Shown here: in pieces, positions 1-64,000 of the stretch
Layout of the letters: each line of letters begins with the position of its first letter
Numbering within the stretch: the stretch's first letter is position 1
Source: Tubiluchus corallicola
Taxonomy: Eukaryota > Animalia > Priapulida
Reading direction: 5' to 3'
Length of the DNA: 64,000 bases
Assembly (NCBI GenBank): GCA_030141605.1
Contig: JAQGDQ010000357.1
Location: 124,001 to 188,000 of the forward strand
Notes under the pieces: model-generated
What the model saw: only the letters and a program-made list of their open reading frames with translations
Told to the model about the DNA's origin: nothing
Database searches by the model: none
Made by a program: the position numbers and the translations under genes

Positions 1-978
1 AGAAAAAAAGCTGTTGTCAGTTCGAAAACTTAGCGAAATGTTATCACAAAAACAAAATGGCCGCTAAGTTTATGGAAAAACAACGTAAATTAAGAGAAAT
101 TTCCAGAGAATTAACATTAAGAGGCGATTATGACATTACATTTAAATAAAATTAACAGGATGGATTCCTTGGGTTCAATTACCTTAGAATAGATGTCATA
201 ATCGCCTTTTAAATAATATACTGGGAATTTTTTAAATTTACATTGTTTGCTCAAAAGCTTGGTGGCATTATATTTATGCGATTTTTACCCTTTTCCGCCA
301 TTTTTTCAAGATGACAACAACTTTTTTACATTCAGTATAGTCAAATTGATAAGATTGTCTACGTAGCCAACTTTTAGGAAAAGAAAACGTCTCCAGCGTT
401 CCAGTTTTCTGAAAACCGAACAAGTCCATTATTGAGTTTTGAAATCAAGCTTGGCGAAAAGGCAGGAAATGCAGATAAGTAGCAGCAGATTAGATTTGAA
501 CCAGGAGCCATTTGGCGTGAGTATGACAACAATGTAGCAATTGAAACTGTTGGACTACTTGGCGTGTTTTGGTATACATTGAGCCTGCCGTCATAACAAG
601 TGCTTGTGATGATCATTACAATGGATTTACAAGCCAACGGTCCGGGGTTCAAATCCAGCTTTTTATAATTAAATATTTTACAGTTTTTCAGTCAGGTTCG
701 CAATTAAAATCTAATAGCCGTAAGTTTATTTCATTATTGCTTAGAAATCTTGAAATTAACATTCAAATTAAGCACCGTGGATGAATTCCTACAGTACCAA
801 CTGGGTCGTGTAGAGCAAGTAGTTTCAAAAAAATTAAAAAAGCTGTTGGATAAGAAGAAAAGAACGAAATGAATCAAAAATGAAGTGAAAAATGGAAAGA
901 AAGAAACTGTTCAAGTCAGAGAAAATAAAGAAGTGATTACATAATCAACAGTAAACATTTAACAATGATTCAGGCCAG
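1..978. repeat. Copy 1 of a locally duplicated unit (runs off the window start), abutting a microsatellite
   Basis: 1-978 aligns colinearly with 2277-3232 (e.g. ctgttgtcagttcgaaaacttagcgaaatg; aacatttaacaatgattcaggcc). The copies differ by scattered substitutions and one indel near 690-715. Confidence 0.95.
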
Positions 979-1373
979 GTTGTTGTTGTTGTTCTTGTTC
1001 TTCTTGTTCTTCTTCTTCTTCGTTTTCTTGTTGTTGTTGTTGTTCTTCTTGTTCTTCTTGTTGTTGTTGTTGTTCTTCTTCTTTTTCTTCTTCTTCTTCT
1101 TCTTCTTCTTCTTCTTCTTTTTCTTCTTGTTCTTATTCTTCTTGTTCTTCTTCTTCTTGTTGCTCTTCTTCTTGTTGTTCTTCTTCTTGTTGTTCTTCTT
1201 CTTCTTGTTCTTCTTCTTGTTGTTGTTGTTGTTCTTGTTGATGTTGTTGTTGTTGTTGTTGTTGTTCTTCTTCTTCTTCCTGTTCTTCTTCTTGTTCTTC
1301 TTCTTGTTCTTCTTGTTCTTCTTGTTCTTCTTCTTCCTGTTCTTCTTCTTCTTCTTCTTGTTCTTCTTGTTGT

Positions 1374-1408
<35 letters not shown>

Positions 1409-1420
1409 TTGTTGTTCTTC

Positions 1421-1464
<44 letters not shown>

Positions 1465-1778
1465 CTTCTTCTTCTTCTTCTTCTTCTTCTTCTTCTTCTT
1501 CTTCTTCTTCTTCCTCCTCGTTCTTCTTCTTGTTCTTCTTCTTGTTGTTCTTCTTCTTCTTGTTCTTCTTGTACTTCTTGTTGTTCTTCTTCTCGTTGTT
1601 GTTGTTCTTCTTCTTGTTCTTGTTCTTGTTCTTGTTCTTGTTGTTGTTCTTGTTCTTGTTCTTGTTCTTGTTCTTGTTCTTGTTCTTGTTCTTGTTCTTG
1701 TTCTTGTTCTTGTTCTTCTTGTTCTTCTTCTTGTTCTTCTTCTTCTTGTTCTTGCTGTTGTTGTTGTTCTTCTTCTTC

Positions 1779-1843
<65 letters not shown>

Positions 1844-3389
1844 CTTCTTCTTCTTCTTCTTCTTCTTCTTCTTCTTCTTCTTCTTGTTCTTCTTCCTGTG
1901 CTTGTTCTTCTTGTTCTTGTTCTTCTTGTTCTTGTTCTTCTTCTTGTTCTTCTTGTTGTTCTTCTTGTTGAACATGAACATGGCCGTGTGGTCGTCTGTG
2001 GTGCGTGACCGCTGCTCCAATCGCCATGCCAGCAACAACACCGGCCATTGGTCTTGGAGGCTGTTCACAAAAATAGAACTGCAATAATGAGTTGCAAAAT
2101 TCACAAAGAGAATTTCAGTTGAGAAACTAAAACAGTGCATAAAGAAATCAAAGACATAAAGAAATCACAGACATCAATTGAAAACATATACTGAAGTTAG
2201 TCTAAAGACCAAAATCCTGAAAATATCTGAACAACATTCTATCAAGCCTGTCTCATCAATTTAACTATACAGAATCAGAAAAAAACTGTTGTCAGTTCGA
2301 AAACTTAGCGAAATGTTACCACAAAAACAAAATGGCCGCTAAGTTTTTAGAAAAACAACGTAAATTAAGAGAAATTTCCAGAGAATTAACATTAAGAGGC
2401 GATTATGACATTACCTTTAAAATAAAATTAACAGAAATGGATTCCTTGTGTTCAATTACCTTAGAATAGATGTCATAATCGCCTTTTAAATAATTTCCTG
2501 GGATTTTTTTTAAATTTACATTGTTTGCTCAAAAGCTTGGTGGCATTATATTTATGCGATTTTTACCCTTTTCCGCCATCTTTTCAAGATGACAACAACT
2601 TTTTTACATTCAGTATAGTCAAATTGATAAGATTGCCTACGTAGCCAACTTTTAGGAAAAAAACGCCTCCAGCGTTCCAGTTTTCTGAAAACCGAACAAG
2701 TCCATTATTGAGTTTTGAAATCAAGCTTGGCGAAAAGGTAGGAAATGCAGATAAGTAGCAGCAGATTAGATTTGAACCAGGAGCCATCTGGCGTGAGTAT
2801 GACAACATTGTAGCAATTGAAGCTATTGGACTACTTGGCGAGCTTTGGTATACATTGAGCCTGCCGTCATAACCAGTGCTTGTGATGATCATTACAATGG
2901 ATTTACAAGCCAAAGGTCCAGGGTTCAAATCCAGGTTTTTATAATTAAATATTTTACAGTTTTTCTTATAGTCGTAAGTTTATTTCATTATTGCTTAGAA
3001 ATCTTGAAGTTAACATTCAAATTAAACACCGTGGATGAATTCCTTATAGTACCAACTGGCTCTGTAGAGCATGTAGTTTCAAAAAAATTAAAAAAGGCTG
3101 TTGGATAAGAAGAAAAGAACAAAATGAATAAAAAAGGAAGTGAAAAATGGAAAGAAAGAAACTGTTCAAGTCAGAGAAAATACAGAAGTGACTATATAAT
3201 CAACAGTAAACATTTAACAATGATTCAGGCCTGGTTGTTGTTGTTGTTCTTGTTCTTCTTGTTGTTCTTGTTCTTGTTGTTCTTCTTCTTGTTCTTGTTG
3301 TTGTTGTTGTTGTTCTTCTTCTTCTTGTTGTTGTTGTTGTTGTTCTCCTTCTTGTTCTCCTTCTTCTCCTTCTCCTTCTCCTTCTCCTC

Positions 3390-3421
<32 letters not shown>

Positions 3422-3646
3422 GGTCGTGGTCGTGGTCGTGGTGGTGTTGGTGTTGGTGTTGGTGTTGGTGGTGGTGGTGTTGGTGGTGGTGGTGATGGTG
3501 TTGGTGGTGGTGGTGGTGGTGGTGGTGATGGTGGTGGTTGGGGTATGGTGGTGGTGGTGGTGGTTGTGGTGGTGGTTGTTGTTGTTGTTTTTATTATTAT
3601 TATTATTATTATTGTTGTTGTTGTTGTTGTTGTTGTTATTATTATT

Positions 3647-3720
<74 letters not shown>

Positions 3721-6700
3721 AGTTGTTGTTGTTGTTGTTGTTGTTGTTATAGATTATAGAATACAAGGTATAGATTACGAACAATAAATATTAATATTAT
3801 TCAGCAAATTGATACAATTATAAAATTGAAGCGACCTACCGGTGGAGCTTTTTGCACAACTACCGTAGTTGGCGGCGGTGGTTTCTGCACAACGACTGTC
3901 GCACCACCTGTCGGCTGAGGGGGAGGGGGTACGTAAGTAGTGGTCGTGTACGTCCCTGGGGGTGGTTGGGGTGGATAACCCGGCTGCTGTGGTGGGTATT
4001 GGTATCCTAAAAACAGTAATAATCACGTGTCATGCACGAAACAGACTCACTAGGTTAAGTTTGCATATGTATACAATTACAAATATTCATGACCACCTTA
4101 CCTTACCTATTTTACTTTACCTCACATCATCTCGATCTTATCCCCTCACTTCACTTTGCTTACTTCACTTCACTCTACTCTACTCTACTCTACTCTATTC
4201 TACTCTACTCTACTCTACTCTACTCTACTCTACTCTACTCTACTCTACTCTACTCTACTCTACTCTACTCTATTCTACTCTACTCTACTCTACTCTACTC
4301 TACTCTACTCTACTCTACTCTACTCTACTCTACTCTACTCTACTCTACTCTACTCTACTCTACTCTACTCTACTCTACTCTACTCTACTCTACTCTACTC
4401 TGCTTTTCTTTTCTTTACTTTACTTTACGTTACGTTACATTACGTTAGTTAACTTTACTTTACTTTACATTACGTTACATTACTTTACTTTGCACTTAAC
4501 TTCTTACTCTCTTTCGTTGTTTGACTTACAACTCTTTGACTTGTTTGACTTTTTTCTCACTTCACTTTAACCCTACTATACTTCAAGTAAGGCAAAAATG
4601 TTTTGCTTTGCCTCGTTTTAACTTGCTTTGGTTTGCTTTTCTTTGTCTTACTTTATTTTACCTCACCAAGCCTTATTTAATTCTTGTGGCCTACTGCTTC
4701 ATGGGGGTGGTAGTGCTATAAACAGGAGACGATAACGATTGGCGCTTTTATCAGTAAGAATTACGACTTTCCTTCCTGGCTTGAGTTTATGCTAATAAAT
4801 TATATTCCAAATTAACAAAAAATTTTTGAAAGTAAGAGAATCTGTTTAGAAACAAAATTAAGAATCTTTGCTGCACTTGTGGAAACTGTGTTTCTCTGCA
4901 ACTCAGAATTGTGGACAATCATAGCACATCACAAATCAGAAATTGATGCATTTCAAAGAAGAAACTATAGGAACATTCTAGGAATAAGATGGCAAAGAAA
5001 ATATCAAAACAGGATCTGTATAATGAAGTCAAGGTAGAGGAATGAACAGTAATCAAAAGGAGAAGATTAAAATGGATAGGGCATGCTATACGACTACTAG
5101 ATGACAGCCCATTAAAACTAGGCTTCAATGAAGTATTGCTGAAAGAAAAGAAACCACAAGGAGGACAACTGCAGACTTACATCAATTTCATCTAAAAATA
5201 TTTTATCAACACACCACTTGATATCAAAAATACAGAAGCATGGGAGGTTGCGGCTGACAGGGCAGCGTGGTTTGAAGTGATAGCAAGGGTTATGTCACAA
5301 GACTCCAGAGATGATTTATGCTAATATAATTTTGCAAAAAAGGTCTCTTCAGATAGATCATACCACAATTTTCTGGGCCAGCTCCATGCAGCATTTTTTA
5401 TCGTATACTGTACAGCCAGATAACTAATCATACAATATCTACTACCTTCTGGCTATCGTACTTAGTATTCTTCGGCGGTACTATTCCATCCGATGGAGGA
5501 TTCACAACCTAGAGCCCTGTCGTATGACCACTTATTCTATCAGAAATTTCATCCCCACTTATCATAAAACCGAAAACCTATTTATATATACACTTACTTT
5601 CCTCAAACATTTTGTGGTACGTTACTGCTTAGCATTGTTTGCTACATATATTTGGAACTTTATTCACGTGACGACATCTCTTAGTTACACAAAGTTACCA
5701 CACTTAGTAAAAGTAAAACTAAAAGTTCAGTAATGAAAGTTCCATTTACTAAAGAAGAAGTAAAGCATGTGGCAAAATCATTGAAAAACAACAAAAGCCC
5801 GGGCGCTGATGAATTAAATGCTGAGTTAGTAAAGTATTGATCAGATAATTTATATGCAGAAATCGCTGAAATTCTAAACAATATTTCAAAAACAGGCACA
5901 TTTCCTCAGGATATTCAAAAAGGAATACTTATCCCTTTACCCAAGCCAGGTAAGAAACGAGGTCCTATTGAAAATCGTAGACCTTTGATGTTTCTTACAC
6001 TAATAAGGAAGATTTTGGCTATCTGTATGTTGACTAGGATCTATGACAGGTTACACACATTCCAACAAGCCAAGCAGCATATCGACCAGGACGGAATACT
6101 ACTGAATTTGTGCAAGCCAGTAAATTACTAGCCGAAAAAGCTCTCTTCTGCTGATTACTTAATATATATTCTCATGATCTATATGTCAAAGGCCTTTGAT
6201 TGTGTTCGGAGAAAGACTCTGCTATGCTGTCTGGAAGAAATCCTTGAACCTGATGAAATATACATCATAAGTGTAATGTTAGAAAATTTATTAATTTAAG
6301 CCAGGTGTGAAGGGTAATTGAGTCAGCCGTTTTCTACGAACAAAGGAGTACCTCAGGGTGACTGCCTAAGCCCTGTACTTTTTACTTTATATCTTGCCAT
6401 AGCTTTCACTGAGGACAAAGTTATACCATTGACAGACCTAGAAGATCACAACTACACAATTCTTGATCCTGAATTAATACCGAATGAAGTAAGACAAGAA
6501 CACAGTTACAGCTCTCTACAAAGTAAGTCAACTACTATATCTATGCAGTATGCTGATGATGTGGCATGGATTACAAGAAACAAAGAAGAAGTAGATGAAA
6601 TAAAAAACTCAATAGAGGAGAAACCGAACAGAATGGATCTCATTGTAAACAAAAATAAAACTGAAGAGTTTCACATAACACGCCATGGTGATGAATCATG

Positions 6701-8171
6701 GCAAAGATGCAAGTATCTCGGTAGTCTGCTGGCAACAGAAGACGACATATCAAGACGGAAGATAATGGCATTATCAGCTTACTCAAAACTCACAAAAGTT
6801 TTTGAGAATAGGAAGATTTCTTTGGAAACAAAAATTAGAATATTCTCAGCCATAGTTGAAACTGTATTTCTGTATAACTCTGAGCTCTGGACATTAAAAG
6901 CACATCATAAGCTGAAATCAATGCGTTTCAAAGGCGAAATTACAGAAACATTTTGGGTATTAGATGGCCAAAGAAAATTTCAAACAGAGATCTATATGAA
7001 GAAATAAAAGAAGAACATTGGACAAGAAAAATAAAAAGACGCCGTTTAAGGTGGATTGGGCATATCATTAGACTACCTGATGATATTCCAGTGAAGATAG
7101 CTCTTCAACAAGCCATAGAACCAGCTAAAAAACCTGCAGGAGGACAAATGTTAACATATTTAGATTTTGCACAGAAAGATTTAAACACTTCAGCATTGAT
7201 GAATAAATGCACTTGGGGCATTGCGGCAAACAGGGAGTCCTGGCATAGGGAGGTGAGCAGAATCATGTCACTGGACGTGTGATTCATTGGATGATGATGA
7301 TCTCTTAGTTACGATAAATATATTCATTTTCGTTTCCCGAACAGTTAGTGGTGCATTAAAATTGCTTACAATTGTCTGCTATGTACTTTGAAATTTAATT
7401 CAAGTGGCGACATCTCTGAGTTTAAATTTCATTTCTATCCATATTGTTAAGGCGTTCTGTTAATTCCTGACGTAATTTGTTTTTATGGCATAATAGGCAA
7501 GGCTCGGTCTGTCGATCGCGTGATTACGAGTTCATCTCTCGTAAGCGTCGTTTTTCATGAATGTATTATCATTGCATAATGTATTATCCTGAAATGCCAC
7601 ACATGTTGATTGTGTTTTCAGCTGATTAGTATAAATACAGCGAAGAAATTCAAAACAAAGGAGATCAACTGAATGAATCTGTAATTAGATTTCCGATCAA
7701 TCAACATTACATTAGTTAACATTAAATTTTATCGTTTTCGTAAGAAAAGTTATTCCAAAGAATCAGAAAATTATTAAAAACGGGGTACGCAACGGGAAAC
7801 AAAAACAAAATGTAGAATACAAAGAAATAGTGGCAGAATTGGCATTGATTAGATGATTCTTTAGTTAGAATTGAAGCATTTTTGGGGATTTGGAAGCCAA
7901 CTTTGAATAATTTTTTATTAGCTCACTATTAAAAATACAATTGCTAGTTAACTATGTATTTAAGTTCGGTCAAAGTTTAATTAGCCAAAAGCAACAAAGG
8001 TAGCAACACTTCTAAGCTTCGCGACGAAAGGTCGACCCGATGAGTAGTCGTGTCGACCGAGTGAGAAACACGATCGACTGAGCAATGGTCAATCGATGTG
8101 GTCAACTAAAAAACTTGGAAATGATGTTATCATCACCATCACCAAATATTACCATCACTACCATCATTACG

Positions 8172-8212
<41 letters not shown>

Positions 8213-10765
8213 GACCTAAAATCGCCACAGTAATTTGTAATTTGCATTGATGGCCGTTTCTTTTATATTTCCGACTAATAATGGGGGCAGCGACAGCAGT
8301 AGCGGCAACGGTAGTAGCAATGGCAACGGTTAGGTTAGTGATAAATGATACTGCGTTACTGCGTTGTTGTGAGTTTACATTAGACCAGGTGAAGTGACTG
8401 AAAATAAATTTACGCTTGTGTCAATCAGTGTTATCAAAGCGTTATGCGGCATGGGGTTGAAGTTTAAATTTTACTAAACTTTAAGATCTTTGAAAGATAA
8501 ATTAGCTAAAATATACCCCACTGAGTTTACAAACCTGGATACGGCTGCTGTGGTGGATAGCCCGTTTGTTGTGGGGGATAACCTAAAAATGGAAGAAATA
8601 AACAATTAAAACATTGTCACCCATGGGTGACATTGTTGGTGATTATAACACATCAAGCTTACAACTAAAACTAACACATATAAATTAAAAGGAAAACATA
8701 CCTGGATATGGTTGTTGAGGATAATAGTTTGGTGCTGAAAAAACAAAAATATTGGCGTTAAAAATATAAGTAAATATCAAAAAAGCACGTGTAGTAGAAA
8801 GAAGAGGATAGGGCACCGAAAATAGTGATTTACACGTGATTACACGAGATATGAATAAAGATCCGTAAGAACATAACAGAAAGAACTAAAACATTCCAAG
8901 GTGAAAACATACCCCACCCTCCCCTTTCACTACATTAAATCATGCATGCTCATTTGGAAAAGTACCTGGTTGATATCCTGGATATGAAGCAACAGGTTGT
9001 CCTACTCCAGTCTCTACCTGTGTTGGAGCTCCTTGAGCTACAGCTTGAACGGCAACTTGATCGGGTGGAGTTGCCGTGGAGGAGGGTTGACCCTGAGCGG
9101 GAGGAGCAGGCGGTTGTGGATAATACTGAGGAGACGAGTAGTACTGCTGGGGCGGTGGAGCGCCGGTTTCGGTTGGAGCAAAAGCAGGTTGGGAGTACTG
9201 GGTGGGTGGTGCCGTAGGTGGTGGGGCATAAGTTGCGCTAGGGGCAGCAGGTGGTTGGGAGTAGTACTGGGTGGCTGGCGCTGTAGCTAGAGGAGCTGAC
9301 GGTTGTTGCGATGTGGCTGTAGTCGTAGCGACAGCTGTCTCTTCTTGACTAGGTGATGCCGGTCTCTCTACTTGTGTTGCTGTGGACAATAAGTCATGGC
9401 ACACACAAAAAACAACAATGGATAATTGATTGGTGATGGAGTAAACGAATAAGCCTTTTCACAGTTTCGTTATGCGCATGCGCAGTTCCTGTAGGTCAAA
9501 GTCCTAACTACAACCGTCACGTGACAGGTGGGTAAAGCAAAAACCCGTCTACTGCATCAGTTCAGTAACGCCGGCTGCTTTACGTGGACTTTACTTAAAT
9601 ATGCATTAGTCTGTGCATAGAGTAATTTACTAGCAGGATCACAAGAAAAAAAGTTAACTACTTAAGGCTTTAGCTAACTAGCTGTTACTATTACAATAGC
9701 AAGGGCTGCAAAGCGATGTCAAGTATACACAAATGCGTTGTCTGGTACACTTAACCTTTGACCTTTTCGCGATCACCATCAATCGCTGGAACTGTGAAAA
9801 GGCTTATTCTTAAAATAAAAACAACAGTCATCACCCGCTTAAGCAAAGACATGGCTTTTATTCAAGCACAACGTCTGCAACATTTTGACACAGTTAAGGT
9901 GGGATGTTTATTTAGGTGGATTGTTGCATGAACATGGCATTAACTGTGTCGAAACGTTGCAGACGTTGTGCTTGAATAAAAGCCATGTCTTTTTAGTGGG
10001 TGCTGGCTGTTATTTTTATTTTAACAATGGGGATAATGCGATAACTGTTGGCAAAGCTAACTGAGTAGAAAGCTCTAATTGCGGTCACCAGGTAAAGCAC
10101 ATGTGTTACTGTCTGCTGTTTAGTAAATAGATATTGACCACGAAGTCATTCACCACGATTTTTATTATATATTTTTCTTTAAAGAAAAATAACACGTTCA
10201 ATTCAATTCAATTCAATTAAAATTTTTATTTCAGCAACTAAGACCATTATAAAATGCAAATATAGTACTAAAATGAAATAAAATACAATGAAATAAAAAT
10301 AGTACCATATTTATTACTATATATATATAAAACAAGATTGTAACAGTTCGAACAAACAGACGAGTATTTCAGGATTTCATTACGTTCATAATACCGCTGA
10401 CATATCATAATAGGCCCTATTTATAATTCGTATATATGTGATATATAATAATATATCTTTGAGTTGCAATATATATATATACATATTTACTTCCTGGTGT
10501 TAACTATTCTACTTAATAGCTTTTATCATAAGAGGTCATTAATAATTTTATTATATTATAGTAACACACATGATGTTAAACTTCAGATCGTCTACATCAC
10601 AAATGTACAACACAAATGTTGTAAAGCGTGTTGCGCCTTCAGGTGACAACATAAATAAACCTTGGAGATTGATACGCCTTTAAATTTCAGTTTTCGTTTT
10701 ACTCGACTAATTAATATAAAAAAGTGTGAAAATTACTTACGTGGATATTGATTTGGATCTGCCAT
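945..10765 (-). CDS. Spliced Pro/Gln/Tyr-rich protein of unknown family
   Basis: Phase-consistent GT-AG exons: 10765-10741 (MADPNQYP), 9379-8966 (TQVERPASPSQEE...YPGYQP), 8734-8702 (APNYYPQQPYP), 8582-8535 (GYPPQQTGYPPQQPYP), 4006-3840 (GYQYPPQQPGYPP...TVVVQKAPP), 2060->1971 (PPRPMAGVVAGMAIGAAVTHHRRPHGHVHV). The frame stays open through the microsatellite to a stop at 945. Probable 5'UTR exon with a GTAAGT donor at 11363. The true 3' end is uncertain. Confidence 0.8.
979..1970. repeat. Compound (GTT/CTT)n trinucleotide microsatellite, about 1 kb
   Basis: Directly visible mixture of gtt and ctt triplets. Confidence 0.98.
2235..2640. mobile_element. Imperfect palindromic non-autonomous DNA element (MITE/fold-back); second copy at <1-360
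   Basis: Nested inverted pairs centred near 2435: tctcatcaatttaactatacagaat / attcagtatagtcaaattgataaga, aaaaactgttgtca / tgacaacaactttttt, aggcgattatgacat / atgtcataatcgcct. Confidence 0.65.
2277..3232. repeat. Copy 2 of the locally duplicated unit, in the last visible intron of the Pro-rich gene
   Basis: Colinear with 1-978 and followed by the same type of microsatellite. Confidence 0.95.
3233..3749. repeat. Compound microsatellite (GTT/CTT -> CTC -> GTC -> GGT -> ATT -> GTT)
   Basis: Directly visible run of successive trinucleotide motifs. Confidence 0.97.
4172..4401. repeat. (TACTC)n pentanucleotide microsatellite with degenerate (TTTAC)n flanks
   Basis: Directly visible. Confidence 0.98.
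4800..5320 (+). mobile_element. Decayed 3' fragment of an RTE-clade LINE
   Basis: Translates as KLTKIFESKRICLETKLRIFAALVETVFLCNSELWT...IDAFQRRNYRNILGIRW with later frameshifts and stops. Paralogous to 6780-7280. Confidence 0.85.
5725..7301 (+). mobile_element. 5'-truncated, disrupted RTE-clade LINE (reverse transcriptase and C-terminal region)
   Basis: Motifs KNNKSPGADELNAE, MSKAFD, GVPQGDCLSP, QYADD, KYLGS and RRRLRWIGHIIR, with several stops and frameshifts. Ends in a short (GAT)n tail at about 7290-7301. Confidence 0.92.
7485..7545 (+). pseudogene. Possible tRNA-derived (SINE head) relic
   Basis: A-box-like TGGCATAATAGG and a T-arm-like hairpin ACGAG-TTCATCT-CTCGT. No complete cloverleaf. 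Confidence 0.3.
8130..8212. repeat. (ATC)n microsatellite
   Basis: Directly visible. Confidence 0.9.
9447..9809. mobile_element. MITE with 20-bp perfect terminal inverted repeats
   Basis: gaataagccttttcacagtt (9447-9466) is the exact reverse complement of aactgtgaaaaggcttattc (9790-9809). The interior is non-coding. Confidence 0.8.
9811..10023. mobile_element. Fold-back element, probably inverted Penelope-like pLTR fragments
   Basis: Arms 9811-9897 and 9939-10023 are near-perfect inverted copies. The right arm has a hammerhead-like core followed by AATAAA. Related copy at 41858-42208. Confidence 0.6.
10196..10660 (-). mobile_element. Probable 3' end remnant of a non-LTR retroelement
   Basis: On the minus strand, AATAAA is followed by a (TTGAA)n tail at 10196-10230, the same style as the LINE tail at 25341. 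The 5' boundary is approximate. Confidence 0.4.
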
Positions 10766-12158
10766 TGTGTTCAACTGTGACTGACTAAACTATATATGTC
10801 TTCTTTACGCTAAAACTGGTAGAAAAAAAGGGAAGAAAATTAATTAGCTTCAAAAACTATTGCTAAAATTCAATTGAGATGTAGACTGCAAAAGTTTAAG
10901 GAAAATGTCGACCAACTGCATTAAACAGAATTTTGGCGACTAAGACATCTGCCATCTTAGGATAAGTAAGTAAATAAGTGAGGAAAAATGACGCCAGTTT
11001 CTACAGTTTGCCCAAACTTTTTTTAGTAGATCTACATCTATCTATACTTAACTTTTACGATAATGAGCAAGATTGACGTCTAAAACTTATCTCATTTTAA
11101 GCAAACGGTTTCTCTATACAGAAGAACGGTAACTTCTAATAATAATCTCTAAAACAGATTTATATCCAGTGAACGGTTTTTCTACACAGAAGAAAAATTA
11201 TATCACCTATATACAGTGACATAAAAACAGCTACACGTAACAAAATGAAAATACATTTAATGATCGGTCTAATTACATAAGATCATTATTTACGTTTCAG
11301 AATTTTACAGAAAATATTCAAAACAGCAATTTAAATTTGATTGCGGTAAATTTTTCTACTTACGCAATATAAAAGGAACGCCCTTCCGATTTTCCTTTCT
11401 GTAACACCTTTAAGATTATTAAAATTACGATAATGGCGTCGTGGTTTTGGTGATGTGTTACTGAAACAAGCTCACGTAATCAAAGCGAATGGATCAAAGT
11501 CCAAAGCCTTGCTCACATGGATATGAGTTTTTGTCTCGCAAAGCATTAACAAGACGCTTCCTGGTGTCCTGTAGAGTAGTAACAGCACAACGATGAACTA
11601 TATCGTGGAATTACATTTGATATTTCCGGTTTTATGTGGGAAATTTCCTGGGAAATGAGTTTAAGAAGCTTGTGACATATACATAGTGATTATATATATA
11701 TATATAAATCACACTGATAAATCACATTACTGATTATGCATATATTACTGAGTACAGAAAATGCTATTTATTTCAAATTTACTTTAGTACTTTCGTTGTT
11801 TGAATGTGATTTATCAGTGATACAGGGAGACTGTCATAGTAGGTTGACATTTTACTAGGTTGAAATAATGATTGTCGTTATAACTTGTCAAATAAATATT
11901 ATTTATATTCTACTCAAAAATGGACACGTGTGGGCGTCTTGGGAAAGGACTAGTATTCATACTTCTACTTTTATTAAATAAACTATTTTATTTTCTTACT
12001 TCATGTTTTAATAATATATTTTTAATTTTATTCGATTTTATCATAACTATAATGCGAGGACGCAAATAATAATAATAATAATAATAATAACCTTTGTTTA
12101 AAGTCGATTTGAAAATAACAAAACAAAACATAACTACATAACAGAGATTATTATTACC

Positions 12159-12348
12159 CTTTAAAATGGTACCTGCTGTTACCCTGCCTGGCGCGTGGTA
12201 TTTAATGGAAAAAGTGGGGTATTAATAATCTCTGTTATCAAGGTGTAGCCTTGTTATTTACAGTCGGCAGAAAACTCTATAAGCTTATGTTAATTGTTTA
12301 TCTAAAAGAAACTTGAAATAAAGATGATTATGATGATGATGATTATTA
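12159..12348 (+). mobile_element. SINE core and 3' fragment with a (GAT)n tail
   Basis: aaaatggtacctgctg...cctgcctggcgc resembles conserved invertebrate SINE core domains (from recall). AATAAA is followed by gatgattatgatgatgat. Confidence 0.5.
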
Positions 12349-14020
12349 TTGTGTGGTTGCTTGGTACATTTATTATCGGATGGGAAGACTTTTTCCGCTT
12401 TTTCATTAAAGACAATGCAAGTGTATTGAAATTTAGATGACAAATGTCCTTTCCATAACATTATTAGATGACAAATGTCCTCTCCATAACATTACAACTA
12501 CATATCCACAGATTTCCCGTGCTTTACAGCTGCTGACTTCTGTTGTTCAACAATAATAGTTAGACGATACTGTTGCTGTTACTGATAAAGGAAAATCTAT
12601 AGATTCAACAGAAAACTATTACGTCACTTGCTTACGATGTGACTCTATAAAGCGGTCTGTTTCACCTAGAAAGCCGATCTCGTTCGCGTAATACGTTTTC
12701 AACCAGCTTTTTTTTATCACAACACAGCAATTTCGTATTCTAAATTTCGACGACAAGCTAAATGGTGTTCTAATCACCATAAGTCATAAGTCGTTTATTT
12801 CATCCAGACAATGAGGCAGAAAAAGCAATAAGAGAGTATCCCAATCGTCTTCTAGACTAATTATTAAACAATTTCGCCCGACTTTCTAAAGAACTATTTA
12901 TTTTTTACGATTAAATTTTCAAAATTCCATAATGAATCCAAACTCCCCACACTCGCAAAAGCTTGTAAATCACATTACGGTATTAAGATTTAAGAAAGTT
13001 TTAAACAACATATTTATCAGATATGCAAGACTGAATAACTGTGGGCCATCAGCAAAAAAAAACATTCCAAGTTTATAAACAAAAGTAATCAACATGAACA
13101 GAACATCAATGTTGTTAATAAGTTTTGATTAGAAAGACGATCGAAAGAAGGTACGAAAGCGAGAAATGCTGGAAAGAAATAAAGGCAGAGAGGAAAATAG
13201 TACTATGGAAAAAGGCACATAAATTAAAACTTTTAATCTGATTTTTTTCGAATTTTTTCCGCATTGCTTTGTGCCATGTTTTATTCTCACAGAAGCCTTG
13301 ATAGTGGGGTATTATGATGCAATCACGCATCAAAATACCTGTTTTTCTTTATAATTCGTGATTAAAACATTTATTCTGCAAATATTCACACAAGAATAAA
13401 GAAAGCAAACCGGAATAGTGTGGTATCGTAATACTGTTGATTTTATTGAAACACTTACCACATATAAAAAGTGAAAAACAGAAAGCTAAAGGCTTGTTTA
13501 ATCTGAAATTTGAAAAAATTAAAAACGTAATGTATCACAGGCACTTCATACTTGTGCTGCAGATTTTAGAAGATATAAACAAATTTACTGTTACTGGCCA
13601 CCATGAGAAAACCAAGTGATAACACTCACTGTTCAATGGAATGGTAAAGCTGTCATTATTTACAAGATAGTTAACAATTACTTTTATAAAATGACCATTA
13701 AATTAAAGTTTTCTGCTGTCTAAGGGCATGGTACACACAGAAGTACACGAATACAACATTATACCAAAAAAAACGAGACCATACGATACTAAAAGGGAAT
13801 AATGTGTCACTGAAGGGCATCATATCTTTTGAAAGGCGACAAAATAAGAAGCAACACTCTAACAATTGTTGATAATTGCAAGAACGTAAGAATGTAATAA
13901 CGATTGATAGAAACATACAATCTAGCAGTCATGTATGCGTTTTAGCACAACTCACGTAGAGAATACAAAAAACTAATGAAAAATAGGTGTATATTCATGT
14001 AAAACATTAATTATCTAAAA

Positions 14021-14171
14021 TCTTATCTTTATGCATAAGCCATAGATAAAGAACTTATCAAAAAGTTTGTTTGAGAAATACTGACAAAGTGACTAAAGTC
14101 TTATCTTTATGCATAAGAGATAGATAAAGAACTTATCAAAAAGTTTCTTTGAGAAATACTGATAAAGTGAT
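14021..14171. repeat. 78-bp direct tandem duplication
   Basis: tcttatctttatgcataag...gagaaatactga(c/t)aaagtga occurs at 14021 and 14099. Confidence 0.92.
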
Positions 14172-16859
14172 TATATACAATAGACCATGAAATTATTTCA
14201 TAATACTGGGCTGGACACTAAGCAGGGATCACCACTCACATATGAACTACCTAATTTAAAATATTTGAATTGAATTTCACATTAAATTACTGATGATTTT
14301 CAAAAACACAACACATAAAAAGCTGAGCTGTATTGCTAAGAATGCAGGTTTTTATTCTTTTCAGCATTGCTCTTTGTCAAATAAGAGAAATTAGAACTTG
14401 TGAAATACTTTTAAAAGAAAATTCTGCTATACAAACATATACTGTGTTAACTATTTTAGCTCTACGAATTTTAACTGCTTTGATTAACAAGAACAAAGAA
14501 AAGAGCAGAAAACAACAGCAATGAATGCAGTTTCACACAGGTATTAAGCTAAAATAGGATGACAGACCTAATATCTATATGTAATCAGGAACGCATTAAC
14601 CAATAGGGTAACTAGGCTATAGCCTAGGGTGCCAAAATTTGAGGGCGTCACATTTTAGAACAAAATCTTATTCTCCTCTCAGAAAATGTGTATACTTTCA
14701 TATTCATGTAAATGGCGTATTTTATAACGCACCACAAGCAGTTACTGAGCACAGCTTTCATATAAATGCCACATAACGAACAGGTGCAAGGTACTGTAAA
14801 GGGTGTATTGTATTGCAAAGTGATATTATAAGAGCTATGTAAATACATGTAATTAGTAATGACCATGTAGAAATGAGGCTAATACTGTTTCTAATACACC
14901 ACAAATAATTGTTTAACCTGCTCATTACATAAACAACCATAAATTCACAATAGAGATGGGTGGGATAGAACTATCAGCCTTGGGCGTAAAGTCTTGATGG
15001 GCCCCAGAAGGTAATGAGATTCATTCTTTTTTTTACCCTATTCGACACTCTACAACCAGAGAAGCCCTCAAAGATGGGGCCTACATAACATGTATGCATT
15101 GAGGAGGAACTGGAACCCACCTCTTTCATAAGCAGTAGGAGACAAAGAATACACAAATGCATTGCTAACACGTAAATGTCAACACATTTTATATGTGTAT
15201 CTTTGAGAGGTGATATAAACAGTAATAAAGATTGATATGTCACAACAATAATTATAATACTGTAGCTACTGCACTTACAGGCTAAACTATAAATCCTTAT
15301 TTACATCATATTTACACACGGCAAATACGACTACCATAGCATTACTTGAAAAACTTGTATGTACTTGCTTTACGAAAACTACTTCTAGTGCGACAGGGTT
15401 TACATATTACAACATTTTTATTTTACATTCTAATGCCACTACAGTCTTTGATTATCTTGCAGGAGTCTGAATCACGACATTTATGCTCACAAGGTTTGAT
15501 GACAGGCTATATACTAATACTAAACGCATTTTATTGGCAAGTAAATCACTACAGAAAATAAATAACTACTGTTTTTGTTAGTTTCTTGTTTCTCTTGATG
15601 TTGACAGAGTTGCCTTGCAAATTCTTGCCCTTTTTGCGAAGCAGACACATCTAACTTCGCACTAATCTTTTTATTGTGATTTGCAATTCCACTGTTTGCA
15701 TACATGCATTGGTTCACTCTTTTCTAAAAAAGCAACAGCAAAATCTTGCATCGGAATAATTTCCCTGACTTACAAATCGTATATACAGCACCTTATCTAC
15801 CTACAATATAGTTACAATGACACTTTATTTTTCTTTTCATATCACACAGGGAAAAAGAAGCACCTTTCACGTGCCATGTTTATTTTACCAAACATTCACT
15901 AATGGTATAATTAATTGCCACTCACAAAAAACTCTAGTCAGACTAAAACACAAGAGTAGAATGATAACAAAATGCAATTATTAACATTTAATAACAACTT
16001 ATGGTCAACTAAGAGTACTAAGAAGCAACGTGATAACAGTATAAAGAAAATAAACAGGTGCATGAACTGTGCACTGCTGTGAAGAACACTAAACATGTAA
16101 TTACATGACTCCACACTTCATTCTGAGTGGTTTGACACCAATTCACGCAGCTTCAGAATAGTTCATGCAATTTCAAGTGCTCTCGTTCATATTAATGTTG
16201 AAAGCCAAAAAAAACAAATGCCTTTTTACAAAATATTGTACACACAGAATGCTTATGACATCACTTATAGATGTATGGCAGTACAAAAAATTGGGCAAAG
16301 CTGTCTGAAGACCTTTGGTGTAAAATGAAGTAGTGCAAAGCCATGTAAAAACATGCTTGATAAGGCAACACCCTAAAAATAAACTACATTCTTAAGCAAC
16401 ACTTATCAAATTTATAACAGAAATTTATAGCTATGATACAAACAAGGGCAGTTCACGTGCTAATGTTAACATTTTACAAAAGCAGAAACGTGATTAATTA
16501 ATAAATGATCTCCATACAGTACGAACAGCTACAGAACCTAATCTTAATCTATAAAGTTCTAATCTTACTCTCATTATTAATACTCGACATCCAAAAGGAC
16601 ATGGAATGGTTCTGATCTGTAAAATAATCCTAACTCCTAAACTCAATACTGCCTGTTTATCCTGAGTTCATTAAAAATATTGTTATCAAAGAATTTTTTG
16701 GATCACACTCAACATTTTTATCAACAGTCATCTCCTATAATGGAAAAATGTTTTGTAATCGCTATTCTGTCAAATACAGAACGTAGAAGCCTTTGATACA
16801 TAGCTGTTTTCTCAATGCACAACAAAGCCATTCTCCAAGTCTCTTTCAAATCCAGAAAA

Positions 16860-19800
16860 CTACGCGTTCCCAGGATGACTGGTCTTTCTCTTGTTTTTGT
16901 AAACATATTCGTGAACTTGTTCAAGGTTAGCGGGATCCGACGGGATCACATAGTAGCAGCATTGCTCCTGAGCGTGAACGACGAGTGATTTGAAATCGCT
17001 ATCAACCTACGACGAAAATTTAATACATATTATAAAGGTGGTGAAAGTGCTACTGCATTCTGTACATTGAACGAGAATTATCTGAATTGTCAAATCATCA
17101 TAACCTGTTTTTTATCTTTCTACTTCAGTCAAGCTAGTTTATTTAATTCAGCTTTAGTCTAGTTTACTTCCAAAATGCCAGTACATTGTTACACATATTA
17201 CAATATAATCAATTGCTATGGAAACAAAACAAAAATTAAAGTTTTACCAGATGAGATATCGGTTCAGACCAAGAAGATAAACTTGTACAGGTACGAGTAG
17301 AAGGGCAAAATGGAAAGAACAAATGTAGAAGGTGCGAAATAAAATAACAGGGCTCCCACAGAATTTTAAAATTTCCCTGACTTTTCCATGACCAAATATT
17401 GATTTTCCAAGACAAGCAGAAATTGTGTTACCTGTATACATATTCATGTATTTGTGTGTATGGACATTCATACATAATAGTGATATATAATGTGTCGTGC
17501 AATCATTTTTTTTGGAACGAAAATCAAAACTGGGAACCAGCCATAGCAAAATTTTATTTGAACACGAATCGCTGGAAAATACGTTTGGACGAATATCAGT
17601 TCACAGCGATTATTTTTGCAACCCTTTCCAATTACTTTTTGTCCAATTTCATCATTTTCTTTGACCTTTACCAAATTATGTTTTTCCATGACTTTCCAGG
17701 ATAGGCTGTATTTTCAAGGATTTTCCAGGATTTTTCCCGACTGTGGGAACCATGAAATAAGCAAGAAAAATGAAACAGCAGGGAGATAATGAGGGTATGG
17801 AAATGGCAATGAAAAGTAAATGGTGGCGAAAATAAAGATTTGATTCACGTGAGAAAGTAGAAGAGAAACAGATCAGTCAGCTGAAACCATTTTTAGATCA
17901 TCACATTAGATATATAGTTTATTGATAAACAACACAATACAATGTACATAAAAGAATCACATAAAGCACCGCAACACTTGTGTATAATCCTCGTATTGAA
18001 GCAGTAGAGGTCAAACAGTTTATAATATTTACACGTTTACCAAAATAATATAATTACAATAATGTGCTTTGGCTATCACTTGAATATGATTTGCTGTGAC
18101 TAATATATTATCTTTCTTCTTTCAAAACAGTCTGTAATATAATTTAAAATTAAATTTGCAAATTCAGCAAGTTCACATGTACTAAGTGGAACAAAGTGTT
18201 TTCAGCCTAGTACAGAAAAGCGTGGTGATTAACAGACTAAAAATCTACAACACACAAATTGGTGGAAAAGCCTGAAACCATCTACTATTAGGAAAAATGA
18301 GAATTTTACTATATCTCAGCAAAAAATGTCTAAGGAAGGCTAAACTGTGAGTATATTAATGTTTTAAATGAAAGACCAAGGCTTGTGGGACGTTAAGATT
18401 ATTCAAAATTGTGAGAAAAATTTTAGGATTTAGTAATAAAAGTGTGATAAGCACCTCGTATGATTAGTAAAATCACTTTAAAATTGCCAACATTCCACGC
18501 TTAGCTGTTCCCATTTTGAACACCCCTTTTTCCACCAACGACATCATTAACTGACTGAATAAAAGCTGTGAACTGTCAATTTCCGTCAAGAGTATGACAA
18601 GTTTTTACAAAAAATTAGATTTCTTTGTTACATTTTTCTAAATTTAAGTGATAAAAGTAAAATAAACCCAACATACTAAGTGGCTTGTCTTTTCCTTTGG
18701 TCAAAGAAAACAGTGTTAAAATTTCTAAGATTATCTAATTGTTTCAGAACCCTAAATATGCAAAATATGTCTGTCATTACCAGGAAAGGTTTTTGCACTG
18801 TAACTAGGTAATAATGAGCCAAAGTTGTACCCATACCTATATTTGTAAGCTTAGACAGAATGACGGGCATGGTTTTCTACACTAGGTACAAGCGAAAAAA
18901 AATTGTTGTAATTAGTTCATGTGGCAGTCACTGTTTGACTGGACTAAACATATAGCCTACAAGTTGGAAGCTTAACACAGAGACTAAATGCACAGAGTAG
19001 ACTTATTAAATAGCATTCCTAGAAAATTCTGAGGCATCACTTTCAATAATTTTAAAGTAAGTTTGTCCGAGAAAATCATTAATTGAAATAGCTTCCTGTG
19101 CTTGAACAAATCACGTCTCGCGAAAGTCGGCCATTCCAAGAATGCTGGACAGTTCATTTTAAAAAAATCTCAGCACACAGTAAAAATCTCAACATATACA
19201 CTGTATAAATTTATTCTGGTTACACAATCATTTCAACCACAACCTGTGGATGTTTTCTAGTGTACTGAAGCAATATAACATGGGAAACCTTTTCAGAAAG
19301 ATGAAAACACCTGTAGACAACCACATATTGCTGCTGAAATTATTGTGTAATAAAAATTTTTATTGTGCACGTTATATATTTATTGCTTAATTTAAACACG
19401 GTACATAAAAATGAAAGCTGTTGTTTTAACAATGTTTCAGCAAAACCAACTTACGGACATGGAAAATAACGAGCTTACCATCAGCGAGTTCATATGGCCC
19501 AGCACAATGAGCGAATGCTTAGCTCTAGTTAGCGCTACATTCAGCCTTCTTCGGCAGTTCAGGAACCCGATGGTGCCAGTGGTGCTGCGAGCCCGCACGC
19601 AGGACAAAATGATGATATCTTTTTCCTGACCTTGAAAACCGTCGACTGTTGAAATGGTAACCTTCTCACTGAATAAAAATAATATGGTAGTATTTCAATG
19701 AACAATCACTGCGGGATGACCCCAAATCAAACTCAACCAGATAGATAATGTGCAGTGATAACTTAACTTGTTAAGCAAATATCCTGAAACTGGAGTAGGA

Positions 19801-22800
19801 TACTTATTTATTAAAGGAAAACAGGACCCAATCTTAAACTGTAGGTCAAAACAATCTACTCTTTAAAAACTGAAAGGGAACATACTATTCTTTCAAGAAT
19901 TACTTACATGAAAGACTTATTACCACATAAACAGAATTTCCCGTTCGTGCAACTAATTCTTTGCTATAACATGCATTTCGTCATTCACTAGTTAAACTGG
20001 CACTAGCACCTGCATTTTCGAAATGTGTTACACAAAAGCAGGCGCTCTGCCTATCAGTTCAGTGGTGTTCACTTGTGACATAGTACACACATTCGACAGC
20101 TCATGCGTGAGCTCAGCAGTAAATTTGAAATTTAAATTTTTACCTTAAAAAAACTTGCCTAGTTTTAGTACAACACAATGAATCTTTTACAGTAGCACTG
20201 AATTTTCGTTTTCGCAAACACGTGCAACACGCTCACGGAATGTTTAGGCTGTTGAAAATTATGTTCAATTGTGATATCACCAATAGTTAACCTCAACTGC
20301 CATTAATTAAGATTCTAATCTATTATTTAATTAACAGAAACGCTTTTGTAGTACTATTGGTGTTAAAATGTTTACTTTTTACTATAATTGGAAAATAAGG
20401 TAGTACATGAAAAATCACCTTGACTTCCTTTAAAGGAAAACCGGATGATTGTGTAAACACGCGTTCAGAATAAAAAATGCTCTAAAATATTGAAAACTAC
20501 AATAGCTTATTTTAAATCAAAGCTTAGATTACCTTGGATACTCAAATTTCGTTAAACTTTCAAAGCTACGCGCGGCTCAGTGAATCTACTAAGATTGGCA
20601 GCAGCGTCTTTCTGTCACATGCGCGGCACCAACAAATAGAAGGCGGTACCGTGATAATGATATCATGATCATGAACTGCTGTGTTAGTTTCATGACGTCA
20701 TATGACGTAGACCCCATTTTTCGTGACATCATGCATTTAAACAGTACTGAAATACCTATGCAAATGTGCTTGACGCACAAGGAAAGACACCTGCCATTGC
20801 ACAAACTGTGGTTAGTTTGTGACATAAGCAATAGCTGTGTTCGGTTGTCGTTAATTAACTTTCTAAGCTAATTATTCAAATATAAGGAACAATTGTTAAC
20901 TTTTATAGGCAAGAAAATGTACATTTTGGACAGTAAATTAAAATGAGATTGAGTCTAAACAATCATCCGGTCTTCCTTTAAAGTTACCTGAACACGACAG
21001 CACAGAAAAACGTGCACCCAGTTTTACAGTAATTTATCAACCTGTAAAGAATTTTTCAAGAAAGTTCAAAAAATATAGTGAAAATAGAGCTTGATTTTAT
21101 GCATCGGTTACCATCGTTATTGAAATTATGTGACATACTTCTCTTTTATCATCGTCTTCAGCATAGACCATTGTGCTGCATAGGGCACTATGATGCCTAT
21201 AGTCACGTTCAGTTTCCGCAAGTTCTTGCAAAGCAGTGCCGTTACAATGGCTTCGGCTCTATTTGAAATCGACCTAAAAGTAAAATAAAATAAAATAAAT
21301 AATACAGTTTCAACTCGATGACATATACCGAGAGAATCGAAAGACGGGCCCTGCTACCACTAGTTCATTTGATTTCATACACCACAAAAATACAATGCCA
21401 ATAAACATGTTTACTAAACTTGTATTTTGTTTCTAATTGCAGAAAGTTTCTTCATATAAATGTACAAAATATTTTGGATCTTGAAAGCTCCTAAGAAAAA
21501 CAGAGAAAAACTGGGGAGAATCGCTGGCGTAAGATGAGAAGCCATTGAAGAGAAAGGTAAAAATATATCTCCACCATCAGACAGCTTAAAATAATACAAT
21601 GTAAATGTGAATTCCACTTTGAATTGAATTGAATTGAATGTGCCACAATCTCTGCTTGAAGATAATTTGAATACAAGTCGAAAATGTGCAAACTAAGACC
21701 TTTGCTTTTGCTTTTTCATTAATTACAATGAACGTCAATTCATTAAGGAATTATGCATTTACTTAGAGTTGATTTCACATTGTATCAGAAATGTAATCAG
21801 ATTATGTGTGTATGTATTTTTTCTTGCTCTACAGGAATGCATACATGCAGTACTAACTTAAGCCTACAGAGGCTTATGTAGCCTTACACATACAATGTAA
21901 AATTTCTGAATGAGGAGCACATTACAAAACGTCAGCTTAATGAACGAGGGTAATTAACCCACCCATCTTGGCCGACCTCTTGACTGTGCAAAATGTCCAA
22001 CATGGTGAATGACCTTAGTGGACAGTCGGGTCTCTCCTTTGTAGCAGATTTTAGTTTTCCCTCGTAAATGTGACGAGATGGGAACTCGGCAATCTGGGGA
22101 TCCATTCTGTACTGCGTATCTAGCAGGAAGATGGGATTCGTGCTACTACCAGGACCAGGATCCACGTTCCTGCAGAAATAAGTTTATTGCTGATCACTTG
22201 ATCTTTCAAATTTGAAAAAATGCATATGAACATTAATCAAGAATAGAATAGAATGGAATAGAAATTTATTTTTTCCATTACATACATAAGAAACACGATA
22301 CATACATATTATTTCCATTATGGTCCAAGTGTTAGTATAAAAGTGGATCACAAAAAAATACACAAACTATTAAAAACTCTACAGATTATGTTACATTAGA
22401 CTAAGACTATGTACAAATTAAAAAAAGTAAATACAATTAAATAATAATAATAATAATAATAATAATAGTAAAAATTAAGAATAGAGCTACTCGAAAAACA
22501 TTGCAAACAAATGAAACGATAACTAAAATGTGAAAAAATACACCACTATAAAGCCATTTGATGCATGGCAGTTCGAAAAGATTTTCAAAAAGTAACGTCC
22601 ATTGCTTGCTGCATAGTTTTTAATTACTCTAACTTGTTCCTTGTACAGTGTTAGCACAAAGGTTCAGCAAACTTCTAAAATGGGTCCAATACTTCTGCAT
22701 TAATGTTTAGTCAAATGTGAGAAATCCTGGAAGTGGAGCCTGACAACAGGTTTTAAATTTCTTTATCCTCTTTGATTTGCAACTTGAAAGTCTGACATTG

Positions 22801-25800
22801 TAGTACCCACATTACAGCATAACAAAATTTCATTTTACGTGTATGTGAATATTTCAAACCATTTATTAATCATGTCTTCTGGACGTTCAATAACCAATGG
22901 CCAGCTGGCTATACTTTGTGTTGAGCATTTAAACTTGCGAAAAATTTGGGAGTACCGAGAGCACAAATGGGGTAAATTCTTGCAGAAATGATTTCGTAAG
23001 TCTTAGGTAATACATATGTACAAAACACTGTACCTGACATCCAGCTACATGTGAGAAAGGTAAGAATATGCCAACAAGACAAACTACCAATATAATTTCC
23101 ACATTAAAATTCCTCCTCAACCTATTTCAGTTCAGTTGTAACATTTAATAAGTAGCGAAAATAAAAATGAATATGGAAAAACAATAATATCTAAAACACT
23201 GTTATGTCATACTGTCTCAACACATACAGCCAGAATTTGTGTGCCAGATTATCAACACTTATACATTACTGAAAGAAGGAAGCAAGTAGCTTAGAAGCCC
23301 ATTTCTGCTAAACACTATAACAAATTTTGAAGCCAGGTTACTTTGATAAAGTTTAGCAGAAGTCACTAATTCATGGCACTTATACCGGACCGTGTATTTC
23401 AAGCTTAGCATGACTGGAGCATTCTGTTTGCAATTTACATTATTCACACATTAAATAGCTTGTGAACGTTGTCCGGGATCAAATGTTGGCAGTTACGACA
23501 GAGAAAATGTGATACACCAGAGAGTTATTGAAAGACGAGTTTTTATAGCTAACTTGAATGTCGCACATGTGATACTGCTGATTTCCCACACTAGCAAACC
23601 TGATTTCTGTCAGCGTATAAAAATTGTAAATGTAACAAAGTCATTTAGTTTTTGATTACTAATTTTTGAAAACTGTGAAAATTATGCATGAAACACCCAT
23701 GGTCAAAAAAAATATTGACAACAAATAAGAAAGCTAGAGAAATTACAGACATCTTTGATGAATTCTTTTGATGGTTTGCTGATAATATCGTAGATGTTAC
23801 GATTACCGATCAAAAGTAAAATGAGAAATTTAAGTTTTTTTTCAAATGGCAATTTTTGTGGCACACTTACCTTAGCTTAAACTTGCCTCAATTTGAAAAT
23901 AATGATACTTGACAAAGCATTTTTTGTAAAATGATCACTAGTTACACAATACACAATTACCAATTAGTATGAGTTGTGCACAATGAATGCATTAAGTTAA
24001 ATAAGCTAGCAAGTTGGCAGTGATCTAATTTCAAAATCAGGACGAATGAAACTATAGCTTTTTAATTGGAAAAATAACATGTCTAGATATACTGAGAGAA
24101 ATATAAAATCAGTGTAGATTATATTCTTGAAAACAGTTACCTTCAGGTTGACAAAGTTCTAAGCTATGTTTTCAATAAATCGTCCTTAAACTAATTAACC
24201 TTTTATATTTCATTCATTGAAGAAGAGACCCTACGGAAAATAAAGTAAAAGTATTGACGAAATAACATTATTTTCCTCATGGTATGAGCTACTTTGAGTA
24301 AAAATTCAAGTATGCTACCTGAAGTAATTGTAAAAGCGTTCAAACAGAGACTGTCGAAAGTTGTTATTGACGGCAGCCTGTGACAGAACTGTTGCCGGAA
24401 GTTGTTCCGGATCCCCGACTAGCACCATCTTGCTCATACCAAACTGGAGAGGTATCAGGCAGTCTAGCTCTGTAGTCTGTGTTGCCTAAAAGAATAATTA
24501 AATTGCTCAAGTAATTGAACTTGTACAGGGCAGAGTGCAAAAAACACATTTATTCACATAACAAAAGTACAACATTACCATTTCAAGTTGAGTCATAGAC
24601 AAGCTGTTTCAAAATGTTGGAGTCTCCACTCAGTCACTGTTGTTCCAATAGGTGGGTCTATATCTAGATTTTCTGTTAGAGATGTTTTAACAAATCCTTT
24701 AAACTTAGACCACACACCTTCTACTGCGTTTAACATTAGCAAGTATAGACTAAGTCTCAGTATTCTTCCACCAGAGTAACATTCTTTGTGCAACACTTCT
24801 TCCAAATTACAGTGTGTCAAGGCAGCATTAACAAGCACGATTTCAGAAAATTCCCTGCTAATGCTTACTCTCTTATGGCTAAAGTGAGCCACATGCAGCA
24901 ATTACACACAAATTCGGGGTCCCAAGAATTTGGGCAAACAACAACACTGGTTGCTTGGAGCTCAGGCAACTAGCCTACATGTCCATTCTATGGGAACTAA
25001 CTCCTGTAGCTGCTGTATGTAAACTTGACGTTTTTTCTTGTTAGCAACATTATCTGTGCCCACTGGTTGCATATAAGCTCGTTTTACAGTAATGTGTTTA
25101 CCGTCCAGATAATTTCCAATGGCATTCGCAAACAAAATAACATCGATAGTATTTACATGTTTCCTGATTTTCTCGGTATCATTGTATTCTCAGCCTCTAT
25201 CCAGTGAATAACTTCATCTATCAAATATCTTCAATCAATTGCTTGTCCCTACTTCCACCATGCATACCAGGTTGAGCCATTTCTGCTCTGTTTTTGATAT
25301 TCACAATCCATCTTCATGCAGTCTTTAGCGGAACATCATTAATTGAATTGAATTTATTTATTCCACAGCAACTCAAATATACATATAAATTGATATAACA
25401 TTGAAAAAAAAATAAATAAACTATGCGAGTTACTGTGAGGAGGAGGAAGGAGCATTTTGCTTTCGAGTCCTCCTCCAGATAAGTAAAACAATTGACAATT
25501 AACATTACATTTTCATCAGTTATAGCATACATTAGAACAAAGTAAGTTTTGTTAGTAACTTAAGATCAGGATGAGTAAAATTGTGAGTTAATTATACCGT
25601 TGTAGTAGGTAATTCTTTGATGCTTTTTTAAATTGATAAAGATTAAGAGTTTTCATTTCACGCGGAATTGATGACCATATTTTAATAGCATTATATTTTG
25701 ATGACTGTTTCATTATATTTGTTTTTGGAAGGGGGAGTACATAGTTTTCGACTGAATATCTTGTGTAATGATCATGTTGATTTGAAACTGGACTAAAGTA

Positions 25801-28800
25801 TGACTGAAAAGCTGGTGGAAGTAGTGAATTATGATAGTGATACATGAAATGAAGACAATACATGTCATATATTTCTTTCACTTTAAGAGTTTTAACAGAC
25901 AAATAAATTATATTTGTGGGATGGTCATACCTTACATGATATATTAGTTTGAGAATTTTGTTCTGGGTAATTTGTAAAGCTTCCAGATTACTTTTATAAA
26001 CACCACCCCAAGACATGACGCCATATATTAGATATGGGTAGACTAAACTGTAATAGATTTTCATCAATGTTTCTCTATTAACAAACTTGCGTAATTTATA
26101 GATGATTCCCAAGGTTTTACTCAATTTATGCTTTATTATATTTATTTGGTACTTCCAGTCTAGGTGCTCATCAAGAAATATTCCCAAATATTTAACATGT
26201 GACTTTTTTTCAACAATAACATTACTAAGAACTATGGTTATATTTCTTGATGGTGTTCTCCTTTTCTTTTTTAGAAGCATGAAGTTAGATTTATTAATAT
26301 TCAATGAGAGCTTATTGACATTCAACCATTCTGTTACTTTATTTAACTGGGTATTCATAACACTCTCCAAGTTATCTATATTTGAATCACTTAAAAAAAT
26401 ATTTGAGTCATCTGCAAAAAGTCTGAAGATTAAATTTGAGCAACTTAGTGGCATATCATTTATATATAGAAGAAATAAAAGTGGTCCTAGAGTAGAACCT
26501 TGGGGAACACCATGCTTAATTGGAAGTGTATTGGATTTACATCCATTTAGTTCAGCATACTGGAGACGATCACAAAGATAACTTTTGAACCATGATTGAG
26601 CTGAGTGTCTTATACCATAATAATGCAATTTGTCTAGAAGAATACAATGATTTACCGTATCAAATGCCTTTGATAAATCTATAAACAGACCACAGACATA
26701 CTGATCATTATCAAGCGCCTCTGCAATTTTATTAGTTATTTCAATTAATGCTAATGCTGTTGAATGCGACTTTCGAAAACCGAATTGATAGTCATATAAA
26801 ACTTTGTTTTGTAAAAGAAAAGAGGACAGTTGATTAAATGCGATTTTTTCAAGTATTTTAGAAAAAACACTTAACAGTGAAATTGGTCGATAATTAGATA
26901 ACTTAGTTTTACTATTTGATTTATAAACAGGAATTACTTTAGTGAGTTTAAGCTGTTCAGGAAAAATACCAGTATTAAATGATTGATTAATTATAAAAGT
27001 TAATGGCTTGGAAATGACGGAACTAGCAATTTTAACAAAAAAATTACTGACACCATCTGCACCAGGGGCTTTGTTACCCTTAAGTCCTGTTAATAATGAA
27101 AGCACTTCTACTTCATTAGTAGGTTCAAATCTAAATTCATTAGCGAGATTACCAGTTAAATACGAAAGATGATGCTTATTGACATTTGGAATATTTTGTG
27201 CCAATGTTGATCCAACTTCAACAAAAAACTTATTAAATTTATCAGCCATTAACTGGGGTTGGGTTATTTGCTCATTATTAATAACTAATTTAGTAGGACA
27301 ATTCTTTTGGGATTTTAGTTTTACTAGTTCATTGACTATTTTCCACATTGATTTAATATCTTTATTAGCTGACTGAAATTTCTTAATATAATATAGTTCT
27401 TTGCTTTTATTTTTTAATTTATTCAGGATATTGGCATATGTTTTATATTTATTTTGCTTATTCACATCATTAGATTTAAATAATGTTACATACATTTTTT
27501 GTTTTTTCCTAACACTAACAAGTATTCCTCTAGTAATCCAAGGTTTTTCTAATAATTTGCATTCTTTTTTTGAAAGCATTCTTAATGGTGCATGTTTATC
27601 TATAGTAGAAATTAATGTATTTAAAAAATAATTATAATATTCTGTGGGACTATTACAAGTAAGATATTGTTCAAAATTTAAGAAACTAGTTTCTAAGTCA
27701 TCTATAAACTTTTGTTTATTAAAATTTTTGAAATTACGTTTATGAGTTTTGTAATTTTTATCTCTAGTTACGCTAATATTTTTTACTGTTGCAAAAATTG
27801 GCAAATGATCACTAATATTATAAAGGCATATACCAGAATTAATTTCAGTGTTTATGCAATTACTATAGATGTGATCAATTAAAGTTTTTGATTTGACTCT
27901 GGTTGGTCTTGTAATTAAAGGGTAACAAAACTGCGAAAATAACATATCAATATATTGAGCTGTAAAATTATGACTATCACATTTCAGCAGATCAATGTTG
28001 AGATCACCCATAATATATAATTTTTTGTGTTCCGCATTTACAATTTTTATTGTGCTTTCAAGTTCAGATTTGAAATGCTTTAAGGAATCCAAAGTACCGC
28101 CTGGATGTCGGTAAATTAGCCCAACTACCACTCCAGCATGTTGTTTTGCGTCCAATTCTATCCACAAATTTTCACAGTTATTAACATTAAGCTTAAGATC
28201 TGATCTATCAAAGTACGTCAATGAAGAATGGATATATAAACCCACACCACCGATATGTGTTTTCAAACTGGAGTCATGTCTTAGGAGTTCAAAATAACCT
28301 GGAAGGTCATAATTTGATACAGAAACGTTGCTCAGTCGTGTCTCAGAAATGCCTAATATTTTAATAGGGTTTCTTAAAGGAGAAAGTAATTCGTGAATAA
28401 GTTCAATTTTTTCTTCATTTAAACTGACAACGTTCATGTGCATCATAGTTAAATCGGATGAGTTACTATCAATGCATAAATGAAACTCATCAGGAGAAAA
28501 ATATTGTGAGGTAATAGACGGTATTATAGTGTCGGGATCATGCTGATCGTAGTTATTTAAGGTAAAACATTGACTATTTAAAATATCTGGTAGATCGCTA
28601 AAATCTTCAAATTTAGTATGATATAATAATTTACGTAAATCAGAGTCATCTAATTTAGAGAAAGGAAAGACATTGTCATAACACACCAGGCACATGAATG
28701 GATCATTATTACTCATATAGGTTGGTATAGATACACATCTGCGATGGTAATATGAATTGCAATAAGAACATTGGATAATAATTCCGTAATTAGTAATCAA

Positions 28801-31800
28801 CTTGTAACATAAACCACAGCAATTAGACTCATCCGTGTTAGTAACATCTTCAACAAACAAACTTTGAAGAATCTCAAAAACTAAATTCAAACTGAAGTAG
28901 CTACTGCTTAACGAGAAATTTGATTTGTTGTTTTTGAATATATGCAATTACAACACTAATATCTCACCGTGGAATACATTAAAAACAATGTAAATATTAA
29001 AGCATAAATTAATGAATAAAGGGTTTAGATTTTCAATCTAGTGAATATACATAAGCTTGCAAAGAGGAAAAAAATAAATTAACAATTTTAGTCTTAACTC
29101 CTGACTTATTTTAACTTTGTAAATTGTGCAAATTGAAAAACAAAATTTAGTAACACAGACGTATCTACAATACAGCTTAGTTTAACTGATTACAAGCCTG
29201 CAAGAGTACACTACTAGTACACACACTGTAAGGGACTAAACTTATTGTACAGCACATAAACATCCAACATGGTGAATTTAAGCTTCAAACATAACACAGT
29301 CTTTACTATAATTTCACTCCAGCATTTGCCGCAAGTGGACGCTATATAATTTATGCACTATATATAATGTTAATTTATATATAGTGCTAATGTTAATTTT
29401 TAACTAAAAAAACAAACAAAAAACTTATCTTTGGAATTAATAGTATGGAGTATTATGTGCAGTAACTGTACAATGCTCTCATCATGATCTTGAATGATTT
29501 GCATTTAATCTAGCTAGACCGGATTTGAGAGGGCAAAAGAGAATAATTATTGGTGAAGTCTACGTGCTAACTACTGTACACAAGAACAAAAATTTCACGA
29601 ACTACGTGTGCAGTAGGTGACCTTCACAAAATCTGGCGAAGCCTACATGCATATTACGATACACTACAGCAAAAATTTCACGAAATACATTAGCAGTAGG
29701 TAACTTTTAGGCCTTCATATCTCTTAATATTTAAACTGAACTAAAGCATTAACATTGTAATGATTACAAAAACTTTAGACATCCCAGAGTCATTACATTG
29801 CGAATTAACTAAACTTAGTTAAGACTAAAACGTTTTCTTCAAGTCTTGTAGGCAATTTTGTGAAGTATTATACTGTATACAGTATATTATAAAATAAAAA
29901 ACAGAAAAATTTAACAAAAACAAAAAAATAATGTGCAATCATTTTGCAATTAATATCTCAAAAGGTACATAATGTTGAGTTATATGTATTAAGGGTCACA
30001 AACAAATTAATGACATAGTCAGCTGTCATTCTGATACTCCTCAACTAGAAATTTGACGTTTACAAAAAAAGTAAAATACAAAACAAAAAACAGGTGATAT
30101 CATTCCTGCATAGTTATTCGCAAATTAAATTAAGTTGGTGAAACAACTTTATCGTGTAAAAGCCTACTACAACCTGTAGCCTGTAGGCCAGCGATATTAT
30201 TGTAATTATAGGCATACTCATACTAATGATTCAACAGCTGTCTTTTCAAGGAATATGTAGTGAAACCTCATTTTAGTGTTTAATTTTTTTTAGAAAGAAA
30301 AAGCTCTAAAAAACGCACTGATTCCAAAGATAAAGTAATTACTTATACAACACTGACTTCATAAGGATATATACTAGCCAGTCAAGTTATTGTTGTTACC
30401 AGTCACTTAAAACGAATAGGAGACTTACGTCATCTTTGAAGATCAAACTGTCATTTTAGAGGATAATCTAGTTTGACGCCTCGTTGTAGAGTTAGGAAGT
30501 GACGTAACTTTTCTAGGCATACCTTGCACATCCTCTCTTCCTACTACATTGTTCTCAGCTCGATCCATATGCCTTGTATCGCCGTAGTTACAGAGATCAC
30601 TAACGTCCTTGATCTGATGTCTTGCGCCATGTCTATCTTTTACGAAGATCTTGCCATCGATTGTCCACGTGGATGTAATCTTTTTGGATTGAGCAAGCGA
30701 AATGCATTTTTTGACTATGTTCAGATTCCTGGCCGTCAAATCTTCTCTCACAACAAACGGTGGTGCCGGCATTTTATTCTGTCTGTTGTTCTTCACGAGC
30801 AGTCGACTTGCAGTCATTACTTCCCGTTTAACTCTATTCGTCGTAAATTTACATATTACTGCTCTTGGTCTTGGGTTGTCAGTATTAACACGATTAGCTG
30901 AGGCAACTGCCCCCGCCAAGCTGTCCATTACTGGTGCTGAGCCCAGCACTTAGTAAATGCATCGTGCTTTATTAAATGCTGGATATCTTGCTATTTGCAT
31001 GGCACTGCAGTGACATAATACAGAAATTTTATTAAGTAAAGAGAACACAGTCACTAGGCAAATTACTGCTGGAGCTGTTGCATGTAAACTCAGCATTTTT
31101 TCTTGTTAATATCAGTGTATAATTCTGCAAATAAATCAAAAACGACAGAACACCCTTGAATATTATAATACCATAACAAGCATGGTATTGGGTCCAAAAA
31201 TGTGAAACACAACTCTCAACAACTTTTCTGTCTACTGTGTGTTATACATATATATTGAAATTTAATAGCGTGATAAAGATGCCAAATTTTACTTTTCAAA
31301 AAAACAGGCTAAGAAAAATTCCAATTTCCAGGATGCACAACTGAGCAACAAGACTTCAATGAACACGACACTAACCTCATCAATGATGATGCAAGTAAAT
31401 TTCTGGTTCTCATTTCTGTGTTTGCTTAGCATCGGTGCAAAAACGGTATTACCACACTTGTTCAGGGTGCAACAGATAACTTCCGCCTTCTCCAGAACCT
31501 CTTGCTGCAGTCGATTGTCTTCCTTTTTCGATGATAGCAGATCCTAAGGAAAAAATTTTAAGTATGATGTCTAACTGGATGTAATCAAAGGCAGTGAAGG
31601 AATCTTATTAAGATTAGTATAAGATTTTAAGCACTCAGACAGTAGGGCATAACTACATGAGACATAACTAGTTAACAAACTAATCAACCAGGGCTAAGCA
31701 CTACATAAAGTAATTGTCGTCTATATCACAGCCCCCACCGCAACGTAAGCATGCTCAGCAGCATTCGGGACAACAGCTCACGCAGGACAACAACTGTCTA

Positions 31801-34800
31801 AGCTAAGCTAAACTAAACTAAACTAAACTAAACTAAACTAAACTAAACTAAACTAAACTAAACTAAACTAAACTAAACTAAACTAAACTAAACTAAACTA
31901 AACTAAACTAAACTAAACTAAACTAAACTAAACTAAACTAAACTAAACTAAACTAAACTAAACTAAACTAAACTAAACTAAACTAAACTAAACTAAACTA
32001 AAACTAAAAACTAAACTAAACTAAACTAAACTAAACTAAACTAAACTAAACAACATGACAGTCACAACTAATATCTAATCAGCAGATAAACTGATTGCTC
32101 TTTTTAATAAACACAAATTTGCAGAGCAGAAGCTATTTTAACACGAAATTAACACTTCAGTTAGCCAAAAATGACTTTTTAATTTAAACAGAATCTAGAA
32201 ACGAAGTTTCAAAGCATAACAAAATACAGAGACATAAATATAATAAACAAATTAAGCCAGTTAACCTTGCTTTAAAATAAATGAGCAACAAAAAAATTAA
32301 GTCTTTAAACATACGAACATCAAGCCTGCCATGCTTTTTTCTATATTAATTGATCATGTGCTCATCTGCAAGATTTATTAAGTTTTTGTATTTTTTCATT
32401 TGTCAGGCTACGGAAATGGGATAAATTTGATCGTCCCGTTCCATAGACGACCCTTATATTGAATGCCCATTGAGTTACATAAGTTCCCAATGGCAACTTT
32501 TAACCATGATTATAACCAGAAAAATTAAAATTAACTAATATTACACTGATGTACACTATAAGTTTTGACCACATTTGAATTAATTTTGACTGTGAAGATC
32601 TCATTGAGGTTTATAAAAACTGGCCAGAAAAGAAAACATTTTGTTTTGTCCTTATTTAAAGTTAATCAAATAGTTGTTTCTATCTAACTTGCAAAGCCGT
32701 AAACTAAACTAAACTGTGTATTTTCTTGATTGCACAATGGTTTAACCAGCAACTCAAGACGCAAGTTTGTAAATTTTCGAAACATTTCTGCATTTCTGCG
32801 TATAAAACGAAACTAGACTATTATTTCTACTAATTCACTTGAATTTCAGTTGACAATAATAAAATCTAGAGCCAAGCCAATATTTCTCCTGCTAACTAAA
32901 GAAAAGTTGAGCATTTTTCAATAACAGTGTTAGACGGAGCTGTGGCTAAATGTCCCGAACGTACCTGCTACAGGAGAGTGCGAAATAACTTGCACGCTGG
33001 TTGGGCAGTCAACGAAAATGATTGACATTATATTAGACGTCAATTATACTAGGATCATGTGACTGACTTTTTTATTCTCTCTAATTTCAATATTTATAGT
33101 AAAATCAAATTTCTAACTAAAGGATAAGAAAATATTTACATAAAAATAATAACGAACAACATTTTTATGTTAGATTATCATAAGCTAGGTTAATAGATTA
33201 GAAAGTGAAAACAGTAGCACATTTACATAGGTGGTCTCCCACAAAGTGCACACATGAGGGCTTCAAATTCTAAATATCAATTGACAAACGTTTTCAAGAC
33301 ACACATACAGTTATTTTAACAAGAAGTTAATAAACTTACAATGTAATAATCTATAACGTGAAGAATCGTATGCATGGCAATGGCTATCAAGTACAACAAT
33401 CAATATTTTTCAATGCTCATGGTTTTCCTAGTCCAGGTTTTGACACTTCTTGGTTAAATGATAGCAAACATAATATATGGCCCAATTGGGGCATTTATTT
33501 AAAAAAAAACATCCACTCATCTTCCCGGAACGTTTCGACATATATCAGTGATCATATAAAATACAATATTAAAATAGTATGATATAGTATGACCACTGGT
33601 ATAGGATGAAACTTTCTGGCAAATTGTACAGGTGTTTTTAAAAAGTTACTCATGTTTAAATGCCTGATATTATCAAAGAATTTTTACTAATTTTATGTTA
33701 CACATATAACAGTAGTATCATAACGAATACAGAGACAAACGGGCTCAAAAACACACAGAAGACTTCCAAACAACTCAGCAAACAGAAAAAAGGTTAGCTT
33801 ATCAGTTAGAATAAATTCATTATTGGTCACAAGAGTTTCTGAAACATGTAGAAATGCAGAGGAACAATGAAAAAATTAACCAGAAAATAAAGCAAGAGCC
33901 AGGAAAAGGTTGTAGAAAGAACCAAAATAAGCATGCACTTCAGTACAGACAAATAAATAGCACATTGCTTCCCAAATCTTTATTTATAGAAATTTGGTAT
34001 CTTGTTCCTACCTTTTTGCTCCTTTTGAGACTAACCAGCTGGATATTTAAACGATTTACTTCCTTTGCATTGCTGTAATTGCCTGACAGAACATTTTTCT
34101 TGCGTAGAATTTTTATTTGGTTCTTAATTGCTTCTATATCTTTGTCGATACTTGCCACGCGACCAGACAACTCTGAAATGATGAGTTTAATTATAGTATT
34201 ACTAATAATTATTGTTAAATTCAAACAATTTACAAAACCACTTAAAGCATAAAAAACACTCTTCGCAAATAAAACTTAAAAGATTTGTCTTGAAATTTTA
34301 TATCACTTACAAGCTGCCTTATTGCACACAGGGCTTGTAGTAATGCTGTAAAAAACTTGCAAATTGATGACTGTTGGGAACAGCCATTTCTATGGTAGGT
34401 CATTTGAAACAAGTTTAGGTAACGCTGTATGAAGTTCGAAAAAATAATCAGGGCATTCAAAGCACACTCTTCACTAACTAAACAAAAGTTTAAATGACTT
34501 TATTTTGTCAATAAGAACAATAATGTGTTTTTGGTGAATCAGCGGTGCACACTAGTATACAGTGTCGTTTTACCAGGTGGTGTGAATATTTTAAATTATT
34601 AAGAATTTTCTTTTTTCCAATCACATAAGCATTTTAAACAGGTAAGTAATACAACTTTGTACGAAGAGATCTCTGGGAAAATTCCCTTTAAACATAATTT
34701 TTTAGTACAGATTTTTGTACTATATCACACTGATGAAATTTACACAGTGGAACATATAAACAAAATAGGTGGATGGTCCATCCCTATGCATGCTTATTGA

Positions 34801-37800
34801 CAAAAGTTAAGCAATGTTGGACCGATTATCAAATAAATGGGCAACAATCAGGAAAATCGCTTTTATCCCCGATACCGCCTCCATCTCTTTGTCTCTGTCA
34901 GACCATACCTCAACTAGACGATTGTCCTTGATAATGAGAGGGTCTGTTTCATCCGTTGAAGTAAAAAATATGTCTGCTTTAGCATTCAGCCTTAATAGTG
35001 AAAAAACTTCTACTGTGTATAATATAAACGAGACTGACTAAACTGGATCTTCTGCATTAGAAATAATAAGAAATCATTCATTATATTGTCAAACAAATGC
35101 GAGAATTGGTTCCTCGTGCAAAGATATGCTTAACATTCTTACTCTCTTTTTTCAGATTCTTGACATGCTTGTCAAGCAGCGTGTCTACCACTTCATCTGA
35201 AACAACTTCATTCTTGGCAACTCTGACCAGTGTCAGCTTCTCTTTGACAGCTAAAGACTTCTGATGTGACACGAAACGCATTGTTAGCTCATTAATCGCA
35301 GCGTTAGATGGTGCACACAAGAGTATCTTGGGTTTCTTTCTCACACTACGGTACGAGGCCTACAAAAAATCAGAATGGCATAATGATGGTAGTCTAAGAA
35401 CATGCAGAATGAGGACAATGAGTACAATGATGACAGTTGAAGACATTACTTTTGTTGAAGATTGTTAATATTGCTTTTGTTGAAGATTTTTAATACTGTT
35501 TTCGCTACTTTTGTTGAAAACTGTTAATATTACTTTTGTTGCGTAAATTTTATTAAAGTGGTTATCCCAAGAAAGTTTGTTATCTACACAGATACCAAGA
35601 AAACTTACATCGTTTTTCTGTTTTATTATGCTATTTTCAACTTTTATTGATGCATTACTTATATTGTCATTTGAGAATGGGGAAAGGACCATGAAATCTG
35701 TTTGGTGCTATTTAATTTGAGTTTTAAATGGGTAAATGCTATGTTAATGTTTGCGATGTTCTGTTCTAAAAGTCGTTGAGCTGTTGCTAGATTTTCGTGG
35801 CCTAAATATATAGTTGTGTCGTCAGCATACTGTGTTATATTACAATGTGTTAGTGTTTTAGATATATTGTTAATATAAAGACAGAAAAGTAAGGGACCCA
35901 AAAGTATGCCTTGTGGTATGCCCTGCTGTAATGTTAGCCATTCTGAGACGGTATTTGTAGATAATTTAACTCTTTGTTTTCTGTTTGTCAAGTAACTGTT
36001 AATGAGCTTTAATGAAGTTGTATTAAATCCTAATGATTTTAAATTGTCTTTCAAAAGATTGGGGTCTAGGCTATCAAAGGCTTTACTTAAGTCTAAAAAT
36101 GCGGTTACAACATATTTATTTTCATTTAAGTTTGATCTCCAGTTTTCAGTTGCATGTATGATGGCATCAGTAGTAGAGTGTTTTCGTCTAAAACCAAATT
36201 GATGTTTACTAAGTATATTGTTAACGTTATATGAATTCATTTGTTCATATAGTACTTATAGTTAACGGATATAGGCCGGTAATTAACAGGGTTAGTTGAT
36301 GAGTCTTTTTTGTGGACTGGTGTTACATTGGCTAGCTTAGAAACAAACCACTAATTTCTTTATTTCTGCAGATGCATTGCAAACATGACACATTAAGTTG
36401 CATGATACAAATAAACAAAAGCAACAACAAAAACACTGACGATATATAGAGTAAACATCTTACCTCTGCAAAAATATTATGAATAAGACCAATGATAGCT
36501 CTTGTCTTCCCTGTTCCGGGCGGTCCTTGCACCATGCAGATCTTAGGTATCTGCTCTGGTTCCAACACCGCATCTGTGATCCCTGTGATCATCTCCATTT
36601 GTGACTGATTGAATTTAGCCCTCCTCTAAAAATATAAAGCAAGTAAAATTGTCATAAAACCAAGTAAAAAAAACCACAATCTTACTTGTTTACAGTAAGC
36701 ACAAAATAAAAATGCAAATTATACAAACACCAACTACAGTCATCTATGAAGCAGGACATAAAACGATTTTTGCAGGGAAGCATTAAGCCTTTAATATAGC
36801 TAATGTCAGCATTTAATGCAAATACAAAACTAATGTTTCTTTTCAAAGTGGCTTACTTTTTTAGCTAATTTGTCTAAATACGATTGACGCAGAGCAAGGG
36901 AAAATGTTTGCTGTATCACACAAAGTGAATTTTTAAATTGGCAAAAAAAGACCCTAGGGAAGCTGCCTTGTTATACCCCACACAATTAGTCTGTAAGTCA
37001 GCAACTCTGACATAAAAATGACAATACAGTTGCAAGAGTCGCACCTCTATAAGAAATTGAAAAAAGGAAAGACAGGAGATAGATAAAAAAAGAAAAAAAG
37101 GACTAAAAGACACAGAGAAGCTACGTCGATGCGAAACTGAGGCTGCGCTGACGCCGACGACGCAGTAAAGATGAGTACAATGAAGAGCCGCGTCATCTGC
37201 GTTGACATTTTCAAATTTAACAAGTCAAAGAACAACAAAATATTTTGAAACGCTTTTACTTAGATTTGGATAAAATTTTAAAAACTGAACAAGAAATAAT
37301 TTGCCACACTTTAATGATAGCAAATTGAATAACTAGGAAAATCGATATTTCTAATCGATTAACTATTGATTACTTGTGTGGGTCACTTGTTTGCCAACAT
37401 ATTGAAAGCAACTGTGGAATGGATCTTATGACAAGGTGGGCTGTAGATCAAAGAACAGTTAATTGAACTTGCTGATGATCCATTGGGGAATAAGAAAAAT
37501 CAAAATCCAATTTACTGCTTGAGTATGGCTTCTATGAAAAATTTTACGTGATATAATAATCACGTCTTGCTGAAATATCACTTCTGTTTAGAACATTCAC
37601 AAAACAGAGCAAAAAGTTCAATGCAAACTTTCCATTTTTTCTGAAACCAAACTGTAAACCAAAACTCGTAAACACCGAAATGAGTTGTTCGTGATTCTGC
37701 TTTTTGTTGTTTCATTGTTCATGAAACTGACATGATTGACTCTTTTAAACTGATTTATAAAGCATGCGGCTGTTATGTGGCATTTAAAACGCCTTTGCAT

Positions 37801-40800
37801 AAAAAACATGTACAATATTCCATGTTCTAAAAGCACGACAGATAAACAAGCACAACTGATTTACACCGACAACAGGAGTAACTTACTAGTGGTGATCTTG
37901 GACTAATCGTTCGCTTCACTGTAAATGTACTCAATCTAGGTTTGAGAATGTCCCTGCATAGCGGGCTTTTATTTAGCACCAACAAAGCATCAAGTTGTCT
38001 AACACTTGCTGACAAATTGTCGCATTTCTAAAGAAAAATATTAAACGCAAATGACTTTAAATAGTAAGCCAATTTCAATACAGAATCTTATGCAAAACTT
38101 TCATTAAGGACTATCATTAAAACATACCGTTTAGAATTTAAAGACTACAATCAAGTTTTTTCATAAGACTTCAAAATCCTATTACAGCAAAAACACTGTT
38201 TAATAAATTGTTGTGATATAAAGTTTCGATACAAAAGAACTGCGAAGTTTGACAGACATCAGCTTTTTAGCAAATGTATGTCTTGTTACTGATTATTCGT
38301 GCCTCCGATGCTAGACTTTTCTCCTTGATTTATATAATCAATCAAAACTTTTGAATAGAAAATCAATACATACGATGCATCGATTCAATTCCTCATAACT
38401 TTATTTGTGTAACTAATTATTTCATTCATTTATTTAAAAAAATATTCACAATTTTTGATGTTTCTAAAGTTCATTTTATAGTCTTACGTCTTGGAACAAC
38501 CTGTGTAACACCACATTTATGGCGGTATAATAAATTCTAATCAAGAAATTCTATGACCACAAAGGTTATTATTTATCATCAGTCTATTTCTATGTAAGGT
38601 TTTCAGACTGTTGCAGGTGAAAAGTGTGATAATAAGCACATTTTGGCAGGTAAACAACTGTTGCTTGTCAGACTTCAACAAAAGACTAATTTGGGCTAAG
38701 TTTACAATTCCCACACACAAGAAGCAGATTAGGGTTAGGGCTAGGGTTGGGTTAGGTGTGAGTTAGGGCTAGGGTTGGATTAGTGTTAGGGTATTTAAAT
38801 TGTGTCGGGAATTGTAAGCTCCTTCCCAAATTGTATGTTACTACAATTTTTGAGACATCGTCTCATTATTATGTCCGGACTTTAATCAATAATGACCTAG
38901 TAATTTTACATTTAGAAAGAAAACAACAATTTTCCACAATATTGTGAAACAGTTGATAAAAATATCAAGGGCAATCGAAACTGTAAATTTCTAATAAAGG
39001 TATTCACTAAGCAGGAATTTTCCCGGGAAGTGTGTTGGACTGGAAAATAACACGTCATAACCTTTCCAGTAGTTTGAAAGCACTGACTAAGTAAAAATTG
39101 CTCAGGAAATGTGTTGAGTTCCGGAGCAAGACGTCTTTACCTTTTCCAGTCCCCTAACACTTGCACACAACGACTAAATTTCTTACCGTTAAACAGATTA
39201 AGCTGCCATCATGCAAAAGAATCTTCTGAAGGTCCGGCCGAAGCTTTAGTGAAATCTCGTACTTAGTGTCCAGCTCTGGTCTCTTGTCTTCTGGATCTAG
39301 AAAAGAAAAGAGAATATTACTAATTATTACAATTCTCCACACAATTTAAATGCACTAAACCCAATCTGCTTCACAAACTAATTTCTTGTGTGCTTTAGCC
39401 GCATCTTTCCATCTAAACTAACTAAACTCGGTATCTCATACAACAGAAAAATAAGAGCTTTGCAAAGCATTGGAAAACAAGCACTTTTTCTAAAGTTAAC
39501 CTCATCACTAATGTGATGAGTACGCAACTCAAGTGTATTGCATCCAAAACTAAGTAATAATTTGAAACAAAAATGCGATAAAGCACAAAAACAGTGATTT
39601 AGGTTTAGAATTAAAAAAAGCACTTTATGCCATATATTAATAATTACACTAAAATCTAGACTGCTGCTGCTGCTGCCAGAGGGCACTGTTCAGTGGTAGG
39701 GAATTAAACTCATAGACAAGCAATAACCCCACCTCGAGGCAAAACGGACTAATGCAAGAATTTTACTGACTCTGCAGTTCAACCGATTACTCTTTCAACC
39801 ACCTCCTTGCTAGTATGCTTTTGAGTCCCTGACCAATCGAAACACTTCTGTATTTTATAAAACATAATTATTTTTTCTTAGTTAACAGCTTAACACCGAG
39901 CAGATTCATTTGATTACAAATTTTCAAGCTAATCAATAATATCTACAATACTTACATCTTGCTAGCAGCTCTGGATTAGATTCGGTAGAAATATTTGACC
40001 TTGTGATGTATCCAAAAACATTCTTCTTCACATTTTTGCCATGCATTCTAACGTAAAGGCCGGCGATGACTAAATCTCTCGTCAGTGGATATGAATAGGC
40101 AGTTTTGGCTTTTCCAGAAATAAGACCTGCATAAAAATTTAAAACAAATCGTATTTTGTTAAATGTTTACAGTCCTTCAATTTTTATGCTTTTTCTGTTC
40201 AGCACCAATTACAATCACAATCATATCAGACGAAAAACAAAATTTTCTCTGCAAAACTGAAGTGACTTCTGCATGTTTATCTATGCACAACAGTAATTTG
40301 AACCTGACAGAAACATAATAGCCTGATATTGTCCTTAGGTGCGGTATAATTTGAAATGTCACACGATACACATACTACAGTTCTGTTTTGTGATATAACT
40401 ACGATGCACAAGATGCCAATATTCAGCAATATCAGAATTTTTTACCAAGAATAACCAGTTTTACAATACTGCTTGTCAGCAAAAAAGTAATTTGATAAAA
40501 GCAAGCCTCTTTTTGCACAGAACTGACAATGGCTGCTAATAGGCAGATTATGCAGCAAACTGACTTCAAACAGCATAGCCGTGTAGCAGTAACTGTTATT
40601 GAGTCTAGGTCTTCTATAAACTGCTCAATAATGTCAACAGCATGAGCAGCAAGAGCTCCTAATCACTGTACAAAAAAATCTTCTTTTCAGCAAATTCATA
40701 GAGACTGTGGAAACGAAAATCTGAACACGTAACTTTAAAATAAGTACCACAAAAAATAAAACTAAAAAAAAATCACTAAATAAATGAAACATCTTGAAAG

Positions 40801-43800
40801 GAAAGTTGGGTAAGATGACTACATGTGACATCTGGCAAAAACATGATAGGTGGGCAAAATTTATTGCAAACAATATCAGTAAGTAGAATGGTAAGTTGAC
40901 ACACAATACAGTTAAACTGACGTAGGCTAATATTTCTACACACAATATATTATATTGCCTACATTGCACTGTACTGTCCACAAATATACAAATGAACACT
41001 TCGTGAAAAAATATGGGTTGCCTTCTGAAAATTTATAAACCCATGAAGTACAGTGACCTGAAACACTAACTGAAAGAGCATGCTGCATCGACCAAACTAG
41101 GTAAAATCAATGTCAACAGTATGCATTTACAGAGCAAAAGATTATGTTTGGTACAGATTATATTGTCCTACACTTACACACTTGCCTTTTATAGGCTTAC
41201 TCTTTGGTCTTAAACACCCTTGCAAAACTAAATCCTCATTAATCCGAGTTATCATTTAGAGGGATAACTTACCTTGTAGCACGACATCTCCTTCCTGTTT
41301 AGTTGTATCCCTGCAGTTAAGTAACACTGCTGCTGTCTTTTGGGGATCTTTTGAATCTTTTCTCTTTTGACACATCTATAGCAAATGTAGAAAAACCTTA
41401 TAAGTGCTCCACTTTTCAAAAACAAAAACTTTATGTTTATATTTGCCTTGACCAAACCAACAATATTCTAAGCATGAAGCAATCAAGCTTTTCAAGCAAA
41501 TACACTGCGCCTGAGAGCAAGCTGACTGCCATTAAGTTAAGTCACAAAATGCCAACAAATGAAACCTGTTAAATAGCTATTCACAAATTGATATCAATGT
41601 GTTAATATTATGCGCATAAGAAGATTACTAACTTCATATTGGTGCGTCAAGTACAGACCAGCAGCGGTGGAGATTAGTGATCATTAGTGACCAAAAAATA
41701 GTGATCACTTGTGCTTCTTTTTCAAACAGCGGTGAGGGGTGGAAAAGTTGTGCTTTCTCTTTTTTGTTGTTGTAGTAGCAGCTGTTATAAACAAACTGTT
41801 CTGCTTACAAATAGTTCATTATTTAAGAAACTGATTTGTCGTGGGGAAAACGAATCCTTTAAATAAAACGGCAGCCAGCGCCCACTTAAGAAAACATGAC
41901 ATTTATTCAGTCAGGTACAAGATCTGCAATGTTTCGACATGGTTACGTGTCATGTTTACAAAAACAATTATCTAACTAAAAATATAGTATAAAAGATGTA
42001 TACAAAGATCAACACTGTGACAAGCAAACACGACAATACTAAATAGCAAACTTACATATTGTGTTACATAAAACCAGAAAACAGAAAAATACAGTTTAGG
42101 TTATTGTTGCGTAAACATGACATGTAATCATGTCGAAACGTTGCACGTCGTATCTGAATAAAAACCATGTCTTTTCTTAAGTGGGTACTGGCTGTTATTT
42201 TTATTTTGTGTTCAGTATTTGTATTCATATATACAGCAATTTTCTTCAAGTTTTGGGTACAAACAGCGACTGCCGTTTCCATCAAACATCGAAGTGTTTT
42301 AATGTTATCATATCTGCTGTTGTCAACATACTTAAATCACCAATCACTTCATTCCAGAAAAAGGAATATTTACGAGAATCCTTTTTCAGCCTACATAAAC
42401 CAAAAACGAAAAAACATGAATGTCCACTTACACTAGCCCAGGTTTCATGCAAAAGATGAGGCAGAAACACACTGATGTAGTCATCAATGTTGTGGTAGTG
42501 AGTTGTAATGGCACATATTGTTGTCTGATGTAATTTTGCTAGTAAGTCTGGCGGTGGTGTATCACATTCTGAAATAAACCACAATTCTTTAACTCCATTA
42601 TGTGTACAAAAACATACACATGGTTGCAAGGCACAATATTAACGGTCGAGTATAAATGTTTATGCAATGTACCAAGCGAGGAAGCATCTTATGATGCATG
42701 CCCAAATTCGTAGTTTTTCCATCACGAACACAAATTAGACTCAAGCAGAGAAAACCAGATTTTAATACTCTAAAACAAAGATAGGCAATGTGAAGCATAC
42801 TTAGTTGCTGATCCAGCCAGAGATTATTCCAGTGAAGTATTGGTTGAAGAAAGTGCTCTCGAGTCCATTTTGAATGATGATCACTCGGTTGTCGCCTTCG
42901 AAAAGAAGACTGCTGGTAAACATTTAACACTTCTTGAGCAAAAGGTTTGGAAATACAAAGCTTCTTCGATGGTGGTGGTTTATCCTGCTGTTGAAGCTGT
43001 CGAGGCAAACATAGTCTGGGATCATGCAGACCCACATCTTTTTCAGTTTTCACGTCTGCCTGGTCATTGCACACCATCCATTTTTTCCTTTTCCGAAAGC
43101 GTAAAGATGTGGTGGAACTGACCTTATTTATCTCATTAACTTTTGTAGTATCTTTAACAGCATTATCAGGAACAGCTCTTGAATCTTTATCCCTTAAATG
43201 TTTTAAAGAGTCCCTAGTTTGGCTTTCTTTCCAAAGTTCAAAATTCTTGTGTACCTTGTGTTGTGTCACCTCTGAACAGCAAAGGGAATCATATTCTGTT
43301 GCTTTACCATTTTTTGTTGTGTCAAAGCCATTTTCTCGAAATCTTGATGTGTGACTAACCCGCCTGCTTTTATTTCGACTTGAACATTCAACATCAGTGA
43401 CAGCAACATTTTCTTTACTTTTTGCATCAGCAGCTGACAACATACATGTCACTTTTTCTTCATGTTTACCTAAACAAAGTGAATATAAAAAAGATACAGA
43501 AGCATGTCAAAAATATAAATATAAAGCTCTAACTTTAAATTTGCCTGAATGACAAGCAATGTGTCAAATTAGCTAACACGGACACTGCAAATGCAACAAA
43601 AATGCAACTTCGTTCTTTGTTACTAAATCTAGATCTAGATCTAGCAGGAATTTTATTTATACCAATTTCTGAGGAACTCTTCTTGAACTGTTTTTCCTCA
43701 GCATTTTTAGCAGGCTTGACTGGCATTTTGGCTGTTATGTTCCACTTCTGAAATGAAAAACACGCGTACTTATATAGCAGAAAATGTCAGACTATACAGC

Positions 43801-46800
43801 ATACAGAAATGCAAAATACCAGAAGAGCAATATTGTACGGTTTAGCTAATTTATGACTGCAATTATGTGAAACGAGACAGTCATTTGCATAAAATACTAT
43901 TGAATAGAAATAATAAACTTATATTGGAATAGCAATAATAAATGATTTAAAATAAGACTGAATTGTTTTTTGTATTCTTTTAGTGTTGCAAGTTCACGGC
44001 CAGCAACATAAATGCAAATGAGTAATAAAAAAATAAAAAATTAACTTACTTTTTCACTAAATGTAGCTTTATGATGTTCATGTTTCTCCATCCTTTGATT
44101 TCTGCTTTTTCTGGCAACACTTTTCTGTTTCTTTTTGTTTGCATGTTTTTCCAGACTTTCATCACATCTACTAATTTTATCAGATATTTCCTTTGCACGT
44201 TGCTTGTTTATCTTTTGCCTACGACTTGGTGAATGGCTACTTAAGGGCAACTGCGGCAAGTACGTTGTCGTACTCTGCACATTGTTTTCAGTGATTTTGT
44301 GTATTACATCATCTAAATTTTTTTTTGGTTTGGCAATGTTAGCTTTGTCACTGTAATCATGCTCACAGAACTTGTTTGTCGAATTGCCTATTACTGCATC
44401 AGACAGCATTTGGGAAAGAGTATCCTCGAAGCTCAGAGGTGAAGTGCGTCGCTCACAGTCAAGTAATTCTTCATATGGTGAATCTATATTCTGGTTTTCT
44501 AGGCTAGGCTCCTGACTTCCCTCCCGTGCAGTACTTTTAAACTGATCCAGTTTAAAATCAACAACTTCTTCATTAGCAACATGAAGTGACGATACATCAG
44601 CAGACATGTAGCCATTCACCATACCTAGATGACTGTCTTTTGGGATCCTGTCTTCTGTTTCCTGTGGGTGTTCCTGCTTCTCTTTCTCATGTTCATGACT
44701 TTTAAACTGATCTAATACTGACAATGCATTAACATCTTCTTCATTGGCAGCATGCATCAATTTCTCATCATTTTGTTCAACATCTTCATCTGTACCATCT
44801 GCTGGTTTCTTTTCGTCTTCATCATTTGGTTCACAAAAATCGTCAGGCAAAAATTCAAATGAAATTCCACTACTGACACTTTCACAGTCATCGACAGCAT
44901 CAGCAAGTTCTTCTTTTATTGCGCTGTCATTAAAAACCTGAGACAATACTAGACAGTCTTCATCCGAATCGATAACAATGATTTCTTCTTCTTTAGAAAA
45001 TACTGATAAAGCACTAACATCTTCTTCATTGGCAGCATGCACCAATTTCTCATCATTTTGCTCAAGATCTTCATCAATATCATGTGCTAGTTTCTTTTGG
45101 TTTTTATCATGATCACGTGCTTCACAAAAATCATCAGACAAAAATTCAAAAGAAATGGCACTACTGACACTTCTACAGTCATCGACATCACCAACAACTT
45201 TTTTATTTACTGTGTTATCATTAGAAACCTTAGACAATACCAGACAGTCTTCACCGGAATCAATAACGATGACTTCTTTTTTAGAAAACATGTCTTCCTG
45301 TTTCAGATCTTCATTAGATTTCTGAATGTTACTGCTATTGCTGCTTTGCAAATTTATTTCCTGCTGATCATCCTGTTTAAGAACCTCACCAAATTTCTGA
45401 ATCTGAGTGCCGATGCTGCTTTCCAAATTTGGACCGTGCATATCATCCAATTTGAGGACTGCATTAGATTCCTGATTATTACTGCTACTATTGTTAAGTA
45501 AAGCTGTTTCCTGGAGATTTTCTGAAGCTGCGCTAGACATATCACATTTGTTGTCACCAGAGATATCACGTACTGCTGTCTGTTGCGAAACCACAATAGC
45601 ATAATCTGACATGAATGTTGTGGTTAATTCCCTAGGTTTTATAAGAGTAAGTTTATTATGCCAGTTAATCATATCATTCATAAGAATCCCATAGTCAGGA
45701 TCCTTATAATACATAATTCGCCTCAAGACTGGTTGATCTTCCTCTAAATCATCTGGAAGTAATATGCTTTCCTCATCCATGCATGTATCAATCTCATCTT
45801 TTTCAGTATTTAATTGTACAACTTTTTTGTCATTTTCCTCTGACGACTGCAAAGAATTTGCATTCTTTGTCTCAGTACAGGAACGTTCTGTTTCACTGGT
45901 TATTCTATCTGGCTCTATCTCATTTGTGACAGGACTTGCAGAATTATCAAAAATGTCTGAAACTGATTCAGAAGTTTGGCATGCATCTGACAAAACTTCA
46001 ACTGGATCAGCACATTCCAATATAACAGATTCTAAATTAGACATGTTGCTATTATACGGATTAGCTTTAACAGGTTGCTCAAAAAAGTTCTGATTCATTT
46101 GTTCTTGTTCTGGATGTCCAATTTTCTTTTGAGAGGCATGGGAATGTCCAAGCTTAAGTGAGTTATCATTTTCCTGTCTCCTTGGTTTACCAGCCGTAGA
46201 CTTTTTGGCAAAAAACCTCATAACTGAAACAGCCATTTTTCCAGTCGACTTTCTTGCAAAATGTTTTGGTCGGTGGGAAGTAGACGCAGGGTAAAACTTT
46301 GAGGCATCACTGCCGACAACAGCCTTAACATTCATAAGCTTTTCGCAAGGCAAGTCTGATCCATGCATGTCATTGAGTTGCTGTTGTCTTTTCTTACTCA
46401 ATTTGCCTGTAGATTTTTGTGCAAAATGACGCAAATTATTATTAACTAACTCATTTTGCTTGAACAACAACGGTTTGAGCACTGGCTGTTCTTCAACTTG
46501 GACCATGCTTCCTATATGGTCAGGCTCAAAAATAACTTCTGGCCCTTCATCACTGCTACAAGAGTACCTTTGGAATTTCTGAGATTTGTTGACTAGATCA
46601 GTATTTCTAGAGTCTCTATCTTGAATAACATCTTGCAATCGAAGACAATCACCAGATGAACACTGTGTTGTATGATTCTCTAGTTTTTCCTCAGATCCAC
46701 AGGAAGAGTCACTGGAAGAATCACTTTCAATTATTCGTTTTAACCTTTTCCGAGCATTGGGTGATTTCCACTTAGCAGTTTCTGAAAGATTTGCAATAGA

Positions 46801-48791
46801 TGCATTTAACGAAAAGTTATTTTTTGTGGAAACAAAATTTGCAAGCAAGTTTCTGCCTTGAATAGACATTTTCCGTAATTCACAGTAACACATCTTTTCC
46901 AACTGACAGACATTAACTCGAGTTGATTTTAATCCACAATTGGGCAATGGAGAACTACAGCTCACTTGTGGATCGACAAAATGTGATGGTTGTTGTGGCA
47001 GAAAAGGTGAATGTTCTGCTTCGTCTGCACTGCTACCTTCTGTGGAAAAAACATCACGACGAAATTTAAAAAGCTGTGGGGTTTTATGACAGAATGAGTA
47101 GTGACGAGGTGGTTTACGAGAAACAATGTCAGAAATTTTAAGCAGTTTTACTTTTGTACCTTCTGTGTTCTTTGGCACGCTTTGCCAAACATCAGCTTTT
47201 GGTTCCACTTGCACTTCGTTGCCGCTGCTTAAAACTGCTTTCTGCTTCAGAGAGGATTTGAATTGCCTTCTTGGTTTTGGCGAGGCCGTTTCATCGCTAT
47301 CACTACTGCTTGAATCAACAATGTTTCGGATTCTTCTAAATTCGTGTCTAGTCCTTTGCTTTTTGCACCTAGGTTTTTGAGGAAGCGTTTTTTCATTACT
47401 ATCGCTGCTTGTTGTAGGAATTCTGCAGCTGCTTCTCACATTTGAAGTCACTAATTCACAGGCAGAAGTTGGTCGAAGACGTGATTGATGCTTCCTCCAG
47501 CGTGCTCTCGCTTTCAAAGTGGCACAGGTCTTGCAGGCTAAAACAACAACTTTCCATTTATTAACGACAACACATACATGAATTACGACAAAATTAAATA
47601 CTTTATTTTTTGTGCATTGATAATAACCCGAATTAACCAAAAGCAACATGGTGTTAAATTTAGTAATTTACATTGTTACATAAATATTATATGCAAATGT
47701 CATATGCAGAAACCCTGTAAGCTGAACTGGTACACACAGAAAATTGTAAAGTAAACTCATAAAATATGGTGAACGTATTTTTATATACTTTACATTATCT
47801 ACCTTACCTTACATTAAGCAGCTTTGCAGTTAGTACCAATTGCAGCGATGCAGTAATTTGGAAAATTCCAGTGCTTGAAAGGAAGTATTAAATTATATCA
47901 GTGCTGTTGATTAAAGTAAACTCTGATATGTAGAGAATCTTAATTCAGAACCAAAAACAACAACAATATAATACGAAAAAAACAAAAATATAATATAATA
48001 TAATGTAATGTAATGTAATGCAATGCAATGCAATGCAACGCAACACAACACAATACAACATAATTTTTTAACTTAACTTGACAGCGTTCGTACAATAGTT
48101 GTGTTCATCTTCACACTACAGGCAAGAATTAAATGCTGTTAGAATGGATTTTTAAAAAAACTTTACGAAAAAAGTATATGGAACACTAAGTTAAAAGTAC
48201 AAATATACGGAAAACTGAAAGTGGAACTCGTGCTCCATTGGCATTATATAATTCCGTTTTTTTGTATTTCATTTAGAATGTTTCATTCCGACATCAGTTC
48301 CACTTTCACTTCTTTGTATATTTATATTTTTAACTCACTGTTCCATATATTTTTTGCAATTCTTAAATCCGTTTTAGAGCATTTAATTCTTGACTGGAGT
48401 GTGAAGATGAACACAGCTGTGTTGTCAGAAAGCTCTCAAAATAAGAAGAAATATGTTTTTTTGTATTATATCATTGTTGTTTTTTATTTCCAAATTAAGA
48501 TTCTCTACAGATCAGAACTTGCTTTAATTAACAGCACTGACATAATTTAATACTTCCTTTCAAGCATTGGAAATTACTAACAAATTACTGCACTGCTCCA
48601 ACTGGAGCTAAATGATATTCTCAGTTTAAAATGTAAGTTACGAAAAGTACCAAAGCTGGACAACTCTTAATTTTTAAGTCAGTAGAATGAATAGTAGAAT
48701 AATATTAAAACTGTGACTTACAACTATAGGAAGACGGAATTTCATGAAGTTGAACAACAGCTTTTCTATGTTGCAGCTCAGAACACAACAT
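16860..48791 (-). CDS. SETX: Senataxin-like (Sen1/SETX, UPF1-type SF1B) RNA/DNA helicase, about 2190 aa
   Basis: GT-AG exons, all phase-compatible: 48791-48722 (ATG in CCACCATG), 47537-44050, 43747-43609 (or 43624), 43469-42801, 42568-42432, 41375-41273, 40126-39956, 39296-39187, 38027-37887, 36625-36464, 35359-35143, 34172-34012, 31543-31376, 24485-24319, 22169-21963, 21273-21139, [20565-20533 optional], 19668-19479, 17006-16860 (TAG). Total is 6582 nt without the optional exon. Motifs: YISVFLPHLLHETW, FNQSQ, QGPPGTGKT, CAPSNAA, VICCTL, IIDE|ATQ, VGDPEQLPATV, SLFER, QYRM, PYAAQ, TVDGFQGQEKD, RLNVALTRAK. Confidence 0.9.
17348..17754. mobile_element. MITE with CAGGGYTCCCACAG-type TIRs
   Basis: Termini cagggctcccacag and ctgtgggaaccatg, flanked on both sides by aaataa (candidate 6-bp TSD). 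Subterminal ttttccatgac / ttttccagga repeats. Confidence 0.75.
19479..19668 (-). CDS. SETX: Senataxin-like exon: helicase motifs V and VI
   Basis: EKVTISTVDGFQGQEKDIIILSCVRA...IGFLNCRRRLNVALTRAKHSLIVLG; ttcag acceptor and GTAAGC donor. Confidence 0.93.
21963..22169 (-). CDS. SETX: Senataxin-like exon: QYRM motif
   Basis: PIFLLDTQYRMDPQIAEFPSRHIYEGKL; tgcag acceptor and GTGGGT donor. Confidence 0.92.
22240..22850 (-). mobile_element. Highly decayed LINE 3' remnant
   Basis: Minus-strand AATAAA plus (TTCTA)n tail at 22240-22270, with an eroded coding-like stretch upstream. Boundaries are approximate. Confidence 0.35.
24319..24485 (-). CDS. SETX: Senataxin-like exon: end of motif II and motif III
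   Basis: ATQTTELDCLIPLQFGMSKMVLVGDPEQLPATVLSQAA...QSLFERF. Confidence 0.93.
24570..25335 (-). mobile_element. Decayed Tc1/mariner-IS630 (DDE) transposase
   Basis: Fragments NDVPLKTA*RWI (HTH-like), AIGNYLDGKHITVKR...NKKKR, EIVLVNAALTH (cf. DNAxxH) and ILRLSLYLLMLNAVEGVWSKFKGFVK (cf. LPPYSPxLNPIExxWSxxK). Many disablements; TIRs not identified. Confidence 0.7.
25588..28947 (-). CDS. LINE ORF2: PHD finger + apurinic endonuclease + reverse transcriptase
   Basis: 1119 uninterrupted codons. PHD: CGLC..IQCSYCNSYYHRRC..FMCLVC. APE: HMNV, ISETR, GGVGLY, IYRHP, MGDLN, LIDHI, SDHLP. RT: NYRPISLL, QFGFR, DLSKAFD, GVPQGSTLGP, FADD, YLGI. Confidence 0.95.
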   Translation of the reverse strand: MHIFKNNKSNFSLSSSYFSLNLVFEILQSLFVEDVTNTDESNCCGLCYKLITNYGIIIQCSYCNSYYHRRCVSIPTYMSNNDPFMCLVCYDNVFPFSKLDDSDLRKLLYHTKFEDFSDLPDILNSQCFTLNNYDQHDPDTIIPSITSQYFSPDEFHLCIDSNSSDLTMMHMNVVSLNEEKIELIHELLSPLRNPIKILGISETRLSNVSVSNYDLPGYFELLRHDSSLKTHIGGVGLYIHSSLTYFDRSDLKLNVNNCENLWIELDAKQHAGVVVGLIYRHPGGTLDSLKHFKSELESTIKIVNAEHKKLYIMGDLNIDLLKCDSHNFTAQYIDMLFSQFCYPLITRPTRVKSKTLIDHIYSNCINTEINSGICLYNISDHLPIFATVKNISVTRDKNYKTHKRNFKNFNKQKFIDDLETSFLNFEQYLTCNSPTEYYNYFLNTLISTIDKHAPLRMLSKKECKLLEKPWITRGILVSVRKKQKMYVTLFKSNDVNKQNKYKTYANILNKLKNKSKELYYIKKFQSANKDIKSMWKIVNELVKLKSQKNCPTKLVINNEQITQPQLMADKFNKFFVEVGSTLAQNIPNVNKHHLSYLTGNLANEFRFEPTNEVEVLSLLTGLKGNKAPGADGVSNFFVKIASSVISKPLTFIINQSFNTGIFPEQLKLTKVIPVYKSNSKTKLSNYRPISLLSVFSKILEKIAFNQLSSFLLQNKVLYDYQFGFRKSHSTALALIEITNKIAEALDNDQYVCGLFIDLSKAFDTVNHCILLDKLHYYGIRHSAQSWFKSYLCDRLQYAELNGCKSNTLPIKHGVPQGSTLGPLLFLLYINDMPLSCSNLIFRLFADDSNIFLSDSNIDNLESVMNTQLNKVTEWLNVNKLSLNINKSNFMLLKKKRRTPSRNITIVLSNVIVEKKSHVKYLGIFLDEHLDWKYQINIIKHKLSKTLGIIYKLRKFVNRETLMKIYYSLVYPYLIYGVMSWGGVYKSNLEALQITQNKILKLIYHVRYDHPTNIIYLSVKTLKVKEIYDMYCLHFMYHYHNSLLPPAFQSYFSPVSNQHDHYTRYSVENYVLPLPKTNIMKQSSKYNAIKIWSSIPREMKTLNLYQFKKASKNYLLQRYN
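30443..30949 (-). CDS. LINE ORF1 C-terminal fragment (L1 transposase-22-like RRM/CTD type)
   Basis: RPRAVICKF...KREVM...VREDLTARN...TWTIDGKIFVK is the typical ORF1 signature of this LINE group. The N-terminus is missing. Confidence 0.8.
   Translation of the reverse strand: MLGSAPVMDSLAGAVASANRVNTDNPRPRAVICKFTTNRVKREVMTASRLLVKNNRQNKMPAPPFVVREDLTARNLNIVKKCISLAQSKKITSTWTIDGKIFVKDRHGARHQIKDVSDLCNYGDTRHMDRAENNVVGREDVQGMPRKVTSLPNSTTRRQTRLSSKMTV
31376..31543 (-). CDS. SETX: Senataxin-like exon: motif Ib and Walker B
   Basis: QEVLEKAEVICCTLNKCG...FTCIIIDE followed by a GTTAGT donor. Confidence 0.93.
31797..32051. repeat. (CTAAA)n pentanucleotide microsatellite, possibly an expanded retroelement tail
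   Basis: Directly visible; preceded by a more GC-rich segment of about 110 bp. Confidence 0.97.
35465..36300 (-). mobile_element. Decayed LINE reverse transcriptase fragment (CR1/Jockey-like)
   Basis: NYRPIS, HQFGFRRKHST, FLDLSKAFD, GIPQG, QYADD, FLGICVDNKLSW. Frameshift near 35690; ends in roughly 28-bp tandem repeats at 35435-35540. Confidence 0.9.
36464..36625 (-). CDS. SETX: Senataxin-like exon: Q motif and Walker A
   Basis: FNQSQ...KICMVQGPPGTGKTRAIIGLI; tttag acceptor and GTAAGA donor. Confidence 0.94.
38693..38827. mobile_element. Small MITE with internal degenerate TTAGGG repeats
   Basis: Inverted termini gggctaagtttacaattccc and gggaattgtaagctccttccc enclose ttagggttagggctagggttggg. 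Confidence 0.65.
41858..42208. mobile_element. Fold-back element of the same family as 9811-10023
   Basis: Arms 41858-41970 and 42099-42208 are inverted copies. Shares gtcgaaacgttgca...aataaaa.ccatgtcttt...gtgggt.ctggctgttatttttatttt with the 9.9-kb element. Confidence 0.7.
44050..47537 (-). CDS. SETX: Giant 3488-nt exon of the senataxin-like gene (Ser/Asp/Glu/Lys-rich, predicted disordered)
   Basis: Uninterrupted ORF; gttttag acceptor (phase 1) and GTAAGT donor (phase 0), both matching the neighbouring exons. Confidence 0.9.
47827..48614. repeat. Imperfect palindrome of about 790 bp (fold-back element) in the first coding intron
   Basis: e.g. gcttgaaaggaagtattaaattatatcagtgctgtt / aacagcactgacataatttaatacttcctttcaagc and gttcatcttcacact / agtgtgaagatgaac. 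Confidence 0.9.
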
Positions 48792-50689
48792 GGTGGAACA
48801 CTAGACACCTAAAACAAAAAAAAACTGACTTTATTTTCCATAGCCTCCTGGACTTTATCTCGGACCGACTCTTTTGTGTACTAAATTAAAGTTACTTAAA
48901 TTAAAATGATATTCAAACTGCTCAGCGCTGGATACACGTGAAATGTATCAAAATAGAGACGGATTTTTTAGACTTTTATTGGTATCTTTGTTTTTGGTAT
49001 TTAAATTTTAGAACCTAGAACTCATTAAATTATTCATATGAAAAGGCATCAACTATTACATGACGTGCACATATCCTACTGTATGTCTGTCACCGTTTGC
49101 TATTAAGAATATATTTTAGAAAACTGTTGAAAGTGGAATGTTTTCACACATAACACGTCAATATAATCATCAAAATTCTATGGAACTAAAAGATGAAACT
49201 CCACAATCCAAATACCCCACAAGAAAAGATTTCTTATCAAACACAAGGTTTTCAACTACTGTCTAATAGTTATGATCAGGTATAGAAGAATTTTAGATTT
49301 CAGATAATTTAAGAATGTGCTAAAACAAAAGCATTATGACAGAAAGACAAGTAACTATAGAAACAGTCAACAGAAACATTAACTATAAAAAAAACAAAAA
49401 AAAATGAATAAATGAACAAGAACCTATAAATAAATAAAATAATATTATCTTTCATCTTTCGTTTTTTTATAGTTACTCGTTCAATGTGATCGTTTCTATA
49501 GAAACTGGTAATTCTGGACATCACAATGCTTTTGGCTTTAACTCTGACATGTCTTTAAAATGTTAGAATGATAACATTCTTTTATACCTGGTGACAGCTA
49601 TTAAAATACCTAAAAACATAAAGATTCATAAAAAAATTAAAAAAATATTGTAGGTCTTTGATTTAACATTTTTGTCTTTTGATGACTTTAGATCACGACA
49701 GAGGTAAAAAAAATCACCGAAACTCATATCAAAAATGTATATAAAAACAAAATTTAAGTGGTACATGTAACACACATTTTGTTGACTAAGGGCCCGTTTG
49801 CACATCGGGCACCCCAATGATTCGTCATGAGTGAGAGACTGAGAAACCATGGTGTAAATACTGTAAAATAATGTTTGCTTCTTGACCACCATGCAGCATC
49901 TATTTCTTGTTGACAAACTATTATGTAGTTTAGTAACTATGTTAGTACACTTCTGTTAAATTTTTGTAATTATATTTGGAATTTTTTCCCTAACTATACC
50001 ATGCTATAGTATACTAATGTAGTTCTGTTACAATTGTTGTGACTATATTTCATTTACTAGTTATAGGGCATAATCGTTATAAAGATAATAATGCAAATTG
50101 TAATGTAAAAATTCATGCTGAAGTGATAATAAATTACAATAAAAAACAATAGGCCGAGCGACTAATAGAAACTGAGTCAGTCAATATTAGTAGCCAAAAA
50201 AGCGAACAAATTAACACAATGGCATAAACACCATCCATGAAGTACCGGCAGAAGACGGGCATTAAACAAGTCAAAGTTAAAATTTTTTGTAAACTACTGA
50301 ATAATGTTGACAATGTAGGTAACAACTACACAGATCGTGATGGATGATGCACAACCAAGTGATAACCTGAAAGCAAAAACACAGAAAATAAAATTTAAAA
50401 AATCGGCCAGAAAGTGTACTCCTAAAGAGGATGGGAGTGTAAATGTATACTCCTAAAGAGAAGCAAGTACAACTCAGCAAGAACAGCACTCTATGTGGGA
50501 TGGCATTCTCAAAATAAATACCACAATGTCGTGAAAATCTAGAAAACAGCTAGAGTCTGAAGTACCTACTCTATGACGAATAATGCAAATAAGGGCAAAT
50601 AAGATCTGGTCTTACAAAGCTAACGGTAAGCTATTTACTATTTAGCCTGCTATACAATATCATAAATCAAAAAGTTGGCACGACGCCAG

Positions 50690-50945
50690 TTACACTACTA
50701 CCACTCGTAGCCACGTATATATTAAAAGACACTCAAATGAATTCATACCACCCGCAACAAGAATAAACGCCAAGCTGCCAATATTCTTTTTACGCTGGGA
50801 GCAGCGAGAATGTCAAGCTCCCACCTAACACTAGGGCAATAACCTCAAAAGAAGAAACTTTTATGACTACATGACATCCCCAGTGAATAGGAACTTAACC
50901 GAGAGTGTCGCCTCAAGTGTCGCAGGCCTCTAACCACATACAAAG
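50690..50945 (-). mobile_element. Degenerate tRNA-derived SINE
   Basis: The minus strand starts tgtggttagaggcctgcgac (A-box-like), followed by ctcggttaagttcc (B-box-like) and a GC-richer body. Confidence 0.4.
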
Positions 50946-52292
50946 TTTTAACCTGTACCTAAATATACAGTTTACACTATCAGTTTTTAAACTGAGAAAC
51001 TAAAACTGAAAAAAAACTGTCAGTCGACATTCTTAGACGACATTAAACTTCACTCCGTCAAAGTCTGGTAACAACTGCACAGCAAGGTGTGTCAGTCAAA
51101 GTTTGGATGAAAAAATGACTACAACGATAATATATATATATACATGTATGTAAACGAATCCAACACATTTATTTAACACAAGAAATGTGACGCTAATCAA
51201 ACAGTCCATCATGACTACTATACGAGCAGTTAAACATATGAAATATGAAGAATAAACCATTTTATGCAGCATTGTAAAGAACATAAACATGCACATTTTA
51301 TACTAATTATCAAATATGTACCTACTTTACTACTACACAAAAGGAGACAGCAACTGTAAAGAACCAATTAAGAAAATTTTAAAAATAATAAAATTAATAG
51401 TTAAGAGACAAAACAAGAAATAAAACATGGTCAACCATAATTTTTTGTGAGTTACTTTAAAGCACAAGAAAATACCATTCAAATTAAGGTTAAAAAATCT
51501 TCTTGAATTTTTATATCACTCACATGTCATCTTATTAGGAGCAACACTGTAAAAAACTTGTAAATTTAAACTGCTGCGATCGATACGAGATTACATAAGA
51601 TTGCGAAGTTTGAAAAAATAATCAGAATTTCTGTAGCACAAACTAAGGAAAAATTTAAATTACACTATACTGTCAGTAAAAGAGCGCGATGAAATATTTT
51701 TGGTGAGCCAGTGATGCACAAGCTAATATTTGTGTATTTCAAGTCTGTTTTTTACCAACTTACCTACCTAACTACTATAAATATAGATGTTTCAAATTTT
51801 TATTACTGTAACTTTCTGATCAACTTTGTTTATTTGATTGCTTGGCCTTGACTTTTGTTCCGATTTTAGATGAGAGAAGCATGAAGTAGCAAAGAATGTA
51901 CCAAAAAGGTGATGAAACCCATATTTGTGTTCGAAAATATCCAAAACTATCCTGACGTTAACCTTTGCAAATTCGAACCATCCAATTTACGTACGACAGG
52001 CTTACTGTAGAGTAACTGGCGCTATTGTTCAGCGTGCTATGTGTCAGACAGATTACTAGTTTAGGTAATACAGTTAATAAATACAGCACCGAAATAGAAA
52101 AAACACAAACTTTTAAATTGTTAACGAATTTTGCAAATTGTTATATTTGCATGTATGGTGAAGTGTATCCGCAATTTCGGAAACTAAACTAGCAGTAAAC
52201 TGCAAAAGTCATTTAAAACTTTAAATCTACATAAAAACATAGAATAGTAATTAAAAAGATCAGTTCAAATAAAAATTAACACCATTACGTAC

Positions 52293-52644
52293 AAAAAAAC
52301 AAAACAATGATTTCTCTTATATGCTTTAGCACAATATATATTTTTTGGTTAATGATGTGAGCACTATAAAAATGATGTAATCAAGGCCAATGCGCATAAC
52401 TATCGATAGTAGTTATCATAGTACTTACAGAGACCTTGTTTTCAGTGAGTTTAGAGCACTGATACAAGTAAGTCTCATATCAAAAAAGAAAACAATGATT
52501 TATCTAATATGTTTTAGCCCAATATATCATTTTAGTTAATGATGTGAGCACTGTAAAATGTAACCAAGGCCATTGCGCATAACTATCGATAACTTAGCAC
52601 TTACAGACACTCCTTGTTATCGGCGAGTTTAGCGCACTGATACA
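52293..52644. repeat. Diverged tandem duplication of about 188 bp
   Basis: aaaacaatgattt...gttaatgatgtgagcact...gcgcataactatcgata...gcactgataca occurs twice. Confidence 0.9.
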
Positions 52645-52963
52645 GGCAAACCCCCTTATTTTAAATCTTCATATAGCACAGCGTAAACGGGGATTCCCGT
52701 TTTAAGACACTTAAGTAATGGAGACATCGAGAAACGTAGCCGCTCATGTGCTTCACAAACGCCAAGGTAAACGTGTCGGCATGTTATATTAAAACATGGC
52801 AAACAGGCAAACCCCCTTATTTTAAATCTTCATATAGCACAGCGTAAACGGGGATTCCCGTTTTAAGACACTTAAGTAATGGAGACATCGAGAAACGTAG
52901 CCGCTCATGTGCCTCACAAACGCCAGGGTAAACGTGTGGGCATGTTATATTAAAACATGGCAA
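52642..52963. repeat. 161-bp near-identical tandem duplication
   Basis: acaggcaaacccccttatttt...aaacatggcaa at 52642 and 52803, each with the hairpin aaacggggattcccgttt. Confidence 0.95.
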
Positions 52964-55339
52964 ATATACAGCGAAAGTTAATGTATTGGCCACAGGCAAT
53001 GTATAAAATTGAGACATTGTATAAAAGTCCCAGGAATTTCACATACGTTTTGAGAAAAGTGTACGAATAAATATTCGTGCTGCAGCACTTTCACACTTTA
53101 CTTAGACGTTTTGCATACTAGCTAGCATCTATACACTATGCGAAATGTGGCTTTGGCGAAGTATAAAATGTACATATTTGTTGAATCGAATTTTTCCCAG
53201 GCATTTTGCACATAACCTAGACATTAATACAGAATGCGTAAGATTGCTTAGTAAATCTATTAAATTAAGCAAGGGGTAAACGGGTTAGTTAAATTGGTAT
53301 CCAAAAAACTTTTATAGAAACTAAAAATATAATTGAGTGCTAACAAGAATATAATACAGTAGTCAATTTTAGACTAATTATGGGATTGCACAATCGATAT
53401 ATGTGTATCATAAAGTGTCAAAAAGTTAACTTTCTCGCACGATTACGATCGCTATGATTGACTGTTTGACAACCATAACTTAGAGGAGGCTGCTTTTTCG
53501 CCCTGCCGTTACAGTCATTTACGTGATTAATTAATTACTGATACTTTTCGTCACAAAGAAAAACGGCGTTGATTGCTTAAGTTGCCTGGCCCTTTCTAAA
53601 TTCAGTGCAAATCGTTCTTTCATTTTGAGCACGAAGTAGTTAGGTGTTTCTGAATCCATCCTGTATAAAACAGAGCTAAAATTAAAGTCCGAATGTCCCT
53701 GGATCTGGCACGTCATTTTTTATCATGAGTTTCCATAAGAAAATCGAGGGAAATACTGTCTACCGTTTTTCTTTCGTGAAAAATTCAAATATGTATCATT
53801 GCGACAGATCTCCATTCCTACATTAGAATGAAAGAAATTCCAACCACGTAACAATAGCATGCGCCAAATACATTTAATGTGTGTGATTTATCTAACAGCC
53901 ATACTTGATGGCCGTAGTGGGAAAATGACAAATCAGGCTCCGTTACGGTAAGCGCAAGTATATTCATGCAAAATCTCAATTTCCCAAAAATGAAATAAGT
54001 GCCCTATGACATCTTTCACCGATAAATGTGACAACAACAACATGACAAGCTAAAAGGATCACACACTTTGTACACGTGCAAAACATCAACTAATTTACAG
54101 CAGCCAGCAGCTGTGAATGAAACAGTATTGTAATCTGAACATTTGCTTGATATGCTTAGTTACCTACCTTATGCCAATTATATTTTAGGGAATGCGTAAA
54201 ATAAATCATGTTTGATAAATCATGCTTGGAAATTTGTATTGTACATACATTTGTTCATTCGCTCACTGGCCTTTTCTTGTGTCACAGAAGTTAAGTTCAG
54301 CACAATTATGTAGCGAAGCATCATGTGTCCATCTGAACATCTGCACAGTGAGCACACCCATGGATTTGTCTTCTGTGGAGCAGACGTTGATGGCTCAGGA
54401 AATTAAGCATGAAAGATTTGAGAGTTGTTGGAGACACAGTTGAGCTTACTGAATATTGATCTTTCTCTTTTGCCATTTTTCTTCTCCTGTCTATTTGGTT
54501 TTCAAATGAGACATTTTCACTATGGATGATTCTATGCTAGTTGGAATGATGCTGGCTTTAGTTTTCCAACATTTCAATTATGAATGGATTTCAACTGGTC
54601 TTTGTATCAATGAAGAGGACATCCACATGGTCTTTTGCCAATTTGTTTACTGAAGAGAATTTTATGAGGAACCTGGTTTCTTGCATTCTGATGACGTCGT
54701 ATCCAACGAAGACAGTCACTGAAAATATTTCATAATGGTGGGCACAATGCTTTGCCTGTTTGCCATTTCAAGGACAGCAGTGCTGGTCACGTACTTACTA
54801 GTCACATTTAATAATGTTCTAGGATGAAGCGAAGCTTTTGCTGATGGAACTTCTTAAGGTCGCGATAGTAAAGAGTCTAAGTTTTGCGGCTGCAAAGCAA
54901 GGCTGAGATGATGCAGCTTGATAAAACGCGAGTTTCATTTTTGATGTATTCCGCTTCTTATTCAGAAGTGCATTATTTGGAGAGCAGGCTTCCCATGTGT
55001 GGCAATAATCCACCTAGTCAAGGGTCTTGTCAGAGATGGCGATGTTAAATCAATTGCTAATAAAACAACCAACTCACTGACTTACTTGAACTGTATGTTT
55101 AATTTAATACATTGACTAATACTAAGTTGATTCATGTATTCTGCGCAATGTCTGGTAATGTACAAAACATTTAGGAAAAGTTAAGATTAAAGACAAATTA
55201 TTTTTATTTTACAATTTGCACCTTCTATACAAATCCTAGCGATTGCACAAAATGCCTAGGTAAAGTGTGAAAATGTCATAGCAAAAACATTACATATATT
55301 TCATACTTTTCTTGAAATGCATGCATATATATATATATA

Positions 55340-55745
55340 GCGTCATGAAACTTTACAAGAATGAATTTCATCGATGGTGTCAAATTTTCGATTTGCCATT
55401 TTGAATTCAAGATGGCAGTGAAAATACCAATTTCGAAAAAGCCTAACACTCTGCTAGTTTATAATGAATCATCGTAAAACTTTACACCAATGCACTAGAA
55501 TGAATACTACGTCGACTGACAAAGTCGGATTTTCGATCTGCCATTTCAATTCAAGGTACTCCCCAGAGATAACTTGTTTTCAAAAAAATGCCTAAGGCTA
55601 TGTCAATTCATAAAGGATCATCATGAAACTTTATAGAAGTAAACTGTATTGACCCTGATTGGTGGAGTCGAATTTTTAAACTGCCACCTCTCGAATTCTA
55701 GATGACAGCAATAACATCATTTTCAAGAAAAGCCTACGGCTCTGA
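55340..55745. repeat. Three diverged tandem units of about 130-150 bp, likely internal repeats of a non-autonomous element
   Basis: cat(g/cgta)aaacttta ... tttcgat(t/c)tgcca ... aattcaag ... aaaa(a)gccta recurs near 55343, 55470 and 55620. Confidence 0.7.
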
Positions 55746-57270
55746 ACATTTTATTTAAATCCATAAAAAGATGGCTGCCAGTATACATATTTTTTTATTT
55801 TATTAACAGTATAGCTTATTTATGCCAAGTTCGAAGGCAACTGACAAAACACGCAAAAATTTTCATATATAAAACATTAGTAGTGCCTAACTTTTCATAT
55901 GGTTGCATGTTACCAGAAAATGTCAAAGCTGAATATTTTTCAAAATTAAGAGCGCTTTAAAACAATGCACTGACTGATTTCTGGCTATTCCTATAAAGTG
56001 TCACAAAAGGAACTATTAGGTAACAGTAAGAATTTCAATGAAAACTTACGTATTAGAAAACCGGTGAAACTATCACACTTTAATAGTCTTAAATAATAAA
56101 ATACGTTAATGGTCTCAAACTCCCCTTTGAAAATAACAAACTTCCTTGCTTGTCAATAAATTTAAACAAACAATAAATTTGATAATAATTCAATAGGCAA
56201 GCAAGCAATTTGTCTAGGGAAATTCCTCCCATCTACTATTAAACAATTAGAATCACTGGCTATTTTAAAAAAAATGAAACAATACAACTAAATAGATTTC
56301 AAAAACCAACTCATGTAAATGATTTAATTCAAATTTTGTATATCTGCAATAATTGAATGAGAATCTCTATATTACAGTACGTGTCAGGAGTCCTTAATTA
56401 AAAATTTGCAATTCCTAATTTGTAAATTGCAAATCTGCAATCTATAGTGTATAAGTAATTTTTGTCTGTACCCAGATATTGTAATATGTAGGCAAATAAT
56501 ATTATATAATGCACATACTAATCCAACAGGAACAAAATCATTAAGCCAATTAGCTACAACAAACAGAGTTTTCTACTAATAATATGCTAAACTGCCCGAG
56601 AAAGCGAAATATTGTTTATGACCAGGCATTGGGCTGCCTATGTGTGTCACAACATTACCTGCTTTATACAATTTCGTGCTGTATTGGACCAAACCAACCG
56701 TTGGTTGCGGAGCTAACCAACGCATTCACGTGCCGACCTCGCTAATTTTAAAACATTTTGTTGCAATGGTGTAACATTTCTAGTTACAGAGGGGGCACAA
56801 GGTTCACACGTAAGTGATTAGGTATTTTACACGCCACAACTCACTGTCAAATCTACCACGTATTATACAGTATCCCAAGCCATTACGCAGAACTACGCAA
56901 TGAATAACTTCTCGTAATTCGATTCAAAGTTCAAATTTCGAAATTCAAGAAGTCTTCTTACCTACGCTAGGTCTGGTTCTGGTCTAGTGAATGTAATGTC
57001 GGTATAGTACATAGCAAAACAATAAAGTCTGACAAAGTGACAAAACAGATTAAAAATCCTAGTCAATTCTTACACTATCAGTGTGAGCATCAAAATCGCA
57101 CTGCAAAAAGCTAATTCGGTCAGCTTTTTGGTTACAGCTGTGTTGCAAAATAAATAAATAACTTCAAAACGACGAAACAGTTAAAACAGCTACCTCAATA
57201 TCTTATCGCTAATTTGATACCTATCTATTTGCTAACTAAAAAATCTACATAGTGTAAATTTCCTGCTTAC

Positions 57271-57520
57271 CTTTAAACGTTTTACCGCTAAAAAAACTTT
57301 AGTACACTACAGGAACTGGCCGCATTGAACTGTCATCCAACTCTAACTTCCGCCATAACCGCTGAAACATTAAAGGTAATTGACACAGGATGTGTGTCAA
57401 GGGGCCACGGGCTGTGTACAGACGGCACAGTCCAAAAATATTGGGAAGAATAGTCACGTGATCCGAGCATCTACAGTACTGCGACGTTGCTGCCTAGATG
57501 GGGGTAGCTCTAGGTGAGCG
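57271..57520. promoter_or_regulatory. Candidate bidirectional promoter with two divergent first exons
   Basis: Locally GC/CpG-richer. Minus strand: ATGGCGGAAGT (YY1/ETS-like, about 57346-57356) and an AAG|GTAAGC donor at 57270. E-box GTCACGTGA at 57453. Plus strand: AG|GTGAGC donor near 57513. Confidence 0.5.
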
Positions 57521-57766
57521 ATGCGCATATTTAAATCTGTTGACCGTTTCATAACAAAAGCGAATTATCAACCAAAAAGTTTTAGTTAGCTTAGAGATAC
57601 AAGAAACAGTCGCACATGATTTTGAAACAGCCACATCGTCGGCAGGATTGTGGCCATCTAATACCGAGCAACTGCGAGTTGTTTCACTTGTTTGACCTAC
57701 TTAAGTTGTACAATCTTTTTACTGGTAAAAAGAAGTTTTATTAAGAAGTACAGGTCCATTACCATC

Positions 57767-58570
57767 GGGGCGTCGAACCAATTATCAATGTGATGTGCAA
57801 ACATTTCCAAAGACAGTACGTTTCGACGCAAGCTTTTGGAGAGGTTATTTTGGACAAAAAGTCATTGCTCTTTTGTAATAATTGTACAGTGATAATTTGG
57901 GCACAAGGTATTTCGGACACAGGCTATTTCAGTGGTTCCCAAACTAGGGGTAAATTACCCACCGGGGGTAATATGGTTTTTTTGGGGGGGGGGGGGGGGG
58001 TAACGGGCACCCCTCTGAAAATTTTTAAAACTTCGCTCGGAATGCATTTTACGTAGTTTTCTTCTTGAAGAGACTGCCTCCGGCCTCCGGTAATACTTGT
58101 TTTGGCAACAATACAACAACAACACCTGGAAATTTATTTATGTCACGAGCAAACATAAATAATTTTGCTTGCTTGTGGCATATACGTGTGTTTACTTTTT
58201 GAGTTGGAGAAGTAGTACTAGGTGGGGGATAATGGACAAGACCGGGTTTCCTGATTTGGGTAACGGTCCGAGAAAGTTTGGGAACCACTGGGCTATTTGG
58301 TCGTATAGGTAATATGGACACACGGTGATTTGGACATATAGATCATTTGGATATACAGGCCCTATGGACACTACAGGAATATTGGTCACGTAGGATGTTT
58401 GGAAAGAAACAAGTGTTTTGGACACATATAGGGTATTTAGACACACAGGTCATTTGGACACATGGGTCATTTTCCACAAGGATTGGCCAAAAACACCTAA
58501 TGTGTTTGAATGACGTATGTGTCCAAAATGTTTGAGTTGAAAAGGCTCGTGTTTAAAACCTTACAACCGA
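57767..58570. mobile_element. Non-autonomous element built from 15-16-bp ggtcatttggacac-type repeats, interrupted by a hAT MITE
   Basis: Repeated (t)tggacac units lie on both sides of the 57930-58290 insertion and are inverted (gtgtccaa) near 58520. Ends are approximate. Confidence 0.5.
57930..58290. mobile_element. Non-autonomous hAT (Charlie-type) MITE
   Basis: Perfect 16-bp TIRs CAGTGGTTCCCAAACT / AGTTTGGGAACCACTG and a perfect 8-bp TSD GGCTATTT on both sides. Confidence 0.95.
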
Positions 58571-59337
58571 CGCTCATGTAGTGTACGTATGGCCATAGAG
58601 TCTTGCATACCTTTTTCATCTGCTGAGGGTCGACCCTATCATCTTATCTGATGTTCGATGTATTTTCAATATTATCTTTGTATTTCTTTTATAATATTTG
58701 CATCTGACTTATGTCATATTCAATCTTATATAAAATAGATCATTTATCCGACAATTATCTGACAATCCTGCTGAAGAAAGTCTTTTCATCAGGGATAATA
58801 ACGCTTGATAAAACATAATCATTTATTTCCACGTAATTACTATTCTGTTCTTGTTTATTAGATCATGACTCTGTTTCAATTATTAAAGTAATAACTGAAT
58901 CCCAATAGTGGTGGATTGTGCTGAATTACCTGTGTTGACAGTGATTCACGTGTACCTGTGATTCTGTCAGTGCCTGAATAGCCTGTTTGTCGATGGATTC
59001 ACTGGACTGTTATCCAAATGTTCTGTTCGATTTTTTTGAACAAGGCGTTTATAGTTAAACAATTGATACAAAAAGACTTGATGACAGTCATCTAATCGTT
59101 CGTAGCTCTTCGTATAGATTAGATACTTGCAATGAAATCTTTATCGCACAGTAGTACACATATGTATATCAAATTCGTAGATTGTATCTCGCAATATTCT
59201 ATCTCGTTGTTTATTAGGATGTTTAATCGCTACTGCTTGTCTATGTATTTGCAAAAAAAGAAAATTGTCATTGCTCAAATTATACAGTAAAATGTAGTTT
59301 GATAAATTAGTGTCATAATAAATAATAAATCGTAACG

Positions 59338-60657
59338 ATGGACTTATATGAAGAGGGCCTGGCTGATATAGGTTGCCTACCGTAGGGATCCATGAGCGTT
59401 TCCGACTTGTGTGTTGATAATTAAAATACAGTTAATCTGATATCACTACTGCATAATTTGATATATAACGTGTATGTTCCACGTTACATGTTACATTCAT
59501 GTCGTCCACAGGTATCCAAAATGTCAAAGTTCATCGTTGATTTCACAGCATCCGCGTTACAGAAAAATAAAAGAAAGTTTCACTTACTGGGTATTCGTTT
59601 TTAGCTGTTGATTGATGCTTCTGGTAATGTAATGATTCATATCATTCATAGATATGACGCATGGCAAGATCATATAGTGCAATTATTTATTTTTATGTAA
59701 ATCTTATGTTTTTGTTTACAAGTGTGAGTACGGTTCACATCGATAGCTGTACGATACCCTTATCTAAGGACCACAACGTACATAGTGTTACACACACACC
59801 TAATCACATTGAAATGCGCGTATTACATATACATACAGCACTCGTTGCATTACACTTACATAGCACTCGGTGCATTAACTAAACGTGGACCTAGTTTTGT
59901 GACAGTGTCTAGCACTCTAAAGCGCCATGGCAGGCTTCTTGAACAACTTGGTGGAAATGAGAGGTAGCGCCATGATTTTTGGGAAGGAACTTCTCTTCAG
60001 TGAATTGGTCACATGGCTAACTCAGCTGTTGGCTCGGGAGCACCCACCAGCGCATAAGTAAAGCTTTGTTAAAGTATCGTATAACTCCGATCTAAATTGT
60101 AAACTTGGTTATAATAAAACTTTCATCATTTAAACTTAATATCGAGTTGCTTTAATATTCAAAGAGTTACTAAAAGCACATACTCGTTAAGACACTAATT
60201 GCTTAAAAGAACTTGGTATATTCACACTGAAAAGCTTATTGCGGAAGCCAGCTTGATAACTCGAGAGACAAAGATTTGTACTCACAACGCAATATTTCGT
60301 GGTTTCAGTTGTGTGGGACATTATCATAGCCCTATCAACTTGACCTAAGCTCTCGGAGTCGGGCAGTTAATCAGATACGAAATTAATTGTCTTTAAGCAT
60401 TCAAGAGTGTGAATGAGTCATTCAATTAATCGATAAGTTGTTTGTGAAAAAAGACAAGCGACAAGACAATTGTGCTGCTTTGAATAAAGATTTTATTGCC
60501 TCCCCGATGACACTCTTCGCAAGTATTCTTGTTAATGACTCCGTATCTTTTATTCCACAAACAGGATCCCTTTGATCTCATCACTCTACTTGATCAGATT
60601 GGACAGGAACCTAATGTCGCCGAAGTTGTATATTGCGTAATGTCTTTACGAGCAACA
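59338..60657 (+). CDS. 5' exons of an unidentified plus-strand gene (partial)
   Basis: Phase-compatible exons 59338-59381 (MDLYEEGLADIGCLP), 59512-59590 (YPKCQSSSLISQHPRYRKIKESFTYW) and 60565-60657 (DPFDLITLLDQIGQEPNVAEVVYCVMSLRAT; acag acceptor, GTAAGT donor). The third exon is the best supported. Confidence 0.5.
59748..60161 (+). mobile_element. Possible solo LTR
   Basis: TG...CA bounded segment of about 410 bp, GC-richer than its flanks, with AATAAA about 45 nt before the end. No TSD found. Confidence 0.3.
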
Positions 60658-62749
60658 GTAAGTTGTCGGTCTCCGTCTGGTTAAATGCTTCTAAATTGTA
60701 TTTTTACAGCTTTGTTTTTTCTCACGTGGAATCTTCTGATGAATGTCTACTACGTTTTAGCTTTTATGTTTTGGTTCAGTGACCTGATCCTGTCCCCTGT
60801 GGTTAGAAAAATAAGAGTACTCGAATCACCCAATGGTTAAGAGTACTAAATATTCCTGGAATCAGTAAAACCTAAGCTTAAATTAAAGTAAAGTTTGGTC
60901 TGACTGCACAAAGTTGTGGTTTTTCTGATAAAAGAGAAAACAATTTTTATTAAAGCATTAAAGATACAAACAGTTAAAAATGTCACATTTCATAACTTAA
61001 AGCTTTTAGTAAAGGGTGTTTTCTTTTTATAATACTGTGCGGTGGTGTATCAATTGGCTTTATAAAAGAGACTATTTTCACCCACTCTTTCTAGTCAAAC
61101 TATTTGGCTTTATTTTGTTATTATGGAAAACCCCTATAAGAAAAAAAGCAAAATGTAAACTCTAACAATGACGTTTGACTAAATTTATCAGCTTTTATTG
61201 GAACCTAGTTCGCGGTGAAGGTGAAGAAAAGAATATTTCAAAGTAGATTAGCATACAGTAATTGTGATTTTTCAGTGTACTCGAGTGCGTAATTGAATAT
61301 TTGTGCCTGCGTAATGTTTAAACTAATAAACAAAACACAAATTCGAATTTAAATCAAAAGATGTCAGATCATGAACTTTGTTAATCATTAAACTCAAGGT
61401 GGTTCATCAAAAAACAAAGAAATCGAATGCAATGATCAAACAATAAGAATAAAGAAAATGCACTTCGGCTACTTCAAGACAGAATTTAAATTGCAACCCA
61501 GTTTAATTTTTTTATTGCAAATTGGAGTGCCTAGAAGAATAACGGTATTCCAAAGGATAAAGGCCTTTTACCAGTATTACACATTAGTGTAATGAGACGA
61601 TATGATGAATAGTGGTTGTCTGACAGAAAGATAAAACACAGAAAGAAATAAGTTGGAAAATAAAACGCTCAGGCAAATAAGATGGGGTGATAGAACATTT
61701 CGTGCTGAACTTAGATTAGGAGTAAGCATCCCCCCCATCAGAAAACCATTTCGAAACGAGTCGAACTTTTGACGATTCAAATTAAGATAGCATGTTAGGG
61801 ATACAAAATTTCAAGGTGAATTGTTTAAAGTTGATGTGTGAATTCTGTTTTTTCATGTTCTTTGATGTAAGATAGAAAGTGGTAACTACTTTTAATGTTA
61901 GTGACATGGTGTCAACGGGGGCGCTTATTGCGCAAGAATGGCGCATTAAATTCTCTCCTTCATTTAATAGCCAAAGAGCCCCCGTATTGAAATTTTCAGT
62001 TTTGTTGAAAATGGTGTAATATCAGTTTAGAAAGTTAATGTTAAATTTCTTAATATTTTATGAGGTAAATTTTGCTAGCGGTATTTTTGTCGGAAATTTT
62101 TAGTGTTACTGAATTTAAAATGCTATTGTAAAACGCATAAAGAAGTATGTATAGCTGCATCGGCCATTGTTATTAATATATTGTACTGGTAATATAAATT
62201 CAAGTTAAAATTGTAATATAGTGAGGCATAAAAGATTGGTGATTGCCTATTACTTTTTGATCTTCTTTCAAATTTTTCGTGTTTGTTTTTAATGTTGTTA
62301 ATTTATGTAGTATTGTACAATAAATAAATCTAATCCAATCTGCTTAGGCATGGCACAGTTAGGTATATTTTGTTTTTGCTTGTGCTGTCACTTTTTTTAC
62401 TTAAATTACATTATATGCCTGTAATCTAACAAAACTAGTATTAATTAATGTTTAGTAATCTTGATTATAGTTTTAAATATTATTTACACCTACACTAGTA
62501 AACTATAAGAAAAGATCAAAATGTACTATCCTAAAAAATTCACAATACCCACCAATTGACACGATTTCAACAAACCAGCAAATATAGAATTCATTTTCCC
62601 AAAATCATAAATAGTTTTATACTCAGTCCTTTTTTGTGCAGTGATTAGAGTTGACTTTTGATTATGTTAAGCATTATGTTCTTTACTCGTTTATGCTCTG
62701 TACGTTATGCATTTTGGTTATATTAATTATAGTCTTAGGATAGTCTATT

Positions 62750-62889
62750 GCCACTATCAGCCCAGCCCTAACTCTGACTCACTGGTATGCTTTTTCCATC
62801 CATGGACGCAACTTACAATTACATACATTGTACCCCTGTGCATGTTTTGTTTTACTGTCGGTGAATAAAGATTTTATCTATCTATCTAT
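62750..62889 (+). mobile_element. 3' tail remnant of a non-LTR retroelement
   Basis: AATAAA followed by an (ATCT)n tail. A similar tail (aataaataaatctaatccaatct) ends at about 62341. Confidence 0.4.
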
Positions 62890-64000
62890 TGCTGGGATAA
62901 ATAAACTTTTTTAATCTTAATAATGATTATTATAATTAATGAGGTGAATAAACTTTTTGAATTTGATTACTGATTACAGTTTACAGGCCAGGGTTATTTC
63001 AGAACTGGTGATTCAGATCTATCAAGTCTCATGCATTGAGCATGATTTCATATTGACCCTTAATATACATTCATACACAACCCTACTAATCTCATACATT
63101 TTTAGTGTTAGTGTTTACGCGGGTAGCAAATATCATACTCGGCTACCCTTTTTCTTATACCCGTCGGGTACTCGGATATCAGATTGTTAAAATTCAGTGG
63201 CAGGTTGGTAAATTGTAATAATTTACATTCACTAATAAATACAACCACTGGTGCATTTGAACTAACTGTGTTATCTTAGCAGTAAACATTAAGTTATCAC
63301 ACAAGAGCTGTGAGTCACAAAATTTGTTTTTTTGCCACCGCAAATAATTACTTGTATTGTACGCTTTATCAATGTATCAGCTACAGCGTAGGGATTATAA
63401 TCTATCATGGCTTTTGTGTGTTGTTAAACTTAGCAATCCATTTGTTGTTATCATTGTTCGTGGCCTGAATGCTTTTTAGATGTTAATAAACTATTTGATT
63501 CGAACAATTGATCTTTTTGTAAAGAAATTATAGTTTGTTTTCGATAAAGTTTCGTGGGTTCCCCTTCAGCAAAAGTGGTTCGATCTGCTATACGATTGCA
63601 ACTGATAGAGATATACTCCCTGCTGGCTTGCTAATGCTGAAATACACTATTATAGTAGTTCAGAATTATAATGACTATAATAATTTAGTAACTTTAGAGC
63701 AAGTTTCATGTGTTTGAGTGCAGGCAGGCCGTGAAGCCACATTTTCGACAATCAAACCAAAACCGTTTTTTATGCTTGGGTGCCACAGAACCAAATGAGT
63801 GGCCATGCTACTAATATATAAACAAGCATGTAGGCATGTACTGAATATTCTGTTCACTGAATTTTTTCCCTGAATATCAGTATAAAAATCTGATCTGGTA
63901 AACTTCGGTTGGAATGACTAAAGGTTTAGTGAACTTTTGGTATACCAAAGTTACTTTTTTAATTGACACATTCTGTAAATATTATATTAAACCAATTGAA

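Follow-up and report, generated by a model that had tools for sequence, protein, structure and literature searches.

The predicted senataxin of the priapulid Tubiluchus corallicola carries, in a long N-terminal arm, three copies of the motif F-A-x-K-S-T-(A)-G-K that resemble the tail of histone H3 around lysine 9. The reading preferred here, held with somewhat better than even confidence, is that these motifs are selected H3K9 mimics whose lysines (K398, K453 and K469) would be methylated, SETDB1 being the probable writer, and which would dock chromodomains, most likely those of the Polycomb-CBX/CDYL type. The type of mimic would then be familiar and the type of protein that bears it new. The window analyzed is a stretch of 64,000 nucleotides, and an earlier note on it had described a senataxin-like helicase with three H3K9-like motifs in a disordered part of its giant exon, had compared them with the repeated AxKST sites of SETDB1, and had taken their recurrence between diverged flanks as a sign of selection. 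Each of these points is borne out by the evidence below, and the motif sequences are as given there.

The motifs are located in an open reading frame at 44041-47667 on the reverse strand. The predicted gene has 18 coding exons from 48791 to 16857 on the same strand, all with AG/GT ends, which join into an uninterrupted frame of 2,175 amino acids (Table 1). Its SF1B helicase core has intact motifs (GPPGTGKT, DEA, QYRM, VDGFQG, and RLNVALTRA). Among 12 open reading frames scanned with Pfam, five helicase exons scored above the cut-off for AAA_11 or AAA_12 and a sixth for AAA_12, and the giant frame had no match. The top named matches of the protein search are senataxins, the closest homologue being a probable helicase senataxin from Priapulus caudatus (P0122), with 37% identity over 756 columns starting at residue 1419 of the model. 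Sen1 chains in the PDB matched with E-values of 1e-10 to 1e-11, compared to 1e-6 to 1e-7 for Upf1, so that the protein is nearer SETX/Sen1 than Upf1. In a quick tree (26 rows, neither bootstrap nor Upf1 outgroup) the model is sister to Priapulus among animal senataxins (SH-aLRT 98).

Contigs from sequencing run X2, taken to be RNA by guess, span two predicted introns (joints 35350/36463 and 41374/42434) at about 93% identity, which means that a relative or paralogue is spliced as predicted. The same run had no contigs on the giant exon at 80% likeness, which counts neither for nor against expression. Another X2 contig matches the small exon at 43660-43720 at about 90% and then continues for 202 letters unlike the window; the comparison suggests that linker exons diverge fast between this senataxin gene and the relative in X2. 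The promoter-like stretch upstream contains a YY1/ETS-like word at 57356 and an E-box-like word at 57460. Elsewhere in the window, a helicase-gene intron holds an open reading frame of 1,119 amino acids (25588-28947, reverse strand) with PHD-like, endonuclease, and reverse-transcriptase features, presumably a LINE. Further reverse-transcriptase fragments (35659-36255; 6318-7007) and a piece resembling L1 ORF1 (30443-30949) are also present. A Pro/Gln/Tyr-rich frame with YPGYQPG and PPPQQYY repeats (8940-9458, reverse strand) apparently belongs to a neighboring gene downstream of the helicase, and long trinucleotide-type simple repeats at 929-3790 give homopolymeric pseudo-ORFs.

Table 1. Features of the predicted senataxin gene, in window positions; residue numbers are those of the predicted protein.
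Feature	Sequence	Position	Strand	Remarks
Promoter-like stretch and putative non-coding first exon		57270..57460	-	putative
Predicted first coding exon		48722..48808	-	ATG at 48791, in-frame TAG upstream in the same exon; prediction only
Giant coding exon		44050..47537	-	3,488 nt, aa 24-1186; basic N-terminal part (mimics), acidic middle
Mimic 1	RHFAQKSTGK	46402..46431	-	K398, codon 46414-46416
Mimic 2	KHFARKSTGK	46237..46266	-	K453, codon 46249-46251; sole true ARKS among the clustered three
Mimic 3	RFFAKKSTAGKPRRQ	46174..46218	-	K469, codon 46201-46203; longest H3 match
SIM-like patch	VIVIDSGED	45247..45273	-	aa 779-787
SIM-like patch	IIVIDSDED	44956..44982	-	aa 876-884; second copy in the same internal duplication
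Fourth site	SVARKS	44104..44121	-	K1167; isolated, single, could be chance
Sixteen further predicted exons		16857..43747	-	linker and SF1B helicase core (AAA_11/AAA_12)

Ala at -2, the Lys itself, and the following Ser-Thr, which include the positions critical to chromodomains, are invariant across the three mimics, and Phe at -3 is common to all. The A-x-K-S/T core of H3K9 mimics is thus present with its Ala at -2, and it lies in a region predicted to be disordered (FoldIndex -0.20), with composition predicting disorder across nearly all of residues 1-1400. Modeling exon residues 1-600 by AlphaFold from the single sequence gave a mean pLDDT of 38, too low to be informative. When the best-scoring triple of 8-mers was sought in exon residues 1-620 with no motif specified, the three mimics were returned with a score of 91; global shuffles gave 60.1 +/- 3.9 with a maximum of 71, local shuffles reached at most 80, and none of the 200 shuffles of either kind attained the observed score, which is about 8 standard deviations above the global mean. 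FAxKST is present three times where 0.0006 occurrences are expected (0 of 5000 shuffles); for the looser AxK[ST] alone the enrichment is mild (4 occurrences for 0.8 expected; 51 of 5000 shuffles). The likeness to H3 is also above chance: the mimics are the top three local matches to a 15-mer of the H3 tail in residues 1-1400, with a best score of 42 (null maximum 37) and a top-three sum of 102 (null 80-85), values reached by 0 of 500 shuffles in both the global and the local null. These nulls do not model all biases of real sequence, and the window was chosen from a very large scan. Mimic 3 has 9 identities to the H3 tail in 13 columns.

The identity of a writer and reader for the mimics can be approached through the preferences reported for known H3K9-like sites. 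G9a is reported to require Arg directly before the target Lys (PMC8541646), and SETDB1 to automethylate its own A(L/I)KS sites (10.1101/2025.10.22.683908) as well as a site with Lys at -1 (10.1101/2025.01.21.634156). Arg is found at -1 in one of the three clustered mimics (K453) and at K1167. SETDB1 is favored as the writer because it automethylates A-[V/L/I/K]-K-S whereas G9a needs R-K, and by this analogy it is the likely writer of all three. The suggestion of the earlier note that an H3K9 methyltransferase such as G9a may modify the motifs therefore fits the sequences in part: mimic 2 has the ARKS sequence, but mimics 1 and 3 do not have the Arg that G9a needs. G9a/GLP-type mimics such as ATF7IP K16, LIG1 K126, and Wiz (PMC6172828) share with the senataxin an H3K9-like Lys in a non-histone nuclear protein and the proposed recruitment of methyl-lysine readers; those are ARK sites, whereas here Arg is present in mimic 2 and K1167 only.

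For readers, PMC3013012 describes Ala at -2 as a requirement for chromodomain ligands, and its peptide arrays indicate that Cbx3 (human HP1-class) accepts solely Thr or Val at -3, while Cbx7 (human Polycomb-class) has the array-derived consensus A(R/I/L/F/Y/V)K(S/T) with a hydrophobic residue favored at -3; some peptides matching this consensus failed to bind. None of the three clustered mimics has Thr or Val at -3, all having Phe, although the Cbx3 rule is a human one and may not be that of the host. Under the Cbx7 consensus, with the same reservation on host, positions -3, -2, and +1 fit in all three mimics and -1 fits in one, the Gln and Lys at -1 of mimics 1 and 3 being outside it. The SETDB1 peptide RGFALKme3STHG is reported to bind Cbx7 at 5 uM, and a triple-methylated SETDB1 peptide to bind it at 1.2 uM (PMC3013012); a probe built on this SETDB1 fragment binds CBX4/7 and CDYL1/2, with weak binding of MPP8 and negligible binding of HP1 and SUV39H (10.1101/820647). 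Phe at -3 would accordingly disfavor human HP1-class and favor Polycomb-CBX/CDYL chromodomains, and readers of the latter type are likely for the clustered mimics, by preferences taken from human domains. HP1, named in the earlier note together with UHRF1, fares less well on this residue but is not without support, as a SETDB1 mimic with Lys at -1 is reported to bind HP1 when trimethylated (10.1101/2025.01.21.634156) and SETDB1 K1170/K1178 are also needed for co-precipitation of HP1gamma and SUV39H1 (10.1101/2025.10.22.683908). The latter finding keeps HP1 a candidate reader of the mimics. The K1167 site, VARKS, has Val at -3 and Arg at -1, fits G9a and, save at -4, the Cbx3 consensus, and would suit G9a/HP1 better than the clustered mimics do.

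The match of Phe at -3 to FALKST, the Arg rule of G9a, and the reader preferences together make the SETDB1 cluster the closest known counterpart. Sites K1162/K1170/K1178 and K490 of SETDB1 are described as hydrophobic-A-x-K-S-T motifs, three of them clustered, in unstructured sequence with a variable -1 residue (PMC3013012; 10.1101/2025.01.21.634156; 10.1101/2025.10.22.683908), and K1170 sits in F-A-L-K-S-T and so shares its Phe with the senataxin mimics. In contrast to SETDB1, the carrier here is an RNA/DNA helicase and not a methyltransferase, so methylation must come in trans. The lysines are 55 and 16 residues apart, compared to 8 in SETDB1, and the -1 residues are Q/R/K rather than V/L/I.

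A reading that we consider unlikely has the mimics selected and H3-like but active without methylation and chromodomain binding: they could be phosphorylated by a kinase, be acetylated, or serve unmodified as bait or pseudo-substrates that engage an enzyme or chaperone of the H3 tail. The Ser-Thr after the Lys is invariant in all three copies, and the consensus of Aurora-B-type kinases is basic-x-Ser. Mimic 3 has a Lys at the H3K14-equivalent position, and its H3 match extends to that residue and past it, beyond the reach of a chromodomain; the two copies that miss the Cbx7 consensus at -1 also fit this alternative. However, chromodomain binding accounts for the invariant Ala at -2 and Phe at -3, which the consensus of a simple basophilic kinase does not.

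It is quite improbable that the H3 likeness is incidental and that [RK]-[HF]-F-A-x-K-S-T is some other linear motif, as yet undescribed, which binds a partner outside chromatin, or belongs to a basic patch for nuclear import or nucleic-acid binding. The conserved unit does include an upstream basic residue and an aromatic residue that H3 lacks, and residues 401-500 are strongly basic, with 21 K+R per 100, but the H3 match exceeds shuffles of local composition and Phe at -3 is matched in a known mimic, SETDB1 K1170. PIP-box and APIM readings, judged by eye against the consensus, fit at most one copy. A strict PxVxL motif is absent, and the three patches that match the looser VxLxx[LI] are no more than chance would give (293 of 2000 shuffles). 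Two patches of basic-hydrophobic-SDSS/acidic character, RNIVDSSSSDSDE and RIIESDSSSDSS (window 47535-46650, residues 96 and 292 of the model), resemble CK2-type phospho-motifs; the expected number of such patches is 0.11, and 26 of 2000 shuffles held as many.

Evidence on the age of the repeats comes from comparison of the mimics with each other. Of 12 comparisons between mimics at four-fold third positions, just 2 show the same nucleotide, while seven shared residues are kept, and the flanks have 0-1 of 12 and 0 of 8 residues in common. With silent sites saturated and flanks unrelated, the mimics look selected and not recently duplicated. The saturated silent sites exclude a recent copy, so that the mimics would have arisen either convergently or by an ancient duplication that selection has maintained. 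Their identity at codon positions 1 and 2 is not independent evidence because identical residues were chosen; the silent sites are. Over the whole exon, the best 8-mer triple is a different, acidic repeat, H-[AV]-A-N-E-E, which stems from duplication within the acidic middle with copies about 95 amino acids apart, the closest pair of which is identical in 8 of 8 residues at all three codon positions. Run X1, read as DNA because it covers introns, differs from the giant exon at 29 sites (8 silent, 21 replacement, 0 stop; pN/pS 0.65), and the exon, on these counts, is open and weakly constrained overall. A single X1 contig over 46202-46407 has one difference, outside the mimics, a comparison of low power and possibly from the same source sample. 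Three X1 contigs fit at 44266-44323 and then continue into unlike sequence, and one of these loose ends can be translated into a diverged form of the same peptide, a hint that the genome contains paralogous copies of the giant exon or of the gene.

Relatives of the motif region were sought widely. There were no matches among 45 candidates of 664-2,114 amino acids, a range that a full-length ortholog of about 2,175 would fall outside, nor among 1.84 billion representatives; 130 pattern matches in metagenomes yielded none that was confirmed, the ESM Atlas had no usable match, and PDB chains of at least 20 residues gave none to mimics 2 and 3 at E-values up to 10. A search with the helicase exon at 35144-35359 returned no result. 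In metagenome helicase loci, all distant, 28 of 80 have at least 300 open codons upstream, with FAxKST in none and FAxK[ST] in one. The closest match, from Priapulus, is a 1,000-amino acid model, and the Priapulus models do not have this arm. From 121 proteins fetched, all of at most 2,000 amino acids, 42 have at least 300 residues ahead of the helicase match; these arms, many of them fragments or non-animal, are distant and in 31,638 residues contain neither hydrophobic-A-x-K-[ST] nor AxKST, and their H3 15-mer scores (best 29, top-three 76) are below those found here. Within this sample, senataxins therefore do not generally have the mimic, and it seems to be lineage-restricted; the protein differs from the animal senataxin/Sen1 helicases in its predicted disordered arm of 1,400 residues with FAxKST, a motif seen in 0 of the 42 homologues. 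Two senataxins from the cricket Gryllus (P0023 at residue 514 and P0024 at residue 567) have a single ARKSVGK each, with Asp at -3 and a score of 26, which is within the background range. That the mimics are functionless, whether left over neutrally from short duplications within the exon or clustered by chance and picked up by a very large scan, has a low probability: the exon does hold other internal repeats, is weakly constrained, and has a motif region without a confirming ortholog in these searches, but a neutral copy old enough to saturate silent sites and erase flanks would not keep seven residues three times over, and the triple score is far above the shuffle mean. The three mimics are probably under selection.

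The earlier note had also placed the motifs in a context of rewiring, with SIM-like motifs and loss of the normal N-terminal domain. The SIM-like patches VIVIDSGED and IIVIDSDED are present, as two copies within one duplication, and neither SEN1_N nor FHA was found in the exons scanned. For SEN1_N (PF12726) there was no Pfam match in the giant frame and no tblastn or profile match in the window, with a weak profile that recovered nothing beyond its own 8 members. The predicted protein has likely lost the N-terminal domain. However, neither feature is special to it. PF12726 is listed in none of nine named animal matches of at least 1,500 amino acids, although Pfam may miss divergent copies, and four of the nine carry FHA instead, so that an invertebrate senataxin need not have SEN1_N to belong to the family; FHA is found in all four named arthropod senataxin matches, and senataxins from Owenia and Batillaria show similar SIM-like patches. 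Since such patches and a missing SEN1_N are common in invertebrate senataxins, they add little to the idea of a senataxin rewired for silencing.

Drosophila Senataxin was reportedly shown by Wu et al. in 2025 (PMID 41167190) to act in Piwi-piRNA co-transcriptional silencing. Fly Senataxin is likewise placed in Piwi-piRNA-guided termination in 10.64898/2026.08.12.744517, which resembles the role considered here in having a senataxin act where termination meets heterochromatin formation; it differs in that the arthropod senataxins among the matches carry FHA and in that the part of the fly account available describes no histone mimic. In mammals, R-loop terminators are reported to recruit G9a, H3K9me2, and HP1gamma (PMC4581357). 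Among open-access papers and preprints, none was found to describe senataxin as carrying a histone mimic, and the strings FARKST, FAKKST, and FAQKST are absent from the literature matches listed. SETX is not named in the main texts of PMC10611923, PMC11703355, and PMC6172828, the supplementary tables of which could list it.

If the mimics function as H3K9-like sites, SETDB1 would probably methylate K398, K453, and K469 in trans. The three methylated mimics would then engage readers multivalently, in the manner of the SETDB1 cluster, and Phe at -3 makes the Polycomb-CBX/CDYL type the most likely class of reader. The R-loop/termination helicase would thereby be tethered to silenced chromatin, where Pol II transcripts would be terminated, and phosphorylation of the Ser or Thr after the Lys would release the reader. 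The broader proposal, that the senataxin of this lineage is a direct substrate of the H3K9 silencing machinery, written by SETDB1 and held by Polycomb/CDYL-type chromodomains at silenced loci where the helicase terminates transcription, is tentative and should be regarded as possible rather than probable. If the mimics are methylated and read, they would couple a termination helicase directly to chromodomain proteins at the molecular level, and the lineage would have arrived convergently at the FAxKST design of SETDB1. Under the broader proposal, the link of R-loop resolution to heterochromatin, which in flies and mammals is known functionally only, would here be a physical one in which reading, writing, and termination are joined.
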